Shown here piece after piece: positions 1 through 64,000 of a DNA stretch of 64,000 bases (its first letter is position 1; each line of letters begins with the position of its first letter). Made by a program: the position numbers and the translations under genes. The DNA comes from an uncultured Dehalococcoidaceae bacterium (GTDB lineage: Bacteria > Chloroflexota > Dehalococcoidia > Dehalococcoidales > RBG-16-60-22): the NCBI GenBank assembly GCA_964595455.1, contig CAZQQL010000001.1:15236-79235 (forward strand). Reading direction: 5' to 3'. The notes under the pieces are model-generated. The model ran no database searches. It saw only the letters and a list, made by a program, of their open reading frames with translations, and was not told the origin of the DNA.

Positions 1-1
1 G

Positions 2-1081
2 GGCGCCACTCCCCCGCCCAATCCCAATTCCCTGGTCTGCATCCAGCGTGAACCGATCGGTGTCGCGGGCATCATCATACCCTGGAACTCTCCTATACTC
101 ATGCTGACCTCAAAGATGGGCGCCTGCCTGGCCACGGGCAATACCTGCGTCATCAAGCCATCCGCCATCGATTCTCTGGTAATCCTGAAATACGGGGAAA
201 TCCTGGAAAAGGCTGGCCTTCCGCCCGGGACGGTGAATATCATCACCGGGCCCGGCAGCACGGCCGGCGATGCCCTGGCGGCCCACCCGGATGTCAGTTT
301 CCTCTCCTTCACCGGCAGTTCAGAGACCGGAAAAATCATCATGAAGACCGCTGCCGGTACGTTAAAACGCATGCAGATGGAACTCGGTGGCAAGAACCCG
401 TTCATCGTGCTGGAAGACGCTGATATCGATAAAATAGTCCCGATGGCAGCCGGCTCCATCTGCCATAATACCGGGATGGTCTGCGCGGCTCCCGGCCGTT
501 TCTACATCCATGAAAGCATACACGACAGGTTCGTGGAAAAATTCATCGCCGCTTTAAAGAACATACCGGTCGGCGATCCCAATGACGAGAAGACCGAGAT
601 GGGTCCTGTCGTTGATGCCGAGCACCGGGACCGCGTGGAAGGCTATATCCGAAAAGGTATCGAGGAAGGCGCCAGGCTGGTCTACGGCGAGCAGCGCACA
701 CCCGCGCCCCCGCTCGATAAGGGCTACTACGTGCTGCCTGCCGTTTTCACCGGCGTCCGGCCGGGTACCACCCTCTTCCGTGAAGAAGTATTCGGGCCGG
801 TGGCCTGTTTCATGAAATTCAAGACTGATGAAGAGGTCATCGCGTCCGCTAACGACAATATTTACGGCCTGAGCGCCAGCGTCTATTCCCGGGATACCAG
901 CCGGGCCTACAGGATCGCCAGCCGTATCAACGCCGGTATGGCCAGTGTGAACGGCGGACGGGCCATGATGGCGGAAACGCCCTGGGGAGGGTTCAAGGAA
1001 AGCGGCTTCGGTAAAGAGAATTCCATGTACGGGTTGGAGGAATACACAAGGCTTAAGGTCGTCGCTGTCGGTATGTCTTAA
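2..1081 (+). CDS. NAD(P)-dependent aldehyde dehydrogenase, 5'-truncated by the window edge
   Basis: The frame is open from nt 2 (EPIGVAGIIIPWNSPILML precedes the first Met at 101). Motifs seen: MELGGKNP (catalytic Glu region) and GMVCAAPGR (catalytic Cys). Confidence 0.9.
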   Translation, partial: GATPPPNPNSLVCIQREPIGVAGIIIPWNSPILMLTSKMGACLATGNTCVIKPSAIDSLVILKYGEILEKAGLPPGTVNIITGPGSTAGDALAAHPDVSFLSFTGSSETGKIIMKTAAGTLKRMQMELGGKNPFIVLEDADIDKIVPMAAGSICHNTGMVCAAPGRFYIHESIHDRFVEKFIAALKNIPVGDPNDEKTEMGPVVDAEHRDRVEGYIRKGIEEGARLVYGEQRTPAPPLDKGYYVLPAVFTGVRPGTTLFREEVFGPVACFMKFKTDEEVIASANDNIYGLSASVYSRDTSRAYRIASRINAGMASVNGGRAMMAETPWGGFKESGFGKENSMYGLEEYTRLKVVAVGMS

Positions 1082-1152
1082 GCATTCAGCTTTTTGACAT
1101 AGTTGTATTTATCGTGTTAGTATAAATTGTTCTCTTAAGTTGTTTCACCTGT

Positions 1153-1241
1153 GTTCCTTTGCTGAATATGGTGAACAACCGGTAGATGAAAATCTCGACG
1201 GCACCGCTGGAAACGGCGGTGTTTCCCAGGCGGAAAGGAGA
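1153..1241 (+). ncRNA. Candidate molybdenum-cofactor (Moco) riboswitch aptamer upstream of modABC
   Basis: TCCTTT(GC) at 1155-1162 can pair with GCGGAAAGGA at 1230-1239 as a closing helix. There is an internal hairpin CACCGC-tggaaacg-GCGGTG. The CTCGACGGCACC and CCAGGCGGAAAGGAG segments resemble my recollection of the Moco motif. Position upstream of molybdate transport genes fits. No covariance model was run. Confidence 0.4.
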
Positions 1242-1265
1242 AAATGATGGTTAAAGTCCGTACTT

Positions 1266-1308
1266 GAAGCAGCGCGTTTTCCCCGGGGAGGACGCGCTGC
1301 TTTTTTCG
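1266..1308 (+). terminator. Rho-independent terminator (likely riboswitch expression platform)
   Basis: 10-bp stem AAGCAGCGCG (1267-1276) / CGCGCTGCTT (1293-1302) followed by a T-run, about 100 nt upstream of modA. Confidence 0.6.
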
Positions 1309-1407
1309 GTTCCCATTGAAAAAGGCCCTCTAGTGAGCAATTTTCCCCTGTGACCTGAAATACATCCGCGTTCTCCAGCAAAGATTGTTCTGGAGGATAT
1401 GATTCTC

Positions 1408-2205
1408 ATGAAACTGAATAAGAGATCCATTGTCATTTTTACCGCATCAATTATTGGTGTGCTCCTACTGTCATTACTCTCTGGATGCTCCGGTGATAAA
1501 GAAAATCCTGTTGAACTGAACATCTCTGCTGCTGCCAGCCTGACTGATGCATTGCAGGAGATAAACGCTCTGTACATGGAAAAACACAAGAATGTCACCG
1601 TATACACCAACTATGCAGCCTCCGGAACGCTGCAAAAACAAATCGAACAGGGCGCTCCGGCGGATGTATTCATTTCCGCAGCCGCCAAGCAGATGAATGC
1701 TCTGGAGGATGCAGGGCTTATACTTGTTGAGACTCGCCGGAATCTCCTTAATAACAAAGTGGTCCTCGTGGTTCCTGCAGACAGCACCCTGGAGATCTCA
1801 AGTTTTATGAACCTTGTTGACCCATCTATCAATCAGATAGCTGTGGGTGATCCTGAATTCGTACCAGCTGGAACGTATGCTCAACAGGCCTTTGAATTGC
1901 TGGGTATTGCAGAAGGCACCCAATCCAAGCTGATTTTCGGTAGTGACGTCAGGCAGGTACTGGGGTATGTAGAGAGTGGAAATGTTGATGTTGGCATCGT
2001 ATATTCCACTGACGCTGCTATTACTACCGGAGTCAAGATTGTTGCAGAAGCGCCGGCGGACATCAATAATAAAATCATCTACCCCGTCGCTGTGGTAAAA
2101 GCCAGTGCTTTGGTAGATGCAGCCAAAGCTTACATTGACTTTCTCCTGACTGATGAGGTGAAAGATATCTTCGAACGTTATGGTTTCAGCCCTGTCGAAC
2201 AATAA
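1408..2205 (+). CDS. modA: Molybdate ABC transporter substrate-binding lipoprotein ModA
   Basis: Signal peptide with lipobox LLSGC. ModA-like blocks AAASLTDAL, ADVFISA, VPAGTYAQQA. GGAGG at 1392-1396 favours ATG 1408 over ATG 1399. Confidence 0.85.
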   Translation: MKLNKRSIVIFTASIIGVLLLSLLSGCSGDKENPVELNISAAASLTDALQEINALYMEKHKNVTVYTNYAASGTLQKQIEQGAPADVFISAAAKQMNALEDAGLILVETRRNLLNNKVVLVVPADSTLEISSFMNLVDPSINQIAVGDPEFVPAGTYAQQAFELLGIAEGTQSKLIFGSDVRQVLGYVESGNVDVGIVYSTDAAITTGVKIVAEAPADINNKIIYPVAVVKASALVDAAKAYIDFLLTDEVKDIFERYGFSPVEQ

Positions 2206-2229
2206 ACACGAGTTGCAGAGAGAAATGCT

Positions 2230-2916
2230 ATGACAGAGGTGATACTCTCTCCATTATGGATATCGCTAAAGACGGTACTTGTAACCACAGCGATCACTTT
2301 CTGTCTGGGAATTGCTGCGGCCCGGTGGATGGCACGGTATACCGGAGTTGGCAAAAGTCTGATTGACGGGGTGTTTATCCTGCCGCTCGTTCTGCCCCCA
2401 ACGGTAATAGGGTTTGGACTACTGTTGCTTTTTGGGAAAAACAGCCTGCTGGGAGAATTCCTCTCCTTGTTCAACACAACCGTGGTGTTCTCCTGGCCGG
2501 CGACGGTAATTTCTGCCGTTATCGTGACCTTTCCTCTCATGTACATGTCTGCCCGGGCAGGGTTCGAGCAGGTGGACAGAAATATTGAAAACGCTGCCCG
2601 AACCCTGGGTGCCAGTGAATGGCGGGTATTTTGGACGGTCACCATGCCCGGAGCATGGCCGGCGGTTATTGCTGCCACCATACTCGCCTTTGCCCGCGCC
2701 CTTGGAGAATTTGGCGCTACGCTCATTCTTGCCGGTAATATTCCCGGTAAAACCACCACTATTCCGGTAGCGATTTACTTTAGTATACAGGCGGGCCACA
2801 ACGACCGCGCCCTCATCCTGGTACTTATCGTCCTCTTTATTTCCTTCGCTTCGCTTGGGGCGCTTGCTTACTGGAAGAGGAAAGCTCCCCGCACGGCGGC
2901 GCCTGCCAGGGGATAG
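2230..2916 (+). CDS. modB: Molybdate ABC transporter permease ModB
   Basis: Polytopic membrane protein with the EAA-type loop ENAARTLGASEWRVFWTVTMP. Lies between modA and the ATPase gene. Confidence 0.85.
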   Translation: MTEVILSPLWISLKTVLVTTAITFCLGIAAARWMARYTGVGKSLIDGVFILPLVLPPTVIGFGLLLLFGKNSLLGEFLSLFNTTVVFSWPATVISAVIVTFPLMYMSARAGFEQVDRNIENAARTLGASEWRVFWTVTMPGAWPAVIAATILAFARALGEFGATLILAGNIPGKTTTIPVAIYFSIQAGHNDRALILVLIVLFISFASLGALAYWKRKAPRTAAPARG

Positions 2917-2946
2917 AGTTCCCTGAGACTAATTGGATAACTATCG

Positions 2947-4107
2947 ATGCTTGAAGTAAGAGTAAAGAAAAAATTGAAGGGATTTCTACTTGACGTAGCT
3001 TTTGCCGTCAACCGGGAAATCCTGGCAATTCTTGGTCCTTCAGGCTCCGGTAAGACCATGACGCTGCAATGCATTGCTGGTCTGGTGAAACCGGACGAAG
3101 GATACATCAGGCTCGATGACGATGTGCTGCTCGACACAAAAAATAGCATTGCAGTACCCGCAAGACACCGCGGCGTCGGGTTCGTATTCCAGAATTATGC
3201 CTTGTTTCCCCATCTCACGGTAGTTGACAATATTTCCTATGGTATTCGGCACATGGAAAGGGACGAGCGGTTATCCAGGGTAGGAGACCTGCTTACGAAA
3301 ATGCACCTTGTTGAGCTCGGGCACCGGTACCCGTCCCAGTTATCCGCGGGCCAGCAGCAACGGGTAGCCCTGGCGAGAGCTATTGCCCCGGAACCAGCCT
3401 TGCTGCTTCTTGACGAACCCTTTTCGGCACTTGACGCCCAGGTCAAGGAACGCATGGAACTGGAACTACTCAATCTCCATGAGTTTTATAAAGGTACGAT
3501 TCTTTTTGTAACCCATAATCTTGCAGAAGGTTTCAAACTGGCCTCAAAGATCGCGGTCTATGAGTCCGGGCGCATTGTCCAGTGTGATGAGAAAAATACG
3601 GTTATCGACTCTCCCGCAAACCGGATTGTCGCCAGGTTGACCGGGGTTAGAAACATGATGCCGGGTACTATCATCCATGCTGACGGAACCAGGATGCGCG
3701 TGTTTGTACCGGAACTTGGTGGAGAGGTATCCGTTACATCCTGCAACCGTTCTTTCGCTGCCGGACAACAGGTTACTATCGGCATACGGCCGGAATACGT
3801 CCGCATGGTAGACGAACCCGGCGATAACAGCTTTCATTGTAGCGTCAGCCGCATCGTTGAAGGCGTTTCACTCATCAACTGCTTTTTCCAGCCGCCATCG
3901 TCTGCCGATGGTGGACACTGGCTTGAAGTCTCGCTCCATAAAGCTCACGGCCCTCGCCTGTGTGAGGGGAACAAGTGCTATGTGCATCTACCATCTGAAC
4001 ATGTGATACTCGTAGAAGGCACGACAACCGGGGTACTGCAGCAACAGCAACCCGGTCAGTGTAAAAGTAACGCAGGGCTACCTATGCAAATACAAACCGA
4101 AAGCTGA
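2947..4107 (+). CDS. modC: Molybdate ABC transporter ATP-binding protein ModC-like with C-terminal TOBE-like extension
   Basis: Walker A GPSGSGKT, signature LSAGQQQRVALARA, Walker B LLLDEPFSALD. Third gene of the mod operon. Confidence 0.8.
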   Translation: MLEVRVKKKLKGFLLDVAFAVNREILAILGPSGSGKTMTLQCIAGLVKPDEGYIRLDDDVLLDTKNSIAVPARHRGVGFVFQNYALFPHLTVVDNISYGIRHMERDERLSRVGDLLTKMHLVELGHRYPSQLSAGQQQRVALARAIAPEPALLLLDEPFSALDAQVKERMELELLNLHEFYKGTILFVTHNLAEGFKLASKIAVYESGRIVQCDEKNTVIDSPANRIVARLTGVRNMMPGTIIHADGTRMRVFVPELGGEVSVTSCNRSFAAGQQVTIGIRPEYVRMVDEPGDNSFHCSVSRIVEGVSLINCFFQPPSSADGGHWLEVSLHKAHGPRLCEGNKCYVHLPSEHVILVEGTTTGVLQQQQPGQCKSNAGLPMQIQTES

Positions 4108-4260
4108 TTCAAACGTGTTGGTTCTATTAACGTACAGTACCACCCATCAGCCGCAATAACACGACAAAAAGCCTCCACATTCGTCCTGATGAGGGTAGTC
4201 GCCTCTCATGCCAGCAAAGTAACCGGGAAGCAGGTCGAGAATGCTACGCATCGACCGGGT

Positions 4261-5058
4261 TTATGACTGCTGCAACCACGATTCCAGGTAGCCGTAAGCC
4301 GTCCAGCCGCCATCGATAACGATGGTTTGACCGTTTATGCTTCGGGAGTTGTCAGAAGCTAAAAACAGTACCGCTTCAGCCACATCTTCCGCACTGGTAA
4401 GCATTCCTCCGGGCGTTCTTCCCTTCAGTTCTTCTATTTTCAATTTCCCCTGGGAAGCGAGATTGTTTACCAGTTCAGTTTCAACATAACCCGGCGCCAC
4501 GGCGTTGACGCTGATATTATGCTTAGCCCATTCCGAAGCCAGGACTTTGGTCAAAGCCATAATTCCGGCTTTAGCGCTGCAGTAACATGCCCTCTCGGGA
4601 AATGCGACGACGCCGTTTATGGAGGCAATGTTGATTATCTTGCCGCTTTTTTGCCGGATCATTTCTCTTCCAGCGGCCTGGCTGCAGAAGAACGTCCCGG
4701 TCAACATGACGTCGATGCCCCTCCGCCACACTTTCTCCTCCAGGTTTTCCGAAGGTCCGACGGTGGATATCCCCGCGTTATTGACCAGGACATCGATCCT
4801 GCCAAATTTCCTGACTATTCCATTGACCATGCCGTCAACTGAAGTCTTGTCGGCGACATCAGCCTTGAATACTGCTGAATTACGCCCAATGGTTTCTATT
4901 TCGCGGGCGACTGACTCGGCTTCCTGCATCGACGAACTGCAGTTGATAGCGACGTCAGCGCCTGCCCTGGCGAGGGCTAAAGCAATCGACCGCCCGATGC
5001 CGCGGCTGGCCCCGGTTACAAGAGCGGTCTTGCCTCTAAGCTTCAATGCTTCTTCCAT
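4261..5058 (-). CDS. SDR-family oxidoreductase (FabG-like)
   Basis: TGASRGIG cofactor motif and YCSAK catalytic motif. Its start overlaps the upstream gene's stop (ATGA). Confidence 0.85.
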   Translation of the reverse strand: MEEALKLRGKTALVTGASRGIGRSIALALARAGADVAINCSSSMQEAESVAREIETIGRNSAVFKADVADKTSVDGMVNGIVRKFGRIDVLVNNAGISTVGPSENLEEKVWRRGIDVMLTGTFFCSQAAGREMIRQKSGKIINIASINGVVAFPERACYCSAKAGIMALTKVLASEWAKHNISVNAVAPGYVETELVNNLASQGKLKIEELKGRTPGGMLTSAEDVAEAVLFLASDNSRSINGQTIVIDGGWTAYGYLESWLQQS

Positions 5059-6275
5059 CAGGGTATCACACCGTCTTCTTTCAGTTTTTCAAGGTCTTCC
5101 CAGCTATATCCTTCCTCTAGTAACACTTCCTCGGTGTGAGCGCCAAGCTGTGGCGCCGCCCAACGGATGTCAGCCGGAATCTCGCTGAACTGGACGGGGC
5201 TGTTGAGAAGCCTCGCGCTGCCGGTAACCGGATGTTCGATATCCGTATAGAAATTGTTTTCAACGGCCTGCTCATCCTTCAGTATTTCAGCGACCGTCTG
5301 ATTTCCAGATACGATTAGGTCATGCTTACGGAACTCCGGTTCCCATTCCGTCCAGGTCCGGGACGCCATTACTTCTTCGATCAATGCCACCAACTCTTCT
5401 GCTTGTTGCTCCCGGCTTTCCATCGTAGCATAGCGGGTGTCATCGATCCATTCGGGTTTACCGATAGCCCGGCAGAACGGCGCCCAATACTCCTGCGTGG
5501 GATGGCACATCATACACCACCGGTCCTTGCACCGGTAGGATGTGTACATTGGGTTTGGAGCGCACTTTCTATCCCATTTGGGCTGGGGATGACCGAAAAG
5601 GGCGGTCTGGATATCCAACCCCAGCGTCCATGCCGCGGTGTGGTACAGCGAGATCTCCAGCCCCTGCCCCTTTCCGGTTTTTTGTTTGTGATACAGGGCT
5701 ACCAGGATACCGCTCGTAATATGTGCGGACGCAGCTATATCCATCATGCCGGGTCGTGAAATGGGTGGCGGATATTCCGGGCCGGCGCTGATGAGATCCA
5801 TTAAGCCGCCGTATGACCAGGCAGCTACATAATCGTAGCCGCGGTCGTTAGCTTTCGGCCCTTTGGACCCGTATCCGGTAAGCACGGAATGAATGAGTCC
5901 CGGGTATTTTTCTTTCAGGCTGGGATAATCCAGTCCGTACTTCTTCAGTACGTCCATCGAGTAATTGGTTGCGAAGATATCGGCTTTTTCCAGGAGTCGG
6001 TACAGTACTTCTCGTCCTTTTTCTGTGCGGAGGTTCAGTACCACACTGCGTTTGCCCCGGTTTAGAAACTCGAAATGCAACTCGATGTCTCCCTTATCCG
6101 TATGGATCTGGAGGGGGCTTCTATTGAAACTGACCAGGCTCCTCTGCCAGTCGCCCCATGTCGGCTCAATCTTGATAACATCGGCGCCCCAATCAGCCAG
6201 GATAGCAGTGGCCGCAGGTACACCCACGACCTGCTCGAAACCGATGATTCTGACGCCATCGAGTAGTCCAGTCAT
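5058..6275 (-). CDS. Family III CoA-transferase (CaiB/BaiF type)
   Basis: N-terminus GVRIIGFEQVVGVPAATAILADWGADVIKIE is typical of the family; length 405 aa. Confidence 0.85.
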   Translation of the reverse strand: MTGLLDGVRIIGFEQVVGVPAATAILADWGADVIKIEPTWGDWQRSLVSFNRSPLQIHTDKGDIELHFEFLNRGKRSVVLNLRTEKGREVLYRLLEKADIFATNYSMDVLKKYGLDYPSLKEKYPGLIHSVLTGYGSKGPKANDRGYDYVAAWSYGGLMDLISAGPEYPPPISRPGMMDIAASAHITSGILVALYHKQKTGKGQGLEISLYHTAAWTLGLDIQTALFGHPQPKWDRKCAPNPMYTSYRCKDRWCMMCHPTQEYWAPFCRAIGKPEWIDDTRYATMESREQQAEELVALIEEVMASRTWTEWEPEFRKHDLIVSGNQTVAEILKDEQAVENNFYTDIEHPVTGSARLLNSPVQFSEIPADIRWAAPQLGAHTEEVLLEEGYSWEDLEKLKEDGVIP

Positions 6276-6308
6276 TATTGCTCTTTTCTCAATCTTGATG
6301 AGTCCACT

Positions 6309-6647
6309 TTAGTAGTTGATAACCACCAGCATACTTACCGGCATGTTCGTCTCGTTGATGATCTCACGGCCTTCATTAGCCCCCATGAAGATCCCTTCGT
6401 TCGGACCTATTTGCCAGATCTCCGTCTTTGTCTTGACGGTCAATGTTCCTGACAAAACCCAATAGAATTTATCGTTAGGGTTGTCTTCATAAGCCCAAAC
6501 GGCGCCGCCGCCGGGTAGAAAATGGGACATTCCCACCCAGAATTTTTGTGCCCCGGTTTCCTCTTTCCCGCACAGCCTCATGGCAGTCATATTGAAGTGG
6601 CCCGGAGCCGCGTAGGGTTTAACATCGTTCAGCGTGATTTTCTTCAT
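6309..6647 (-). CDS. Small cupin-domain protein
   Basis: About 112 aa with a beta-barrel-like sequence. Start at MKK is preceded by GGAGAAG; the longer start at 6665 would overlap the upstream gene. Confidence 0.6.
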   Translation of the reverse strand: MKKITLNDVKPYAAPGHFNMTAMRLCGKEETGAQKFWVGMSHFLPGGGAVWAYEDNPNDKFYWVLSGTLTVKTKTEIWQIGPNEGIFMGANEGREIINETNMPVSMLVVINY

Positions 6648-6655
6648 TACTTCTC

Positions 6656-7594
6656 CTAAATACAACCTCCATAGCTGTAGGTGCGGTCGGGTACATCATT
6701 CAGGTCTTCTTCATCGATTTCCGCCACGCAACGCGCCATGGAGCCATCGCCCAGATACCAACGCAGCGGGAAGCAATAGAACCTGAACCGTTTTCCGGAA
6801 ACCTTGTCCAGGTCGCCCCCGAGGTTTTCCACCCCGACGATGCCGTGACCCAGCATCATCTTGTGACAGGGTTCCCAGGTACCCCAGCAGCCGATGGCTT
6901 CAAGGTCTCCGAACTTCCTGTCATACGCTTCTTTGCCGTGTACTTTGATATAGGTGAACTTATCAAATTCGGCGTAGGCCTCTTCACCGAACAGCTCGAT
7001 GTACTCCTCGCAGATGGTCCTGCCGGAAGCTCCGATGAGGTTCATGCGGGTCATGCCGTTATTGCCCATGGCGGTATGGAGCGGGTGGTCCAGGGCCTGG
7101 GAATCCATGGCGACACATTTCACCTTCTTCTCAACGAACCACCTGCCGGCGTCGATGCCGGTACCGCAGGAATAATGATAGTATTCCTTGGAATCATCGA
7201 ACTTGCGGTGCATCCCGGTATTCAGGCAGATGATCATGCCTTCCAGTTCGTTCGGTTTGATACCGGCTTTTTCGCAGGCGGCTTCCAGATGTTTCGGTCC
7301 GATCAGTCCCCAGCGCTCAACCTCGATGGGAAGGCAGACGGCGTCGCCGGTATAAGCATCGACCGGCATTTCGTGGGTGTACCGGGCCCTTTTACCGTTG
7401 AATTCGATCTCCATCACATGCCGGGGAGCATCGCAGTGCGTCCCGGTGTGCATGGTGCAGGTAATCTTCTGGGTCAGCACACCGCCTTTGGCCATGGTGT
7501 GGGCGTTATCGATGACCGGCTTGTCAAAATAGGGCCATCGGGGAATTTCCGCACTGAAGGGATGCGTCAGATCGATAAATGCTTTTTTACCCAT
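6656..7594 (-). CDS. Cyclase-family protein (kynurenine formamidase-like metal hydrolase)
   Basis: HTGTHCDAPRH matches the HxGTHxDAPxH cyclase-family motif. Confidence 0.75.
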   Translation of the reverse strand: MGKKAFIDLTHPFSAEIPRWPYFDKPVIDNAHTMAKGGVLTQKITCTMHTGTHCDAPRHVMEIEFNGKRARYTHEMPVDAYTGDAVCLPIEVERWGLIGPKHLEAACEKAGIKPNELEGMIICLNTGMHRKFDDSKEYYHYSCGTGIDAGRWFVEKKVKCVAMDSQALDHPLHTAMGNNGMTRMNLIGASGRTICEEYIELFGEEAYAEFDKFTYIKVHGKEAYDRKFGDLEAIGCWGTWEPCHKMMLGHGIVGVENLGGDLDKVSGKRFRFYCFPLRWYLGDGSMARCVAEIDEEDLNDVPDRTYSYGGCI

Positions 7595-7631
7595 AACTTG
7601 ATCTCCTTTAAAGGTGGTTTTCTAACTGCAG

Positions 7632-8402
7632 CTACCAGGTGGTTACACCGCCGTCTATGTACAATATCTGGCCGGTGACGAAGCTGGATGCTTCCGAGGC
7701 AAAGAAAATAACCGGCCCGACGATATCTTCCGGAAGGGCCCATTTCCCCATCGGGATACGGTCTTTCATCTGCTTGGCATAGGCAGGGTCAGCCAGTGCG
7801 TCTTTGGTCAGGTCCGTCTCGACGATGGTCGGCGCCACTGCGTTGACCAGGACGTTTGATTTTGCCCATTCGCAGGCCAGGGTGCGCGTAAGGGTATCCA
7901 CGGCGCCTTTACTGGGACAATAGGCAGCATAACCGGAAGGAAGACCGTACCGGCCCCGTACGGAAGAAAGGTTGATAATCCTGCCGCTTTTCTGTTTCAG
8001 CATTACTCTCCCGACGGACTGGCAGCAGAGGAAGGTCCCTCGTGTGTTGATATCCATGACCTGTTGCCACTCGTCGATAGGGAAGCTGTCCGCCGGTTTG
8101 CGAATAGCCAGGCCGGCTGCATTTACCAGAATATCGATGCGGGGGAAGGTTTCAAGCATCTTCCCAACCATCTCGTTGACCTGTTTTTCATCGACGATGT
8201 CCACAGTGACCGCCAATGATTTCCGGCCTTTGGACTCGATATCCCCGCAAGTTCTAGTAAGAGCTTCAAGATTGCGGCTGGCTACCGCGACATCAGCGCC
8301 GGCTTCCGCCAGGCCAAGGGCGATCGCTTTACCGATGCCTCCATGACCACCTACCACAAGGGCTACTTTACCGCTTAAATCAAACAGCTTTTTCACATTC
8401 AA
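7632..8402 (-). CDS. SDR-family oxidoreductase
   Basis: VGGHGGIG cofactor motif and YCPSK catalytic motif; 256 aa. Confidence 0.85.
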   Translation of the reverse strand: MNVKKLFDLSGKVALVVGGHGGIGKAIALGLAEAGADVAVASRNLEALTRTCGDIESKGRKSLAVTVDIVDEKQVNEMVGKMLETFPRIDILVNAAGLAIRKPADSFPIDEWQQVMDINTRGTFLCCQSVGRVMLKQKSGRIINLSSVRGRYGLPSGYAAYCPSKGAVDTLTRTLACEWAKSNVLVNAVAPTIVETDLTKDALADPAYAKQMKDRIPMGKWALPEDIVGPVIFFASEASSFVTGQILYIDGGVTTW

Positions 8403-8530
8403 CCTCTTTCAGGAACTTCATATATCATATGCTTATTGACTTCTTATCAAATATCGATTATGATTAGTGACAATAATAGTGATTCCCGGCTTAATTGTCA
8501 AGTCACAAGTTGCCTGAAGGGGGTATATCC

Positions 8531-9184
8531 ATGCCGGAAGAAAAATTTCCTGAAAGCTGGACAGTCGTTGATCATATCATTCCCGGTGTGACCGCGGAAA
8601 TGATTGATTGGTGGTGGGTCAACATGGAGAAGGGCTACGAGTTATGGTGCCCGGACGAGCACAAGGGGTTCAAGTGGGATGTCAAGCCGCCTCTTGGCGG
8701 TCACATCGGTGCAGCCCAGATAGCCTCGGAAAGCATCGATTACGGCCCAGTCATGGACCTGCGCATCGTCTGGATGGACCCGAATCTCGGCACGGACGAG
8801 CAGAAAAACTTCTGGACGTACGAACACTTACTTGCCGCAGGAGGCCCCACCGATCCCCGTTCTCCCAACAAATCGCCTATCGTGCTTTCCCACCAGTGGG
8901 AAGCCATACCCGGCGGCTGTAAAATGCGTTCCTGTATGCATGGGATTCCCGGCGGTCGTCCGCCCGGTCCACCTTCCGGTCCCATGCCGCCGATGCCACC
9001 GCACCCCAGCGGCAAGAAACCGACCGGCGGCGGCTGGCGCGTCCACAACATCGCCGAAGTCAGTACGTTCAAAGCCTTCCTCCCGGCGCTCTGGGGCATC
9101 TGGCAGGCGGTTTCCGACCCCGCTATCAACCGACAGGCCTCACTCAAGGTGAGAAAAGAAGGCGGAAAATTCATCTACGTTTAG
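8531..9184 (+). CDS. Hypothetical protein with an internal Pro/Gly-rich insertion
   Basis: ATG 8531 is preceded by GAAGGGGG. It contains the tract GGRPPGPPSGPMPPMPPHPSGKKPTGGG. The MIDWWW segment is faintly reminiscent of DAPG/phloretin-hydrolase-like proteins; this is unverified. Confidence 0.5.
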   Translation: MPEEKFPESWTVVDHIIPGVTAEMIDWWWVNMEKGYELWCPDEHKGFKWDVKPPLGGHIGAAQIASESIDYGPVMDLRIVWMDPNLGTDEQKNFWTYEHLLAAGGPTDPRSPNKSPIVLSHQWEAIPGGCKMRSCMHGIPGGRPPGPPSGPMPPMPPHPSGKKPTGGGWRVHNIAEVSTFKAFLPALWGIWQAVSDPAINRQASLKVRKEGGKFIYV

Positions 9185-9195
9185 TGGGGTAATGC

Positions 9196-9435
9196 ATGAA
9201 AAAACAGGAAAATTGGGTTCGGAAAATCGATATAGACCTTGGCAAATGTAAAAAATGCCAAACTTGCGTCAAGGCCTGCTTTGCTGATGTATTGCGTTGG
9301 AACGAAGCTGAAAAAGTACCTGTCGCAGCTTATCCGGAAGATTGTGTCTGGTGTCTGGCCTGTGAGGCAGCCTGCCCGGCACACTGCATCGAAGTCGTTC
9401 CCAATATTCCCGCGCCATTGCGCTCCTCTTATTGA
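9196..9435 (+). CDS. Small 2x[4Fe-4S]-type ferredoxin (AprB-like partner)
   Basis: Cys motifs CKKCQTCVKAC and CVWCLACEAACP. Immediately upstream of the flavoprotein gene. Confidence 0.75.
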   Translation: MKKQENWVRKIDIDLGKCKKCQTCVKACFADVLRWNEAEKVPVAAYPEDCVWCLACEAACPAHCIEVVPNIPAPLRSSY

Positions 9436-9473
9436 ATCAGCGTTTACGTGGGCACCATGTAAGGAGGCCTGGA

Positions 9474-11171
9474 GTGGCTAAGAACCAAGAATTGAACGAA
9501 GTGATTTCTACGGACGTATTGATCGTCGGCGGGGGCATCGGCGGGCTCGTGACGGCCGTCAAAGCCAAAGAAGACGCCCCGGAAATAGATGTCCTGGTTG
9601 TGGAAAAACAGACCTCCGGCTGGGCGGGTAAAGCAACAAAAATCGGCGGCATCCTTGCGTTCCTGGGGCCGGATAAAAGCGAAGAAAAATTCATTGATTT
9701 CCAGGTCCGGACTTCTGGACTGTACCTGAACGATCAGGACCTGCTGGCCAAGTATATCCGGAGTTCTTACAGCGCCATTAATGATTTTGATACGTGGGGC
9801 ACTAAACTCGCCCGCACTCCGGACGGTAAAATACTTGCTTTCCCCAACAATTTCGCGCCTGAATTATCCATGACCTTTATCGACATCGATCTGATGCTGC
9901 CGATACGGGCACAAGCCCGCAAAACGGGTGTCAAATTCATTGACAAAGTCCATATCGTCGACCTGCTGAAACAGGATGATAGAGTGGTTGGAGCGATGGG
10001 TTTCGATATCATCACTGGCAAATTCCTTACGTTCAAGGCGAAAGCTACGGTCCTGGCCAACGGCAGCTGCGGGTACAAAGTACGGCGGTTCTGGGTGGCT
10101 GGCACCGGCGACGGCATCGCTGCGGCGTATCGTGCCGGCGCTGAAATGCGCAACGCAGAATACGGCAATCTTTACGGCCACACCGTCTACCAGGATACCG
10201 ATGGAGGTATGGTCGGCCACCAGTTCCTGGTCAATTCCCTGGGGGAAAACATGGCCCAGAAATATTTGCCAGATTCCGGTCCAACGGGCGTTTTCCTGCC
10301 GGTCCCGCTGGCTGTCGGCCTGGAAAAGGAAGTAGCAGAAGGAAGAGGCCCGATAACCTTCGCTCCGCCGCCGGCGCAGGGCGGCGGTTACCCGAAGATG
10401 GGTCTACCCAAGCTTGGTGAATGGTCGCAGCTCATGGCTGAAAAAGAAGCCAAGTACGGATTACCTCCGGGCTCCAAACGTGAGATCGCTATACCGTTAC
10501 ACGGCGAGACCTCATGCGTTAAAGTCGACCATGAAATGAGGACTACGCTTAAAGGCCTCTGGGCGATCGGCGATACCAGCTATGCGGGTTCTGCTGTCGC
10601 CGGAGCAGTGTGTTCACCTCCCGGTATTACACCCGGTTCCGGTATCATGTTCGCGGTCATCAGCGGCGCCTGGGCCGGTCCTTCCGCGGCGCGGTATGCC
10701 TTGGAAACAGAGCCGGGTAAAGACTTGAGTGCTGCTGAACTGCGAGACGCCAGAAACGATCTCTTTAAACCTCTTGAGCAGACTAAACGTGTTCAGTCCG
10801 GTGAAGTCATCGAATCCCTGCAGGAAATAACCGCTCCCATTAAATACAACCTGCGCCGCAGTGAGGAGCGCCTTAACCAGGCGCTGGCGGTACTTGAAAA
10901 TCTCAAGGCGAAACTGCCTGAAATGCAGGCTAAAGACCCTCATTATCTCAGTAAATGCCATGAAATCAAGAGCATGGTATTGTGCGCCGAACTCACCTAC
11001 CGCGCCGCCTTGATGAGAGAGGAAAGCCGCGGCTCCCATTTCCGCGAGGACTTCCCGCAGCGGGATGATAAAAACTGGCTGAAGTGGGTCATCATCAGAC
11101 AGCAGAACGGCTCGATGAAATTGACCACGCAACCGGTACCGATTGACAGGTACGGCATTCAACCCGGTTAG
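9474..11171 (+). CDS. FAD-dependent oxidoreductase, fumarate reductase / adenylylsulfate reductase alpha-like
   Basis: DVLIVGGGIGG dinucleotide fold; C-terminal ESRGSHFREDFP block typical of the FRD/SDH/AprA flavoprotein family. GTG 9474 follows AAGGAGG. Confidence 0.8.
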   Translation: MAKNQELNEVISTDVLIVGGGIGGLVTAVKAKEDAPEIDVLVVEKQTSGWAGKATKIGGILAFLGPDKSEEKFIDFQVRTSGLYLNDQDLLAKYIRSSYSAINDFDTWGTKLARTPDGKILAFPNNFAPELSMTFIDIDLMLPIRAQARKTGVKFIDKVHIVDLLKQDDRVVGAMGFDIITGKFLTFKAKATVLANGSCGYKVRRFWVAGTGDGIAAAYRAGAEMRNAEYGNLYGHTVYQDTDGGMVGHQFLVNSLGENMAQKYLPDSGPTGVFLPVPLAVGLEKEVAEGRGPITFAPPPAQGGGYPKMGLPKLGEWSQLMAEKEAKYGLPPGSKREIAIPLHGETSCVKVDHEMRTTLKGLWAIGDTSYAGSAVAGAVCSPPGITPGSGIMFAVISGAWAGPSAARYALETEPGKDLSAAELRDARNDLFKPLEQTKRVQSGEVIESLQEITAPIKYNLRRSEERLNQALAVLENLKAKLPEMQAKDPHYLSKCHEIKSMVLCAELTYRAALMREESRGSHFREDFPQRDDKNWLKWVIIRQQNGSMKLTTQPVPIDRYGIQPG

Positions 11172-11181
11172 CATCTGTTTA

Positions 11182-11229
11182 TTGACACGTGCGAGTCTTT
11201 ATTCTAAGCTGAAGTGACCCAATTCACTT
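11182..11229 (+). promoter_or_regulatory. Candidate promoter plus inverted-repeat operator upstream of the MarR gene
   Basis: TTGACA at 11182-11187, 17-nt spacer, TAAGCT. Inverted repeat AAGTGA-n6-TCACTT at 11212-11229. Confidence 0.3.
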
Positions 11230-11250
11230 TAGAAGAGCAGGTTCGTTGTC

Positions 11251-11751
11251 ATGAGCCCATTCGATAAAGATCTGGAAAAAGTACGTGAGCAAAAGAAGAA
11301 CGATCCGGATATCAACCTATACATCCTGCTCGACCAGGTAGACAGCATCATCACCAATGCCGTAGAGCTCGAGATCAAACACCTTCATCTCACCCAGCCC
11401 CAGGCCAGGGTCCTGACCATGCTGTCCCGAGAAGGCGCACCGGCCACTATCGAGGAACTGGCTAACTGGACGTTGAAAGAATTCAACTCCGTATCCACGC
11501 TCATCAACCGCATGGAGAAAAAGGACCTGATCAAAAAATTGAAGAAACCCGGTGATCTGAAAACGTATGTTGCCCTGACCGAAAAGGGCAGCCTTCTTTA
11601 CCATCACCAGGTCACTGAGCGTTCAATTCATTTAATCTTCGAGAGATTATCTGATGAAGAAAAGATACAGTTGGATTCCATACTGAAAAAACTACGCGAT
11701 ACTACCCGGGACCTGCTGGGATTGGATTACCGTCCGCCCTTTTTACCATAG
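11251..11751 (+). CDS. MarR-family transcriptional regulator
   Basis: 166 aa. Winged-HTH region LTQPQARVLTMLSREGAPATIEELANWT...VSTLINRMEKKDLI. Confidence 0.85.
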   Translation: MSPFDKDLEKVREQKKNDPDINLYILLDQVDSIITNAVELEIKHLHLTQPQARVLTMLSREGAPATIEELANWTLKEFNSVSTLINRMEKKDLIKKLKKPGDLKTYVALTEKGSLLYHHQVTERSIHLIFERLSDEEKIQLDSILKKLRDTTRDLLGLDYRPPFLP

Positions 11752-12000
11752 TGTTTTCAATCTGACCTGTTCTTTTCAGTGCAACACATCCGTATGAAAT
11801 ACTTTTGAGAACAAACAGCTCTGCCTGTCGTTCCGGGCTATCCCGGATGACAGGCAGAAGAAGCGTCCCTTTTTACAGTTATTAGAAGTTACGCAGGTCA
11901 GTACCTTCCATATTTTCGGAACCCACCGACGCAATGACTGCATATCCTTACAGCAGCAAATCTGGAACAGTACACCGGCTTCACACCTCTCTTCCTGCGG

Positions 12001-12612
12001 TTACTCGTCCCAGAGCCTGAACGGCGGGTAATCATCCGTCATGAGAGCAACGTAGGCAGCGACGCGATAGGACCACCGGTTCGTGCCGACAACGAGTTTG
12101 AAGATGTCGTCCGGGTATTTACCGGTAAAGAGCACGACGATAGCGCCGAAAATGGCCAGGATGAATGTCAATCCAACACGGCTGAACTCCGCCCCGCCTC
12201 CCTGGAAGAGGGACAATACGATGTAATGAGGAATAGCGAGCAGCCACCACTTGACGAGCACCAGGCCGCGGGAAAAACGCTCGGGGTATTCTACGGTCAG
12301 ATCAGCCGGATAGTTGTCATCAGGCTGAAGGCTGAACGGCGGATACTTGTCTGTTCCCAATGCCTGATAGCTGTAAAACCCGACGCGCCAGGACCAGCGC
12401 AGAACACCGGTATTAAAATCAAAGAGACCTCTCGGATATTTACCCGTGAACAGGATAGCAAAGAACGCGATGATGGATACCACGATAAACGCTATCCAGA
12501 GGAACACGAGACAGATGTAGTGCGGAATCGCCAGCAGCCATTTGAGCAGCCACCAAGCCCGTGACGGCGGCTCGGTCAATTCACCCCTGATAGATACCGG
12601 ATACGCTTTCAT
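12001..12612 (-). CDS. DUF4389-like membrane protein (internally duplicated)
   Basis: Two repeats each carry W(L/W)LAIPHYI, FTGKYP and DxYPPF blocks. Confidence 0.7.
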   Translation of the reverse strand: MKAYPVSIRGELTEPPSRAWWLLKWLLAIPHYICLVFLWIAFIVVSIIAFFAILFTGKYPRGLFDFNTGVLRWSWRVGFYSYQALGTDKYPPFSLQPDDNYPADLTVEYPERFSRGLVLVKWWLLAIPHYIVLSLFQGGGAEFSRVGLTFILAIFGAIVVLFTGKYPDDIFKLVVGTNRWSYRVAAYVALMTDDYPPFRLWDE

Positions 12613-12704
12613 ATAACCAACTCCTTTACCGTTATTGTTTTATGGCCCGTTACTTCCAGGGAAGCAGCACGAGCAATTGGTCCTCTGGTGGTTTGCTACT
12701 GTCA

Positions 12705-13469
12705 TCAATGCTGTTTCGCCAACCGCCGGCCCAACAGATCAAACAGGTGTCCTGCCAGCCGCTTCGGTATTCCCAGAGAGGTTTCGTAATAATATACCGA
12801 CTCGAACCATCCCTTTTCTTTGTAGTAGTGATAGTCCCGGAATGCTACTCCTGCAGCCTTGACCATGGGCCGTGCGATGCGGAACATCATCAACCTGTAG
12901 AATGAAGGCGCAGGGGTTGGGCGCGTAAGCTCCCTGTAAAAGCCGGCAGAAGCCCGTTTGACTTTCCTTACCAGTTTTTCGTTCTGCGCTTCGGTCATCG
13001 GTTCCAGGGTATTGACACAGCAGCCCTTTGAAAAGTGAAAACCCATGAGTTCACAATTAAAGCGGAGATATTTGACAATACCCCCACCCTTGCCGATACC
13101 TTGCGTGACGATAGCCGTGCAAGCCCTACCGAAGAACCTGGGGCGATGATCGATGAACGCCAGGCGGTCGAAGAGGTTTTTCAACCGGGCTGGAAGCTGG
13201 AATGCGTAGTTCGGAGCGGCAAACACGACCCCATCAGCCTGCTCCAGTTTACCAAGCAGCATGTCCCGGTCGTCCTTCAGAGGGCAATATTCTTCACCTT
13301 TATCGAAGCAGACCTTGCATCCCCGGCAGAATTCGAGGTGATGATCGCTTAAAAACAGGTACGTAAAATCGATTTCTCCCCTCTGCTTCAGTTCTTTTTC
13401 AAACTCCTGCACGGCCCGGTATGTGTTTCTCCTGGTCTGAGTTCCTATGACAGCGATTATGTTTTTCAT
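12705..13469 (-). CDS. Flavodoxin-fold NAD(P)H-dependent FMN reductase / iron-sulfur flavoprotein-like
   Basis: MKNIIAVIGTQTRRNTY N-terminus, CRGCKVC cluster, AAPNYAFQLP block. Start is preceded by GGAGGTG. Confidence 0.65.
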   Translation of the reverse strand: MKNIIAVIGTQTRRNTYRAVQEFEKELKQRGEIDFTYLFLSDHHLEFCRGCKVCFDKGEEYCPLKDDRDMLLGKLEQADGVVFAAPNYAFQLPARLKNLFDRLAFIDHRPRFFGRACTAIVTQGIGKGGGIVKYLRFNCELMGFHFSKGCCVNTLEPMTEAQNEKLVRKVKRASAGFYRELTRPTPAPSFYRLMMFRIARPMVKAAGVAFRDYHYYKEKGWFESVYYYETSLGIPKRLAGHLFDLLGRRLAKQH

Positions 13470-13506
13470 AATTGTTTTCACCTCCCCGGTCAAGGTACCA
13501 GGGGTC

Positions 13507-14064
13507 TTAAACCGAAGCTTCCGCCCTCTCTCTTATCAGGCCATGGAAAGAAGACTGTTCCCCGGTATCCCGGAACCTCCACATAACGTTCCTGGCAAAA
13601 AGACGGGCGCGGTCTATACGGGACTTGTCGGGCTGCCCCTGGCTGTCGTCTTCCCTGGCCCACCGGCGCAGGCGGGCGTCTGGCAGTATGGACATAATGC
13701 GTTTGGTCGTTTTATCAAGTTCGCCGCGGCAATCGAAGAGATCAAAAATACTGGCGCCGCGGGCGGCCGCGCGGAACTTTTCCAGCATGGGCGGGAGGTC
13801 AGAGCTGTCTTCCGGGGCGGCATGGGTGATAAAGAGAACAACGTTTCGATCATCGATGCAGTGCTTCTCTATCAATTGCTTTGTCTTCTTGTCCGGGCCC
13901 ATCTGGTGAATAGGGAAGCCGAGGAACGTGAGATCATAGCCTTCAATGGTATCAATTTCATTGATCGGCTTCAGTTCTTTCTCGGTATCGATTTCCTGAT
14001 ACATCGCCTCGGCGATTTTCCTCGTGTTACCGGTTTTGGACAGATAAGCTACCAGGACTTTCAT
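13507..14064 (-). CDS. Flavodoxin-domain protein
   Basis: MKVLVAYLSKTGNTRKIAE flavodoxin signature. Start is preceded by GGAGAGAG; the longer ORF start at 14157 is unlikely. Confidence 0.7.
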   Translation of the reverse strand: MKVLVAYLSKTGNTRKIAEAMYQEIDTEKELKPINEIDTIEGYDLTFLGFPIHQMGPDKKTKQLIEKHCIDDRNVVLFITHAAPEDSSDLPPMLEKFRAAARGASIFDLFDCRGELDKTTKRIMSILPDARLRRWAREDDSQGQPDKSRIDRARLFARNVMWRFRDTGEQSSFHGLIRERAEASV

Positions 14065-14404
14065 GTTTCTCTCTCCTATCTTTCTCGTGTTGTTACCAGC
14101 ATATACCTGCCGTGTTCCCGGTGCTTCCCGCAGAAGGACGGTCTTCCAACTGGACAAAGCGGGGAATTGTTACCTGGCCGTGTGGTCAGGTAGCACCGTC
14201 CACCAGACTGTGATTTCTGTAACAGGGCCATTACTGGAATACCGCTGTCGATTGGGATAGAATAAGAACACCAAAGGGATAACGAAAGCGCGATACTAGA
14301 TATATCATCACGGGGCGGAAGGGCTGTGCGGTTACGGAAAACGGGACAATCGGAAAACAAATAGTCGTAAACGCGAGGCCGATTCGACGAAATCCGGAGA
14401 GAGT

Positions 14405-15955
14405 TTGATAGAAGACATTCTGAACTCAGATCGCTTTTACCGTTCTGCCTATGAATATGCCAATGACGCCATTTTTCTGATGGACCGGGATACATTCATC
14501 GATTGCAATCGGAAGACGGAGGAAATGTTCGGGTGCCATCGGGATGATATTCTCCGCAGGAAACCGCAGGATTTTTCACCACCCCAGCAGCCGGACGGCA
14601 GCAGCTCCGGAATTCGGGCGAAAGAGTATATCGAAGCTGCGATGAGCGGAGCGCCCCAGGTTTTTGAATGGACACACAAGAAACTCGATGGGACCATATT
14701 CGATGCCGAAGTCAGTCTCAACCGCTTCAGCATCGGTGATAACACGTTGATTTTAGCCATCGTCAGAGATGTTACACGGCGTAAGCAGGCAGAAACGGCG
14801 CTTAAAGAATCCCACGATGCGCTCGAGTCAATGGTTGATCAACGTACGGTTGAACTGCGAAAGGCTAACGAGTTACTGGAAAAAGAGATCGCCCGGCGCG
14901 AGAAGGCACAGGATGCTCTGGGTAAAAGCGAGGCGAGATACCGGGAGTTCCTGGAACAGGTCAACAGCATCGTCCTGGAAATGGATGTCGATGGCAAGGT
15001 GACGTTCATGAACCGGTTCGGGCGCAGGTTTTTCGGCTTCACGAAAGCAGAAATAATCGGGAAGAGCGTTATGGGCACGATAGTGCCGGAACTGGACGGG
15101 GCGGGTATCGACCTGAGACAGCATATCCAGAACATCCTCCGTAATCCCGAGGTGTACTTCAACAGCGAGAACGAAAACATCCGTAAGAACGGAGAACGTG
15201 TATGGATTTCCTGGACGAACAGGGTCGTATATAATCCCAAACTGGACGGCACGGAAATACTCTGTATCGGCGTCGACCGGACGGAGCAAAAAAAGGCCCA
15301 GGATACCGTTGCCAGGGAGATTAAAGAGAAGGCGGCTGCAGATGAACGCAACCGTCTTGCCAGGGAATTGCATGACGCCGTGAGCCAGACACTGTTCTCT
15401 GCCAGCCTTATAGCTGAAGTGCTGCCCAGATTATGGGAAAAAGACCGCGAGGAAGGGAAGCGGCGGTTGGAGGAAGTGAGGCAGCTCTCCCGCGGCGCCC
15501 TTGCCGAGATGCGTACCCTTCTCTTTGAGCTGCGGCCGTCAGCCCTCGCAGAGGCAGAACTATCCGAATTGCTCCGTCATCTCGCGGACAGCATCACCGG
15601 CCGCTGGCGATTACCGGTAACTGTTGATATTATGGGTGCTGTTAACCTGGCGCCGGACGTCAAGATCGCTTTTTACCGCATTGTCCAGGAAGCGCTCAAT
15701 AATGTCGCCAAGCACTCCGGCGCCTCCGGAGCAACGGTGGTTCTGGAGTGTCGGGACGATCGAACCGTGTTGTCCATAAGTGACGACGGCAAGGGGTTCG
15801 ACGTTGCCAGTCTGCCGCCGGAAAGCATGGGGATAGGGATAATGAAAGAGCGCGCCAGGGCCATCGGGGCTCAGTTTACGATTACCAGCCGATTAAAACG
15901 TGGCACTGAGATATCCATTACCCTGCCGGAAACACATAGGGAGGTAGTACGATGA
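14405..15955 (+). CDS. PAS-domain sensor histidine kinase (HisKA_3 / NarL-partner type)
   Basis: Two PAS-like segments, a coiled linker, the phospho-acceptor region RLARELHDAVSQTL and the ATPase block ISDDGKGF. The TTG start is uncertain. Confidence 0.85.
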   Translation: MIEDILNSDRFYRSAYEYANDAIFLMDRDTFIDCNRKTEEMFGCHRDDILRRKPQDFSPPQQPDGSSSGIRAKEYIEAAMSGAPQVFEWTHKKLDGTIFDAEVSLNRFSIGDNTLILAIVRDVTRRKQAETALKESHDALESMVDQRTVELRKANELLEKEIARREKAQDALGKSEARYREFLEQVNSIVLEMDVDGKVTFMNRFGRRFFGFTKAEIIGKSVMGTIVPELDGAGIDLRQHIQNILRNPEVYFNSENENIRKNGERVWISWTNRVVYNPKLDGTEILCIGVDRTEQKKAQDTVAREIKEKAAADERNRLARELHDAVSQTLFSASLIAEVLPRLWEKDREEGKRRLEEVRQLSRGALAEMRTLLFELRPSALAEAELSELLRHLADSITGRWRLPVTVDIMGAVNLAPDVKIAFYRIVQEALNNVAKHSGASGATVVLECRDDRTVLSISDDGKGFDVASLPPESMGIGIMKERARAIGAQFTITSRLKRGTEISITLPETHREVVR

Positions 15956-16593
15956 GCGTCATCCGAAGCATTCGAGTCATGATAGTGGACGACCACACAG
16001 TAGTCCGTAGCGGTCTCAGCGCCGTCCTCAAGGCTTTCGATGACCTGGAAATGGTAGGAGAAGCCGGTAACGGTGAGGAAGCCGTGGTAAAGTGCGGTCA
16101 GACCCGGCCGGATGTGGTCCTGATGGACCTGGTCATGCCGGGAATGGATGGAGCCGCGGCAACACGAGCAATCCTGGAAAAATACCCCGGGGTGAAGGTC
16201 ATCGCCCTGACCAGTTTCAAGGAACGTGACCTGGTGGAAGCCGCCCTGAAGGCCGGCGCTATCAGCTATCTTCTGAAGAATATCTCAGCCGATGAACTTG
16301 CCGCCGCTATCCGGGAGGCAGCCGCCGGCCGTTCCAGCCTCTCTCCCGAGGCAGCGGAAGTACTGATTGAAAGAGTTAGGAAACCGGCAGAAAAGGAATA
16401 CAGGCTGACCGGACGCGAAAATGAGATACTGTCATTCATGGTACAGGGTATTTCCAACAGCGATATCGCAGAAAAGCTCGTTCTCAGCCGGTCCACCATC
16501 AAGTTCCATGTTAGTAATATACTTTCCAAGCTGGAGGTCGCCAGCCGCACCGAGGCGGTAGCGCTGGCCGTAAAAAACCACCTGGTCAACTGA
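15952..16593 (+). CDS. NarL/LuxR-family response regulator
   Basis: Receiver domain (VLMDLVMPGMDG) plus LuxR HTH (LTGRENEILSFMVQGISNSDIAEKL). ATGA overlap with the kinase gene. Confidence 0.9.
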   Translation: MSVIRSIRVMIVDDHTVVRSGLSAVLKAFDDLEMVGEAGNGEEAVVKCGQTRPDVVLMDLVMPGMDGAAATRAILEKYPGVKVIALTSFKERDLVEAALKAGAISYLLKNISADELAAAIREAAAGRSSLSPEAAEVLIERVRKPAEKEYRLTGRENEILSFMVQGISNSDIAEKLVLSRSTIKFHVSNILSKLEVASRTEAVALAVKNHLVN

Positions 16594-16626
16594 ACAGTAT
16601 CATTACTGTCCCCCGGAGCGGGTATG

Positions 16627-16668
16627 AAAACCCCCGGCAGACTGATGTCTCCCGGGGGTTTTTATTTT
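16627..16668 (+). terminator. Rho-independent terminator after the response regulator
   Basis: AAAACCCCCGG ... CCCGGGGGTTTT stem followed by TTTATTTT. Confidence 0.6.
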
Positions 16669-16700
16669 AAACTGGAACCATAAAGAACCGGGAATACAAA

Positions 16701-17087
16701 ATGGAGAGCAGGATGATAGTACTTATTGCTGATGCTCACCCTGAAATTCGCTCTGCACTACGCCTCGTACTGGAACAGGAAACAGGCTTTTCTCTGATAG
16801 CAGAGGCCGGTAATGCAGAAGAGTTATGGGCGGCGATGGCGGTATGGCCTCCCAATTTATTGTTGTTCGATTGGGACTTGCCGGGCAGTACCGGGAAGTT
16901 CGCGGTAAAAGCATTACGCGAGCGATTTCCGGACCTTTCCATCATCGTGATGAGTGTAACCACGTCAATCAAGCCGTCGGCCTTAAGCGCCGGAGCCAGT
17001 GGTTTTATTGACAAGAACAACGCAGCTCAGGAAGCGATAACTGTATTGAGGAGCTATCAGATTCCGGGCGCCGGATCCTGGGAGTAA
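16701..17087 (+). CDS. Stand-alone response-regulator receiver domain
   Basis: 128 aa, receiver fold only (LLLFDWDLPG, MSVTTS, K-containing C-terminal part). The alternative start at 16713 is possible. Confidence 0.75.
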   Translation: MESRMIVLIADAHPEIRSALRLVLEQETGFSLIAEAGNAEELWAAMAVWPPNLLLFDWDLPGSTGKFAVKALRERFPDLSIIVMSVTTSIKPSALSAGASGFIDKNNAAQEAITVLRSYQIPGAGSWE

Positions 17088-17191
17088 AAAGCCGCCTCTG
17101 TTCCCGTCCGTGCTACCGGCAGAGTTTACTCACCCTCATTCTGATCAATACAGCAGGGTTGACAGCTAAACGATACTATGAGGTGTAGGGG

Positions 17192-17983
17192 ATGAGTACG
17201 GAAATCTATTATTTTACGGGGACGGGTAATTCACTGGCGGTCGCGAGGGACATTGCCGGGAATACCGGCGGCAAACTTATCGGCATCCCCTCAGTAGTAG
17301 AGAAAGAGGAAATCCAGGTAAGTGCTGATATACTCGGCATCATTTTTCCGGCCTACTGCACGAGACTGCCGAGGATCGTCGAAAGGTTCGTCGGCAAACT
17401 CACCGATATCCAGTCCAGGTATATCTTTGCTGTTGTCACCGTCGGGGGTATTTCCGGACATATCCTGGACCGCCTTTCTGAAGCGATCAGCCGGCAGGGC
17501 GGCAGCCTGGCCGCCGGTTTTATCGTGCGAATGCCGGCAAACTACATCCACAACGCCGATGCCCTGCCCCTGTTCCTGCAAAACAGGATGTTCCGCAAGT
17601 GGCAGAGGCGGGCGGGCGAAATATCTGAGTACGTTCTCAAGGGCAGACGGGGACGGTTGGAAAAATTTAATCCCATCATGACATTTTTGTTTTCAAGAAC
17701 AATCGAGAAAAAACTGGAACTCGGCGAGTTGAGCCCGGATGCCGACAAGAATTTCAGAGTGGATGATACGTGTAATAGTTGCGGTATCTGCATGAGGATC
17801 TGCCCGGTTGGCAACATCCGGATGGTTGACGGTACACCGAAGTGGCAAAACCACTGCGAAAAGTGTCTTGCCTGTATCCAGTGGTGCCCCGAGGAGGCTA
17901 TCCAGTACGGGGAGGCAACCGTTAAAAGAAAACGCTACCATCATCCCGGAGTCAAACTCGCCGACATGTTGAGAAGAAGTTAA
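17192..17983 (+). CDS. EFR1-type flavodoxin-like / 2x[4Fe-4S] ferredoxin fusion
   Basis: IYYFTGTGNS N-terminus; CNSCGICMRICPVGNI and CEKCLACIQWCPEEAI cluster motifs. Confidence 0.7.
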   Translation: MSTEIYYFTGTGNSLAVARDIAGNTGGKLIGIPSVVEKEEIQVSADILGIIFPAYCTRLPRIVERFVGKLTDIQSRYIFAVVTVGGISGHILDRLSEAISRQGGSLAAGFIVRMPANYIHNADALPLFLQNRMFRKWQRRAGEISEYVLKGRRGRLEKFNPIMTFLFSRTIEKKLELGELSPDADKNFRVDDTCNSCGICMRICPVGNIRMVDGTPKWQNHCEKCLACIQWCPEEAIQYGEATVKRKRYHHPGVKLADMLRRS

Positions 17984-18307
17984 TGAGTAATATAATGGGA
18001 CGATGCAGACAATGGTCGGCAGCGGGCTACAAACCATCCAATGAGTCAGGTCCTGGAAGTGCCGGATATCAAGAGTGATTTGGCCGCTCTCATACCCGAA
18101 GAGCATGTGTCTCTCCAGCATGCTTTCAGATGCGGTAACGCTGAACCCGAGACGGCTCATACGCCACGGAGAGCCCCCCACAAAAAAGGCCGTGTAACGC
18201 AAATCAACTATTGTATTGCCACTTGCAATCTTTTCTAATTAGAGATAACGTGAGACCGGACCGCAAACGTGTAGGTCAACGAAAACAATAAGAAAGGATA
18301 GCAGAGA

Positions 18308-18811
18308 GTGGCGTATCAAGGAAAATACTCCCGGTATTTCACAACGGACATCAGGGAGGAATCGGTGATACCGGGAGTGATAGAGAGCCCGAGTTTCGGA
18401 CTCCGGGGGGCACGCATCATCCCGGAAGCTAAAGCTAACTTCGGCTGGAACGTGATTACCAGGCCGTATTTCCTGGACAGGGTGACCCATGTCCATGCCG
18501 GCGATGAGTACCTGTGCTTTCTGGCGGGCCATGTACCGGACTGCTTCAGCGACTTCGATGCTGAGATCGACTTCTGCATCGGAAAGGAACAAGAACTTTA
18601 CACGATCAAGGAACCCACTATCGTGTACATCCCCAAAGGGCTCCTGCATTGCCCGCTCGAATTCCGGGTGGTAAATAAACCCCTGCTGTTCATGATGATA
18701 CTGCTCATGCCGAAATTCGAGCTGACCGATATGAGCGGGAACAAGTCCTCTTATGAAGGCCCGGGAGTTGACGGTGCTCCCATGACGATAGATTTATCGA
18801 AGCTCGAGTAA
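18308..18811 (+). CDS. Hypothetical cupin-like protein (paralog of 54574-55011)
   Basis: GTG start. Core THVHAGDEYLCFLAG...IVYIPKGLLHCPLEF aligns with HTHEFDEVLGFFGT...LAYIPAGILHNPLNI of the other copy. Confidence 0.5.
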   Translation: MAYQGKYSRYFTTDIREESVIPGVIESPSFGLRGARIIPEAKANFGWNVITRPYFLDRVTHVHAGDEYLCFLAGHVPDCFSDFDAEIDFCIGKEQELYTIKEPTIVYIPKGLLHCPLEFRVVNKPLLFMMILLMPKFELTDMSGNKSSYEGPGVDGAPMTIDLSKLE

Positions 18812-18941
18812 CCAACACGCTCTCAACAACTGGTCCCCAGGCAGGGAGAACAACATAAACTGCATTATTCAGAAGATGCGTTGTTCTGTCTTAATGGGCA
18901 TATATGCCTTTAATGAAATCCCAGTAATGACTGAGAACGCG

Positions 18942-18989
18942 AAAAAATACAGCCCGGACTTTGCTGTCAGAAGCGCGGTTCCGGGCTGT
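18942..18989 (-). terminator. Rho-independent terminator after the ferredoxin gene
   Basis: ACAGCCCGG (18949-18957) / CCGGGCTGT (18981-18989) stem, followed on the minus strand by ATTTTTTC. Confidence 0.6.
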
Positions 18990-19004
18990 AATCTTAGTAG
19001 CTGA

Positions 19005-19313
19005 TTAGACCTGACCTATCTCTCCGGTCTCCTTGTTCTTCCAATAGCCGCGGGACTGGATGGGCCAGTTGAACTCGATGGCTCCCGGACGAGGGCAGTC
19101 ATTGACGCAGGTGCCGCAGTACCAGCATTCATCAGCGTGAAGTATGATGGGCGTCTTGCCTTTTTGCGGGTTCGGCAGGTAGACGTCTATCGGACAGACT
19201 TCCACGCAATGATTGCAGCCGTTGCAGACTTCCGGGTGGAAGATCACCGGCCGGCTGGGCGTGGTGATGTTGGGAACGGCGGTCAGTTTATGTTCAGGCA
19301 TTACTTCCTCCAT
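19005..19313 (-). CDS. 2x[4Fe-4S] ferredoxin, AprB-like small subunit
   Basis: CNGCNHCVEVCP and CWYCGTCVNDCP motifs; 20 nt downstream of the flavoprotein gene. Confidence 0.8.
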   Translation of the reverse strand: MEEVMPEHKLTAVPNITTPSRPVIFHPEVCNGCNHCVEVCPIDVYLPNPQKGKTPIILHADECWYCGTCVNDCPRPGAIEFNWPIQSRGYWKNKETGEIGQV

Positions 19314-19333
19314 TACTACGTTTCATTGTGTGA

Positions 19334-21274
19334 TTATTTGCCCCGGTAGACGCCGGTGTAGTCCCGGTTGTGGGCTTCGTACTGCTGTTTCATGTCGCCC
19401 CAGAACCTCATGGGCAGGTCGCCGGTCACTATCTTGCCGTTTTCCTGCTTGATGGTCAGGTACTTGTTCCACTCCGGGGGGTCCATGGCGGGATAGTCTA
19501 TCCTGTTGAGGCCCAGCATCATGCTGCTGGCCTTGCGCGCCAGCATGGCGTTGATGATGATCTTCGAATACGTCAGCATCGTGGTATCTTCCAGCGTCCG
19601 CATCAGCTTGTGCGGGTCCGGAGCATACAGCATGGGCACGAACTCATCCTCGATCCTCTTGAGTGATTGAAGGCCCATCTTGAGCAGGGACTCGTTTTTG
19701 AACTCGCTGACATAGTACTGAAGGGCGCGCGCCATACCGGCGTGGACTTCTTTCCACTCGATGCCGCTGCTCCGCTTGACTGGAGCGTACACGCGTTCCT
19801 TTTCCCTGGCTACCTGGGCGCGGTCGATGTCCGCCTGCCCGACCTGTTTGGCATATGCGGCGGCCTTGCGCCCGGCATAACGGCCGGTTGAGGCGGCGAA
19901 ACTGTGGTCCTCCGGCGAGAACATCTGCTCACCGGCAGCGTAGAGGCCTTCGAGGGTGGATTGCAGGTTCCAGTCCACGACGATGCCGCCGCCGTACCCG
20001 GCTTCACGCCACTGGGGCAGCGACATTCCCTCGATGTACTTGTAGCTCTGAAGCAGGTCGCGGGCAGGGTCGTACCCGGCTTTCTCATAGGTATCCATGA
20101 TGATCTTGGTGGTGGATTCTTCCTTGAGCATCAGGTCCCACGTGGCACGGCGCTCGACGTCCTTCATGGCGGGGAAATCACCGTAGACCGGCAGCTTCCA
20201 TTCACCCTTGAGAATGCCTTCACGCACCGCGGCGTCCGCTTCACGGCTCGGCTGCATGGAGCCAGCGTCTTCCCAGCCCTGGGTAGGGAAGGGGAGCCGT
20301 TTGCCGGTCGCATCGACGAGCGGTACGTTCTCGTAGCTGGCGTCGCCCGCGCCGGAATACCACTTGTGCTTGAGGCCGGTCGCGATGCCCAGGAAGCCGG
20401 TGGCTTCCATCTTGGTCAATGTCGCGCCGGCGTTCCAGGCCATGACGGTACCATCACCGGAGATCGCCCGCGATCTCATGCTGGAATAGCCGCACAGCTC
20501 GGTGGTCAGGTTCCACATAGCCCCGGCGCCGGCCGTAGCGAGGATGGTGGCTTTCGACTTGAATACCAGGAACTCGCCGGTACGACTGTTGAGGCCGGTG
20601 GCGCCGACTACCCGCGCTCCCTGGACTCCTTTTTCGGTCAGGAGGCTCGTGCCCATGGTGCGGTCGAATATCTGCACGCCCAGGCGTTTGCATTCTTTCT
20701 TGAGGGCCGGTTTGAAGGTGGTGCCCCAGATACGGATAACGGTGTTGTTGAGGACGTCGCCTTTACGGTAGTTCGGGCTTTCGTAATTAACGACGAAGCC
20801 GCGGTAACGGGTATATCGGGGTGAGATCATCAGTTTGGTTTTCTCGTCCCGGCCGGTAGCGCCCACGTATTCATCTTTAGTATCGCGGATCTTGCCGCCC
20901 ATCAGTTCCATTTCCTGCAGGGTGTCCCAGTCCTCACGGCACTGGATCTGCACCCCGATACCATTGCAGTACGGCCGGTCCGTCACCTGCTGCGCCCAGT
21001 TGTCCGGATCGACGTTGGACAGCGGATTGGCGGGGGCGTCGCACCAGTGGTCGCAGCCCGGGCCTCCCTGGCCGCTGCGGATGGTGTCGCTTTTTTCGAC
21101 CAGCGCTACCCGCAGGCCCTGCCTGGCGGCGCTGATGGCCGCCCAGCAGCCGGCGATGCCGCCGCCGATGACCAGGACATCGGTCTCGACTTCCCTTTCC
21201 TGCTCGTACTTCACCGGATACGGCCAATCCGGGAGACGGCCTTCTTCTTTCAGATAATCATGCCATGTACTCAA
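19334..21274 (-). CDS. FAD-dependent oxidoreductase, AprA / fumarate reductase flavoprotein-like
   Basis: DVLVIGGGIAGCWAAISAARQG FAD fold; about 646 aa. The TTG start (MSTWHDY) sits 8 nt after AAGGAGG; the ORF-track start at 21313 is probably too long. Confidence 0.8.
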   Translation of the reverse strand: MSTWHDYLKEEGRLPDWPYPVKYEQEREVETDVLVIGGGIAGCWAAISAARQGLRVALVEKSDTIRSGQGGPGCDHWCDAPANPLSNVDPDNWAQQVTDRPYCNGIGVQIQCREDWDTLQEMELMGGKIRDTKDEYVGATGRDEKTKLMISPRYTRYRGFVVNYESPNYRKGDVLNNTVIRIWGTTFKPALKKECKRLGVQIFDRTMGTSLLTEKGVQGARVVGATGLNSRTGEFLVFKSKATILATAGAGAMWNLTTELCGYSSMRSRAISGDGTVMAWNAGATLTKMEATGFLGIATGLKHKWYSGAGDASYENVPLVDATGKRLPFPTQGWEDAGSMQPSREADAAVREGILKGEWKLPVYGDFPAMKDVERRATWDLMLKEESTTKIIMDTYEKAGYDPARDLLQSYKYIEGMSLPQWREAGYGGGIVVDWNLQSTLEGLYAAGEQMFSPEDHSFAASTGRYAGRKAAAYAKQVGQADIDRAQVAREKERVYAPVKRSSGIEWKEVHAGMARALQYYVSEFKNESLLKMGLQSLKRIEDEFVPMLYAPDPHKLMRTLEDTTMLTYSKIIINAMLARKASSMMLGLNRIDYPAMDPPEWNKYLTIKQENGKIVTGDLPMRFWGDMKQQYEAHNRDYTGVYRGK

Positions 21275-21354
21275 TCGCTGTACCTCCTTCAACAGATAGC
21301 TACCACGAAGCATAATCGTGTATGACCTGTATCGTCAAGTTTTTTCCGCGCGCT

Positions 21355-21390
21355 GCAAAAAAAGAGCATCCCGTTGTGGGCGGGATGCTC
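21355..21390 (-). terminator. Rho-independent terminator after the sulfatase operon
   Basis: Perfect 10-bp stem GAGCATCCCG / CGGGATGCTC (21364-21390), followed on the minus strand by TTTTTTT (21357-21363). Confidence 0.65.
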
Positions 21391-21415
21391 GGTATAACGT
21401 CATCGATGGCAAGTT

Positions 21416-23686
21416 CTACTCGTTCTTAAGCGCCTGCTCCAGTTCGAGCATGAACTCCATGTCTCCGGCGGGACGGGCGAGGTCGAACTCCACCCTGTCG
21501 ATACGGTTCGTGTAGGGGTAGTTCTTCTTTTCCTTCATACCGCCGGTGACGGAAATGAAGGGGAACCTCCCGACACTGAACGTTCCGCCGTGGAACAGCG
21601 GCTGCGATTCGATGTACATGTTGCCGCCCGGTTTACCGTTGATGAGCAGCCTTCCTACCCCCGCTCCGGGACGGGTAAGGCAGAAATCGAAAGCTAGTTC
21701 GAGGTCGCCTTCCGGCAGTTCGGTGTCCGAATCGAGGTGGAAATGCCGGTACGCCAGCCAGTTGTAGTGGAATTTCAGTTTTTTGTCCTCGATGTAGAGG
21801 GCGTACCCGCCGAGATTGTCTCCCGCGGCGAACAAAGCGCCTTCGTCACCGGTTTTGTACGTGACGAAAGCCCTGGCGGTAAAGGAATCCTGGGCCAGCC
21901 TCGGCCCGGAGCCGGCGGAGAACTCGGGATAGAACACGTAGCGTGTCCTGGACTTAACCGGGGCATAGCGGTACATCTTCTTGGAATTGAAGCCTTCAGC
22001 CCGTTTCAAGTGGCTTTCAGCCAGGGGCAGGACGCCGTACTTGCCGGCCTCATGCCACCAGAGGTCTTTCAGTTCCCGGAGCTTGTCCGGGTATTTTTCA
22101 GCCAGGTCCACGGTCTCGGTGAAATCCGTGTCCGTATGGAACAGTTCCCAGACATCTTTATCGAAGTCGAAGCCGGGATTGACCGCGTGGTCCGCGACAG
22201 CCTTCCAGCCGTCCGCCCAGATACCCCGGTTGCCGACCATTTCATAGTACTGGACATGGCGGCGGGTTTTTTCCTCGGGGCTGTCGAACGTGTATGCCAT
22301 GCTGACGCCATGCTTGGGCTCCTGCCTGACGCCGTTGATGGACGCCGGCTGCCCGATGCCGCACATCTCCAGGACGGTGCTGTTGATGTCCACGACATGG
22401 TGGTACTGGGTCCGGATACCGCCTTTGTCCCTGATCCTGTCCGGACACGTAACGATGAGCGGGACCTTGATGCCGCCGCAGTGGTTCCAGGACTTGTACA
22501 TGCGCAGCGGTGTATTGGAAGCCCGTGCCCACCCCGAGGGGTAGTGGCATTTCACATCAGCCGAGCCCAGCGATTCCAGTTCATCCTCGCCGACCAGCGG
22601 CGGGTCCTGTTCCGTCACGTAATGGTAAGCAAAACTCCGGGTGCCCCAGCGACCACCTTCGGCGGAGGCGCCGTTATCGGAGAGGAACACCGTTATCGTG
22701 TTATCGTACTGGCCGATTTTCTTCAGGTAATCTATCACCCTGCCGATCTGGGCGTCGGTATGCGTCACGAAACCGGCGTAAACCTCCATGTATCTCGAAA
22801 AAGCGCGTTTTTCTTCCGCGGTTAATGTATCCCATCTGGCGGCGATGTAGTCGGTTTCCGGGAGACGGCAGTCTTCCGGCACGATGCCGAGTTCCTTCTG
22901 CCGCTGCAGCACTTTCTCGCGGTAGACGTCCCAGCCTTCATCGAATTTGCCTCTGTAACGGTCCACGTAGTCTTTGGGGACCTGGTGCGGCGAGTGGTGC
23001 GCGCCGAAAGCGAGGTAGCAGAAGAAAGGCTTGTCAGGGTCGTTGGACTTGAGGTCGCCGATATAGGAGATGGCCCGGTCGGCCAGGTCTTCGCTGAGGT
23101 GATAGCCTTCATCCGGGGTCTTCGGCTGATTGACGAACTCGTTCCCGCACACGAGGTCGGGGTAGAACTGGCCTGTCGCCGCCCCGAGGAAACCGTAGTA
23201 TTTCTCGAACCCCCGGCCGAGCGGCCACTGGTCGAACGGCCCGGTGGAAGAACGCGTTTCCGGCGGGACCAGGTGCCATTTGCCGATGGCATACGTGGCG
23301 TAACCGTTCCTGACCAGCGTTTCGCTGATCATTCCGTACTCTTTGCCGACGCGCGCCCGGTATCCGGGGAAACCCATGTCGATCTCCGCGATGAACCCCA
23401 TGCCGGTGGTGTGGCAGTTGCAGCCGGTGAGGAGGCTCGCCCTTGTGGGGGAACACATGGCGTTGACGTGGAAGTCCCGATAGCGGAGGCCGTCCGCCGC
23501 CAGCGCATCGATGTTGGGCGTATCGATCAACGAGCCGTAACAGCCCACGTCCGAGTAGCCCGTATCGTCGAGGAGGATATAGAGGATGTTAGGAGCGTTT
23601 GCAGGCGGACCATTCTCAGGCCACCACGGTGTGGAATCCATGTAACGTGTTTTGATGATGCCCTGGTATTGTTTTTTATCAGCCAT
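21416..23686 (-). CDS. Cys-type arylsulfatase-family sulfatase (756 aa, no signal peptide)
   Basis: LLDDTGYSD metal site, CSPTRASLLTG formylglycine motif, GKWHL block. Confidence 0.9.
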   Translation of the reverse strand: MADKKQYQGIIKTRYMDSTPWWPENGPPANAPNILYILLDDTGYSDVGCYGSLIDTPNIDALAADGLRYRDFHVNAMCSPTRASLLTGCNCHTTGMGFIAEIDMGFPGYRARVGKEYGMISETLVRNGYATYAIGKWHLVPPETRSSTGPFDQWPLGRGFEKYYGFLGAATGQFYPDLVCGNEFVNQPKTPDEGYHLSEDLADRAISYIGDLKSNDPDKPFFCYLAFGAHHSPHQVPKDYVDRYRGKFDEGWDVYREKVLQRQKELGIVPEDCRLPETDYIAARWDTLTAEEKRAFSRYMEVYAGFVTHTDAQIGRVIDYLKKIGQYDNTITVFLSDNGASAEGGRWGTRSFAYHYVTEQDPPLVGEDELESLGSADVKCHYPSGWARASNTPLRMYKSWNHCGGIKVPLIVTCPDRIRDKGGIRTQYHHVVDINSTVLEMCGIGQPASINGVRQEPKHGVSMAYTFDSPEEKTRRHVQYYEMVGNRGIWADGWKAVADHAVNPGFDFDKDVWELFHTDTDFTETVDLAEKYPDKLRELKDLWWHEAGKYGVLPLAESHLKRAEGFNSKKMYRYAPVKSRTRYVFYPEFSAGSGPRLAQDSFTARAFVTYKTGDEGALFAAGDNLGGYALYIEDKKLKFHYNWLAYRHFHLDSDTELPEGDLELAFDFCLTRPGAGVGRLLINGKPGGNMYIESQPLFHGGTFSVGRFPFISVTGGMKEKKNYPYTNRIDRVEFDLARPAGDMEFMLELEQALKNE

Positions 23687-23738
23687 CGCTGTTCACCTCT
23701 CCGTTATATTCCCCCTTCTCCATCGGACGGGAACGGGA

Positions 23739-26021
23739 CTATTGATTGCGCAGTTCGCGCTCCAGTTCGAGCATGATGTCCATGTCATCGACGGGGCGTT
23801 CCATGTCGATTTCCACTCGGTCGAGCTTGCCCTGGTACCGGAAGTAATCCGTCGATTTCATATCCTTTGTGATCGGTGAAAGGGCGTACCTGCCGACGGC
23901 GAACTTGCCGCCCGAGAACAGCGGGTAAACGCTGATGGAGATATTGCCGGACGGTTCTCCGTTGATGAGGAGACGCCCCACGCCCTGGTCCGGTTTGGTG
24001 TTGACAAATTCGAAGCCGAGCTTCACATCGCCATCAGGCAATTCCACGCCGGATACCAGGTGCAACTGCTGCTCGGCGAGGTAGTTCAGGTGGAACACGA
24101 GCCGGTTGTTCTTGACGTACAGCGCGTAGCCGCCCGAGTTGTCACCGGCGGCGACCAGTGTGCCCTCGTTTCCCTTCCGATGGTTGGCGAACGCCGTAAT
24201 GACGAAGGATTTGTTCGCGAGCCGGGGGGACAGGGAATTGGGGGTCATCTGCGGATAGAAGGTGTACCGGCTGTGGTACTCCGATGGCGCGAACCGGAGC
24301 ATCTTGTTCCAGTCGAAGCCGCCCATTTTCTTGTAATGGCTCTCCATCATGGGCAGCACGCCGTACTTTCCGGCCTCATGCCACCACAGGTCTACCATTT
24401 CCCGCAGTTTTTCCGGGTGACTGGCGGCCAGGTCGCGAGACTCGGAGAAATCCTCGTCGGTATGATAAAGCTCCCACTTGTCATCGTCGAAACTGGCGGA
24501 GATGACATGGTCGGAGACCGCCTTCCAGCCGTCCGCCCAGATGCCCCGGTTGCCGAGCATCTCGTAGTACTGTACCAGCCTCTGCCGGGGAGCAGCCGGG
24601 TCATCGAAGGTATAGGTCATGCTGATGCCGGGTTTGTCAGCCTGCTTGACGCCCTTGATGAATTCCGGCTGCTCGATGCCCGTAATATCCAGGACCGTCT
24701 TGTAGATATCGATGACGTGGTGATACTGCGTTCGTATACTGCCCTTGTCCTTGATCTTGTCCGGATAGCTGATGATGCAGGGCACTTTTACGCCGCCGGC
24801 GTGGCACCACGTCTTGTACATCTTGAGCGGCGTATTGCCGGCCCATCCCCAACTTCGGGGATAATTGTTGGCTGCTTCCGGTGAGCCCAGCAGTTCGAGC
24901 TGTTCATCAGAAGCGAGGTCCGCCCAGCGCATTGACATGAGATGATAATACTCGTTGAAACAGCCCTCGGGACCGCCCTCACCGGAAGCGCCGTTATCGG
25001 AGATGAGGACGATGAGCGTGTTATCGTACTGGCCGCTCTTTTTCAGGAAATCGAGCAGCCGCCCGACCTGTTCATCGGTATACGAAAGATAACCCGCGAA
25101 TACCTCCATGAATTTCGGGAAGACTTTCTTCTGGCGTTCCGTGAGGGAATCCCAGGGGGTGGCCAGGTAGTTGTGTTCCGTCAATTTGGTGTCCGGCGGG
25201 ATGAGGCCCATTTCCTTCTGGCGGGCGAATACCTTCTGCCGGTAGACGTCCCAGCCTTCGTCGAATTTCCCCTTGTATTTCTCGATGTAGTCTTTCGGAG
25301 CGTGGTGCGGGCCGTGCATCGCCCCGAAGGAGAGGTAGCAGAAGAAAGGCTTGTCAGGAGCGCAGGACTTCTGGTCGCCGATATAGCCGATTGCCTTGTC
25401 CACGAGGTCGGCGCTGAGGTGGTATCCTTCTTCCGGGCTCTTGGGAGGATCGATGTGGTGGTTATCGCACACCATGTCCGGGTAAAACTGGCTGGTGGCT
25501 GCGTTGAGGAACCCGTAATATTTTTCGAAGCCGCGGCCCAGCGGCCACTGGTTGAAGGGGCCGGCGCCGCTCATGTGCTTCTGGTTGCAGAGATGCCATT
25601 TGCCTACGGCAAAGGTGGAGTACCCGTTCTCCAGCAGCGCCTCGCTGATGTAGCCGTACTTCTGGTTGATGTCGCCGGAAAGGGCCGGGAAACCGAGGCT
25701 GTAGTTGGCCAGGAACCCGAGCCCGACGGTATGGTTGTTGCATCCGGTCAGCAGGCTGGCCCGCGTCGGAGAGCACATGGCGTTGACGTGGAAATCGCTG
25801 TACCGCAGACCGTCGGCGGCGATGGAATCCATGTGGCGGGTATCGATGAGAGACCCGTAGCAGCCCAGCTGGGAATACCCGGTATCGTCGAGAACGATAT
25901 AGAGGATATTCGGCGCCCCTTTGGGCGGCCTCGGTTCATCCTGCCACCACGGCGTCGAATCGATATACGATGTCTTGATAACACCCTGGAATTCCTGTTC
26001 CTGGTTGGCCATGTTTTTCAC
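23739..26021 (-). CDS. Cys-type arylsulfatase-family sulfatase, tandem paralog (760 aa, no signal peptide)
   Basis: VLDDTGYSQ, CSPTRASLLTG, GKWHL. Collinear with the downstream paralog over its full length. Confidence 0.9.
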   Translation of the reverse strand: MKNMANQEQEFQGVIKTSYIDSTPWWQDEPRPPKGAPNILYIVLDDTGYSQLGCYGSLIDTRHMDSIAADGLRYSDFHVNAMCSPTRASLLTGCNNHTVGLGFLANYSLGFPALSGDINQKYGYISEALLENGYSTFAVGKWHLCNQKHMSGAGPFNQWPLGRGFEKYYGFLNAATSQFYPDMVCDNHHIDPPKSPEEGYHLSADLVDKAIGYIGDQKSCAPDKPFFCYLSFGAMHGPHHAPKDYIEKYKGKFDEGWDVYRQKVFARQKEMGLIPPDTKLTEHNYLATPWDSLTERQKKVFPKFMEVFAGYLSYTDEQVGRLLDFLKKSGQYDNTLIVLISDNGASGEGGPEGCFNEYYHLMSMRWADLASDEQLELLGSPEAANNYPRSWGWAGNTPLKMYKTWCHAGGVKVPCIISYPDKIKDKGSIRTQYHHVIDIYKTVLDITGIEQPEFIKGVKQADKPGISMTYTFDDPAAPRQRLVQYYEMLGNRGIWADGWKAVSDHVISASFDDDKWELYHTDEDFSESRDLAASHPEKLREMVDLWWHEAGKYGVLPMMESHYKKMGGFDWNKMLRFAPSEYHSRYTFYPQMTPNSLSPRLANKSFVITAFANHRKGNEGTLVAAGDNSGGYALYVKNNRLVFHLNYLAEQQLHLVSGVELPDGDVKLGFEFVNTKPDQGVGRLLINGEPSGNISISVYPLFSGGKFAVGRYALSPITKDMKSTDYFRYQGKLDRVEIDMERPVDDMDIMLELERELRNQ

Positions 26022-26041
26022 CTCTCATTACGGATTGAGTA

Positions 26042-27193
26042 TCAATTTGGCTGTTGGGCCGATTGCCGTTGCGCCTGGACTTTCCGGACATATTTGGCGA
26101 CTTCGAGCAAATGGGGATAGGCATAATCGAGGAACTCGATATAAGATTGACAGAAGTAGTTGCGTTCAAGCCCGCCGGAAGGCTGGGCCGGCCGGTCCCG
26201 GCGGCATCCGCCGCGGCAGAGGGCCTTCCATTTGCAGGTCAGGCATGCCGGCGGCGCCGATAACGAGCTGCTGATGAAGCGCCGGCACGTATCGCTTTCA
26301 TAAAGTTCCAGCAGTTCCTTGTCCTGGATATCACCCAGTTTCCATTCATCGGTGACGTAGAAATCACACGGGTATACACTGCCGTCAGCCTCGAAAACGA
26401 ACTGGCACTGGCAGGAGCCGAGCAGGCTGCACATCTCGGGGGACATGCCCATTACCATCCTCACCAGGTTATCGAAGTACCTTACGCTCACCTCCCGGCC
26501 GCCCGTAAAATCCGTGAACCATTTATCGAAGAAACGCAGCAGGAAAAAGGCGTAGCTCTTCGGGCTCAGTGAATAATCGCGTCCCCCTCGCTCACCGGCG
26601 CCGGGATCGATGCAGGGCATGAACTGGAGATAGTTGAAATTGTTGGCTTTGTAATAATCGTAGAGTTTGTCCGGATGGCGCGCCGTTGCTTCGGTAACCA
26701 CGAACAGAATATTGTAGTCCACTTTATGCCGGTTGAGCAGCGCCGCCGTGCGGATCACCGCATCATGAGTGCCTTTCCCCCTGGCATCGGTCCGGTATGC
26801 GTCATGCAGGTCATGGGGACCATCCAGGGAAAGCCCGATGAGAAAGCGGTTATCGTGCAGAAACTTGGCCCAATCGCTGTCCAGCAGCACGCCGTTGGTC
26901 TGGAGGCAGTTTTCGATCCTGACGCCGTTGACGTTCAGCTTCTGTTGAAGCTCTATCAAGGTCTTGTAGAAATCGAGCCCGCACAGCGTCGGCTCCCCGC
27001 CCTGGAAAGAAAAGGTCGCCTGCCCGGAGGCAAACCGAAGTGCCTTCCTGATGATCGTTTCGAGGGTCTCGAGGCTCATGAAGCCGAAATCGGCTACGCT
27101 GCGGTTGTCGGCCACGTCGTGGTAAAAGCAGTATTCACACTTCAAGTTGCACTTGCTTGAGGCCGGTTTAATGAGAACGCTGATCGGCGGCAC
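26042..27193 (-). CDS. Anaerobic sulfatase-maturating enzyme (radical SAM/SPASM)
   Basis: CNLKCEYCFY radical-SAM motif and C-terminal Cys-rich SPASM region (CLTCKWKALCRGGC). First gene of the sulfatase operon; GTG start. Confidence 0.9.
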   Translation of the reverse strand: MPPISVLIKPASSKCNLKCEYCFYHDVADNRSVADFGFMSLETLETIIRKALRFASGQATFSFQGGEPTLCGLDFYKTLIELQQKLNVNGVRIENCLQTNGVLLDSDWAKFLHDNRFLIGLSLDGPHDLHDAYRTDARGKGTHDAVIRTAALLNRHKVDYNILFVVTEATARHPDKLYDYYKANNFNYLQFMPCIDPGAGERGGRDYSLSPKSYAFFLLRFFDKWFTDFTGGREVSVRYFDNLVRMVMGMSPEMCSLLGSCQCQFVFEADGSVYPCDFYVTDEWKLGDIQDKELLELYESDTCRRFISSSLSAPPACLTCKWKALCRGGCRRDRPAQPSGGLERNYFCQSYIEFLDYAYPHLLEVAKYVRKVQAQRQSAQQPN

Positions 27194-27355
27194 TGGATTC
27201 TGTTCCTTGTAGTACGTCAGTTGGTGAGTTGCTCTACGGCAACCGGGTCATAAACTTGCGTAATACCCGGGAACGTCACCTCCTCACTTTAGTTCATAAC
27301 CCTGATTCAGCAAAGCTCTTTTTGTCAAGTAAAGAAGAACGTAAAGGAAGCCGAT

Positions 27356-27405
27356 AGACTGTCCCTCCGGGTTGAAAGGAGGGTACGGCTTTCAGCCCGG
27401 AGGGA
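27356..27405. repeat. Hairpin element sharing a 15-mer with the element at 46807-46850
   Basis: AGACTGTCCCTCCGG at 27356-27370. Stem TCCCTCCGGG (27362-27371) / CCCGGAGGGA (27396-27405). Confidence 0.5.
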
Positions 27406-27503
27406 GCCGGAAAAAGGAATGCCCGTTGAACTCATAGTAAAGGCGTGGATTCGAACTACCTCCTGCGAAAGTATTTAAAAATAACAACTAAAGTTGATGT
27501 AAT

Positions 27504-27534
27504 AGTATACACAATGCCAATCAACAGTTGTCAA
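27504..27534 (-). promoter_or_regulatory. Candidate promoter for the anSME-sulfatase operon
   Basis: Minus-strand TTGACA (27529-27534) and TATACT (27504-27509). The 19-nt spacer is long. Confidence 0.3.
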
Positions 27535-27576
27535 GCCCAAAATGATAAAAATATCCAACAGGATAAGCAATAAGTC

Positions 27577-27605
27577 TTGACAACGCTGTCCGACATGCGT
27601 AATAA
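27577..27605 (+). promoter_or_regulatory. Candidate sigma70-type promoter for the ABC importer operon
   Basis: TTGACA (27577-27582), 17-nt spacer, TAATAA (27600-27605). Confidence 0.4.
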
Positions 27606-27774
27606 TACCATAATCCATCAATAAAAACTGCAAAAAACGCTGACAATGCACGGCGATGATACAAGAGTCGTCTCATCTCGCCATAAGAAAGGGGGTAGAA
27701 GGTTAGCAGTCAGGAACCATAGCAGGCCAATTGATATTTTCTACTCTACGAAAATGAACCAAAAGGAGCCGTAA

Positions 27775-29427
27775 ATGAAAAACATACTGCTCATAGTGTG
27801 TACACTGATTTTGATCACCGCTGTCCTCGCCGGATGCGGTGGGTCCGGAACGACGACCACCACAACGGCGGCGACCACCAGCTCAACCGCGACCACCACA
27901 ACGACGAAAACCAGTTCGTCTCCGACTGCAACCACATCCGGTTCGCCTACCGCCACCACCAGCCCCACCGCTACCGGTCCTGCGGTTAAAATGGGCGGCA
28001 CCTTGAGAGAGATCTCAACAGCAGTGCCCGCTGAAGTCGGCTGGCCGGCTGAAATTGTCGGCGCCAATGGTGAAACGCCCCAGGTCATTTACGATCCATT
28101 CCTCCGCGGTTATTCCGATGGCAGTGTGAAGCCATGGCTGGCGACAGACTACAAATTGGCCGACGATTTTGCCTATATCGACTTCACTCTCAGAAATGAC
28201 GTCGATTTTCATGACGGCAGCCATCTGAACGCCGAAGTCGCCAAGTGGAACCTCGTCAACCAGATGGACGCCGGCCAGCAGCCCTATTGGGAATCCGTTG
28301 AAGTGACGGGCGAATATACCCTGCGCATCAATTTTAAAGAATGGCGTAATACCATGTTCTCTGCCTTCGTTGATGGCGCAACCACATGGATGGCCTCCAA
28401 AGCGGCGTTCGATGAGCATGGTAAAGACTGGATGTACGAGAACGCCGTCGGCACCGGCGCCTTCAAGTTCGTCAGTTTCGCTCGCGATGACAAGTTTGTC
28501 GCTGTCAAGAACGAAAACTGGTGGAACAAAGCCAACGGGCCTTACGTCGATAGGTACGAGGTCTTATTCGTGATGGAGCCGACCACCCAGCTCGCGGTCA
28601 TGAAGACCGGAGAAGCTGATTTCATCGGCATGGAACCCGGCAAGATGACGGCTGACCTGGCGAAAATCGGCATGAAAGTTGAAGCCGCCGTGGTCAGTAT
28701 CTTCGCCCTTGTCCCCGATACGAAGAATGCTGGTTCGATATGGGCTAATCAGAAGTTCCGTGAGGCCGTGGAATACGCCATTGACCGCGAAGCTATCGCG
28801 GAACGCATCGGGTATGGCTACCTGCTGGAACCCAACCAGTTGCCGCCCCGTGGTAATCCCCACTATGATACGAACTACGCCGGCAGGCCTTATAACCCTG
28901 AAAAAGCCAAAGAACTGTTGGCTGAAGCCGGCTATCCGAACGGAACGACCGCCAAGATCATCGTTTCCTCCTTGGCCCCCAGTAAAGACGCCGTTATGGC
29001 TATCCAGGCATACCTCAGAGCCGTAGGTATAGAAGTAGAGCTTGATTTCCCGCAATGGTCCAAGTACGTGACCTACCTGAGAGGCTCTTGGGAGAACGCG
29101 GCCCTGTTCCAGGTCTTCCCGGCCATTGGCGGCACTAACTACAATGCCACTCTCAGCTTCTATTTCGATCCCTCTTCCTCGATGCTGGGAAGCTGGGAAA
29201 GGACTGAAGCATTCATCCAGATGTTCGATGAAAGCTTGCTGGCCCCTGGAGAAGATGCCCAGTTGATACGCAATGTTCTCAACTACATCCAGGATAACGC
29301 GTTGATCATCCCCATCCATGAAGCCGGTAGAAGCTGGGCCTATTCCCCCTACATTGAAGGCGGCGAATTCCTCGACCGTTCCATGAGTTCATGGAAGAGC
29401 GTCGATACGATCTGGATAAACAAATAA
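27775..29427 (+). CDS. ABC transporter substrate-binding lipoprotein, peptide/nickel (family 5) type, with Thr/Ser-rich linker
   Basis: Lipobox LAGC, then a Thr/Ser/Pro/Ala-rich tract of roughly 45 aa, then an SBP_bac_5-like body of about 480 aa. Confidence 0.85.
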   Translation: MKNILLIVCTLILITAVLAGCGGSGTTTTTTAATTSSTATTTTTKTSSSPTATTSGSPTATTSPTATGPAVKMGGTLREISTAVPAEVGWPAEIVGANGETPQVIYDPFLRGYSDGSVKPWLATDYKLADDFAYIDFTLRNDVDFHDGSHLNAEVAKWNLVNQMDAGQQPYWESVEVTGEYTLRINFKEWRNTMFSAFVDGATTWMASKAAFDEHGKDWMYENAVGTGAFKFVSFARDDKFVAVKNENWWNKANGPYVDRYEVLFVMEPTTQLAVMKTGEADFIGMEPGKMTADLAKIGMKVEAAVVSIFALVPDTKNAGSIWANQKFREAVEYAIDREAIAERIGYGYLLEPNQLPPRGNPHYDTNYAGRPYNPEKAKELLAEAGYPNGTTAKIIVSSLAPSKDAVMAIQAYLRAVGIEVELDFPQWSKYVTYLRGSWENAALFQVFPAIGGTNYNATLSFYFDPSSSMLGSWERTEAFIQMFDESLLAPGEDAQLIRNVLNYIQDNALIIPIHEAGRSWAYSPYIEGGEFLDRSMSSWKSVDTIWINK

Positions 29428-29436
29428 CCCGGTGAA

Positions 29437-29480
29437 CACACCCCGAACTCTCGGGAGTTTTCCTGAGGGTTCGGGGTGTG
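29437..29480 (+). promoter_or_regulatory. Intercistronic stem-loop between the binding-protein and permease genes
   Basis: 12-bp stem CACACCCCGAAC / GTTCGGGGTGTG with no T-run. Likely an mRNA stabiliser or partial attenuator. Confidence 0.5.
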
Positions 29481-29581
29481 GTTCCCCCTCTCGCCGTAGA
29501 CGCTGTTTTTCCAGCGTGGCGGGAGTTAAGGCAGAAACGACTGCGATCTATCAATACTCGATTGCTGGAAAATAGCGGATA

Positions 29582-30538
29582 ATGACAACTTTTTTGATTC
29601 GTAGATTGTTACAGGCTTTGGTCGTCCTGCTTCTGGTTACGGTCGTCGTCTTCTTTACGATGCGTTTACTGCCGGGCGATCCGATTCTGATGGTACTGCT
29701 TTCAACCCAGATGGAAGAGATAACCGAGGAACAACTCGATACACTCCGGCATGAACACGGACTCGATAGACCGATGATCGTCCAGTATTTCGATTGGCTG
29801 GGAGGTGTCTGCCGTGGAGACCTCGGGGTCTCCATCCTGCAAAGAACCCCGGTAAGCGGAGAATTGATGCGGCGACTGCCGATAACCCTTCACCTGGGGA
29901 TACTGGCCTTCATTATCAGCGCATTCATCGGTATCCCGGCCGGTATTATCTGCGCCATCCGTCGCGGGACCTGGATCGATACGACGGTGACGATTTTAGC
30001 CAACCTGGGAATAACCGTGCCGACATTCTGGCTGGGCATAATTCTTATTTACTTTTTTTCACTCAACCTCGGTTGGTTGCCCGTTATGGGGTATACTTCG
30101 CCCTTTGATGACTTCTGGTTGAGTACCCGGCAGATTATCATGCCGGTCATGTGCATGGCCGTGTTCCCTATCGCATCGGAAGCGCGGCAGACCCGCTCCA
30201 GCATGCTGGAAGTCATGCACCGTGACTATATCCGCACTGCCTGGTCTAAAGGTATCAAGGAACGCATGGTCGTAATCAGGCATGCGCTGAAAAATGCCCT
30301 GATACCCGTAATAACCCTCAAAGGCATGTCGATCGGCATGATAATCGGCGGTGCGGTCCTGATCGAGACCGTATTCAATATCCCGGGCATGGGCCGGTTG
30401 GCGGTAGCTTCGGTGTTGAACCAGGACTACCAGTATGTTCAGGGTATCATTTTGATTATCGCCGTGGTCATTGTCCTGGGCAACCTGCTCACGGACATCG
30501 TCAACGGCTGGATGGATCCCCGGATACGTTACAACTAG
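29582..30538 (+). CDS. ABC transporter permease (DppB/OppB-like)
   Basis: 318 aa polytopic protein with N-terminus LLQALVVLLLVTVVVFF and a BPD_transp_1-like core. Confidence 0.85.
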   Translation: MTTFLIRRLLQALVVLLLVTVVVFFTMRLLPGDPILMVLLSTQMEEITEEQLDTLRHEHGLDRPMIVQYFDWLGGVCRGDLGVSILQRTPVSGELMRRLPITLHLGILAFIISAFIGIPAGIICAIRRGTWIDTTVTILANLGITVPTFWLGIILIYFFSLNLGWLPVMGYTSPFDDFWLSTRQIIMPVMCMAVFPIASEARQTRSSMLEVMHRDYIRTAWSKGIKERMVVIRHALKNALIPVITLKGMSIGMIIGGAVLIETVFNIPGMGRLAVASVLNQDYQYVQGIILIIAVVIVLGNLLTDIVNGWMDPRIRYN

Positions 30539-30549
30539 GACAGTACTAA

Positions 30550-31452
30550 ATGGAAGAGTTGCAGAGAGACGCTGCCATACAATCATTCCAGGAGGCTCCG
30601 CCGCGCGTCAACGAGTTCAGGCGGTTTATAAGGATTTTTTTCGCCCGCGGCGTGGTCATCTTCGGCCTGGTCATCATCCTGGCTATGATAGTAACGGCAA
30701 TATTTGCGGAAATGATCGCTCCGTACGATCCCTACGAACTCAACATGAGGGATGCCCTGGCATCGCCCAGCGCCGATCATCTCCTGGGTACGGACACAAT
30801 CGGCCGGGACACGCTCAGCCGCATTATCTACGGGACCCGGACTTCCCTGGAGATCGGTCTTATCGCCATCGCCATAGCTTCCGCAATCGGCATGACCCTG
30901 GGACTGATCGCCGGTTTTTACGGCGGTTGGTTCTACATTATTATCATGAGGTTCATCGATGCTCTCATGGCCTTCCCCATGATACTGCTCGCCCTGGTTA
31001 TAGCATCATTGCTCGGAGGAGGCATCGTTAATGTCATTATCGCCCTGGGGATCAGCCAGATGCCGGCCTACTCCCGGTTGATGTGCGCCCAGGTCGTGTC
31101 CATCAAGGAAACGGACTACGTGATGGCTGCCCGTTCCCTCGGTTCGACCGGCATCCGCACGATGCTCCGGCACATCGTTCCCAACTGCCTGCCGCCGCTC
31201 ATCGTCCTGGTCACCATGATGCTCGGCGCTGTTATCCTGGCTGAGGCCGGCCTTAGCTTCCTCGGAATCGGTATCGAAGCCCCCACGGCGGCCTGGGGCG
31301 CCATGGTCAGTGACGGGCGCGATTACCTGTTGTCCAATCCGATCCTGTCCTTTGCTCCCGGCGTGGCGATCATGCTCGTTGTGTTTGCTTTCAATATGGT
31401 GGGTGACGGGTTGAGAGATGCGCTTGACCCGAGCCTGAGAGGCATTCTGTAG
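30550..31452 (+). CDS. ABC transporter permease (DppC/OppC-like)
   Basis: 300 aa. HLLGTDTIGRDTLSRIIYG block typical of OppC N-termini. Confidence 0.85.
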   Translation: MEELQRDAAIQSFQEAPPRVNEFRRFIRIFFARGVVIFGLVIILAMIVTAIFAEMIAPYDPYELNMRDALASPSADHLLGTDTIGRDTLSRIIYGTRTSLEIGLIAIAIASAIGMTLGLIAGFYGGWFYIIIMRFIDALMAFPMILLALVIASLLGGGIVNVIIALGISQMPAYSRLMCAQVVSIKETDYVMAARSLGSTGIRTMLRHIVPNCLPPLIVLVTMMLGAVILAEAGLSFLGIGIEAPTAAWGAMVSDGRDYLLSNPILSFAPGVAIMLVVFAFNMVGDGLRDALDPSLRGIL

Positions 31453-31498
31453 GCTTGAGGGTCAGGCCAGCGCACGCAACTCTGATTGTATCCGGGAA

Positions 31499-32362
31499 AT
31501 GAATCGGGATATAATGAACCAACTAGAGGTATCCATGATTCCACGCGATATTCCAAGGGAAGAAATTTTACACATCAAGAGAAAGAGCGGCAAAGAAGCC
31601 TGCGAGGACAAGCAATCGTCCCTCAAGGCGGTGAGCCGGACTGCACAAATTCTGAAGTGCCTCCAGGATGGCATCAACACAGTAACGGAGATCGCTGCCG
31701 AACTGGGTGTTCACAAGTCCACTTCTCACCGTCTGCTCCAGGCTCTGGAGGAAGCGGACCTGGTTGTCCGGAACAAACTGAATCGCCGGTACTATATCGG
31801 CTCGCTGATCTCTGAACTGGCCTCGGACCCTGATGTCACGCATGAATATCTCGTTTCCTGTGCATTGAACCCGATGAAGCGCCTGGCCGAGATAACCGGA
31901 GAATCCGTAGGGCTCAACATGCTGATGGGTTTACATAATGTGTTACTGTACGAAATACCCAGCCGGCATGAACTCCGTCTCGTCGCCAAGAGGAAAATAT
32001 CCGGTGACCTGCATGCCGGCGCCAATGCCAGGATGCTGCTGGCACAGCTTAATGCCAGGGAATTGGGTATAACCCTGAACAACCTGGACTACCGTACGCT
32101 GACGGAGAGAACGATCACTAATAAGGAAGAGCTGCAGGCAAAGATCAACCGGATCCGGGAGCAGGGGTGGGAGATCAGTTACGGGGAGCGGATACCCGAG
32201 GCAATGGACATCGGCGTACCGATACGTAACTATTTCGTTCCCATATCGCTGGGAATACTGGGGCCTGAGAACCGTATCAAGCCGAGAACGCAGGAATTCC
32301 TGGCCGCCGCCATAGAAGCAGGGGCGCAGATCGAGGCCAATATTTCCGCTGCGCTCATGTAG
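31499..32362 (+). CDS. IclR-family transcriptional regulator
   Basis: HTH VTEIAAELGVHKSTSHRLLQAL followed by an IclR-type effector domain. Confidence 0.85.
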   Translation: MNRDIMNQLEVSMIPRDIPREEILHIKRKSGKEACEDKQSSLKAVSRTAQILKCLQDGINTVTEIAAELGVHKSTSHRLLQALEEADLVVRNKLNRRYYIGSLISELASDPDVTHEYLVSCALNPMKRLAEITGESVGLNMLMGLHNVLLYEIPSRHELRLVAKRKISGDLHAGANARMLLAQLNARELGITLNNLDYRTLTERTITNKEELQAKINRIREQGWEISYGERIPEAMDIGVPIRNYFVPISLGILGPENRIKPRTQEFLAAAIEAGAQIEANISAALM

Positions 32363-32377
32363 CCTCAGGATAGCCCG

Positions 32378-33187
32378 CTAATGCCTTGACCGGTAATGCC
32401 CTCCCACCGCTTTCTGCACGTCTTCCCGGGACCGCACCCCGGCATCGTAGAGTTCCTTTAAAAACGTTTCCCTGGCTGCTATCTCGTCGGTTAACCGTTC
32501 GTACTGTACGCCGAACTTGTTGAAAATGACCTCCCGGAGCGTGTCCTCTTCCGGGTACATGAATTCACCGTCGAACGATTCGCGGACCGCCAGCGTCTGT
32601 GCGACCAGCTTGTCTTCATCCATGCCGATGACGCTGACCGTATCGACGCGGCGGATGGGTTCATCATCATACGTGGCGCCGTTGACCGCCTGGAGCGTCA
32701 CCACCAGGCCGAGCTGGGCTACATTTGCCAGCGGTACGCTCAGATACCCATATAGAAGATAGGCCACGTCTCTGACATTACGGGCATGCATGGTGGCCCC
32801 GAGACGGTAACCCTTGCGCATCAGCTTGAACGTTTTCTGCACCTGCTGGCCCCACAGGTATTCATACTGGTGGTTGCTGATCTCTTCCGAAACGAGGTAG
32901 ACAGATTCGGGTGTGTAACGGCTGGTGAAGGCAAAGGTCTCGGCGAACCCCTGTAACGTATAAAGCGGCTGGTCTGGCGGCAGCAGGTCCAGCAGGCAAT
33001 GCAGCAGCGTTGACTTGCCGGCGTAGATTGGCGCTGAAGCCACTAGGACGGAAGCCCGTGACTCCATGACCAGCCAGAGCAGCCCGGCCAGCTTGAAATC
33101 AAGCGTGCGTGACTCGATGAGATCAAGGATGGAAAGAGTGACCGGCCGGCTGTACGCCCAATCCCCCCACCATGCGGTCCTGGCCAT
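32378..33187 (-). CDS. Degenerate VirB11/GspE (T2SS-E)-like P-loop ATPase core, stand-alone
   Basis: Walker A-like APIYAGKST, Walker B-like VYLVSEE, and the GATMHARNVRDVAYLL block (compare the secretion-ATPase His box). Real start is MARTAWW at 33187; the upstream extension of the ORF is Ser/Arg-rich junk. Confidence 0.6.
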   Translation of the reverse strand: MARTAWWGDWAYSRPVTLSILDLIESRTLDFKLAGLLWLVMESRASVLVASAPIYAGKSTLLHCLLDLLPPDQPLYTLQGFAETFAFTSRYTPESVYLVSEEISNHQYEYLWGQQVQKTFKLMRKGYRLGATMHARNVRDVAYLLYGYLSVPLANVAQLGLVVTLQAVNGATYDDEPIRRVDTVSVIGMDEDKLVAQTLAVRESFDGEFMYPEEDTLREVIFNKFGVQYERLTDEIAARETFLKELYDAGVRSREDVQKAVGGHYRSRH

Positions 33188-33230
33188 TACGTTTACTCCC
33201 TGTATCGGGGATATTCGCCTGGTATACAGG

Positions 33231-35252
33231 CTATATCCTGGATTTCTTGTTGTTGATGTAATCGATAATGATGTACTCGCCGAGTTTTCCGGGCTCCGTG
33301 ACGAAGACCCTTCCGCGATTGATGCGCGCCATTCTGTCCACGAAGAAAGTGAAATCATCGTAGCTGGGCAGCATGAACGTGTTGATGACGATGCCCGCCC
33401 GCGTGCAGTTCTGGACTTCATGCAGCGTCACGTCCACGCAGCGGCGCGTCGGCGGCAGGTGGAAAACTATCTGCCCGTTTTCAACGTGGGAAGTCGGCTG
33501 CCCGTCCGAGATCATGATGATCTGCTTGTTGGCGGCGCGTTCTTTCTCCAGTATCTTGCGCGCCATGGTGAACGCCAGGTGCATGTTGGTGTACGGCGTG
33601 AAATCGTCCCAGGTGATGTAGGTCAGTTCTTCCGTGGTCATTCGCCGGGCCACGGCGGAAAAGCCCAGGATATGCAGCCTGTCCTTGGGGAACTTGCTGG
33701 TTATCAGCGAGTTCAGCGCTATGGAGACCATCTTGGCGGACTCGAAGTTGCCGCCCATGCGCATGGAAAGGCTCATATCCAGCATGATCACAGTGGCGGA
33801 ACGGACGGCGTTCTCATGGCGGAACACCTCGAAGTCCGCCACCTTCATCTTGATCGGCACCTGCGGGTCCCGCAGCATGGCGTTTGTCAGCGTCTTCTGC
33901 AGGTGCAGTTCGAAGTCGTCCCCGAACTCGTACTGCTTGGTCTCATCGGTCCGTTCGCCTCCGGCGCCGCGTTCCCGGACGATATGGGAGCCGGTGCGGT
34001 CTTTCTTCAGGCTGGCAAAGACGGTGTTGAGGGCTTTTTCTCCTATTTTCTTCATGCCGCGCGGCGTCAGTTCGTAACGGCCTCTGTCCTTACGGATGTA
34101 GCCGGCGTCCTCCAGCATCTTGGTGATCTCACGCATCTTCTCCAGTTCCTGGCTGGCGGTATCTCCCAAAAGTTCCTTCACCAGTGAATCATCGATGTCA
34201 TCCATCGAATCCATATACCGTGAGTCCTGGAACTGGTTTTCCAGCCGGTCCATCTTCTGGAGCTGCTCCATGAGTTTCATCGCCTCGGCGTAGGAAATGG
34301 ACTCATCACCGCTGAAGGAATACCCCTGCTCGTCCAGCCAGCCGGGGAACAGGGATTCCATGTTGGCCGCCATCTTGGCCATCTCGTACTTGGTGGATTC
34401 GTCCAGCATGGAATCGATGAGGTCCTGCAGTTCCTGCTGGTCCGCCGGTGAAAGGCTTTCCATTAGCGCCTGGGCCTGGGCCATCTGCTGCTGGAGTCGC
34501 TCGATCAATTCGTCCAGGTCCTTTGGCGGGTTATCGCCGAAGAACTGCCCGAATTCCTTCATGAACCCGTCGAAGTCCGGTTCCTCCCCGCGGCGCCTCG
34601 CTTCCAGCATCTGGTTGATGGCTTCCATGAAGTGCCGCATCGCAGCCAGCGAATCGGCGTTCATGTTCTTGAGGCGTGATGCCATCTCCTTGGCGTAGGA
34701 AGACATGGTGCTCCGTTTCAGCATGTCCATGAGTTCCTGGAACTGCCGGCCTGCTTCGCCGTCCATGAAATCGTACTTGCTCAGGTCCTTGATTCGCCCG
34801 CCGACGTCCGGTGGCAGGGCTTCCAGCTTTTCCATGTTCTCGGAAGCCCGGTCTTCCAGGTTTTTCAATAGCCGTTCCCGTATCTGCGGGTCAAGGTCCT
34901 GCCCGCTTTCCGAGGCTTTCTTCCGGGCATCGTCCAGCCGCTGCTGGATGCCCTGACGTTCCTGGTCGATGATGTCGTCGAGGCGTTTGCGGATGTCCTC
35001 CATCATGGAGTTCAGCTTGTATTTTTCAAGCTGTTCCTGCCGCCGCTGCCGCAGCCGCTGGATGAATTCCTGGAGGCTGGGCAGGCGCCGGCCTTCCGGG
35101 TCGGTCATCCCCCGCCGCTGCATCATGTGCAGGGCGTTGGAGAGATCGCCGTCCCGCATCAGGTTCTTCTGAAGCTCGTCCATGAGGGCGTCGGCATCCG
35201 GATCGAAGATGTTCTGCGAGCCGTCCCACTCTGAGTACTTGTTGCTGTCCAT
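33231..35252 (-). CDS. VWA-domain protein with long acidic coiled-coil N-terminal region (BchD/CoxE-like)
   Basis: Starts MDSNKYSEWDGSQ. MIDAS motif DMSLSM in the C-terminal VWA domain. The start lies 2 nt after the AAA+ gene's stop. Confidence 0.8.
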   Translation of the reverse strand: MDSNKYSEWDGSQNIFDPDADALMDELQKNLMRDGDLSNALHMMQRRGMTDPEGRRLPSLQEFIQRLRQRRQEQLEKYKLNSMMEDIRKRLDDIIDQERQGIQQRLDDARKKASESGQDLDPQIRERLLKNLEDRASENMEKLEALPPDVGGRIKDLSKYDFMDGEAGRQFQELMDMLKRSTMSSYAKEMASRLKNMNADSLAAMRHFMEAINQMLEARRRGEEPDFDGFMKEFGQFFGDNPPKDLDELIERLQQQMAQAQALMESLSPADQQELQDLIDSMLDESTKYEMAKMAANMESLFPGWLDEQGYSFSGDESISYAEAMKLMEQLQKMDRLENQFQDSRYMDSMDDIDDSLVKELLGDTASQELEKMREITKMLEDAGYIRKDRGRYELTPRGMKKIGEKALNTVFASLKKDRTGSHIVRERGAGGERTDETKQYEFGDDFELHLQKTLTNAMLRDPQVPIKMKVADFEVFRHENAVRSATVIMLDMSLSMRMGGNFESAKMVSIALNSLITSKFPKDRLHILGFSAVARRMTTEELTYITWDDFTPYTNMHLAFTMARKILEKERAANKQIIMISDGQPTSHVENGQIVFHLPPTRRCVDVTLHEVQNCTRAGIVINTFMLPSYDDFTFFVDRMARINRGRVFVTEPGKLGEYIIIDYINNKKSRI

Positions 35253-35254
35253 TG

Positions 35255-36709
35255 TTAATGCCTGTAAATTGCCTTCCCTTTGATCCTGGTCTTGTTCAGC
35301 CGCTTGTTCAGGTGCGCGCCTTCCAGGATGAATTCCACCGCCGACGCAATATGCTCCGGCGCCTCGGCTTCGGTCAGTTTTTTCACGGCGGCGGCCATGC
35401 CCTGGATTTCCTTTTCGTACCGCAGGTAGGAAGCGGCCTTGTGCGCGTCTGAGGTCTCCACGTTGAACCCGCCGTTGAACTGCCGGACGATGGGGTCCAG
35501 TTCCTCGAAGGCGAAGCGCCGGTTGAATACAATAAGTATCGCCCGCTTGATGAGGTCGTCGATGATCTTCTCTTCGTTCTTTTCCTCGAAGCCTTCCATC
35601 TCCACCTTGCCGGTGGTGGAAGCGACGATGTAGGGGAGATCGCTGACGCGCGGCACCGCCAGTTTTTCTCCGAGGACGATGGCCCGCCGAACGGCGTTGG
35701 CCGTAACCGTCTCCATGTTGGCAATGGATACCCGTACGCTGACCCCGGAGCGCTGGCCGATATCGGGACTGCGCCGGGCCAGGTGCGTTATCTCCGCGAC
35801 GATTTCCTTGATGTAGTCTGGCACGAAAAACGAGATGTCTTTGTCTCCGAATTGCTGCCATTCCTGCTCGACGATAGTGATCTCATCCTCGATGGTGGCC
35901 GGGTAATGGGTACGTATCTGCGAGCCGAAGCGGTCCTTGAGCGGCGTGATGATCCGGCCGCGGCTGGTGTAGTCCTCCGGGTTGGCGCTGGCCAGGATCA
36001 TGACGTCCAGGGGCAGCCGTACCCGGTAACCCTTGATCTGGATGTCTGCTTCTTCCATGAGGTTGAAAAGTCCTACCTGTATCCTCTCGGACAGGTCCGG
36101 CAGCTCGTTGATGCAGAAGATGCCCCGGTTGGTGCGGGGAATGATGCCGTAATGGATCGTCAATTCGTCGGACAGGTAACGGCCTTCCGCCACCTTGATC
36201 GGGTCCACGTCCCCGATGAGGTCCGCGATGGTAGTATCCGGGGTTGCCAGTTTTTCTCCGTACCGGTCCTGCCGGGGTATCCAGGCTATCTCGGTGGCAT
36301 CCCCGTGCCGGGCGACGGTCTCACGGCACGATTTGCACAGCGGCGCGAAGGGGCTGTCATTGATCTCACAGCCCTGGATGATCGGCATCTCTTCATCCAG
36401 CAAGTCAACCAGCAGACGCATCACGCGGGATTTGGCCTGGCCGCGTTCTCCCAGCAGGATGATGTTCTGCCCGGAGAGTATGGCGTTCTCCACCTGGGGG
36501 ATGACCGTGGTGTCATACCCGATAATGCCCTGGAAGACCGGCTTCTTCTCCCTGAGCCGCGCAATAAGATTGCGCCGCAGTTCGTCCTTGATCGATTCGG
36601 GCTGGTAGCCGGAGGCCTTCAGCTCGCCGAATGTCATCGGTTTGCGAGATGGAGCCTTCTGTTTCGAGGCCGAGGTGGCATTCTGGTCTTTTTTGTTCGA
36701 TTCTTTCAT
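35255..36709 (-). CDS. AAA+ ATPase of the Mg-chelatase BchI/ChlI-like type
   Basis: Walker A GERGQAKS, Walker B FCINELPD, and ASANPEDYTSRGRIITPLKDRF (sensor/arginine-finger region). Confidence 0.8.
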   Translation of the reverse strand: MKESNKKDQNATSASKQKAPSRKPMTFGELKASGYQPESIKDELRRNLIARLREKKPVFQGIIGYDTTVIPQVENAILSGQNIILLGERGQAKSRVMRLLVDLLDEEMPIIQGCEINDSPFAPLCKSCRETVARHGDATEIAWIPRQDRYGEKLATPDTTIADLIGDVDPIKVAEGRYLSDELTIHYGIIPRTNRGIFCINELPDLSERIQVGLFNLMEEADIQIKGYRVRLPLDVMILASANPEDYTSRGRIITPLKDRFGSQIRTHYPATIEDEITIVEQEWQQFGDKDISFFVPDYIKEIVAEITHLARRSPDIGQRSGVSVRVSIANMETVTANAVRRAIVLGEKLAVPRVSDLPYIVASTTGKVEMEGFEEKNEEKIIDDLIKRAILIVFNRRFAFEELDPIVRQFNGGFNVETSDAHKAASYLRYEKEIQGMAAAVKKLTEAEAPEHIASAVEFILEGAHLNKRLNKTRIKGKAIYRH

Positions 36710-37063
36710 TGATCATGTACCGTTTCAGGTTTATTTCCTATCGTGCTCTGGCGCCTTGGTTGTCCGGAAAGACCGGGGCAGCTACTATGTGCTCCCTGGC
36801 CGAAAATCCGGGTCAATCATGCCGATACTTCGAGTATAGGCAGGCTTTTTCAAATGTGTCAATGCGTAAAAAGCGGTAGAAAAAGTGAGATGTGTTGCTG
36901 AGTACGTCCATGCCGTTCCTAGAGCCATACCTAGGTCACGCCGGTTGCAGTCTGCTATCGGCTGACTACGCGGTTTGCCGTCTCGTCCTGCTGCGGGTTA
37001 TAGTAGGGCATTGGACTCATCTTTTAAAAAGTTGGAGTCGGGATCGTCGATTTACATAATCCT

Positions 37064-39019
37064 GTGGATAGTGAGTTAATATTGAATGAATTACCGCCCT
37101 GCGGATGGAGCGGCACAGCAGAAGACTTCCTTGCTGTGTCTCCCGCTGCATGGATAGAAGTTCTGACCGGACATCACCAGCGCTGCATGCTGGAACCGCC
37201 CGCTGAAAGCCAGGTCCATGCCTGGGAATCGTGCGGAGAGGTCCTGAGAAGAGCTCTGAATACCCTTATTGCGGAAAGGCCATCTCTTTCCCGGCTGGGG
37301 CTCGTCTTCGAGTACGAACTGCCTCGCGAACGCGGACGACGGCCGGACATCATCATCCTCTCCGCCGGGCAGGTTATCGTCCTTGAATTCAAGGAATCGG
37401 AACAGCCTTCCCGGGCCTACATAGACCAGGCCGCTGCGTACGCCCGCGACCTGCTTAACTATCACGAGGCCAGCCGGAGATTCCAGGTACATCCCGTCCT
37501 GGTGCTGGTCAACGGCGGCAAGCCGGTAACGAGGAGAGACGGCGTCGATATCGTGCCGGGAAACCTGCTCGGAGAATACCTGCGGATTCTGCTGGAAGCA
37601 GAACGGGAACCGACGGATGTGACGGCCTGGCTCCGGTCGCCATATCGGCCCTTGCCGGATATCGTCAGCGCGGCGCGCCTGTTGTTTCAGCATGAACCCT
37701 TACCTTTCATCCGCCGCGCCGGGAGCGCCGGTATCCCGCGGACGGTTAACGCATTGTCGGGTATTATCGAACAGGCCAGGGCCGGGCATGAGCGTCATCT
37801 CATCCTGCTCACCGGCGTACCAGGTTCCGGCAAAACGCTGGCGGGACTCCAACTCGTGTACGCCGACCTGACCGGGAACGAAAATCTCAGTAAAGACGCG
37901 GTGTTCCTCTCCGGGAACGGCCCTCTGGTGGAGGTGTTGCAGCACGCCCTGAAAAGCAAGGTCTTTGTCCAGGACGTCCACGGTTTCCTGAAACAGTACG
38001 GGGGCGGCAGCCGGCAAACACCGTCTGAGCGCATCTGGGTCTACGATGAAGCCCAGCGCGCTTGGGACGCCAACAAGGCCGGTGAAAAACGGGGCAGCCG
38101 GGTATCCCAGCCGGAGGACTTTCTCCGTATAGCGGAGCGCCTCGAAGACTGGACGGTGATCATCGCCTTGATAGGGGAAGGGCAGGAGATCCATGTCGGC
38201 GAGGAAGGCGGGCTGGCGCAATGGGATAGTGCCATGAAGAAGGTGCCGCTTCGCTGGTCGGTCCACTGCCCGCCAAGGTTGAAAGAGGCATTTCCCTCGG
38301 CGGCTGAAGTCATTGCTCATCTCGAATTGGATCTGACCGCGTCTCTGCGCTCCCACCTCGCGGAAGACGTCCACTGCTGGGCTGCTGTACTGCTGGACGG
38401 CGACCTCGGGAAAGCCGCCGCTCTGTCTGTTCGCATGGCAGAACAGGGCTTCGACATGTACCTGGCTCGCGACCTGGAAAAGGCCAAAGACTACGTGCGC
38501 CAGCGCTACGCCGGCTGCGCGGACAAGCGATATGGCCTGCTGGCGTCCTCGAAGGCCGTGGACCTGGAATACTACGGTATCCCGAACAACTACTTTGCCA
38601 CGAGGAAGGTCAAATACGGCCCGTGGTACAACGCCGATCCGGCCGACAAACGTTCCTGCTGCGCCCTGGAAGAGGTGGTAACCGAGTTCGGATGCCAGGG
38701 CCTTGAACTGGATTTCCCCGTCGTTTGCTGGGGCAGCGATATGAAGTGGGACGTCAAATCCTGGAGAACGCCGATCACCCGTCGTATCAATGCCTTCAAC
38801 CCCCGGGTGCTGCGACTGAACAGCTACCGGGTCCTGCTCACGAGAGGGCGGGACGGGTTCGTGGTTTTTGTGCCTCCCGCCGCCCGGTACGGTCCCACTG
38901 CGGATGCCCTGAAAGCCGCCGGACTGAAGGACCTTGAAGAGGGACCGTGCCCCATAAAAGAGGCTCCGGTCCGCGAACCGGGTCTTTACAGCCCGCTGCA
39001 GTTCTTCGGCAAGAGATGA
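37064..39019 (+). CDS. PD-(D/E)xK nuclease-like N-terminal domain fused to a DUF2075-type P-loop NTPase/helicase-like core
   Basis: RRPDIIILSAGQVIVLEFKES (D...ExK), Walker A GVPGSGKT, Walker B VYDEAQRAW, IGEGQEI, CQGLELDF, VLLTRGRDG. The GTG start is uncertain. Confidence 0.8.
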   Translation: MDSELILNELPPCGWSGTAEDFLAVSPAAWIEVLTGHHQRCMLEPPAESQVHAWESCGEVLRRALNTLIAERPSLSRLGLVFEYELPRERGRRPDIIILSAGQVIVLEFKESEQPSRAYIDQAAAYARDLLNYHEASRRFQVHPVLVLVNGGKPVTRRDGVDIVPGNLLGEYLRILLEAEREPTDVTAWLRSPYRPLPDIVSAARLLFQHEPLPFIRRAGSAGIPRTVNALSGIIEQARAGHERHLILLTGVPGSGKTLAGLQLVYADLTGNENLSKDAVFLSGNGPLVEVLQHALKSKVFVQDVHGFLKQYGGGSRQTPSERIWVYDEAQRAWDANKAGEKRGSRVSQPEDFLRIAERLEDWTVIIALIGEGQEIHVGEEGGLAQWDSAMKKVPLRWSVHCPPRLKEAFPSAAEVIAHLELDLTASLRSHLAEDVHCWAAVLLDGDLGKAAALSVRMAEQGFDMYLARDLEKAKDYVRQRYAGCADKRYGLLASSKAVDLEYYGIPNNYFATRKVKYGPWYNADPADKRSCCALEEVVTEFGCQGLELDFPVVCWGSDMKWDVKSWRTPITRRINAFNPRVLRLNSYRVLLTRGRDGFVVFVPPAARYGPTADALKAAGLKDLEEGPCPIKEAPVREPGLYSPLQFFGKR

Positions 39020-39032
39020 ATCGGGTTCCCAG

Positions 39033-39704
39033 TCAGTCTTTGTACCGTACTACTTCCGAGATCGGCCTTCTCGGGCTGCGGTAGGTGTTGATGACGGCAT
39101 CGGGATTGGGGTAACCGAGGCCGATACCCGTGATGATATTCAGGTCGTCAGGGATTTCCAGTTCTTTACGCAGCACGTCCTGGTGGGTTATGAAACCTCC
39201 GGCGATAAAGGAATCGATCCCGTATCCCTGCGCCGCCAGGCAGACCGTCTGAACGAACAACCCGATGTCCAGTTGGTTCGACAGGGCTTTGTCCATGCAG
39301 ATGATGACGAGAACAGGAGTCCCGAACAGCCTTGATCCCCATTCCAGGAACACCTTGCCCGACGCAGGATCATCCGGGTCCAGTCCGAGCAGTTGGAACC
39401 GTTCTTTCCTGATGACAGCCATGCGCTCCTGGATGTAAGCTGGCTGAGAAGGTCGTCCTGCCGGCGGCGGACTCCCCGCGCCGCTCGCAAAACGCTCCAG
39501 GTAGACCTTCCGTATCCTTTCCAGCGTAGCTCCCACGGTAACGAATACTTCCCAGGGCTGGCCGTTGCCGCCCGACGGACTGCGTGTGGCCGCTTCCAGG
39601 ATTTTCATTACCGTTTCACGGGGAACTGGCTTTGAACTGAAATCACGCACACTGTGTCGCCTGGATACTGCATCGATGACGTCCATGGGGCCCTCCTTGC
39701 TCAC
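39033..39704 (-). CDS. Nitroreductase-family protein
   Basis: RRHSVRDFSSKPV N-terminal motif; 223 aa. Confidence 0.8.
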   Translation of the reverse strand: MSKEGPMDVIDAVSRRHSVRDFSSKPVPRETVMKILEAATRSPSGGNGQPWEVFVTVGATLERIRKVYLERFASGAGSPPPAGRPSQPAYIQERMAVIRKERFQLLGLDPDDPASGKVFLEWGSRLFGTPVLVIICMDKALSNQLDIGLFVQTVCLAAQGYGIDSFIAGGFITHQDVLRKELEIPDDLNIITGIGLGYPNPDAVINTYRSPRRPISEVVRYKD

Positions 39705-39780
39705 TAACTGACCTTAGCATAACATGAAAGCGAAGAAGCGTTCATCCGCAGCCGTTGAAGAGCCGCCATTCCGTCCGGTG

Positions 39781-40818
39781 TCAGTCCGATATCCGCAGGA
39801 CTCCCGCCCCGTGGTACTTGCCCTGTTTGAGCATCAGTAAGGCCTTGTTGGCTTCTTCCAGTTTGAATTCCACGGTCTCCGGTATGATGGGTATTTTGGC
39901 CGCCAGGGGCAGGAATTCCTCGACGTCCCGCCGTGTGATATTGGCGACGCTCTTGATCTCTTTTTCCCACCAGAGGTGATCGGTGTAGTCCAGTTCCGGG
40001 ACCGGGGTCTCTTTCCGGATGGCGTTGATCACCAGCCTCCCGCCCTTGTCCAGGTTCTGCATCGCTTCCCTGACGGGGATGCCCGTCGGTGTAGTATCGA
40101 TGGCGCAGGCCGGCTTTTCCGGAGATTGCTCCCCGGTCATGCCCACCCAATCGGCCCCCATCGTCTTCGCCAGCCGGCCCGGGGCATCGTCCCTGTTGCG
40201 GGTGAAGACGAACACCCTGGAATCCGGATACTGATAGTTCACCATCTGCAGGACGAGGTGGGCTGAAGCCCCGAAGCCGTACAGGCCCAGGGACCACCCG
40301 TTCTGCATGCCGGTAAGCCGGAGCGCCCGGTAGCCGATGGCCCCCGCGCACATCAACGGCGCCGCCTCGACGTCGGTAAACCTCCCCGGTACCGGATAAG
40401 CGAAATCTTCATGCACCGTGGTATATTCGGCGTATCCGCCGTCCGCATCGCAGCCGGTGGCCCGGAACTTGTCGCACAGGTTTTCCATGCCGCTCCGGCA
40501 ATGCCGGCATACGCCGCAGCTTGAATTGATCCAGGCGATGCCCACCCGGTCTCCGGGTTTAAACCGGGTAGCTTCCGGCCCGGCTTCGATGACTCTGCCG
40601 ACGATTTCATGCCCGGGAATGACGGGCAGGACCGGTTGCCGTCTCCCTTCGATCTCATCGAGTTCGGTATGGCAGATACCGCAAGCCGTTACCTTCACAA
40701 GGATCTGGCCCCGGCCCGGCCGGGGGACCGGACGTTCTTCCAGCGCCAAAGGGGCAGCTTCGACTGGTGTTATGCTCCTCAATACCATCGCTTTCACGCC
40801 ATGTTCCTCCGCCGACAT
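39781..40818 (-). CDS. Zinc-dependent alcohol dehydrogenase
   Basis: GICHTELDEIEGR catalytic Zn motif and CGVCRHCRSGMENLC structural Zn motif. Confidence 0.85.
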   Translation of the reverse strand: MSAEEHGVKAMVLRSITPVEAAPLALEERPVPRPGRGQILVKVTACGICHTELDEIEGRRQPVLPVIPGHEIVGRVIEAGPEATRFKPGDRVGIAWINSSCGVCRHCRSGMENLCDKFRATGCDADGGYAEYTTVHEDFAYPVPGRFTDVEAAPLMCAGAIGYRALRLTGMQNGWSLGLYGFGASAHLVLQMVNYQYPDSRVFVFTRNRDDAPGRLAKTMGADWVGMTGEQSPEKPACAIDTTPTGIPVREAMQNLDKGGRLVINAIRKETPVPELDYTDHLWWEKEIKSVANITRRDVEEFLPLAAKIPIIPETVEFKLEEANKALLMLKQGKYHGAGVLRISD

Positions 40819-40986
40819 CGAGCTTCTTGATTTACAAGGATTTTTCCTTGTTCTTTAACCATTTTATCATGCTCTGCCTGGAGAACTACTTGGAATTCTC
40901 ATGGTGACCTGCTACACTCGTTCTATGCATGATTCGTTTGTTGTAGTTGGGACATTTTCTGAATCTGAACGTTGCTCGAGGTAACC

Positions 40987-43158
40987 ATGAAATCGAACCG
41001 TAGTACACAGGTCAAGACCTTCTGTTCGATGTGCGGGCCCGCTGCGGGCTGCGGTCTCAATTGCTTTGTTGAGGACGGCAGGCTCGTCAGGGTCGAGGGC
41101 ATGAAAGAAGCACCCATGAACCATGGCAAGCTCTGCGCCAAGGCATTCGCGTCCGCTGAGTGGCTGTATTCTCCGCAGCGCCTGAAATACCCCATGAAAC
41201 GGGTGGGGAAGAAAGGCGAGGGCAAGTTCGAGAGGATCTCCTGGGATGAAGCGGTCGGGACAATCGCGGAAAAACTCCTCCAGCAGAAACGGGAATACGG
41301 CCCGGAATCGCTGGCCATTCTTTCCCCCCAGCACCGTTCCTACAGCGAATATCTCTACCGGTTTCTCATGGTCCACGGCAGCCCCAACTACGGCCACAGC
41401 GGCATTTGCGCCATCCAGCGGGCTTTCGGGTTTGCCTACACGCTCGGTAGCCCCATGACCATGACAGACTTCGAACACACCGACCTCATCGTCATCTGGG
41501 GGGCCAATCCGGCGTTTGCAGGCACCTCGAAAGGAACGATGAAGGGCATCCTTGATGCCCGTGACCGGGGCGCCAGAGTCATGGCTATCAAGCCGGTCCT
41601 CCAGCCGGACGCCGCCCAGGCTGATGAATGGGTGCCGGTGAGGCCGGGCACCGATGCCGCCCTGGCGCTGGCCATGCTGTATGTCATCATCACCGAGGAG
41701 CGCTATGACAAAGAATTTACCGCACGATGGTGCCACGGGTTCCCGGAACTCAAGGCGCACATCCGGCAGTACACCCCCGAATGGGCGGCGCCCATCACCG
41801 GCATACCGGCCGACAGGATACGCGAGATAAGCCGGCTCTACAGCGACGCGAAATCGGCCTGCATCTTGGCTGGGAATGCTTTCGACCAGACCGTCAATGC
41901 CAACAACGCCCTGCGGGCCGTCGCCTCGCTGATCGCCATAACCGGTAACTTCGACCGTCCCGGCGGCAACGTCGTACCGGTGCCCGGCAAGGCGCCCATG
42001 CTGAAACCGGTCCATATCCGGGAGAGATACACACAGGAATGGATCGATAAACTCGTCGGTCCGGAACTGGCTCCAGGGATGCAGCCGTTCATTGAAGGGA
42101 CCTCATCCGCCTATTTCCGCTGCCTGGACAGCGTGCTGACGGAGAAACCGTACCCGCCCAGGACTATCATCGCCCCCGGGACGCAGCCGACCGTCATCAC
42201 CCGTGGGACGCCGCATATCATCAAGGCGCTGGAAAAACTGGATTTCTTCGTCGTCATAGATGTCATGGAAACGGCTTCCATGCCCTGGGCGGACATCGTC
42301 ATCCCCGTGGCAACCATGTATGAGTGCGACCATCCGTTTGAATTCACCGGTTCCTGGCTCATGGCCCGGAACAAGGTGGTAGAACCGCTTGGCGACTACA
42401 AGTCGGACTACCAGTTCTGGCTGGACTTCGGGGTCGCCGCTGGTTACGGGGACGAGTTCTGGCACGGCGATATGACCGCCTGCATGAACTATCAGCTTGA
42501 AAACTTCGAGATGACGATAGACCAGTTGCGACAGCATCCCGACGGGATAACGTTCCAGCCGGGCGAGATGACGTACGAGAAATATGACAAAATATTTACC
42601 ACCCCGAGCCCCCGCCTGTCCCATGAGCCGTATCTGCCGGAAGGAAAAGTAGCCCTCTATAATACGACGTTCGAGAAGAACGGCTTCAATCCGCTGCCGG
42701 AATGGGTTGCCCCGCCGGAAGGCCCGGAACGCAGCCCGGAACTCCTGGAACGGTTTCCGCTCGTCTTTTTCGATACGCACACTTCGGATGCCTACAATCA
42801 TGGGTGGCTGCGGAACGTCCCCAGCCTTCGCGAGTTGGCCCCCGACCCATGGATATACATCCACCCGGATACGGCAAAAGCGAGGGGGATTAAAGATGGG
42901 GACTGGGTTTCTATCGAGTCCCCGCATGGTTGGATAAAGGCGAGGGCGGAACTGTTCCCCGGCATCGCGCCGGATGTCGTCATGGGACTGCATGGCTGGT
43001 GGCAGGGCTGCCAGGAACTGGGATTGCCCGGCTATGACCTGCTCGACGGCGGGGCCAATACGAACCTGCTGTTCACCATCGATCCCGATAAGGCGTTCGA
43101 TCCCGTCATCACCGCCATGACGAAGCAGACGCTTGTCCAGGTCCGTAAATTGACATAA
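40987..43158 (+). CDS. Molybdopterin oxidoreductase catalytic subunit (DMSO reductase superfamily), cytoplasmic
   Basis: N-terminal FeS Cys cluster CSMCGPAAGCGLNC. Molybdopterin and C-terminal dinucleotide-binding regions present. No twin-arginine signal. ATG 40987 follows GAGG. Confidence 0.85.
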   Translation: MKSNRSTQVKTFCSMCGPAAGCGLNCFVEDGRLVRVEGMKEAPMNHGKLCAKAFASAEWLYSPQRLKYPMKRVGKKGEGKFERISWDEAVGTIAEKLLQQKREYGPESLAILSPQHRSYSEYLYRFLMVHGSPNYGHSGICAIQRAFGFAYTLGSPMTMTDFEHTDLIVIWGANPAFAGTSKGTMKGILDARDRGARVMAIKPVLQPDAAQADEWVPVRPGTDAALALAMLYVIITEERYDKEFTARWCHGFPELKAHIRQYTPEWAAPITGIPADRIREISRLYSDAKSACILAGNAFDQTVNANNALRAVASLIAITGNFDRPGGNVVPVPGKAPMLKPVHIRERYTQEWIDKLVGPELAPGMQPFIEGTSSAYFRCLDSVLTEKPYPPRTIIAPGTQPTVITRGTPHIIKALEKLDFFVVIDVMETASMPWADIVIPVATMYECDHPFEFTGSWLMARNKVVEPLGDYKSDYQFWLDFGVAAGYGDEFWHGDMTACMNYQLENFEMTIDQLRQHPDGITFQPGEMTYEKYDKIFTTPSPRLSHEPYLPEGKVALYNTTFEKNGFNPLPEWVAPPEGPERSPELLERFPLVFFDTHTSDAYNHGWLRNVPSLRELAPDPWIYIHPDTAKARGIKDGDWVSIESPHGWIKARAELFPGIAPDVVMGLHGWWQGCQELGLPGYDLLDGGANTNLLFTIDPDKAFDPVITAMTKQTLVQVRKLT

Positions 43159-43177
43159 CTGAGAATGAGGTTGTACT

Positions 43178-43699
43178 ATGCCGGAGCAACGCGGTTGGAT
43201 TTATGACGAAACAAGGTGCGTCAGGTGCCGCACGTGCGAAACAGCCTGTAAAACGGTGCGGGGTGTGGAACCCGGTATTGCCTGGAGAAGGCTGACGAAC
43301 GCCTGGACGGGGTCGTTCCCGGAGGTCCGCCTGACGTTCCTTTCGCTTGCTTGCCTCCATTGTGCTGAGCCTGCCTGCCTGAAGGTATGTAAACCCGGAG
43401 CCATCACGAAATCAGCGGAAGGCATTGTCCTGGTTGATCGGGAACGCTGCAACGGCTGCGGGGATTGCCTCACCGCCTGCCCTTACGACGTCCCCCGGAT
43501 AGGCAAAGATGGGACAATGCAGAAATGCGATTACTGCACCGGCATTGGGCAAGAACCGGTCTGCGCCGCGCATTGTCCAACCGGCGCGCTCCGGTACGGT
43601 GACCTTGAGGAAGCACTGCAGCCGCCTGCTGGCAGGGTCGTCGAGCGATACCCCGGCTCGACCGGACCATCTCTCTACCTGATCAGGAAGCCGGACTAG
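43178..43699 (+). CDS. 4Fe-4S ferredoxin-type electron-transfer subunit (DmsB-like)
   Basis: Four Cys groups: CVRCRTCETAC, CLHCAEPAC, CNGCGDCLTACP, CDYC...CAAHCP. Confidence 0.85.
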   Translation: MPEQRGWIYDETRCVRCRTCETACKTVRGVEPGIAWRRLTNAWTGSFPEVRLTFLSLACLHCAEPACLKVCKPGAITKSAEGIVLVDRERCNGCGDCLTACPYDVPRIGKDGTMQKCDYCTGIGQEPVCAAHCPTGALRYGDLEEALQPPAGRVVERYPGSTGPSLYLIRKPD

Positions 43700-43792
43700 C
43701 GTCAGGTTTCAGGCCTATCAGGAGATGGTCCGTTCAACAAATCTCACGTATCCTGATGCGCCCATATCAGCCATTTCAGACTTGCTTCCCGA

Positions 43793-44623
43793 ATGGGGTA
43801 TCCTGTAAATAGTATGGGTCACAAAAACTATTATGATATCCTCGGTGTCGGAAAAGACGCCACCCAGCAGGCCATCAAGGATGCCTACCGTAAACTGGCG
43901 TTCCAGTACCATCCTGACAAAAACAAGGGCGATCCGGCCGCGACCGATAAGATGAAGGACCTTAACGAGGCCTACGCCGTGTTGTCCGATCCCGCTAAGA
44001 GGAAGGAGTACGACTTCCTGAGCTCTCAGTATGGGACGGCAGCCTATGACCGTTTCCGCCAGGCGCATACCACCGAGGACATCTTCCGGGGTTCTGACAT
44101 AGACCAGGTATTCGAGGAATTTGCCAGGATGTTCGGGTTCCGCAGTTCGGGGGACATCTTCCGCGAGTCGTACGGTCCCCAGTATCAAACGTTCCGGTTC
44201 TACCGCACGGGCGGTTACGGGCAAGGCTACGGAAACCGGCACGGGTTTCAAGGACAAAACGGAGCAAGATATTCGGCCGGTACCGGGGCCGGGATGCCTG
44301 TCCTCAACGGAGTGACAGGGAAGATAATCAGGTTCTTTCTTAAAAGGGTCGCCGGTGTTGAATTGCCCGAGAGAGGCGATGACCTGCTGGATAACCTCGA
44401 CCTCGAACCTGAGATGGCGAGCCGCGGCGGCGAGGTAAGATATTCCATGGGGCAGAAAAACCTGATGGTCACGATACCGGCCGGGATAAAAGACGGCCAG
44501 CGCATCAGGCTTCGAGGTATGGGCGCTCAGGGTAAAGCCGGCGGGGAACCGGGTGACCTGTACCTGGAAGTGAAGACAAAGAAGTCCTTCTTCCAGAAGA
44601 TCAAAAATATGTTTACAGCCTGA
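43793..44623 (+). CDS. J-domain (DnaJ-like) protein
   Basis: YYDILGV...YHPDKNKGD with the HPD motif and a DnaJ C-terminal-like beta domain. The start could instead be 43814. Confidence 0.75.
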   Translation: MGYPVNSMGHKNYYDILGVGKDATQQAIKDAYRKLAFQYHPDKNKGDPAATDKMKDLNEAYAVLSDPAKRKEYDFLSSQYGTAAYDRFRQAHTTEDIFRGSDIDQVFEEFARMFGFRSSGDIFRESYGPQYQTFRFYRTGGYGQGYGNRHGFQGQNGARYSAGTGAGMPVLNGVTGKIIRFFLKRVAGVELPERGDDLLDNLDLEPEMASRGGEVRYSMGQKNLMVTIPAGIKDGQRIRLRGMGAQGKAGGEPGDLYLEVKTKKSFFQKIKNMFTA

Positions 44624-44891
44624 TATCCGCTCACGATCCAGATTTCCGGCAAATTTCACTCCTGTTCATGAAAACAAACGGGTGGAACAGCAGGATGACC
44701 GTTTCCAGTATCGAACCCCCTGGCCTTCGCATGTGCGTGACTCCAGTTTGCCTGAATACCTAACGTGAGCCCGGCGCGAAGGGCGTGCGTGTAGGGGAAC
44801 TTACGAATTCTTCTATCGTTACGGTATTTATATACTGGTGTAGTCTCGCATGAATTGCTGTCGAGACGTGAGTACATAAGGAGGTCTCACC

Positions 44892-45170
44892 ATGCGTGAA
44901 GAAGATCCTGCCGTCAGAGGCGGGCAAAAAGGAGGCAAAATAGGCGGGCCTAAAGGTGGAGAAGCATCCCTGCATAGCCAGAAAGTCAGCGCCGCCCAGT
45001 TTGCCCAATACATGAAGGGCATTGGTTTTCCCGCGGACAAAAACCAGATTGTTCAGACTGCAAAGTCCAACGGCGCTCCGGAAAACGTCATGGAATTCTT
45101 CAACAGACTTCCCAGCCGGCAATATCACCGGGCGAACGAAGTGGAACAAGAATTCGGCAAACTCAAATAA
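44892..45170 (+). CDS. DUF2795-like small protein
   Basis: 92 aa with an AAGGAGG RBS. The block KGIGFPADKNQIVQTAKSNGAPENVMEFFNRLP is typical of DUF2795. Confidence 0.7.
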   Translation: MREEDPAVRGGQKGGKIGGPKGGEASLHSQKVSAAQFAQYMKGIGFPADKNQIVQTAKSNGAPENVMEFFNRLPSRQYHRANEVEQEFGKLK

Positions 45171-45199
45171 CCCTTCAGGTATATTCCAGTCCTGGGATC

Positions 45200-45252
45200 A
45201 AACCGGGAAAAGCACAGTCCGTGGCAGGACCGGCCTTTTCCCGGTTTGCATT
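45200..45252 (+). terminator. Stem-loop terminator candidate
   Basis: 12-bp stem AACCGGGAAAAG / CTTTTCCCGGTT followed by TGCATTTATTT. Confidence 0.45.
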
Positions 45253-45328
45253 TATTTGTCAGCAAATACCTAACTAAGTGCCTTTCCCGGACGTTCTATT
45301 TAGTGAAAAGAATATTAGGGGAGCTTTA

Positions 45329-46456
45329 ATGAGAAAATCCTTTTTCATCTGGTTACTGGGCATATCGGGGATCATAGCGCTGGTCATCACCTGTAGTGGG
45401 TGCGGCGCTGCGATCACGACTCAGCCTGCATCCCAAACGGACCCGTTCACATCTGTGTGGGGTCCCGGAACCGAGCACATGATTACGTTCTCCGGTAATA
45501 CCGCCGGACACAAAGCTGGTGAAAAATCGGAGTTTATCCTGAAATTGAAGAGTAACGCCAATGACAAATGGGAAGGCGAGTATCTCATCCAGCTTCTCAA
45601 TGAGAACATCATAGTGCAGGAAATCGCTCGTGAGCCCTTCAGCGTGTCTTCCGGGCTCGAACCTCAAATACAGATCAGCGTAACCTGGAAAGAAGGGCTC
45701 GACGGCCCGTATGGGCTGTCTCTCTTCGTACCCGCCCGGGGCGCCCAAAGTATCACTACCATATGGATAGGGGAGAAGGGCGGCCAATCAGCCGGACCGT
45801 GGCCATCCCTTTCCAGTCATCCGTGGCTCTGGCCAGATATGGCTTACACCGAGGAAGCTGCGCGCCGCGCGGCCGAAGACTTCATCCGGCAGAGCCCGAC
45901 CTTCGCTTTCGACGGCATGGAAGATACCCTTGAACTCATCGAAACCCTCTACCCGGAAACCGAGCATGCCTTCCAGTTCGTGTACCGGTTTGACAGCACC
46001 CAGGCTGGCTACGGGGACAGGACCGGTCAAATGCTGGCGCAGGTCATCACGCCCCACGAAGCTATTATTACCGTGGAAAAAGGCGTGGTCAAGTCCGCGG
46101 TCATGGACGGGAAATGGGACATGCTGACGCAGGTAATGATTGACGATATAGAAATCGACCTTGCTCCGATACATGAAGTGGACGTCGCCGTGATGGAATC
46201 CTATCCGGAGCAGATCGGCATCAATATCGAACTTGGCCTGCGTGACGGCTGCACCACCTTCCATGATGCTGTGGTCACCCGTGACGACCTTACCGTCAAC
46301 ATAGAAGTGACTGCACAGCGCCCGGCGGACGCTGTCTGCACCGCGCTGTATACTTACTATACGAAGAACCTGAATCTCGGCAGTGACTTCGAACGCGGCG
46401 CTACCTACACGCTCAACGTGAATGATTTCACGACCTCGTTTACCTATCCTGACTAA
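45329..46456 (+). CDS. Hypothetical secreted lipoprotein
   Basis: Signal peptide ending in CSGC and an AGGGGAG RBS. No recognisable catalytic motif. Confidence 0.6.
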   Translation: MRKSFFIWLLGISGIIALVITCSGCGAAITTQPASQTDPFTSVWGPGTEHMITFSGNTAGHKAGEKSEFILKLKSNANDKWEGEYLIQLLNENIIVQEIAREPFSVSSGLEPQIQISVTWKEGLDGPYGLSLFVPARGAQSITTIWIGEKGGQSAGPWPSLSSHPWLWPDMAYTEEAARRAAEDFIRQSPTFAFDGMEDTLELIETLYPETEHAFQFVYRFDSTQAGYGDRTGQMLAQVITPHEAIITVEKGVVKSAVMDGKWDMLTQVMIDDIEIDLAPIHEVDVAVMESYPEQIGINIELGLRDGCTTFHDAVVTRDDLTVNIEVTAQRPADAVCTALYTYYTKNLNLGSDFERGATYTLNVNDFTTSFTYPD

Positions 46457-46472
46457 GGTCGTTATGACGGTA

Positions 46473-46522
46473 GCAAAGGCGGTAACACTATATTTAGTTG
46501 CCGCCTTTGTCATCTTCTTTTC
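46473..46522 (+). terminator. Rho-independent terminator candidate
   Basis: GCAAAGGCGG / CCGCCTTTGT stem followed by a T-rich tract. Confidence 0.5.
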
Positions 46523-46551
46523 AACTATCCTGTGGGATTTCCGATACTATA

Positions 46552-46581
46552 TTGACAGCGATATAACTGCCATGCTAAGAT
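46552..46581 (+). promoter_or_regulatory. Candidate sigma70-type promoter of the BtuFCD-like operon
   Basis: TTGACA (46552-46557), 18-nt spacer, TAAGAT (46576-46581). This implies a leader of about 340 nt. Confidence 0.4.
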
Positions 46582-46614
46582 AATGCAGTTTCTCCGGAGC
46601 TGTCCTCCCTGTAT

Positions 46615-46800
46615 CCCGTTTCAGGGACATGGGAATCAGCCGGTACCCCGATACTATCGGGGTCGACGGTAATGCTGGAAACGGCATTGCCTCCCGGGTG
46701 GAAAAGAGGAACTGATATGGCCCCAACACGTATCATAATGGCATCTGTCCCCCGGATGTCTCCTTCCATTTCTTTCCACCTCGCTATCGGCTCTGTTTTC
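46615..46800 (+). ncRNA. Structured leader; possible cobalamin riboswitch (unconfirmed)
   Basis: The segments GGGAA..., GTCGACGGTAAT and TTGCCTCCCGGGTGGAAAAG loosely resemble the E. coli btuB leader segments GGGAAUCC, GCAGCGGUAAGG and CUGCCAUUCGGUGGGAAG. I could not find a clean B12 box. Position upstream of a corrinoid/siderophore-type ABC transporter. Confidence 0.3.
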
Positions 46801-46806
46801 CTGGGC

Positions 46807-46850
46807 AGACTGTCCCTCCGGAGAAACTATTTAAACGACTCCGGAGAGGA
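46807..46850. repeat. Hairpin element sharing a 15-mer with the element at 27356-27405
   Basis: AGACTGTCCCTCCGG at 46807-46821. It contains two copies of the self-complementary CTCCGGAG; a third CTCCGGAG lies at 46592-46599. Confidence 0.5.
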
Positions 46851-46925
46851 TTGCCTCCGTACTGACTTCAGCAGCTCCTCTCTTGATCCATATTCATCCC
46901 ATGATTAAGAGATAGGAGTACACTA

Positions 46926-48032
46926 ATGAATAAATGTCTTGCTGCCCTCGTTGTTTTGCTCATTATACTTGCAGCGTTACCTGTCATTTCTACCGGCTGT
47001 GAAAACCAGGTAACCACGTCCTCCGTCGCGGCGACTACCCGCACTATAACTGATATGTTCGGTCGGGAATTGGTCGTGCCATCCGTCATCAACCGCGTCC
47101 TTACCACCGGTCCGATAGAAATGGAACTGGTATACCTTATCGCGCCGGATAAACTGGCCGGGCTGAGCTTCACGTTCAACGGCAAGCCCTCTCTGGTACC
47201 GCAAAAGTACGCCAGCCTGCCCGTGGTCGGCGGCTGGTTCGGTACCCAGACCGGCAACTATGAGACCTTCATCGCCGCCCGGCCCGATATTATTCTCGAG
47301 GGGCAGTTCCAGGAATCCACGATCGCAGAACGGCAGGAGAAGTTCGGCAGTATCCCGGTGGTCGGCGTCTCCGCCGGTGAAGCATCTACCAACTATAAGG
47401 ACGATGCCCTGACCGAATACGAAAAAGAAATCCGTTTCATCGGCGAACTGCTCGGGGAACAGGAACGGGCGGAAGCCCTCATTACCTACTATAAAGAAGC
47501 CATGCAGTACGTGGAGAGCATCGTTTCCGGCATGCCTGAGGCAGACAGGGTAAGGGTCTACTACGCCGAAGGCAAGGAAGGCTTCAGCACCGACCCCATC
47601 GGCTCCATGCATACCCGCTTGCTGGAATTCTGCGGCGGGATCAACGTTGCCGAGGTGGAACTCAAGGGGGGTTACGGCATGGCGGAAACATCCTTCGAGC
47701 AGATTGCCGTATGGGACCCGGACATGATCATCATCGGGCGGGGCAGCCAGACCAGCCTCTATCAGGCCATTATGACCTCCGGTACCTGGGGCGAACTCCG
47801 GGCAGTCAAGGACAAGCAGGTATTTCTCAGGCCGGACAACCCATTTTCCTGGTTCGACGGACCTCCCGGTCCCTGCCAGATAGTCGGCATGTACTGGATG
47901 GTCGACAAGCTCTATCCGGAAAAGACCGTCGGGCTGGACCTGGAAGGTAAGGTCAAGGAATTCTACAGCAAGTTCTTCCATTATGAGTTGACCGATGCGG
48001 AACTGAATAACCTTCTCGGAACGGGGCAGTAG
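46926..48032 (+). CDS. ABC transporter substrate-binding lipoprotein, iron-siderophore/cobalamin (BtuF/FecB) type
   Basis: Lipobox ISTGC and a periplasmic-binding-protein type 2 layout. First gene of the FecCD/ATPase operon. Confidence 0.8.
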   Translation: MNKCLAALVVLLIILAALPVISTGCENQVTTSSVAATTRTITDMFGRELVVPSVINRVLTTGPIEMELVYLIAPDKLAGLSFTFNGKPSLVPQKYASLPVVGGWFGTQTGNYETFIAARPDIILEGQFQESTIAERQEKFGSIPVVGVSAGEASTNYKDDALTEYEKEIRFIGELLGEQERAEALITYYKEAMQYVESIVSGMPEADRVRVYYAEGKEGFSTDPIGSMHTRLLEFCGGINVAEVELKGGYGMAETSFEQIAVWDPDMIIIGRGSQTSLYQAIMTSGTWGELRAVKDKQVFLRPDNPFSWFDGPPGPCQIVGMYWMVDKLYPEKTVGLDLEGKVKEFYSKFFHYELTDAELNNLLGTGQ

Positions 48033-48036
48033 CAGC

Positions 48037-49098
48037 ATGGCTGTGGACTGCACCAGGCCGGTTGAGAACCGGTGGCTCGCCGCGCTCAGGGCGCGCGGCG
48101 GGCTTTCCGCTACACTCTTGTTCGCAATCGTGCTTATGGCCCTTTTTATACTCTCCTTCGCCATCGGCCGCTATCCCGTGTCTCCTATCGATGTTATCAA
48201 GGTGTTTATCTCGCAGCTTCCCGGCATCGATATCGCCCTGCCGGAGATGGCGGCCACCGTGGTGATGGAGATCCGCCTGCCCCGCATCATCGCCGCTGTG
48301 CTCGTGGGCGGCAGTCTGTCCATCGCCGGGGCATCCTTTCAAGGTTTGTTCCGCAATCCCCTCGTCTCCCCGGATATCCTCGGCGTGGCCGCCGGGGCCG
48401 GGTTTGGAGCCGCGCTCGGTATTCTGGTTTCGGGAGACCCTTTCGTGGTCCAGGGACTGGCCTTCGTTTTCAGCCTCGCGGCGGTCGGGATCTCGTACTC
48501 CGTCAGCCGGGTGGTGCGCAGCAATCCCACCCTGAGCCTGATACTGGCTGGAATGGCCATCGGTTCGCTCTTCGGAGCGTTCCTTTCCCTGGTCAAGTAT
48601 GTCGCCGATCCTACGGACCAGCTTCCCACCATCGTCTACTGGCTTATGGGAAGCCTGTCCGCTGTCGGGCATGAAGACCTCCTTATGGTGGCCGGCCCTA
48701 TGATAGTCGGCATCATCGTACTGCTGCTTATACGCTGGCGGCTCAACGTGCTGGCCATGGGTGAAGAAGAAGCCCTCTCTCTGGGCGTGGATACTAGAAA
48801 AGTAAGGATAATCGTCATCATTTGTTGTACCATGATCACCGCCTCGGCGGTTTGCATCAGCGGCATTATCGGCTGGGTCGGCCTGGTGATCCCGCACATG
48901 GGGAGGATGCTGGTGGGGCCGTGCCACAAGAAACTCCTGCCGGTGGCGACGCTGATGGGCGCAGTCTTCCTGCTCCTCATCGATAACCTCACCCGCACGG
49001 CCGCTTCGGTGGAAATCCCGATAGGCATCCTGACGGCAATCATCGGCGTGCCGTTCTTCCTGTATCTCCTCACAAGTCGGAAAAAGGGGTGGTTATGA
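48037..49098 (+). CDS. FecCD/BtuC-family ABC permease
   Basis: RLPRIIAAVLVGGSLSIAGASFQGLFRNPLVSPDILG is a hallmark FecCD block. Confidence 0.85.
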   Translation: MAVDCTRPVENRWLAALRARGGLSATLLFAIVLMALFILSFAIGRYPVSPIDVIKVFISQLPGIDIALPEMAATVVMEIRLPRIIAAVLVGGSLSIAGASFQGLFRNPLVSPDILGVAAGAGFGAALGILVSGDPFVVQGLAFVFSLAAVGISYSVSRVVRSNPTLSLILAGMAIGSLFGAFLSLVKYVADPTDQLPTIVYWLMGSLSAVGHEDLLMVAGPMIVGIIVLLLIRWRLNVLAMGEEEALSLGVDTRKVRIIVIICCTMITASAVCISGIIGWVGLVIPHMGRMLVGPCHKKLLPVATLMGAVFLLLIDNLTRTAASVEIPIGILTAIIGVPFFLYLLTSRKKGWL

Positions 49099-49928
49099 AA
49101 CTGGTGGTACGGAACGCAGCGTTTCACTATACTCCTGGCGGTGAGTCCGGCTTCGACGATATGAGCCTGGATCTTGAAGACGGAGAAATCCTCTGCCTGC
49201 TCGGGCCCAACGGCTGCGGCAAGACCACGTTCCTCAAGTGTCTCTGTAATCTGATGCCCCTGGAAACAGGGGATGTCTTCATCGACGGCCGCAGCATCCA
49301 TTCGATGCGCCGCCGGGAAGTAGCCCGGTACATGGGGTACGTTCCCCAGGTCCATCAGCCCGCCTTCCCCTTTTCGGTGCTGGACGCGGTGCTCGTGGGC
49401 CGGGCATCTCATCTCAACATGCTGGCTTCCCCGGCTGATAAGGACATAGCTATCGCCGTCAGAGCGCTGGAATCGCTGGGAATTGCTCATCTCCGGGAAA
49501 AACCTTACACTGAAATCAGCGGCGGTGAACGGCAACTGGTCATTTTTGCGCGGGTTATCGCCCAGCAGCCTTCTCTACTTTTGCTGGACGAGCCGACCTC
49601 CCACCTGGACTTCGGCAACCAGGTTCGGCTGTTGCAGGTCGTGCAGGACCTGGCGGATACCGGACTGCCAATAATCATGACGTCGCATTTCCCGGACCAT
49701 GTCTTCATGTCCGCCAGTAAGGTAGCGCTGATGAAAAACGGCGGGGTACTTGACTACGGTTGCCCGGATGATGTGGTGACGGAGGACAATCTCGGAGATA
49801 TCTATGGCATCCCGGTAAACATCAGGTATATAGATGGGCCGGTGGGCAGGAAAATATGCATACCGCTGGTTTGCAATGCAAATAACAACAAGGAAGTGAC
49901 ATCATGGAAGACTTCGCTTATTTCCTGA
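49095..49928 (+). CDS. ABC transporter ATP-binding protein (BtuD/FepC-like)
   Basis: Walker A GPNGCGKT, signature ISGGERQ, Walker B LLLDEPTSHLD. ATGA overlap with the permease stop. Confidence 0.85.
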   Translation: MKLVVRNAAFHYTPGGESGFDDMSLDLEDGEILCLLGPNGCGKTTFLKCLCNLMPLETGDVFIDGRSIHSMRRREVARYMGYVPQVHQPAFPFSVLDAVLVGRASHLNMLASPADKDIAIAVRALESLGIAHLREKPYTEISGGERQLVIFARVIAQQPSLLLLDEPTSHLDFGNQVRLLQVVQDLADTGLPIIMTSHFPDHVFMSASKVALMKNGGVLDYGCPDDVVTEDNLGDIYGIPVNIRYIDGPVGRKICIPLVCNANNNKEVTSWKTSLIS

Positions 49929-50467
49929 ATAAGGCATCCGAATTCCACGGCGGAACGTGCGTCGGTCTTGCCCTGGGAACCCGGATCACCGTGGCGGCCC
50001 TGCGGTACCTGGGGTTGGATCCGTACCAGAACAATAAAAAGAAAGTCATTGTCTATGCTGAGATAGACCGCTGCATGACTGACGCGGTCCAGGCCGTGAC
50101 GGGGTGCTCGCTGGGGAAACGGTCTCTGAAGCACGTCAACTACGGGCGCTTTGCGGCGACGTTTGTCAACCTGGAGACGGGGAAAGCGGTCCGCGGTACC
50201 GTGACGAAAGTCTTTTCTTCCCAGTTAGATAAGGAAGACACGCTCAAAGAAATTGCTGCTACGCCGGATGAAGAGCTCGTGACCCTCCAGCCGGTACGTG
50301 TGATCATCCCGGAAAATGATCTGCCGGGGTCTCCCCGTGAAACTGCAGTCTGCTCCTCCTGTGGCGAGCGTATCGCGGACGGCAGGCACATTAAGCAGAA
50401 CGGCGTCACTCTGTGCCAGGCCTGCGCGAACGGCGCTTACTATACCTTATTGGAAAGTGACAGGTAA
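49904..50467 (+). CDS. FmdE-family protein (formylmethanofuran dehydrogenase subunit E-like) with C-terminal zinc ribbon
   Basis: FHGGTCVGLALG N-terminal block and CSSCGE...CQAC zinc ribbon. Overlaps the ATPase gene by 25 nt. Confidence 0.75.
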   Translation: MEDFAYFLNKASEFHGGTCVGLALGTRITVAALRYLGLDPYQNNKKKVIVYAEIDRCMTDAVQAVTGCSLGKRSLKHVNYGRFAATFVNLETGKAVRGTVTKVFSSQLDKEDTLKEIAATPDEELVTLQPVRVIIPENDLPGSPRETAVCSSCGERIADGRHIKQNGVTLCQACANGAYYTLLESDR

Positions 50468-50468
50468 T

Positions 50469-51305
50469 ATGGACTTCAACTCGATAGACTGGAACGCCAT
50501 GTGGGGAGAAGCCTCCGGCCGAGGCCACTGGAGAGACGGGATGTCCCAGAAGGAATTATGGGACAAGCGGGCGGATACCTTCGATAAAAGTGTCAACCGG
50601 GGCAAGGCTGGAGGAGAGCGGGACAAGGATGACTATATTTCGAGGATGCTGGACCGCATTGAAATCCAACCGGGGTGGACGGTGCTGGACATCGGTTCCG
50701 GACCGGGCATGCTGGCTATCCCGCTGGCTGAGAAAGGGGCCTCTATCACTGCCCTGGACATCTCTCCCAGGATGCTGGAACGTCTCCGTGACAACGCCGC
50801 AGAGAAGGACCTCGGCGGCGTGACCTGCATCAACGCTCCCTGGCAGGAAGCCCTGGCCAGGGTTCCTCCTCATGATGTGGTGGTGGCTTCACGTTCGTTC
50901 ATGGCCGGAGACATGAAACATGCCCTGGAATGTGTCGCCAATATCGCGAAACGGGCGGCCTATCTCACGTTCCCTGTCGTGCACCTGCCGTTCGATTTTG
51001 AGGTGTATCAGGTCATCGGTCGCGGAGAGAAAAAACATGCCCCGTATATTTACATTGCCAACATGCTCTACCAGATGGGAATCCATGCTGACGTGGAGAT
51101 TCTTTACTCAAAAGTGAAGGTCCGGTTTTCCAGCATCGAGGAAGCCGTCAGCAGCTTGCAATGGCGGACAGACCCCTTCACGCAAGAAGAACTGGCGGCG
51201 ATACGGGCCTACCTGGGGCCGAAATTCGCCGATGCTGCGGGGGGTATTTTTACCCATGAGGGCTTTTCCCGCTGGGCGCTTATTTCCTGGAAGAACAGGA
51301 CCTGA
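50469..51305 (+). CDS. Class I SAM-dependent methyltransferase
   Basis: VLDIGSGPGMLAIPLAEKG motif I. The start is 1 nt after the FmdE stop; the upstream part of the ORF-track ORF is out-of-frame overlap. Confidence 0.75.
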   Translation: MDFNSIDWNAMWGEASGRGHWRDGMSQKELWDKRADTFDKSVNRGKAGGERDKDDYISRMLDRIEIQPGWTVLDIGSGPGMLAIPLAEKGASITALDISPRMLERLRDNAAEKDLGGVTCINAPWQEALARVPPHDVVVASRSFMAGDMKHALECVANIAKRAAYLTFPVVHLPFDFEVYQVIGRGEKKHAPYIYIANMLYQMGIHADVEILYSKVKVRFSSIEEAVSSLQWRTDPFTQEELAAIRAYLGPKFADAAGGIFTHEGFSRWALISWKNRT

Positions 51306-51321
51306 CTCTCTTGCCATAAAA

Positions 51322-51357
51322 AGAGGGTGCTGCCGCCCTCGGGCGGCAGCACCCTCT
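51322..51357. terminator. 16-bp GC-rich hairpin between convergent genes
   Basis: AGAGGGTGCTGCCGCC-ctcg-GGCGGCAGCACCCTCT. The T-run is on the minus-strand side (CTTTTTATGG). Confidence 0.6.
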
Positions 51358-51376
51358 GATTCACTTCAGGTAGCGT

Positions 51377-52642
51377 TTAGCGGTAAACGCCGTATTCCTT
51401 GACAAAGTCGATCATGGCTTTCAGGTTTTCCGCTTTCACCTCTTCAATCGAACTGCGCGGTGAAAGAACGTAACCGCCGTCTTTTCCCACTACATCGATG
51501 AGCTTCTTGCAGTAGGCGATCACATCTTCCTTGCTGCCGACCTGGAGGATGGAGGAGGGGACATTGCCTTCGATGCAGCAGTGGCCCTTCAGGATTTCCT
51601 TGGCGCGGAAGATGTCGGAGGTATCGAAACGGGCGATGAATTTGCCCTTGGGCAGATCAAGCAGGTACTCGATGCGTGAATCGAAACAGCCCTCGAAGAA
51701 GATGCCGGGCGTCGCGCCTTTGGCGCACAGGCTGTCTACCAGTTTCTTGAAGCTCGGCCAGTAGAACCGGTCGAACTGCTTCTTGGACATGAAATCATCG
51801 GAGCCGCGTGTATTGGTCATGAATATCCGAATATCGCCATTCTCGTCCGGGATGAGCGGCGTCTTCTCCAGCGTCTCTTTCAGGACGAAATCGATGAGTT
51901 CGAGCAGTTTGTCCGGTTGGCGGAACATGTCGTACATGATGCCAGTCATACCGCGAATGGAATGGGAGAGTGAGTCGTAAGGAGGCATCGCGCCCACCAT
52001 CGGGGTGGGATAGTAGCCGTAACTGGCCATCAACTCCATGAACTTGGCCTGTTCTGTGGCGAGCTTCCGCATCTCTTTGCCGGCCTTCTGGAGCACCGAG
52101 ACGGCCTCGGCAACCTCGGGATCGGTGAGGACCATGGCCAATGACTGCGCTGAGCCGGGGCCGTGCAGTATCTGGTACAGCGGCGGGATCTTCTCCAGCC
52201 CGGAGAGGCTCCCGTAAACGCGGGGTATCTGCTTGCGCAGCATGTAGTCGTTCGAGTCCTTCATGTACTCGTCGAACTCGTCCGCCTGGAGCCCGTCTAT
52301 TTCAATTGCCTGGAAACCGTGATTGGGATCGACGCCATGCCCCGGCCACCGCATGGTCCTGGGGTCCAGTATTTCCAGGGCTTTACCGCAGGTCGGCGGG
52401 GAACCGCCAAACGAATCCGGTCTGAAATCCTCCAGGGCTTTCACATGGGCATTGTACCAGGCATCAGGGTCATAGTAGGCGGCGGAGCAGGGGACCCCGC
52501 AGTACTTGGCCGGGAAATTGCCCATCGGGAGCGTTATCGGAACCCTGTCCGGCACCCCGAGGGTCTGGGCAGTGTGGATCCTCTTGTACCGTTCTTCTTT
52601 CAATTGCTGGGCCGGTTTCCCGATGTCAGGGTCTCGGAACAT
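51377..52642 (-). CDS. Uroporphyrinogen decarboxylase (URO-D) family protein, MtaA/CmuA-like methyltransferase type
   Basis: N-terminus VPDRVPITLP and C-terminus GGYVLSPRSSIEEVKAENLKAMIDFVKEYG are typical of the URO-D fold family. Confidence 0.6.
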   Translation of the reverse strand: MFRDPDIGKPAQQLKEERYKRIHTAQTLGVPDRVPITLPMGNFPAKYCGVPCSAAYYDPDAWYNAHVKALEDFRPDSFGGSPPTCGKALEILDPRTMRWPGHGVDPNHGFQAIEIDGLQADEFDEYMKDSNDYMLRKQIPRVYGSLSGLEKIPPLYQILHGPGSAQSLAMVLTDPEVAEAVSVLQKAGKEMRKLATEQAKFMELMASYGYYPTPMVGAMPPYDSLSHSIRGMTGIMYDMFRQPDKLLELIDFVLKETLEKTPLIPDENGDIRIFMTNTRGSDDFMSKKQFDRFYWPSFKKLVDSLCAKGATPGIFFEGCFDSRIEYLLDLPKGKFIARFDTSDIFRAKEILKGHCCIEGNVPSSILQVGSKEDVIAYCKKLIDVVGKDGGYVLSPRSSIEEVKAENLKAMIDFVKEYGVYR

Positions 52643-52820
52643 AAAGCATCTGCCTCCAAATCATTTTGCCTGTCAGCCAGGCCGCTCTATTGTAATCCAT
52701 TCTTCCGGGATTTGTCCTTTTTTCCAGACCCATGAACAAGCGAACTAAGCCCCGGCTAGGTCCGGGATCGTAACGGACCGGACCGGGAACTGGGGTTCAT
52801 CATTCAGTTGCTGCTCAGCA

Positions 52821-53738
52821 CTACCACTGGACGATGGGCAGCTTGTGGGAAAAACCGGTATCCCTGAATTTTTCTTTCCAGTTGCCCACCGGGCAATAGG
52901 TCAGGCACTTGCCGCACTTGAACGTCGGGGAGTCCTGGAGGCCTTCCGGCATGGTCTTCCGGCAGGCTTCATTGATTTCTTCTATACTGGCATCGAGTGA
53001 TGTTACCAGGTCTTCCCGTCCGCCTGTCTTCTTCATCAGACCGTGAGCCGCAATACGGCACCGGGCCATGTCGACATGGCAGTACTCGTAGACCTTCTCG
53101 CCTTTTTCATGGTTATACGTCACACGGCGGGCTTCTTTCTCTCCGTACTTGCTGAGGGCGCCGGTAGGGCAGACCGTGGTGCAGATGTTGCACTTGGACG
53201 GGTCGCAGAGCCGCGGGCCGTTGTACATGGGGTCGGGTTCCAGTTCGGCGGTGGTGAGGATGGCCCCGAACCGGTTCCTCGGTCCGAATTCCGGCGTCAG
53301 GACGATGCTCATCCACCCGAATTCCCCGAGACCTGCCGCCACCGCGGCATGCCTCTGGCTGATGGCCATACCGGCCTGGAGCGGCCCTACCTGGGTGGGC
53401 ATCGCGGCCTTGCCGGTATTGCGTTCGATGAACTGGGCGATGGCGTAAACCGAATAGAGGAGATGGAAATTGGGAGCGATGGTGTAACCGTACGTGCCGT
53501 AGACTCCCTGCGCCCTTGCATTACCGTCCTCAAAGTTCCTCATAACCGTCTGCACGACGCCGTCAGCCAGACGCACCGCGACCGAGATGACGGACTTGCA
53601 ACCCGGCAGGAAGTCCTTCGGGTTGGATCCTTCGGGCGCACCGTCAAACCGGGAAACAGGCGCGATACCGCACTTGTCCATGCCGGCCATGCGAGCGTAA
53701 TCTTTAATCTGTTGTTCCAAACTCATAGTACCCTCCAT
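52821..53738 (-). CDS. QueG / reductive-dehalogenase-like 2x[4Fe-4S] protein (short form)
   Basis: QueG-like N-terminus (IKDYARMAGMDKCGIAPVSRF). Cluster motifs CDPSKCNICTTVCPTGAL and CGKCLTYCPVG. No Tat signal. Confidence 0.55.
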   Translation of the reverse strand: MEGTMSLEQQIKDYARMAGMDKCGIAPVSRFDGAPEGSNPKDFLPGCKSVISVAVRLADGVVQTVMRNFEDGNARAQGVYGTYGYTIAPNFHLLYSVYAIAQFIERNTGKAAMPTQVGPLQAGMAISQRHAAVAAGLGEFGWMSIVLTPEFGPRNRFGAILTTAELEPDPMYNGPRLCDPSKCNICTTVCPTGALSKYGEKEARRVTYNHEKGEKVYEYCHVDMARCRIAAHGLMKKTGGREDLVTSLDASIEEINEACRKTMPEGLQDSPTFKCGKCLTYCPVGNWKEKFRDTGFSHKLPIVQW

Positions 53739-53906
53739 TGCTTGACTGATTGCTGATTCACCTGATTATATACGCAATGGAGGTATGAGTCCAAATTATG
53801 GTGGAAAATATTCCCAGGAAGCCGGGTTTCGGGTACGGTAATCGTTCTCAAGGATGCTCATATGGACATCTTCGAACTGCCCTTCCATTTGCCTTCAGAC
53901 CGTGGG

Positions 53907-54263
53907 CTACCCTAATTCGGTTGGATTGATTACCAGTCCGATACCGTCGAGGACTTGAAGAAAGCGTTGCCGGGAGACCGTCCCGATCTTTTCTACAAGA
54001 TCGCTTTTGTCCACAGTAAATAGTTGGGTTACGTTGACGACGCTGGATTTGGGAAGATTGGCTTCACCCTGCTCCAGGAGAACGTTACCGGGAGAATTTG
54101 CCCTTTTTGTATTGGATGCAAGAGTGCAGACTACAACTGTGTTGATACGGCTTTGATTAAAGATGTTGTTCTGAATGACCAGATGAGGATGGAGATATGC
54201 TGGACCTGAACCCTCCCTCGACCCCAGATCGATCCAGAAAATATCACCCTGATTGATCACCAC
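53907..54263 (-). CDS. mazF: MazF/PemK-family type II toxin (mRNA interferase)
   Basis: GDIFWIDL...HPHLVIQNN...VVVCTLASN pattern; 118 aa. Confidence 0.8.
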   Translation of the reverse strand: MVINQGDIFWIDLGSREGSGPAYLHPHLVIQNNIFNQSRINTVVVCTLASNTKRANSPGNVLLEQGEANLPKSSVVNVTQLFTVDKSDLVEKIGTVSRQRFLQVLDGIGLVINPTELG

Positions 54264-54538
54264 TCGTTTACTACTCTAGCCCTTTGTTTGGTTTTCATCC
54301 CTTGCCGGAGACGTACCTCCGCTTCATCCTGCTGGTCTTCGTAAGCTTCATTGATCGATGCAAGCAGCTTCTGGCTTTTATGTTTATTGACAAATTCACG
54401 TGCTGCTATGGCAAGAAGCCTGCTTCGAGTAACGTCCATTTCCCCTGCCAGGGCGTCTATTTCCTCAAACAAGTGTTTTTCAATTGAAATTGCAGTTTTT
54501 ACAGATGATCTTTCTTCCATACCAGGAGTATAACTCAT
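54257..54538 (-). CDS. Ribbon-helix-helix antitoxin (MazE/CopG-like)
   Basis: RHH segment KTAISIEKHLFEEIDALAGEMDVTRSRLLAIAAREFV. Overlaps the toxin start by 7 nt. Confidence 0.65.
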   Translation of the reverse strand: MSYTPGMEERSSVKTAISIEKHLFEEIDALAGEMDVTRSRLLAIAAREFVNKHKSQKLLASINEAYEDQQDEAEVRLRQGMKTKQRARVVNEW

Positions 54539-54573
54539 GGTATGGAAGAAATCAATACTAGTAATAATACGCC

Positions 54574-55011
54574 TTACGCCTTCCCCTCATACTTTTTCCC
54601 CGTATTGGTGGCAAAGTGGAACACCGGCCGGTGGATTTCAAGGATGTTGAGCGGATTGTGGAGGATGCCCGCTGGTATATAGGCGAGGAAGGTCTGGTTC
54701 ATCACGTTCCGCTCGCCGTCTATGTACAACTCGATGGTTGCCCCGAGGTCGTTCAGGTCATTGGGGTCCGTCCCGAAGAAACCCAGCACCTCATCGAACT
54801 CATGCGTATGCGGCTCGGGACTGGCTTTGTCCTCTTTGTCCGTCGGCCAGAACCAAACGCACTCCACGTAGAAGGCTCCCGGTATCACCTCGCTGTCCAG
54901 GTACATGACGCGCGTGCTCGTTTCCGCGGATAGATTACCGCCCCATTTGGGTACCGTGATATTCTCCTTGGGTTTGGTAACGATATACTTGCCATGGCTG
55001 ATTTCGTTCAT
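54574..55011 (-). CDS. Hypothetical cupin-like protein (paralog of 18308-18811)
   Basis: EPHTHEFDEVLGFFG...AYIPAGILHNPLNI aligns with the 18308 gene product. Confidence 0.5.
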   Translation of the reverse strand: MNEISHGKYIVTKPKENITVPKWGGNLSAETSTRVMYLDSEVIPGAFYVECVWFWPTDKEDKASPEPHTHEFDEVLGFFGTDPNDLNDLGATIELYIDGERNVMNQTFLAYIPAGILHNPLNILEIHRPVFHFATNTGKKYEGKA

Positions 55012-55167
55012 GTTAGTGTCTCCTGTTCTCTTTTCCCTGTTTACTCATTATAGGTTTGACCGGAACGTTAAGTAAACTGCAGCGTCAGTCTTCGATGGTT
55101 TGAAAAAATGGGTGCTGGTACCCATGTGTGCAGAACAGGCGTGAAATATGGTATACAGTAAGGAGAA

Positions 55168-56865
55168 ATGAACAAAGACATTTTCGTCCTCGCCATTCAT
55201 GACGGCCATAACAGCGGCGCGGTATTATTGAAAAATGGCGCCGTCCTTGCTGCCATCAATGAAGAGCGGATCAATAATATTAAAAACTATAGCGGACCGC
55301 CCCTGGAATCCATCCGGCGGGTTTTCAGGATAGCCGGGGTATCGCCGGAAGCTGTGACCATCATCGCGATGGTCGGCCTGCTGCGCACCCATGCGCCCTT
55401 GAAAGAAGAGCCGGTCCATACCCGGCTTTACCAGAAGCTGACTCCCTATGTCCACAGCCACGCCTTCTGTAATCTTCTCGTGAAAACGCTCCATCCCCGC
55501 CGCAAGATGGATGAGCTGAATGCTCTGTTCAGGGAACTGGGCATCGGGGATCGTGAAGTATTCTTCGTGGAACACCACCTTTCCCACGCGGCCTGTGCCT
55601 ACTACAACCGCCCCTGGGACGGGGACACGCTGGTACTCACGCTGGACGGTGCCGGGGACTGCCTGAGTTCGACGGTCTCCATCGGTCAGAACAACACCAT
55701 GAAACGCATCGCTTCCTCGACGCACTTCGATAGCCCCAGCAACAACTTCTACAGTGAGATCACCGGCTTCTTCGGTCTGAAACGATGGGAGCACGAGTAC
55801 AAGGTTATGGGCCTCGCTCCCTACGGCCGGCCGGAATACTGCATCGACCAGATGCGTGACCTCATCCGTGTGAACCCGGATAAACCCCTGGAATTCCAGA
55901 ATACCAGCGGGCGGTACCTCACCGGCCTCCAGCCGCTCCTGCGGAAAAAGCTCGCCGAGCAGCGGTTCGATAACGTCGCCGCTGCCTGCCAGCAGCACTA
56001 TGAAGAAATCGTCGCCCAGTGGGTGAAGAACTGTATCAGGGAGACCGGCATAAAAAAGATTGCCTGTGCCGGCGGGTCGTTCCTCAACGTCAAGGCCAAC
56101 AAGCTGCTGCGGGAAATGGAAGAGGTCGAGGACGCCTTTTTCTACCCGGCCTCGGACGACGGCGGCACGCCGGTCGGGGCCGCTCTCGAAGCCTACAACC
56201 GCTACTGCGAACGCGAGGCCATCGAAGTCATCAAAGCCCCGATGCAGGACATGTACTACGGCGATGAATATGATGATTCTCGAATGGAAAACGCGATCAC
56301 GGAAAAAGGCTGGCGGCAAAAAGCGGTCCGGTATGATAATGTAGAAGGCGAAGTTGCATCACTGCTGGCGGGAGGGAAGATCATCGCCCGTTTCGGCGGC
56401 CGTGACGAATGGGGGCCCCGCGCCCTTGGGAACCGTAGTATCCTGGCTGATCCACGCAGCATGTCCGTTATCCGGAAGATCAATTTCGCCATCAAGCAAA
56501 GGGATTTCTGGATGCCCTTCGCCCCGGCTGTGCTCGAAGAACGGGCCGACGATTACCTGGTTGATGCCCGGGCCGCCCCGTACATGATCGAAGCTTTCGA
56601 TACTAAAGAAGCCGCCATGGACATCATCGCCGGTCTTCATCCGTTCGACCTTACTGCCCGGCCCCAGACTATCAATAGCTGGAACCCGTCCTACCGGCGC
56701 ATCATCGAAGGGTTCCAGGACCTGACCGGGGTTGGCGGTTTGCTGAATACTTCGTTCAATCTCCATGGATTTCCGATCGTCGGTACGCCGGAAGTCGCCC
56801 TGGACACGCTGGCTCAAAGCGGCCTGGATGGATTGTGCCTGGGCAACTGGCTCGTATTGAAGTAG
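55168..56865 (+). CDS. Carbamoyltransferase (NodU/CmcH family)
   Basis: N-terminus LAIHDGHNSGAVLLKNGAVLAAINEERINNIKN and C-terminus NTSFNLHGFPIV. Confidence 0.85.
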   Translation: MNKDIFVLAIHDGHNSGAVLLKNGAVLAAINEERINNIKNYSGPPLESIRRVFRIAGVSPEAVTIIAMVGLLRTHAPLKEEPVHTRLYQKLTPYVHSHAFCNLLVKTLHPRRKMDELNALFRELGIGDREVFFVEHHLSHAACAYYNRPWDGDTLVLTLDGAGDCLSSTVSIGQNNTMKRIASSTHFDSPSNNFYSEITGFFGLKRWEHEYKVMGLAPYGRPEYCIDQMRDLIRVNPDKPLEFQNTSGRYLTGLQPLLRKKLAEQRFDNVAAACQQHYEEIVAQWVKNCIRETGIKKIACAGGSFLNVKANKLLREMEEVEDAFFYPASDDGGTPVGAALEAYNRYCEREAIEVIKAPMQDMYYGDEYDDSRMENAITEKGWRQKAVRYDNVEGEVASLLAGGKIIARFGGRDEWGPRALGNRSILADPRSMSVIRKINFAIKQRDFWMPFAPAVLEERADDYLVDARAAPYMIEAFDTKEAAMDIIAGLHPFDLTARPQTINSWNPSYRRIIEGFQDLTGVGGLLNTSFNLHGFPIVGTPEVALDTLAQSGLDGLCLGNWLVLK

Positions 56866-56869
56866 AGAG

Positions 56870-58042
56870 CTACCGGTGCGTGGACCCGATAACTTCACGG
56901 TACAATCGTTCGTACTTTTCAGCCCCTCTTTGGAGCGATAGCTCAGCCCGGATATAACTGGCAGCCTTTTGTACCTTTTCCTTCATTTGCCCGGGATCAT
57001 CGATGACCCGGTTGATCATCATGGCCGCCTGTTCACAATTACCGGGCTCAAACAGATATCCCGCATCCATCTTGACCAGGTTTTCACTGGACATCGTTCC
57101 ACTGCTGACCACTACCGGCGTTCCGCATAGAATGGCCTCATACATCACGCGTGAGTTGTACTCGTATAATGAAGGCTGGACGAGGACGTCTGCATCATTC
57201 AGCGCGGCCAGCTTGGCGGGTCCCTGGACGAAACCGGTAAAAATCACTTTGTCCATGATACCGGCGCGATGTACATGCGCTCTGAGCTTGGCGAGGTAAC
57301 CATCGTCATTTCCGGCGATGACCAGCACGACATCGTCTCGTGTAGTACAGAGTCTCGCGAAGGAATCCGCGAGAAAATCGAGTCCTTTTATTTTGTGTAT
57401 CCTGCCCAGGGATAGAATTATCTTCTTGTCATGAATACCGTAGCGTTCGCGGAAACTGCCGCCCGGGGGTATACCGTCAAACTCCGTCATGTCGAACGGG
57501 GGTAAGAGGAGCACCACTTTCTCTCGCTCCACGCCGAATTTCACATATTCTTCGATTGAGGCGTCGCTGTGGGCGATGACCCGGTCGGCTTGATGTAAAA
57601 CTTTCATACCGGTGGCAGTGTCAAACAGGTGCTTGAGCGCCCAGACCGCCGAACGCTTCCCACCGGTTGTCCGCGGCAGGGTACCATGGCTCTCCAGTAT
57701 ATAGGGTACGTTCTGCAGTCTTGCTTCCCGGCTGAGAATGATGTTCTGATAACTTCGGTAGGTCTGAAGATGGATGATGTCGAACTCTCTGAGATGCAGC
57801 CGGGCTTCCCGGCGCAGGGATGGCATATAGCAAAAATTGAACAGATTACTCCGGCAGGGTAAAAGACGAATGTCGATATTGGCTGGCATGGAATCGAGAA
57901 AAGCCTGGTCTTTCCTGTAATCGGAAGCGTAAATAACTACCTGATGACCGCGGGCGGCCAGGGCTTTCGTAACGTCCCGCATCACCGTTACGATGCCGCC
58001 GCCATAAGGAGTGAACATATCGAACGCATGTAAAATCTTCAT
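56870..58042 (-). CDS. Glycosyltransferase family 4 (GT-B, group 1)
   Basis: MKILHAFDMFTPYGGG N-terminus and C-terminal E-x7-E-like region (PSLYEYNSRVMYEAILCGTPVV). Confidence 0.8.
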   Translation of the reverse strand: MKILHAFDMFTPYGGGIVTVMRDVTKALAARGHQVVIYASDYRKDQAFLDSMPANIDIRLLPCRSNLFNFCYMPSLRREARLHLREFDIIHLQTYRSYQNIILSREARLQNVPYILESHGTLPRTTGGKRSAVWALKHLFDTATGMKVLHQADRVIAHSDASIEEYVKFGVEREKVVLLLPPFDMTEFDGIPPGGSFRERYGIHDKKIILSLGRIHKIKGLDFLADSFARLCTTRDDVVLVIAGNDDGYLAKLRAHVHRAGIMDKVIFTGFVQGPAKLAALNDADVLVQPSLYEYNSRVMYEAILCGTPVVVSSGTMSSENLVKMDAGYLFEPGNCEQAAMMINRVIDDPGQMKEKVQKAASYIRAELSLQRGAEKYERLYREVIGSTHR

Positions 58043-58170
58043 TTAGCGGGTTTTATGCTCGCATGCGGCGCGTTGGAATCCCTTGAATAGTGAGTAATTC
58101 ACATTTGCTCCAATACTGATAAGTAGTATACACTAGGGGAGATTATTACGCCTACTATCAGGTTATTCAT

Positions 58171-59469
58171 TTGAAAAAAGTACTGATTGTTGGGTTTTTT
58201 CATCCTTATACCCGTCCCGGTGGAAGTTTCCGTGTCCTGCCGCTTATGAAACGTCTGCCGCAATTCGGCTGGGAACCGGTGATTTTAACCCCAGCCTTAT
58301 TGAAAGGGCAAGACCTGCCATACCGGGTTGCGGGAACGGATTACCGCAATATCTTTCGTGTCTGGCAACGATTGTTTGGGTTTCATGAAGGAGATACCTT
58401 CAAACATCAGGTCCAGTCACATATCGGGGCCGCTTCCCGCAGTAATTTAGTGGAATTCCTCTTTAACCGGATTGGAGAAGTGATCACGTACCCGGACCCT
58501 AACCGCGGTTGGAAGGATTTTGCCCTGGAAGCGGGCAGGAAGTTACTGAAAGACGAGAAATTCGATCTGATTTTCAGTTGCCATCCCACCATAAGCCACA
58601 TCGTATCCCATGACCTGAAAGCGGAATTTGGCCTGCCATGGATTGCGGACTTGCCGGATTTGTGGTCAAGGAATCACAATTACAGATACAGTCCGCTCCG
58701 CAGAGGGCTGGATAAGCGTCTCGAAAAGAGAACTCTCGGTACGGCTGACGTGATGACTACCGTTTCTGAACCCTGGGCGCAAACATTGCGCCAGATCCAT
58801 GAAGGTAAAAAGATACTTTCAATCCAGCACGGGTTCCCGCCGGAAGAACTGAACGACCCCCCGGTACCGTTGACAAATGAATTTTCAATTACTTATACCG
58901 GCAGTATCTATCCGGAGGGGCAGGACTTGAAACTGTTCTTCATGGCAATCCAGCAACTGATAGCTGAAGGAAGAATTCCCGCAAACATGGTTGCGATAAG
59001 GTTTTACGGTTCTCCGGTGGCGCAGATTGAGAAAGACTTCCAGAAATATGGACTCACCGCGGTAGCACGGCAATATGGTGCGGTATCGCGGGCCGAAGCA
59101 GTGAGACGGCAGTCCGAAACCCAGGTGCTGTTGTTTGCCAAGTGGAAGACCGGCAATGAAGCGGGATGGTATTCGGGTAAGATATACGAGTACTTGGCGG
59201 CAAGACGCCCGATACTCGCGGTTGACGGTCGCAGGGACGTTGTCACGCAGTTGCTTGATGAAACCTCGGCCGGCGTGGATGCCCTTGATTTGGAATCGGT
59301 GAAACGGAATTTACTCGATATGCATTCCCAATTTGTAAAAAACGGGGAAGTAGCGTATAACGGGAAGATATCTGAGATACAAAAATACTCCCATACGGAA
59401 ATGACGAAGAGTTTTGCCACGCTGTTTGATTCTCTCGTTGACGGTAAATCTGAAAAAAACATGAAGTAA
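58171..59469 (+). CDS. Putative glycosyltransferase (GT-B-like)
   Basis: TTG start. N-terminus KKVLIVGFFHPYTRPGGS and C-terminal Rossmann-like half. Only the genomic context supports the function. Confidence 0.5.
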   Translation: MKKVLIVGFFHPYTRPGGSFRVLPLMKRLPQFGWEPVILTPALLKGQDLPYRVAGTDYRNIFRVWQRLFGFHEGDTFKHQVQSHIGAASRSNLVEFLFNRIGEVITYPDPNRGWKDFALEAGRKLLKDEKFDLIFSCHPTISHIVSHDLKAEFGLPWIADLPDLWSRNHNYRYSPLRRGLDKRLEKRTLGTADVMTTVSEPWAQTLRQIHEGKKILSIQHGFPPEELNDPPVPLTNEFSITYTGSIYPEGQDLKLFFMAIQQLIAEGRIPANMVAIRFYGSPVAQIEKDFQKYGLTAVARQYGAVSRAEAVRRQSETQVLLFAKWKTGNEAGWYSGKIYEYLAARRPILAVDGRRDVVTQLLDETSAGVDALDLESVKRNLLDMHSQFVKNGEVAYNGKISEIQKYSHTEMTKSFATLFDSLVDGKSEKNMK

Positions 59470-59574
59470 ACCACTAGTAGATATGCAGGTCAGCTTCCAT
59501 GCCTGGCGTATTTTTTTCGGGTTAGAATGCAGTGGGAGAAACTGGATTCCCGGACAAACACGTAGGAGAAAAAG

Positions 59575-60549
59575 ATGAAGAAAGCTCTCGTTTGCGGCGC
59601 CGGCGGGTTTATCGGAAGTCATCTGGTGACCAGCCTGAAACAGGAAGGATACTGGGTACGCGGAGTCGACCTCAAACATCCGGAATTCGCGCCTGCCACA
59701 GCGGACGATTTTACTATCGGAGACTTGCGCGACCCCCGTGTATGCACGAAAGTCGCCGATCAGCCCTTTGATGAAGTTTACCAGCTCGCCGCGGACATGG
59801 GCGGCGCCGGTTTCGTCTTCTCCGGTGACAATGATGCGGATATCATGCATAACTCGGCCCTTATCAATCTGAACATGGTGGAAGCCTGTTTTAAGTCCAA
59901 AGTAAAAAAGATATTCTACTCCTCCTCGGCTTGCATGTACCCGGAATACAATCAGATGGACCCGGATAACCCGAAATGTTCTGAAGATTCTGCATATCCC
60001 GCAGCCCCGGACAGTGAGTACGGCTGGGAAAAGCTCTTCAGTGAGCGCCTTTACCTGGCCTTCACTCGGAATTACGGCATTGATATCCGCATTGCGCGGT
60101 TCCATAACATATTCGGCCCGGAAGGCTCCTGGAACGATGGTCGGGAAAAGGCCCCCGCAGCCTTTTGCAGGAAGATCGCACAGGCTCCGGATGGCGGGGA
60201 AATAGAGATGTGGGGAGACGGCCTGCAGACGCGGTCTTTCCTCTATATCGATGAATGCCTTGAAGGAGTCCGCCGGCTGATGAATTCAGACTTCTCCGGC
60301 CCGGTCAATATCGGCTCGGAAGAGATGGTCACTATCAACCAGCTTGCCGCCATGATCATGAGAATAGCCGGTAAGAAACTGTCCATCAGGCATATTACAG
60401 GACCGCTCGGGGTCCGTGGGCGTAATTCAGATAACCGGTTGATCAGAGAAAAACTCGGCTGGAGTCCTTCGGTTCCCCTCGAGAAGGGCCTGGAGAAAAC
60501 CTACAGTTGGATATGCCGGATGGTGGAGAAAAGCGCCGTCAAGAGATGA
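59575..60549 (+). CDS. NAD-dependent nucleotide-sugar epimerase/dehydratase
   Basis: GAGGFIGSHL cofactor motif and YGWEK catalytic Yxxx(K); extended-SDR length. Confidence 0.85.
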   Translation: MKKALVCGAGGFIGSHLVTSLKQEGYWVRGVDLKHPEFAPATADDFTIGDLRDPRVCTKVADQPFDEVYQLAADMGGAGFVFSGDNDADIMHNSALINLNMVEACFKSKVKKIFYSSSACMYPEYNQMDPDNPKCSEDSAYPAAPDSEYGWEKLFSERLYLAFTRNYGIDIRIARFHNIFGPEGSWNDGREKAPAAFCRKIAQAPDGGEIEMWGDGLQTRSFLYIDECLEGVRRLMNSDFSGPVNIGSEEMVTINQLAAMIMRIAGKKLSIRHITGPLGVRGRNSDNRLIREKLGWSPSVPLEKGLEKTYSWICRMVEKSAVKR

Positions 60550-61724
60550 AAATACTCTGCGTCATCTCAACGCTGGACCTGAAATTTCGCCTGGGTTGCA
60601 CCCCGGCCTGGTGGCAGTTACTCAAGGCCTTGCATGAGACCGGGAATGAAGTCATCGCCACGCCGTACCTGGGAGACCCGGTCCAGGGATTGTGGTGGCG
60701 CACCTATCCCAACCCGTGTAGTTGGGAAAGCCGCACCTATAATGCTTACCTTGACCGCCGCAAGAAAGCCGGTGTCTCTCCAAGTAAGAAGAACGTCCTG
60801 ACACCGGTTGCTGGTTCCCTCATCAACAGTTACATCAGACCGAGATGGCAAAAACACCTTGTCGAACTGTTGAACAGGGAGAAAAACATCGACGCCGTTC
60901 TCGTCATGAACGTTCCCATCAATCACCTTAACGGTATCCCGTCTCTGCTGAAAAAGCAGTTCGGCGTCCCGGTCATCTATTACGATGGTGATATGCCCAC
61001 AAGCCTCCCGAAATATACGGTGAGCCGCGGTTTCAAGTTCAATTACTACGAAGGCGCCGACCTCACCGAGTACGATGCTTTTCTGGCCAATTCCGAAGGA
61101 TGTCTGGAAGACCTCGTCCAGATGGGCGCCAAAAACGTACACGCCTTCCAGTACGGTATCGATACCGACCTCGCCTCTCCTATCGAAGTGGAAAAGGATG
61201 TGGATATCGCATTTTTCGGTTATGGAAGTGATTTCCGGGAAGAATGGATGGAAAAGATGATAACCATCCCTTCCCGGGAGATGCCGGATGTCAGGTTTGC
61301 CGTTGCCGGCGGGGGGTTCGCCATGGACCTGGGTAAAGCCGAATTGCTGGGCGACCTATCGTATAGCGAGTGGCGTCATTTCTGTTGCCGCAGCCGGATT
61401 AACCTCAACATAACCCGCTGGTCTCACACCACCATCTATGCATCGTCCACGTCACGGCCGTTCGAACTCGCTGCCTTCGGGGCCTGCATCGTTTCCCAGC
61501 CGTATAACGGCCTCGAAAAATGGTTCGATATCGGCAGAGAGATGATCGTCGTCAACAGCGCCGAAGAAGCCATCGCCGTGTATAAAACTCTGTTGAACTC
61601 GACGGATGAGAGAGAACGTATGGCTGGACTGGCCAGGGAACGTGTCATGAAGGAACACACCTTCCGTCACCGCGCCCGTCAACTCGCAGGGATAATAAAG
61701 GATGTTTCCAGTAAGGCCGGTTAA
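60546..61724 (+). CDS. CgeB-like glycosyltransferase (Glyco_trans_1_2 type C-terminus)
   Basis: ATGA overlap with the epimerase stop. C-terminal block SRPFELAAFGACIVSQ...VVNSAEEA. Confidence 0.65.
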   Translation: MKILCVISTLDLKFRLGCTPAWWQLLKALHETGNEVIATPYLGDPVQGLWWRTYPNPCSWESRTYNAYLDRRKKAGVSPSKKNVLTPVAGSLINSYIRPRWQKHLVELLNREKNIDAVLVMNVPINHLNGIPSLLKKQFGVPVIYYDGDMPTSLPKYTVSRGFKFNYYEGADLTEYDAFLANSEGCLEDLVQMGAKNVHAFQYGIDTDLASPIEVEKDVDIAFFGYGSDFREEWMEKMITIPSREMPDVRFAVAGGGFAMDLGKAELLGDLSYSEWRHFCCRSRINLNITRWSHTTIYASSTSRPFELAAFGACIVSQPYNGLEKWFDIGREMIVVNSAEEAIAVYKTLLNSTDERERMAGLARERVMKEHTFRHRARQLAGIIKDVSSKAG

Positions 61725-64000
61725 TCGCCGTTATACTGGTAGATCTTGACTTCTGCTGTCTGGTTGCCCGCCTGAAGCGCTGCTTGCTGCGGGGATTCGT
61801 GTACCAGGGTAAAGCCTGCAGGAGCTTCCATCGGTACCGGGCTTACCAGCGGATTAGAACCCACAATGGCGAAATTACCCGATTCCTGGCTGTCGATAAA
61901 GTCCACCGCTTCCTCATAAGACTGTGTTTCCTTGATATTCGTCACCTGCCGGTAAGAACGCCCGGTCGGAGCGTCTGTTTTCATGACATATTCGAGCACG
62001 ACGGGTTTTGCACTCGTTACCGCCCCGGCGCTGAGGTTATAAAGTCTCACCAGCAAGGTCCGGTAGTATGCTTGGTCATAGGCGGTAACCGCAACCAGTT
62101 TTCCCTCCTGCGGCATGGCATAGGTCGTGACATAGTTATCCAGGTCAAGACCTGCCCACTCCACAATAGCCCAGAACTTGGTGGTTACCATGGTATTGTC
62201 AATGACCAGGTACTGTGACCTCAGTTCCTCCAGAAGGGGTCCCCACTCGGATTCATCGGTCGAGAGAAGCAGTTGAGCTACTCCTTTGATACGGTTGGGA
62301 TCCTGAGAGGGATTGGCATTGGGGATGCGGTGGGCTGTACGGGAGATCCAGTACCCATAATCCCACCAGCTCGTAACGGCATAGGCAGTCTCGGGGAATT
62401 CGTATGGCTTCTCATACATCCCGTGAATGGCATCAGGCTCGCCCAGTGGTTCCGGGGTATTGTTTCTCAACCAATCCAGGGATTCCTGCCAGGCATCTGA
62501 GGGCGCATAGGCCGCGGCGCTGGCGACATCCACGGATTTTATCAGGCTGGGCAGAAAGATAACCAGCATTGCGACTACCGTTACAACCAGTACTGCCTTT
62601 TGATGTATGCCCCAGCCTGTTTTCTTTCGCCGAACGGGCTGGCTGGCAGCCGATGCGCGGTGTTTCTTCTTGGGATTGACTCTGACTGCGGCAGGTTTGT
62701 TGCTTGTTATCGTAGCTGTCCCCGTTACTACAGCCGCCTCGGCTGGCTGGGCTGCGATTTTCACCATATATCTAGCTCCTGCCCACCAGATTACCTGCCA
62801 GACCAGGTAACCGGACAACAGGGAGATGTTGACTACCAGGTAGTACGCAAATCGTCGCTGGCCCAGGGTCAGGATCAGGATAATGATGGACCATATGAGG
62901 AAGAATACGAGGCCGCTGTCTTTTCCCCGGTTCCTTATGGTAATGACCGCCATTACGACCAGGCTTATGAGACCGAACCCGGGAATAGGCCACCAGGGGA
63001 ACAGGAAGAAGCTGGTGGTGAAATTACCCCAGGCAACCTGGGTAGAAAAAGAACCGGACGGGGACAAAAACGGCTGCATCTCCATCGTCGTTTCAGCAGA
63101 AGACCCGCTGGGGTTGAAGATAGCAAGTTGATCGATGGCAAAATTGTAGGCTGCCGGTGAAATGGCCCGGAAAACGAGTGCTACGATGACGGCCCCAACC
63201 ACCATCGCGAGCGGATAAAACCCGGGATGCCATTTTTGCCGCTTTATCACCCATGAAAGAACGCTGAGCGCCGGGGGTATAAGTGTGGCGACAATTAATG
63301 GAAGTACGTACCTGAAATTGGGTGCCAGCGGAAAATACATCAATAGGGCGATGGGAAAAAATATGAAAAAACCGGTAATACCAAGATATTCCGTCTGCCG
63401 CCTCATGAGGTGGTCAACAACGAACTGTATGACCAAATATACGGTAATGATGAAGACGAACAGCAGTGCGCCCAACCATGAAATCAGATACAGTCCCAGG
63501 AACAGACTGGCCAGCAGGCTATAAATAATGGGCCGGGCGACCACTTGCCAGTCCCGGTCGAGAATGTTCTTGAAGGTAAGGTCACGTTCTCTGGCGCTCT
63601 TGATAGCCAGGATGACAAACAGGCCGGCCAGCGCGGTCAACAATGTCTCCATAACGTGCTGGTCCGTAAAGCCAAGGATCGAACGGCCGAGATATTCCCC
63701 CGGCATGACGGCAAAGAACCCTGCAGCCAGCAGCCCCGCCCAACGGTTAATCAGCGTTTTACCGATGAAATACACCGGAATGACGGTCAGTGCCGCCAGG
63801 ACCGCCGGATAATAGACACTCATCACATCAATCAGGTGCTGGCTTGGAGAACCGAGACCGAATACCCAGATGACAAGTGCTATGAGAAAGTTGAAGAAAT
63901 GGATCGAACCGTAACTCTGACCATTCGGGTATATCAGGAATGGCTGTAATTGCGTCAGGCTTGGGAAATTATGGACCCAGTTATCGATGATGCCGACTTG
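61721..64000 (-). CDS. STT3/AglB-type oligosaccharyltransferase, N-terminus beyond the window edge
   Basis: WWDYGYWI encoded at 62354-62368. Also TDQH (DxH), TTMEMQP (TIxE/SVSE-like) and IDNTMVTTKFWAI (DK-type) motifs, with more than 12 predicted TM helices. The frame stays open from 63826 to 64000. Confidence 0.8.
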   Translation of the reverse strand, partial: QVGIIDNWVHNFPSLTQLQPFLIYPNGQSYGSIHFFNFLIALVIWVFGLGSPSQHLIDVMSVYYPAVLAALTVIPVYFIGKTLINRWAGLLAAGFFAVMPGEYLGRSILGFTDQHVMETLLTALAGLFVILAIKSARERDLTFKNILDRDWQVVARPIIYSLLASLFLGLYLISWLGALLFVFIITVYLVIQFVVDHLMRRQTEYLGITGFFIFFPIALLMYFPLAPNFRYVLPLIVATLIPPALSVLSWVIKRQKWHPGFYPLAMVVGAVIVALVFRAISPAAYNFAIDQLAIFNPSGSSAETTMEMQPFLSPSGSFSTQVAWGNFTTSFFLFPWWPIPGFGLISLVVMAVITIRNRGKDSGLVFFLIWSIIILILTLGQRRFAYYLVVNISLLSGYLVWQVIWWAGARYMVKIAAQPAEAAVVTGTATITSNKPAAVRVNPKKKHRASAASQPVRRKKTGWGIHQKAVLVVTVVAMLVIFLPSLIKSVDVASAAAYAPSDAWQESLDWLRNNTPEPLGEPDAIHGMYEKPYEFPETAYAVTSWWDYGYWISRTAHRIPNANPSQDPNRIKGVAQLLLSTDESEWGPLLEELRSQYLVIDNTMVTTKFWAIVEWAGLDLDNYVTTYAMPQEGKLVAVTAYDQAYYRTLLVRLYNLSAGAVTSAKPVVLEYVMKTDAPTGRSYRQVTNIKETQSYEEAVDFIDSQESGNFAIVGSNPLVSPVPMEAPAGFTLVHESPQQAALQAGNQTAEVKIYQYNGD

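What the first reader, a model, noticed from the sequence alone, without database searches (positions are those of the whole stretch)
32378..36709. Three-gene operon: BchI-like AAA+ ATPase, BchD-like VWA protein and a degenerate VirB11/GspE-like ATPase
Seen in sequence:
- The three minus-strand genes are tightly packed. The AAA+ stop and the VWA start are 2 nt apart, and the third gene starts 43 nt after the VWA stop.
- Gene 1 has Walker A GERGQAKS and Walker B INELPD of the Mg-chelatase I-subunit type.
- Gene 2 has an acidic coiled-coil region of about 450 aa and a C-terminal VWA domain with MIDAS motif DMSLSM, which is the BchD architecture without its AAA half.
- Gene 3 is a 270-aa stand-alone secretion-ATPase-like core (APIYAGKST, VYLVSEE, GATMHARNV). 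It lacks the N-terminal domain of real T2SS/T4SS ATPases.

Context and interpretation:
- The window contains no chelatase H/CobN-like subunit, no pilus or secretion genes and no tetrapyrrole genes.
- AAA+/VWA pairs are established remodelling modules (chelatases, MoxR-VWA). vWA-MoxR ternary systems have been proposed computationally as conflict systems.
- I do not know of a described combination with a VirB11-like third component.
- The operon is divergent from a nuclease-NTPase gene (37064-39019).
Basis: partly seen in the sequence, partly recalled or inferred. Interest (0 to 1): 0.65.

Follow-up and report, generated by a model that had tools for sequence, protein, structure and literature searches.

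The report
Conserved Chloroflexota AAA+/VWA/FlaI-like ATPase operon
This is a real three-gene operon, found across Chloroflexota bacteria, that joins an uncharacterised chelatase-like motor and its adaptor protein (the pair also present in Mycobacterium tuberculosis as Rv0958/Rv0959) to a shortened secretion-type ATPase; its function is unknown and I found no description of the trio.

Summary
Three tightly packed minus-strand genes lie behind one promoter-like site:
- g1, 35255-36709: a ChlI-like AAA+ ATPase.
- g2, 33231-35252: a helical protein with a complete MIDAS/VWA domain.
- g3, 32378-33187: a 269-aa stand-alone P-loop protein. Its model matches the C-terminal ATPase domain of archaeal GspE and FlaI.

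New findings:
1. g1/g2 belong to the uncharacterised Rv0958/Rv0959 family. The pair also occurs in Actinomycetota, there without g3.
2. g3 belongs to a large family with no Pfam model. Every named member is from Chloroflexota. Its catalytic motifs are conserved, so it is truncated, not degenerate.
3. In 105 of 110 informative loci, a g3 relative sits next to g1 and/or g2 on the same strand. Three gene orders occur. One example is in cultured Thermomicrobium roseum.
4. The neighbouring candidate defence gene PDC-S41 is never co-located with the trio. No defence, chelatase H/CobN or pilus partner was found.

Best reading: an AAA+ motor plus MIDAS adaptor that remodels or regulates the FlaI-like ATPase. 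The linkage is shown; the mechanism is inferred. I rate it a new variant of a known kind, of moderate interest.

The parts
36833..36862 (-). Promoter-like site TTGACA-18 nt-TATACT (11 of 12 matches), about 125 nt upstream of the g1 start. It is the only strong candidate promoter for the operon.
   Evidence: This is a consensus match only; 3 sites were found against 2.6 expected in shuffles, so it is weak evidence on its own. No terminator-like site lies on the minus strand between g1 and g3.
35255..36709 (-). g1: ChlI-like AAA+ ATPase of the Rv0958 type, 484 aa. Walker A is GERGQAKS and Walker B is NELPD. It also carries the ChlI-type SANPE...PLKDRFG and QRSGVSVR motifs.
   Evidence: The motifs are invariant in 67 homologues. 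Identity to relatives is 76% in Dehalococcoidia, about 60% in distant Chloroflexota and 46-50% in Actinomycetota.
33231..35252 (-). g2: Rv0959-type VWA protein, 673 aa. It has an all-helical acidic N-terminal region (about residues 20-382), a winged-helix-like element (about 364-418) and a C-terminal VWA domain with a complete MIDAS site (D492, S494, S496, T555, D583).
   Evidence: Homologues 58-92% identical carry the precomputed Pfam families PF27532 Mb0984_helical, VWA_2 and PF27098 Rv0959_3rd.
32378..33187 (-). g3: stand-alone P-loop NTPase of 269 aa. It corresponds to the C-terminal ATPase domain of archaeal GspE and FlaI and has no N-terminal domain. Walker A is AGKST (K58), the Walker B glutamate is E102, the His box is H134 and R179 is conserved.

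Best explanation
The three genes form one functional module that is inherited as a unit.

- g1 is a ChlI-type AAA+ ATPase and presumably forms a ring.
- g2 is its VWA/MIDAS adaptor. Together they are the Chloroflexota version of the uncharacterised Rv0958/Rv0959 pair of Actinomycetota.
- g3 is a Chloroflexota-specific, catalytically competent NTPase made of only the C-terminal domain of a GspE/FlaI-type secretion ATPase.

By analogy with ChlI-ChlD, CbbQ-CbbO, NorQ-NorD and CoxD-CoxE, g2 would grip a partner through its MIDAS site, and g1 would use ATP to remodel that partner. The only conserved partner gene is g3. The most likely role of g3 is therefore as the client or regulated output of the pair: its assembly, disassembly or nucleotide state would be controlled by g1/g2.

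Shown: gene structure, domain identities, motif conservation, and the conserved linkage and co-divergence of the three genes.
Inferred: physical interaction, the direction of action (the pair acting on g3) and the cellular process served. The strong conservation and the lack of any effector domain suggest a housekeeping process.
For: - Linkage: of 110 loci with enough flanking DNA, 105 have g1 and/or g2 beside the g3 relative, always on the same strand. Three orders occur: g1-g2-g3, g3-g1-g2 and g2-g3.
- The linkage persists down to about 30% g3 identity and across roughly ten g3 sub-clades.
- Flanking genes differ between loci.
- Identity matrices of the three genes over 42 complete triads correlate at r = 0.96-0.97.
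- A cultured example exists: T. roseum TRD_RS11475-11485.
- Catalytic and MIDAS motifs are conserved in all three proteins.
- g1 is closest to ChlI/BchI among solved structures.
- The g3 model matches the GspE/FlaI C-terminal domain.
- The general AAA+/vWA substrate-capture mechanism is summarised in PMC7159879.
Against: - No interaction data and no multimer model were obtainable.
- The pair exists without g3 in Actinomycetota and in at least one Chloroflexi contig, so g3 cannot be its only client.
- g3 relatives occur without the pair in 5 of 110 loci, and once next to a hybrid histidine kinase.
- Type C loci lack an adjacent g1.
- g1 has non-canonical Walker motifs (GQAKS and NE), so its ATPase activity is unproven.
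- The co-divergence is confounded by shared phylogeny.
- 34 of the type B loci come from one clade.
Confidence: 0.5

Rival explanations
1. An anti-phage or conflict system of the AAA+/vWA ternary type. The pair would arm or release a third component when the cell is infected.
For: - Ternary MoxR-vWA conflict systems are described, and they occur in Chloroflexi and Actinobacteria (PMC7159879).
- In this window the operon sits next to a PADLOC candidate defence gene, PDC-S41.
- Flanking genes vary between loci.
- The T. roseum copy lies on a megaplasmid.
Against: - PADLOC and PHROGs give no defence-system or phage-function match for g1, g2 or g3; the single PHROGs match, g1 to a DNA-helicase family at E 1e-4, is weak.
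- No nuclease, protease, TIR or other effector domain is present.
- PDC-S41 is absent from all other loci.
- Sequence conservation is very high for a conflict system: g1 is about 60% identical between lineages in which g3 is about 30% identical.
- Architecture is constant rather than diversifying.
- In Tsukamurella the pair sits among housekeeping genes, next to purN-purH and ribosomal protein genes.
Confidence: 0.1
2. A metal or cofactor insertase of the chelatase or CoxD/E, NorQ/D type that acts on an unlinked metalloenzyme. g3 would be an accessory NTPase, for example a delivery factor.
For: - The closest characterised relatives of g1 are ChlI/BchI.
- AAA+/VWA pairs commonly mature metalloenzymes (PMC7159879).
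- The pair works without g3 in Actinomycetota, so another client must exist there.
- Dehalococcoidia are rich in metallo- and corrinoid enzymes (established knowledge).
Against: - No ChlH/CobN-size gene and no conserved metalloenzyme gene lies near the operon in the window or in about 145 loci.
- g1 and g2 score far below the chelatase family cut-offs.
- g2 lacks the AAA+ half of BchD.
- g3 has a secretion-ATPase fold, not the fold of the G3E metallochaperone GTPases.
Confidence: 0.2
3. g3 is the motor of a cryptic secretion, pilus or nucleic-acid translocation apparatus, and g1/g2 are merely co-transcribed neighbours.
For: - The g3 fold is that of GspE, FlaI and CpaF.
- RefSeq names some members 'type II secretion system protein E'.
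- PilT-class ATPases also act on DNA: the fold-search hit list includes an archaeal RuvB-like Holliday-junction helicase.
Against: - The N-terminal domain that secretion ATPases have in addition to this ATPase core is absent.
- No platform protein or pilin gene emerged among the conserved neighbours in the loci.
- The only recurrent neighbours are g1 and g2, in three different orders. That pattern argues against accidental co-transcription.
Confidence: 0.1
4. g1 is a sigma-54-type transcriptional activator, as RefSeq annotates it, and the operon is a regulatory cassette.
For: - Pfam Sigma54_activat hit of 23 bits, just above the cut-off.
- RefSeq product names.
- MSMEG_5512 was recovered in an RNA-polymerase-directed pull-down (PMC7092591).
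Against: - The hit covers only profile positions 85-143 of 168, which is the generic AAA+ core.
- AAA_5 and MCM score higher, and the solved relatives are ChlI/BchI.
- No DNA-binding domain was detected in g1.
- FLAG-tagged MSMEG_5512 did not bring down DNA (PMC7092591).
Confidence: 0.05

Closest known systems
Rv0958 / Rv0959 of Mycobacterium tuberculosis (MSMEG_5512 / MSMEG_5511): 'possible magnesium chelatase' plus a conserved VWA protein
   Same: - Same two-gene unit with the same domain families. g2 homologues carry Pfam Mb0984_helical, VWA_2 and Rv0959_3rd.
- The actinomycete pairs found here are 46-50% (g1) and 28-30% (g2) identical to the window proteins.
- In Tsukamurella the pair lies downstream of purN-purH. 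From memory, that is the M. tuberculosis arrangement.
- Protein lengths are similar.
   Different: - The actinomycete loci have no g3 relative within 6 kb.
- The function of the pair is unknown. The papers found only list the proteins in proteomic tables.
Mg-chelatase BchI/ChlI - BchD/ChlD (- BchH/ChlH)
   Same: - g1 is closest to ChlI/BchI among solved structures and keeps ChlI-type motifs.
- The partner protein has an acidic region followed by a C-terminal MIDAS/VWA domain.
   Different: - Scores are far below the family cut-offs: 45 bits against 467 for BchI.
- g2 has no AAA+ half.
- No H/CobN subunit is present.
- The third partner is a P-loop ATPase, not a porphyrin-binding subunit.
MoxR-type AAA+/VWA chaperone pairs (CbbQ-CbbO, NorQ-NorD, CoxD-CoxE, RavA-ViaA)
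   Same: An adjacent AAA+ gene and VWA/MIDAS gene. The proposed logic is the same: the adaptor captures a client and the ATPase remodels it (PMC7159879).
   Different: - g1 is on the chelatase branch rather than the MoxR branch. Its AAA_3 score is below the cut-off, and no MoxR structure was matched.
- The candidate client here is itself an NTPase.
Archaeal GspE (PDB 2oap) and the archaellum ATPase FlaI (PDB 4ii7, 4ihq); bacterial CpaF/TadA
   Same: - g3 aligns with residues about 232-499 of archaeal GspE, including the C-terminal helical part.
- Fold match has TMq 0.76-0.77.
- The Walker A motif, the Walker B glutamate and the His box are kept.
   Different: - g3 has no N-terminal domain and is half the length.
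- The Asp box has drifted, and there is a deletion of about 16 residues before Walker B.
- No pilus, archaellum or platform genes were seen among the conserved neighbours.
- The conserved neighbours are an AAA+/VWA pair.
vWA-MoxR ternary conflict systems (VMAP, iSTAND, FtsH and beta-propeller types; Kaur et al. 2020, PMC7159879)
   Same: Three-component layout: AAA+, vWA and a third conserved protein. In one type the third component is another NTPase. These systems occur in Chloroflexi and Actinobacteria.
   Different: - None of the four described types has a ChlI-type AAA+ or a PilT/FlaI-class third component; the terms ChlI, PilT and VirB11 do not occur in the paper.
- There are no variable effector domains here.
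- Conservation is high rather than diversifying.

Membership tests
Rv0958/Rv0959-type AAA+/VWA pair | The VWA protein carries the Pfam domains Mb0984_helical (PF27532), VWA_2 and Rv0959_3rd (PF27098). | tested here: met
   Precomputed hits on g2 homologues that are 58-92% identical and co-linear over 673 aa. The test on g2 itself is indirect, because the local Pfam copy lacks these two new models (one search found only VWA_2).
Rv0958/Rv0959-type AAA+/VWA pair | An adjacent, co-oriented ChlI-like AAA+ gene of about 460-500 aa lies upstream of the VWA gene. The pair is present in Mycobacteriales next to purN-purH. | tested here: met
   The g1 stop and g2 start are 2 nt apart. The Tsukamurella, Nocardia and Nonomuraea pairs match g1 at 46-50% and g2 at 28-30% over the full length. 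The Rv0958/9 sequences themselves were not available for comparison.
Mg-chelatase I/D subunits (BchI/ChlI, BchD/ChlD) | Scores at or above the NCBIfam equivalog cut-offs (TIGR02030, TIGR02031). | tested here: not met
   g1 scores 45.2 bits against a cut-off of 467 for BchI-ChlI, and 31 against 500 for BchD-ChlD. g2 has no BchD hit.
Mg-chelatase I/D subunits (BchI/ChlI, BchD/ChlD) | The D subunit has an N-terminal AAA+ module, and an H/CobN subunit is present. | tested here: not met
   The g2 N-terminal region is all-helical with no AAA+ hit. No ORF above 900 aa exists in the window, and no such gene recurs in related loci. The rest of the genome could not be searched.
MoxR AAA+ (AAA_3/AAA_5) with VWA partner | MoxR-type AAA+ signature. 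| tested here: inconclusive
   AAA_5 scores 33 bits, above its cut-off of 22. AAA_3 scores 19.5, below its cut-off of 27. The solved relatives found are ChlI/BchI and Lon, not MoxR proteins.
Type II/IV secretion, type IV pilus and archaellum ATPases (Pfam T2SSE; GspE, PilB, FlaI, VirB11) | Two-domain architecture: an N-terminal domain plus the C-terminal RecA-like ATPase domain. | tested here: not met
   g3 is 269 aa and aligns only with residues about 232-499 of archaeal GspE. The whole family is 250-300 aa long.
Type II/IV secretion, type IV pilus and archaellum ATPases (Pfam T2SSE; GspE, PilB, FlaI, VirB11) | Walker A, Asp box, Walker B and His box motifs. | tested here: inconclusive
   Walker A (G57, K58), the Walker B glutamate E102 and the His-box H134 are each kept in at least 112 of 115 representatives. 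The Asp box is replaced by rG..E.F.
Type II/IV secretion, type IV pilus and archaellum ATPases (Pfam T2SSE; GspE, PilB, FlaI, VirB11) | Family-model score above threshold. | tested here: not met
   No Pfam hit at E <= 0.01. NCBIfam FlaI scores 52 bits against a cut-off of 550, and TadA scores 20 against 373.
Type II/IV secretion, type IV pilus and archaellum ATPases (Pfam T2SSE; GspE, PilB, FlaI, VirB11) | Genomic association with platform (GspF/PilC/FlaJ) and pilin genes. | tested here: not met
   The only recurrent neighbours across about 145 loci are g1 and g2; other shared neighbours are lineage synteny, such as an oxidoreductase. No targeted search for platform genes was run.
vWA-MoxR ternary conflict systems (Kaur et al. 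2020) | The third component is a VMAP, an inactive STAND NTPase, FtsH or a beta-propeller, and variable effector domains are fused to the vWA or third component. | tested here: not met
   g3 has a FlaI/GspE C-terminal-domain fold. No effector domains are present. PADLOC gives no hit. The paper does not mention this type.

The most novel reading that the evidence does not exclude
g1, g2 and g3 would assemble into a hybrid two-engine machine. The long helical region of the VWA protein would replace the missing N-terminal domain of the secretion-type ATPase. It would bridge a ChlI-type AAA+ ring to a RecA-type g3 ring through its MIDAS site. That would be a previously unknown class of dual-motor remodelling or translocation complex. 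It would be specific to Chloroflexota and built on the Rv0958/Rv0959 chassis shared with mycobacteria.
Probability: 0.12. Interest if true: 0.8.

Novelty: new variant of a known kind. Interest (0 to 1): 0.55.

Why it matters
AAA+/VWA pairs are a recurrent way for cells to assemble or activate difficult enzymes, as with Mg-chelatase, Rubisco activase, NO reductase and CO dehydrogenase. This study links one large, uncharacterised branch of such pairs, the one that includes M. tuberculosis Rv0958/Rv0959, to a specific conserved partner in another phylum.

That partner is a secretion-type ATPase core with no known job. It gives a concrete handle on two protein families of unknown function. It also suggests that an AAA+/MIDAS chaperone may control another NTPase.

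The trio is present in a cultured thermophile, Thermomicrobium roseum, so the idea can be tested directly by co-purification and ATPase assays.

Tried and rejected
**Searches that found nothing or failed**
- PADLOC found nothing for g1-g3, and PHROGs gave only one weak match (g1 to a DNA-helicase family, E 1e-4).
- The AlphaFold2 model of g2 was of low confidence (pLDDT 61, pTM 0.42). Its Foldseek search against the PDB gave no significant match. I draw no conclusion from it beyond secondary structure.
- A profile search of g2 against PDB sequences found no relative.
- The afdb50 fold library was unavailable.
- Two attempts to scan metagenomes with diverse protein alignments failed because no stretch was conserved enough. 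I replaced them with a hand-made degenerate DNA pattern.
- A first crude ORF clustering was polluted by antisense ORFs in high-GC loci. I used it only to look for a fourth conserved gene. It found lineage synteny only.
- One context look-up returned a 1.3-kb contig and was uninformative.

**Literature**
- Searches for Rv0958/Rv0959, MSMEG_5511/5512/5513 and COG4867, and for the terms vWA, ChlI and PilT together, found no functional study of the pair and no description of the trio.

**Ideas rejected**
- That the divergent PDC-S41 gene belongs to the system: it is absent from every other locus.
- That the 286-aa protein upstream of the Tsukamurella pair is a diverged g3: it has no P-loop and gives no HMM hit.

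**Weak lead**
- A comparison of Chloroflexota and actinomycete g2 for a g3-specific region showed only a deletion of about 26 residues in the acidic coil of the actinomycete proteins.

Full report
**1. The observation**

The three minus-strand genes are as described.
- g1 runs 35255-36709 (484 aa).
- g2 starts at ATG 35252, two bases after the g1 stop codon, and ends at 33231 (673 aa).
- g3 starts at ATG 33187, 43 bases after the g2 stop and behind a GGGAG ribosome-binding site, and ends at 32378 (269 aa).

The mechanical ORF list shows longer versions of g2 (876 aa) and g3 (347 aa). These are upstream extensions of the same frames. Homologues of g3 are all 260-300 aa and begin at the same methionine.

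A strong promoter-like site (TTGACA-18-TATACT) lies at 36862-36833, about 125 nt upstream of g1. No terminator-like site interrupts the minus strand.

**2. What the three proteins are**

*g1.* It hits Pfam AAA_5, MCM and Sigma54_activat, and hits Mg_chelatase weakly. It hits NCBIfam BchI-ChlI at 45 bits against a cut-off of 467. Its only solved relatives by sequence are ChlI/BchI and, more weakly, Lon. It is therefore a chelatase-branch AAA+ protein but not a chelatase I subunit.

In 67 homologues the following motifs are essentially invariant:
- the unusual Walker A, GERGQAK[ST];
- the Walker B, NELPD, with Asn in place of the usual Asp;
- the ChlI-like SANPEDYT.RGRIITPLKDRFG and QRSGVSVR motifs.

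*g2.* It has a VWA_2 domain at residues 487-585. The MIDAS site is complete (D492, S494, S496, T555, D583) and conserved in 27 close and 62 diverse homologues. The rest is predicted to be helical, with a winged-helix-like element around 364-418. The model is of low confidence and matched nothing in the PDB.

The decisive clue came from precomputed Pfam hits on g2 homologues that are 58-92% identical: PF27532 'Mb0984_helical', VWA_2 and PF27098 'Rv0959_3rd'. The g1/g2 pair therefore belongs to the family of M. tuberculosis Rv0958/Rv0959.

I confirmed this with annotated actinomycete records. Tsukamurella, Nocardia and Nonomuraea carry adjacent homologues, g1 at 46-50% and g2 at 28-30% identity over the full length. 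In Tsukamurella they lie downstream of purN-purH.

The literature holds no functional study of this pair. MSMEG_5512 and MSMEG_5511 appear only in proteomic tables: an RNA-polymerase-directed pull-down, ClpC1 interactors and the PafBC proteome.

*g3.* It has no Pfam hit. It gives sub-threshold NCBIfam hits to FlaI and TadA. A profile of 16 homologues matches archaeal GspE (2oap, E 1e-19, residues 232-499) and FlaI. The AlphaFold2 model (pLDDT 87) superposes on the C-terminal domains of archaeal GspE and FlaI with TMq 0.76-0.77. CpaF/TadA comes next, and PilT, PilB and VirB11 are much weaker.

An exhaustive profile search found 1341 cluster representatives at E <= 1e-3 and 94 at E <= 1e-30. The best 150 are nearly all 250-300 aa. 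This is a large family of stand-alone proteins made of the C-terminal domain only.

The catalytic set is conserved in 115 representatives:

| Residue | Role | Conserved in |
|---|---|---|
| G57 | Walker A | 114 |
| K58 | Walker A | 113 |
| E102 | Walker B glutamate | 113 |
| H134 | His box | 112 |
| R179 | conserved arginine | 107 |

Only the Asp box has drifted. The protein is truncated, not degenerate.

Every member that carries an organism name is from Chloroflexota: Dehalococcoidia, Thermomicrobiales or 'Chloroflexota bacterium'.

**3. Is the trio a unit?**

I collected loci in three ways:
- a genome scan with a g3 alignment, giving 21 loci, all Dehalococcoidia-type MAGs;
- a metagenome scan with a degenerate DNA pattern for the g3 motifs, giving 120 stretches of which 4 were chance matches;
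- individual look-ups.

tblastn with the window proteins gave this classification:

| Class | Loci |
|---|---|
| g1-g2-g3 (the window's order; Dehalococcoidia clade) | 18 |
| g3-g1-g2 | 47 |
| g3-g1, contig ends there | 22 |
| g2-g3, contig ends there | 13 |
| g2-g3 with room for g1 but none present | 5 |
| no partner gene despite enough DNA | 5 |
| too short to tell | 29 |

So 105 of 110 informative loci link g3 to g1 and/or g2, and always on the same strand.

Look-ups made after this count added two more g3-g1-g2 cases, a g2-g3 case on two contigs and one more case without the pair:
- Thermomicrobium roseum DSM 5159, a cultured organism, has TRD_RS11475 ('type II secretion system protein E'), TRD_RS11480 ('sigma 54-interacting transcriptional regulator') and TRD_RS11485 ('VWA domain-containing protein') on its megaplasmid.
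- Another sub-family has a RidA gene inserted between g3 and g1.
- A g2-g3 pair without an adjacent g1 was confirmed with called genes on two contigs carrying the same g3 protein.
- One g3-like gene is paired with a hybrid histidine kinase instead.

The loci are not independent. 34 of the type B loci fall in one clade and 28 loci fall in the window's clade. Even so, roughly ten g3 sub-clades show the linkage.

Further support:
- Flanking genes differ between loci.
- Other shared neighbours reflect lineage synteny only.
- Over 42 complete triads the pairwise identity matrices of the three genes correlate at r = 0.96-0.97. Mean identities are 0.68 (g1), 0.56 (g2) and 0.43 (g3). This fits inheritance as a unit, with g1 under the strongest constraint.

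Exceptions go both ways. Orphan g3 genes exist (L002, L023, L042, L045, L060). The pair also occurs without g3, in a Chloroflexi contig (L022) and in all three actinomycete records.

**4. What it is not**

- *Chelatase.* Scores are far below the family cut-offs, g2 has no AAA+ half, and no ChlH/CobN-size gene is present.
- *Secretion or pilus system.* g3 has no N-terminal domain, and no platform or pilin genes appear among the conserved neighbours.
- *Recognised defence system.* PADLOC gives no hit, PHROGs gives only one weak hit for g1 (a DNA-helicase family, E 1e-4), and there are no effector domains. The divergent neighbour at 37064-39019 is PADLOC candidate PDC-S41 (E 3e-136), but it is absent from every other locus. 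The four MoxR-vWA ternary conflict systems described by Kaur et al. have other third components, and that paper does not mention ChlI, PilT or VirB11.
- *Sigma-54 activator.* The RefSeq label rests on a partial match to the generic AAA+ core.

**5. How it most likely works**

Established knowledge of AAA+/VWA pairs, summarised in PMC7159879, is that the VWA/MIDAS protein captures a client and the AAA+ ring uses ATP to change the client's conformation or assembly state. Examples are ChlI-ChlD, CbbQ-CbbO, NorQ-NorD and CoxD-CoxE.

Here the only conserved candidate client or partner is g3. It is an NTPase core that, in its full-length relatives, comes with an N-terminal domain which g3 lacks.

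I therefore propose that g1 and g2 form a motor-adaptor complex that binds g3 through the MIDAS site and controls its assembly or nucleotide cycle. The conserved linkage, the intact motifs and the co-divergence are shown. The interaction, its direction and the cellular process are inferred.

The pair works without g3 in Actinomycetota. g3 is therefore best seen as a Chloroflexota-specific addition to an older two-gene module. That module must have at least one other, unlinked client or function.

**6. Novelty and verdict**

The pair is a known but uncharacterised family. The g3 family has no Pfam model and no literature that I could find. Its conserved coupling to an AAA+/VWA pair is, as far as my searches reach, undescribed.

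It is a new variant of a known kind of system rather than something categorically new. Interest is moderate (0.55). The trio is phylum-wide, testable in a cultured organism, and touches an unexplained M. tuberculosis gene pair. No function is established, and the general logic of AAA+ plus VWA plus a partner is familiar.

Noticed in passing
window 1120-1256 (+) and 46580-46724 (+): Two Moco (molybdenum/tungsten cofactor) riboswitch aptamers score above Rfam gathering (49.8 and 49 bits). A molybdopterin-type oxidoreductase-sized ORF lies at 40972-43158.
   Followed up: no
window 37064-39019 (+): The divergent neighbour is a 651-aa protein that matches the PADLOC candidate defence family PDC-S41 (E 3e-136) and Pfam SLFN-g3_helicase. 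It is absent from about 145 related loci, so it is not part of the operon.
   Followed up: partly
window 21416-27193 (-): Two large sulfatase genes (756 and 760 aa) lie next to a radical-SAM/SPASM protein (383 aa). This looks like a sulfatase plus anaerobic maturase cluster.
   Followed up: no
window 61721-63826 (-): A 701-aa protein has STT3 and AglB-core domains, making it an oligosaccharyltransferase-like gene in a Dehalococcoidia-type bacterium. Glycosyltransferase and carbamoyltransferase genes are nearby.
   Followed up: no
L148 7001-9208: A g3-family protein (288 aa) overlaps by one base a hybrid histidine kinase (Response_reg + HisKA + HATPase_c). No AAA+/VWA pair lies within 7 kb. This is an alternative partnership for the g3 family.
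   Followed up: partly
L150 (Tsukamurella tyrosinosolvens NZ_LR134465.1) 5029-9349; also L151, L152: Actinomycete g1-g2 pairs have no g3 relative within 6 kb. In Tsukamurella a non-homologous 286-aa hypothetical protein with no P-loop occupies the position just upstream of g1. The pair lies between purN-purH and a ribosomal-protein cluster.
   Followed up: partly
L022 5622-9969 (Chloroflexi bacterium RBG_16_56_11): A g1-g2 pair (72% and 61% identical to the window proteins) is followed by a 231-aa protein with a weak C1q hit instead of g3.
   Followed up: no
L145 (Thermomicrobium roseum NC_011961.1 494616-499076): The trio of a cultured organism lies on the 918-kb megaplasmid. RefSeq product names for it are misleading: 'type II secretion system protein E' and 'sigma 54-interacting transcriptional regulator'. 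JGI names some g3 homologues 'EcfA2'.
   Followed up: partly
window 51377-52642 (-): A URO-D-family protein (partial match, 57.6 bits). URO-D-family genes also flank the pair in L022. I found no evidence of a link.
   Followed up: no
L015, L021, L012: g1 or g2 appears split into several ORFs in some long contigs. These are probably frameshift errors of the assemblies rather than pseudogenes.
   Followed up: no

Follow-up and report, generated by a model that had tools for sequence, protein, structure and literature searches.

An AglB-type oligosaccharyltransferase gene of the euryarchaeal subfamily beside glycan-synthesis genes in a Dehalococcoidia-like Chloroflexota bacterium

The roles of the conserved motifs in the AglB/STT3 oligosaccharyltransferases (OSTs) have been described (PMC8342417, PMC7226087). 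The TIXE motif of the external loop EL5 supplies a catalytic Glu and binds the sequon backbone (PMC8342417), and the role assigned to WWDYG is the binding of the +2 Ser/Thr of the sequon. The catalytic Asp of EL1 is D47 in both AfAglB and yeast Stt3, and D56 in PglB. Bacterial homologues within the euryarchaeal AglB clade were already noted in 2016, in a data set without Chloroflexi (PMC4973528), and a search of the open-access literature brought up no paper that describes such an enzyme from Chloroflexota.

Here we analysed a stretch of 64,000 nucleotides (the window), which ends within a minus-strand frame of this family. This frame quite probably encodes the catalytic single-subunit AglB-type OST (STT3 family, GT-C fold) of a Dehalococcoidia-like Chloroflexota bacterium, N-glycosylating surface proteins. 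The gene and its motifs are as follows.

61721..64000, minus strand: aglB-type oligosaccharyltransferase gene, an open frame matching TIGR04154 and the Pfam models STT3 and AglB_core
63656-63667, minus strand: TDQH, the EL2 metal-binding motif T-D163-Q-H165, corresponding to N-D-H-H of AfAglB-L in the HMMER alignment to 5gmy/3waj
63080-63091, minus strand: TTME, the EL5 TIXE-type motif T354-T355-M-E357, aligned with TIAE of AfAglB-L
62609-62755, minus strand: disordered, strongly basic TM12-TM13 loop (AAQPAEAAVV...RRKKTGWG), recognized by pLDDT and charge count
62354-62368, minus strand: WWDYG motif, W595-G599, from the translation, alignment and motif table
62177-62200, minus strand: DNTMVTTK, an AfAglB-L-type DK motif (D651-NTMVTT-K658) that lines up with D-IEMETG-K of AfAglB-L in the alignment to 3waj/5gmy

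From its stop codon at 61721-61723, the frame runs without interruption for 759 codons to nt 64000 and past the window edge, and the list of open reading frames gives only the GTG-started portion (61721..63826). An earlier note on this DNA had read the frame as open to nt 64000 with the N-terminus outside, and had proposed to recover the full gene. Both points were settled by the full protein P0001, encoded on the NCBI contig of 80,910 bp (80.9 kb). P0001 has 809 aa in an intact 809-codon frame and is 100% identical to the window translation, which covers its residues 51-809. The first 50 codons lie outside the window, including that of the catalytic D47, which is located 4 codons past the edge and is seen in full-length P0001 only.

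The truncated protein matched the NCBIfam model of archaeal STT3/AglB proteins, TIGR04154 ('oligosaccharyl transferase, archaeosortase A system-associated' or 'archaeo_STT3'), with an E-value of 2.4e-151 and a score of 505.9 bits (the curated cut-off is 450), over model positions 42-740 of 831. The Pfam models PF22627 (AglB_core-like, 3.7e-18) and PF02516 (STT3, 6.8e-18) were matched above the gathering score by the window protein, and also by P0001. By both of these domain models the protein belongs to the AglB/STT3 family (GT-C, CAZy GT66), and by its TIGR04154 score it is a member of the euryarchaeal subfamily.

The translation contained the strings quoted in the earlier note (WWDYG, TDQH, TTME, DNTMVTTK and the basic stretch), with WWDYG at the position given there. 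D47 lies within SSIDAYY of P0001, at the place of the EL1 catalytic Asp. In EL2, D163 and H165 of TDQH align with the second, DXD-type metal motif, and an invariant E168 follows; in EL5, T354-T355-M-E357 corresponds to the TIXE/SVSE motif with its catalytic Glu. WWDYG stands in the C-terminal globular domain and is followed by RIPNANPSQ, the same as in euryarchaeal AglB. The earlier note had also seen a DK/DNxT-like motif rather than the MI motif of PglB. The DK assignment (archaeal/eukaryotic type) held, since D651 and K658 are invariant and align with AfAglB-L, but the DN.T likeness of IDNTM is coincidental. Among 26 homologues at 43-75% identity, 99 columns are invariant, and these include all the catalytic residues; D47, D163, E168, T354, T355, E357, W595-G599, D651 and K658 are among the invariant positions. 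H165 aligns with the His of AfAglB-L, and a minority of the homologues differ at this position (Ala in P0111). As judged by these alignments, the metal-binding, catalytic and sequon-binding motifs are all intact in the window protein.

The alternative that survives best is a GT-C enzyme that was derived from AglB and changed its job, so that it would use a Ser/Thr or a non-protein acceptor (surface polymer or lipid), or would mainly hydrolyse the lipid-linked oligosaccharide. In its favour, the previously known bacterial homologues that branch in this region of the tree (Chloracidobacterium, Geobacter, Stigmatella and Anaeromyxobacter) have lost WWDYG, and some Chloroflexota paralogues have it in degenerate form (WSDYG, WWDTG and WPDYG in the motif table), so not every family member need be an active oligosaccharyltransferase. 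In addition, the surroundings of the gene yielded neither an acceptor nor a PGF-CTERM protein. However, D47, TTxE, WWD and DK are kept in the window protein and in most Chloroflexota homologues, and in AfAglB, PglB and STT3 these elements contact the sequon backbone, the Asn that accepts the glycan and the Ser/Thr at +2. Because the sequon-binding pocket is conserved, a non-sequon acceptor is hard to explain, and we regard a changed job as unlikely. A gene left over from an old transfer, no longer functional and in decay, is a much poorer explanation, highly improbable in our judgement: degenerate paralogues do exist in some genomes, but the frame here is intact, the invariant columns include the catalytic residues, and the synteny with glycan genes is conserved.

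N-glycosylation of surface proteins by the window AglB remains the likely function, and the genes beside it are as follows.

60546..61724, plus strand: glycosyltransferase, 392 aa (Pfam Glyco_trans_1_2, 4.4e-30)
59575..60549, plus strand: NAD-dependent sugar-nucleotide epimerase/dehydratase, 324 aa (Pfam Epimerase, 1.4e-44)
58171..59469, plus strand: GT4-like glycosyltransferase, 432 aa (Pfam Glyco_trans_4_4 and Glyco_transf_4)
56870..58042, minus strand: GT4/GT1-family glycosyltransferase, 390 aa (Pfam Glycos_transf_1, 1.8e-30; Glyco_transf_4, 5.8e-22)
55168..56865, plus strand: carbamoyltransferase of the NodU/CmcH type, 565 aa (Carbam_trans_C, 1.5e-53; Carbam_trans_N, 1.3e-35)

The first of these glycosyltransferase genes is convergent with aglB, with gene ends overlapping by 4 nt, and its ATG overlaps the stop codon of the upstream epimerase gene (ATGA). 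The carbamoyltransferase, assigned to the cluster from adjacency alone, is a candidate enzyme for sugar O-carbamoylation. As for the window aglB, Its closest relatives (L083, L084 and L085, 61-73% identity) share the aglB / glycosyltransferase / epimerase arrangement, and homologues of the minus-strand glycosyltransferase occur near aglB in L013 and L020. In 42 loci, the families found most often at up to 2 kb from aglB were sugar-nucleotide enzymes and glycosyltransferases, and the epimerase was the commonest family adjoining aglB in the Chloroflexota loci. The aglB gene is therefore kept beside glycan-synthesis genes. Some loci contain a flippase (Wzx-like) and a GT2 (DPM1-like); no initiating phosphoglycosyltransferase or flippase was found in the window. 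A search for C-terminal PGF-type patterns in about 1,200 ORFs, from the window and from related loci with +/-10 kb around them, gave no convincing PGF-CTERM candidate; no archaeosortase was seen in these loci, and the frequent aglB neighbours include no exosortase family.

We propose that the neighbouring glycosyltransferases, the epimerase/dehydratase and possibly the carbamoyltransferase would build an oligosaccharide on polyprenyl (pyro)phosphate on the cytoplasmic side of the membrane, and that the lipid-linked glycan would then be flipped to the outer face. AglB would bind a divalent metal via D47, D163 and H165, and would hold the Asn-X-Ser/Thr sequon in a clamp, with the TTxE357 loop on one side and the WWD/DK pocket on the other. 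Outside the membrane, the whole glycan would then be passed in one step to the Asn amide of S-layer proteins, lipoproteins or secreted proteins. The AglB clade suggests that these wall-less bacteria attach sugars to the asparagines of their surface proteins as archaea do.

TIGR04154 is named for archaea and aglB stands right at the window's edge, as it might if archaeal DNA had been misjoined or misbinned into a bacterial contig. This origin is extremely improbable on several grounds. The GC content, GC3 and codon usage of aglB are inside the range of the other window genes, and the composition of the window is uniform. Nine further proteins of the window were looked up, and all of them share the 80,910-bp contig with P0001. 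In an independent Logan assembly (contig L001), three flanking glycan-cluster genes, with the GT4-like gene at 58171..59469 among those matching, are found in unchanged order, and independent assemblies of relatives repeat the order of aglB, glycosyltransferase and epimerase. Chloroflexota MAGs account for 42 of the best 80 genome loci, with contigs of 0.76, 1.56 and 2.0 Mb among them, and homologues lie far from the ends of bacterial contigs as large as 2.0 Mb, where aglB adjoins recO, serS, lysS, gyrB, htrA and ytxH. The nearest archaeal sequences show an identity of just 26-29% over the 737 columns of a trimmed alignment. The named relatives of the aglB product, like those of an unrelated window gene, belong to Dehalococcoidales, Dehalococcoidia or Chloroflexota. 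The bacterial neighbours that the earlier note had listed (MazEF, lipoproteins and a NarL-type system) were recognized as MazF/PemK, a ModA lipoprotein and a NarQ/UhpB-like histidine kinase of a two-component system, and two Moco riboswitches were found in the window. The genome carrying this aglB is bacterial and not chimeric, in agreement with the context first noted.

When the single protein was compared with PDB sequences, the best solved relative was Archaeoglobus fulgidus AglB-L (2e-43). The family profile reached 1e-84 with the same protein (profile positions 15-661) and 1.7e-13 with STT3B, and no PglB chain was found at E <= 1 with either the single sequence or the profile. The AF2 model is of moderate confidence (pTM 0.65, mean pLDDT 68), with the catalytic loops EL1 and EL5 below a pLDDT of 50, and has the GT-C arrangement of a multi-helix membrane domain (about 13 helices from the model and hydropathy) followed by an extracytoplasmic globular domain. 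Foldseek ranked AfAglB at the top (7e9s/3wak/5gmy, E = 2e-22, TM about 0.6), followed by STT3, PglB (6gxc, 5e-7) and ArnT, with the AfAglB and STT3 chains at probability 1.00; the PglB E-value is 15 orders of magnitude weaker than that of AfAglB. A basic, low-complexity insertion had been regarded as unusual. The basic stretch is real (49 aa, 10 K+R vs 1 D+E; residues 466-513 with pLDDT < 50), but it is an ordinary variable cytoplasmic loop between TM12 and TM13: the distance from RFAYY to WWDYG is 157 residues here and 112 to 241 among homologues, and a J domain sits in this loop in a sister subclade.

The phylogenetic analysis used rough neighbour-joining trees, with key internal nodes at 66-85% support; one tree was made on Lombard's 268 sites with 200 bootstrap trees, and the other comparison was over the 737 trimmed columns. 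The Chloroflexota, Planctomycetota and Acidobacteriota sequences grouped in one clade, which fell inside the AglBs of Methanomicrobia, Halobacteria and Archaeoglobi. The bacteria with AfAglB-L and Haloarcula were split from TACK/DPANN in 100/100 replicates, and the bacterial clade fell inside euryarchaeal AglB on the 268 sites in 145/200 trees. The nearest archaeon was Methanosarcina mazei (AglB, YP_007489348.1) in 137/200 trees, with 43.5% identity on the 268 sites. PglB-like sequences formed a separate branch. In Chloroflexota MAGs, automatic annotation has already named hundreds of homologues 'oligosaccharyl transferase, archaeosortase A system-associated'. By these trees, the window aglB is a member of a large bacterial clade, annotated in databases and nested among euryarchaeal AglBs, and the clade most likely goes back to an ancient transfer by which bacteria acquired a Methanosarcinales-like aglB. 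The suggestion of an AglB-like enzyme in another bacterial lineage was therefore correct, but the case is not a one-off, given these homologues and those noted in 2016. Profile matches, PDB ranking, fold ranking and trees agree with the earlier view of an AglB/STT3-type OST, neither PglB nor another GT-C. A eukaryotic or Asgard/TACK STT3 type was rejected on TTME and NANPSQ in place of SVSE and a DNNTWNNT-type motif, and on the trees, with the 100/100 separation from TACK/DPANN and 145/200 support for the separating split where eukaryotic STT3 was included. A PglB-type OST that merely looks AglB-like, as a single-subunit enzyme with WWDYG in a bacterial host might suggest, can practically be dismissed on the missing sequence match, the weak fold match, DK in place of MI and the separate branch.

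Among known systems, A. fulgidus AglB-L (PDB 3WAJ, 3WAK, 5GMY, 7E9S) is the best solved relative by both sequence and fold. It shares the N-terminal multi-TM domain and C-terminal globular domain, D47, the EL2 D-x-H, the EL5 T-I/T-x-E, RFAYY, WWDYG, ANP(F/S)Q and the DK spacing of D-6 residues-K. It differs in sequence, with an identity of about 29% over the 737 trimmed columns and 33% on the 268 conserved sites, and the TM12-TM13 loop of the window protein is about 40 residues longer and basic. In the bacterial host of the window protein, a bacterial polyprenol would probably take the place of dolichol as the carrier. M. mazei AglB and TIGR04154 share GFTD(H/Q)HVAE and R(M/I)PNANP with the window protein; however, TIGR04154 was defined on archaea with archaeosortase A and PGF-CTERM substrates, none of which was seen in the loci examined here. 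The bacterial homologues of Lombard 2016 (Chloracidobacterium thermophilum, Geobacter daltonii, Stigmatella aurantiaca and Anaeromyxobacter dehalogenans) also branch among euryarchaeal AglBs and keep the EL2 D-H-H-V-x-E, which supports repeated transfer from archaea to bacteria. They have lost WWDYG (DWTPG, DWGLG, YFNLG and RWDWG), whereas the window protein and most of the Chloroflexota, Planctomycetota and Acidobacteriota homologues keep it. Campylobacter PglB (PDB 3RCE, 5OGL, 6GXC) is a single-subunit bacterial N-OST of the same superfamily with the GT-C fold, WWDYG and an EL5 TIXE, but differs in the respects by which it was set aside above. Eukaryotic STT3 (PDB 6S7O, 6S7T, 6EZN, 8AGB) gave the second-rank sequence and fold matches and shares the catalytic core, WWDYG and DK; it has SVSE instead of TIXE and DNNTWNNT instead of NANPSQ after WWDYG, works in a multisubunit complex, and branches with Asgard/TACK, apart from the Chloroflexota clade.

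Translation of the window from 61600 to 64000 gave a single open frame on the minus strand, running from nt 64000 to a stop codon at 61721-61723 (759 codons), of which the mechanical ORF listing reports only the portion from the first GTG (61721..63826, minus strand). A protein search identified an NCBI protein of 809 aa, designated P0001, on an 80,910-bp contig, which was 100% identical to the window ORF. Therefore, the first 50 codons are outside the window, and their source is the P0001 record only. The earlier note had the frame open to nt 64000 with the N-terminus beyond it and proposed recovery of the full gene; both points are now settled at the protein level. Even as a truncated protein, the product exceeded the curated cut-off (450 bits) of the NCBIfam model TIGR04154 (oligosaccharyl transferase, archaeosortase A system-associated) with 505.9 bits and E = 2.4e-151, and is a member of this family. 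Pfam matches were STT3 (6.8e-18) and AglB_core-like (3.7e-18). Among the PDB sequences, the top relative of the single protein was AglB from Archaeoglobus fulgidus (AfAglB-L; 5gmy/3waj, 2e-43), followed by human STT3A (5e-7). The profile of A1, an alignment of 26 family members, matched AfAglB-L at 1e-84 over profile positions 15-661 and STT3B at 1.7e-13, while PglB was not found among the PDB sequences by the single protein, nor by the A1 profile at E <= 1.

An AlphaFold2 model was built from A1 with moderate confidence (mean pLDDT 68, pTM 0.65). It is confident for the membrane helices and for the beta-rich domain at the C-terminus, and scores low in the external loops EL1 and EL5 and in the loop at residues 466-513 (P0001 numbering). 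The Foldseek comparison with the PDB is listed below.

Foldseek matches of the predicted model in the PDB (E-values)
AfAglB (7e9s, 3wak, 5gmy): 2e-22 to 7e-21, TM about 0.6
STT3 chains: 4e-14 to 2e-9
DPY19: 1e-7
PglB (6gxc): 5e-7
ArnT: 6e-4

By sequence and predicted fold alike, the protein groups with archaeal AglB, in agreement with the earlier note, which had favored an AglB/STT3 type over PglB and suggested this structural comparison. The same data exclude a non-OST enzyme of the GT-C class such as ArnT or PMT; the PMT_2 match was 18 bits, below the cut-off, and ArnT stood last in the fold comparison. The PglB type is also rejected, from the missing sequence match at E <= 1 and from the trees, in which PglB-like sequences branch elsewhere.

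In the first of two neighbor-joining trees, which are distance-based and serve as a rough guide with moderate support, the bacterial proteins, AfAglB-L and Haloarcula AglB were separated from those of Nitrososphaerota, Bathyarchaeia and DPANN in 100/100 replicates (737 trimmed columns), and the Chloroflexota clade and the all-bacteria clade were recovered in 85/100 and 66/100, respectively. For the second tree (200 replicates), the sequences were mapped onto the 268-site Stt3/AglB/PglB alignment of Lombard 2016 (supplementary file 11). The clade of Chloroflexota, Planctomycetota and Acidobacteriota was nested among the AglBs of Methanomicrobia, Halobacteria and Archaeoglobi, and the split leaving out the PglB-like, eukaryotic, TACK, Methanococcales and Thermococcales sequences appeared in 145/200 replicates. 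The closest archaeal sequence was YP_007489348 from Methanosarcina mazei (43.5% identity on the 268 sites), which was the nearest archaeon in 137/200 replicates. PglB-like sequences and STT3 were on other branches. The phylogenetic check proposed in the earlier note thus roughly places the clade of the window protein within the euryarchaeal AglBs, apart from PglB.

The strings quoted from the sequence alone were all confirmed by translation, each on the minus strand:

62354-62368, minus strand: WWDYG
63656-63667, minus strand: TDQH
63080-63091, minus strand: TTME
62177-62200, minus strand: DNTMVTTK
62609-62755, minus strand: basic loop

They were compared through a HMMER alignment to AfAglB-L and a 78-sequence alignment, and invariance was scored in A1.

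Motif residues invariant in A1 and their counterparts in AfAglB-L
D47, EL1: catalytic Asp
D163 and E168, EL2 (T-D-Q-H...E): N-D-H-H
T354, T355 and E357, EL5 (TIXE type): TIAE
R433-F-A-Y-Y, membrane domain: RFAYY
W595-W-D-Y-G, C-terminal domain: WWDYG
D651 and K658, DK motif: D-IEMETG-K spacing

The catalytic and sequon-binding residues are intact; according to published work (PMC8342417, PMC7226087), such motifs bind the metal, activate the Asn amide, hold the sequon backbone and form the +2 Ser/Thr pocket. D47 is four codons past the window edge and visible only in P0001. H165 pairs with a His of AfAglB-L, yet varies in the family, with A at that position in the homologue P0111. The likeness of IDNTM to the DNxT motif, to which the earlier note had drawn attention, is a coincidence, as both N652 and T653 differ among family members. 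Following WWDYG, the protein has RIPNANPSQ of the euryarchaeal type, comparable to ANPFQ of AfAglB and Haloarcula, and not the DN.T found at this place in the eukaryote/TACK type.

The basic, low-complexity insertion described in the earlier note was found to be basic and disordered in the model (residues 466-514; 10 K+R against 1 D+E), but not unusual. The distance from RFAYY to WWDYG ranged from 112 to 241 residues across the homologues and was 157 in the window protein; therefore, this loop is a variable region of the family and not a special trait of one member. From the positive-inside rule and the external C-terminal domain in solved OST structures, the loop is predicted to be cytoplasmic, between the last two membrane helices. 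In a sister subclade, the one nearest to the window protein, AglB has a genuine J domain in its cytoplasmic TM12-TM13 loop (aglB genes of loci L003, L004 and L051), and PF00226 was listed for 15 of the 120 best protein matches. The HPD motif is intact in the homologue P0088 (residues 538-599, PF00226 at 3.5e-25), and is replaced by RPD in P0006 (residues 483-544, PF00226 at 4.1e-23) and by PPG in L004. To our knowledge, an OST with a built-in J domain has not been described.

The host is bacterial. The surrounding genes, which the earlier note had read as bacterial, include a modA lipoprotein, a NarQ/UhpB-like histidine kinase and MazF, together with an IclR regulator, an anaerobic sulfatase maturase, molybdopterin oxidoreductases and two Moco riboswitches (1120-1256 and 46580-46724). 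That note had itself raised an archaeal or chimeric contig against its reading. This possibility was examined by composition, contig linkage and named relatives, and rejected. The GC content of the window was 0.52-0.59 over the whole length, and aglB (GC 0.53, GC3 0.62, codon-usage distance 0.20) had values within those spanned by 19 other genes of the window. The 80,910-bp contig carries P0001 and nine other window proteins, and an independent Logan assembly (L001, 3.2 kb) preserves the order of three of the flanking glycan-cluster genes. Relatives of the window AglB that carry organism names were 'Dehalococcoidales bacterium' and 'Chloroflexota bacterium', and those of an unrelated gene product, the Mo-oxidoreductase at 40972-43158, were 'Chloroflexota bacterium' and 'Dehalococcoidia bacterium' (67-68% identity).

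Several other features of the window were recorded. The first Moco riboswitch precedes modA (1399-2205), whereas the second stands ahead of an operon (46926-50467, plus strand) other than modABC. This operon encodes a FecB-like lipoprotein together with a FecCD permease, an ATPase and an FmdE-like protein, genes that riboswitches of this class, as far as we know, do not usually control. The region 21416-27193 (minus strand) encodes two sulfatases, paralogues of about 756-760 aa, and after them a radical SAM enzyme for anaerobic sulfatase maturation (NF010321, 501 bits), which points to organosulfate use. An 876-aa protein (33231-35861, minus strand), with a C-terminal VWA domain as its sole match, is near a Schlafen-group-3/DUF2075-type helicase (37064-39019, plus strand; PF09848, 1e-65), and this stretch, with a higher GC of 0.58, may be a defense or mobile island. 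An Fe-S protein (52821-53738, minus strand) gave weak, sub-threshold matches to QueG and reductive dehalogenase models, and adjoins a URO-D/MtaA-like protein (51377-52642). A solute-binding lipoprotein (27775-29427, plus strand) has a Thr/Ser-rich linker directly after the lipobox cysteine, GCGGSGTTTTTTAATTSSTAT, reminiscent of the O-glycosylated linkers in surface proteins of archaea and Gram-positive bacteria.

At E <= 1e-10, 815 homologues were recovered among the 8,000 candidates scored in the protein search, and the best 120 of them were 40-73% identical. A search through GTDB, one genome for each species, with the peptide patterns WWDYGYW and QRRFAYYL yielded 481 relatives. The best 80 of these were distributed as follows.

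Best 80 of 481 relatives, with identity to the window protein
Dehalococcoidia/Chloroflexota MAGs: 42 loci, 33-51%
Other bacteria: 15 loci, 26-33%
Archaea: 23 loci, 21-26% (35% over one short segment)

The 15 loci belonged to Phycisphaerae/Planctomycetota, Vicinamibacteria, Bryobacterales and other Acidobacteriota, and one 'Chlorobiaceae' MAG. Chloroflexota copies were present on contigs of 0.76, 1.56 and 2.0 Mb, and aglB adjoins recO, serS and lysS in L018, L019 and L023, and gyrB in L082, with htrA and ytxH upstream in L084, the closest relative. Therefore, misbinning is excluded for the Chloroflexota clade. Single Chloroflexota genomes also contain tandem and dispersed paralogues (four copies in L028, two each in L026 and L036, and L024 with L029 on one 759-kb contig). 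WWDYG is degenerate in several (WSDYG, WWDTG, WWDSG, WPDYG), which suggests sub- or neofunctionalized copies.

The window aglB is convergent with a three-gene unit, with a 4-nt overlap of the gene ends, and two further genes are farther away:

58171-59469, plus strand: GT4-like glycosyltransferase, in the three-gene unit
59575-60549, plus strand: NAD-dependent epimerase/dehydratase, in the three-gene unit
60546-61724, plus strand: Glyco_trans_1_2 glycosyltransferase, in the three-gene unit
56870-58042, minus strand: GT4 glycosyltransferase
55168-56865: carbamoyltransferase

The epimerase/dehydratase and Glyco_trans_1_2 genes are coupled via an ATGA overlap, and their arrangement with aglB is conserved in L083, L084 and L085 (61-73% identity), the three nearest relatives for which DNA was available. 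Among 150 ORFs located up to 2 kb from aglB in the 42 Chloroflexota loci, the most frequent Pfam families were epimerase/dehydratase (7), GT1/GT4 (6), GT2 (6), UDP-sugar dehydrogenase (5), Glyco_trans_1_2 (5) and UDP-GlcNAc 2-epimerase (4). Some loci also have a DegT-type aminotransferase, a B12-radical SAM enzyme, a Wzx-like flippase, heptose-nucleotide genes, or a DPM1-like GT2 bearing C-terminal membrane helices. A phosphoglycosyltransferase was found neither in the window nor among the frequent aglB neighbors of the 42 loci, and a pattern search of the ORFs of the window and related loci gave no convincing PGF-CTERM/archaeosortase substrates.

In five Dehalococcoidia loci (L003:12833-14284, L005:4570-6012, L006:12459-13910, L045:330-1817 and L051:4713-6155), the immediate neighbor of aglB encodes a conserved 484-aa polytopic membrane protein, accompanied by a DPM1-like GT2 in three. 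The membrane protein has an H-I-D-(D/E)-W motif in the first loop and no match in Pfam or among PDB sequences, and may be an unrecognized GT-C enzyme extending the glycan outside the membrane, as AglS/AglD of Haloferax. A 145-aa protein in the window (54574-55011, minus strand), with no match in Pfam or NCBIfam, may belong to the surface-glycan neighborhood, because homologues of 22-40% identity are located a few kb from aglB in L002, L032 and L034.

From this gene content, the neighboring glycosyltransferases and sugar-modifying enzymes would build a glycan on a polyprenyl phosphate carrier, the carrier-bound glycan would be flipped to the external face of the membrane, and AglB would transfer it en bloc onto the Asn of N-X-S/T sequons in exported proteins. 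Dehalococcoidia are reported to have S-layers and no peptidoglycan (PMC4959059, PMC11994032), and S-layer proteins and lipoproteins are natural candidates for the acceptors. The full reading is that uncultured Dehalococcoidia and the related Planctomycetota and Acidobacteriota clades run a complete archaeal-style N-glycosylation, in which an AglB anciently acquired from Methanosarcinales-like archaea decorates the S-layer proteins and lipoproteins of peptidoglycan-poor cells, with the AglB of one subclade coupled to cytoplasmic Hsp70 via the TM12-TM13 J domain. We consider the chances of this whole evenly balanced; if true, Bacteria would have their first functional system of the AglB type, and an archaeal-type OST would be the third archaeal envelope trait in the phylum, besides the peptidoglycan-free S-layer envelope reported for Dehalococcoidia and the archaella acquired by other Chloroflexota. 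It would also offer a testable handle through glycoproteomics of enrichments, heterologous expression and new OSTs for glycoengineering.

Textbook bacterial N-glycosylation is that of PglB in Campylobacterota and some Desulfobacterota. The earlier note expected a poorly described bacterial pathway, and no paper linking Dehalococcoidia or Chloroflexi with AglB, STT3 or oligosaccharyltransferase was found in the full text of 7.7 million open-access articles or in bioRxiv; a 2025 paper on Chloroflexota archaella treats O-glycosylation only (PMC12488501). However, Lombard 2016 had already placed a few bacterial homologues among the euryarchaeal AglBs, from which two or more transfers from archaea to bacteria were deduced (PMC4973528), and Chloroflexota AglB proteins are named by the NCBI and IMG pipelines. 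The window aglB is therefore a known type of enzyme, in a lineage whose putative N-glycosylation pathway is undescribed, and for this window the result confirms more than it surprises, since hundreds of similar genes exist. The Lombard genome set included Dehalococcoides mccartyi 195 and Dehalogenimonas lykanthroporepellens, yet its alignment has no Chloroflexi, which hints that the cultured dehalogenators are without the gene. The sequences in that alignment from Chloracidobacterium, Geobacter, Stigmatella and Anaeromyxobacter have a degenerate WWDYG. The AglB clade described here is large and has its motifs intact; it belongs to Chloroflexota, and Planctomycetota and Acidobacteriota contribute further branches.
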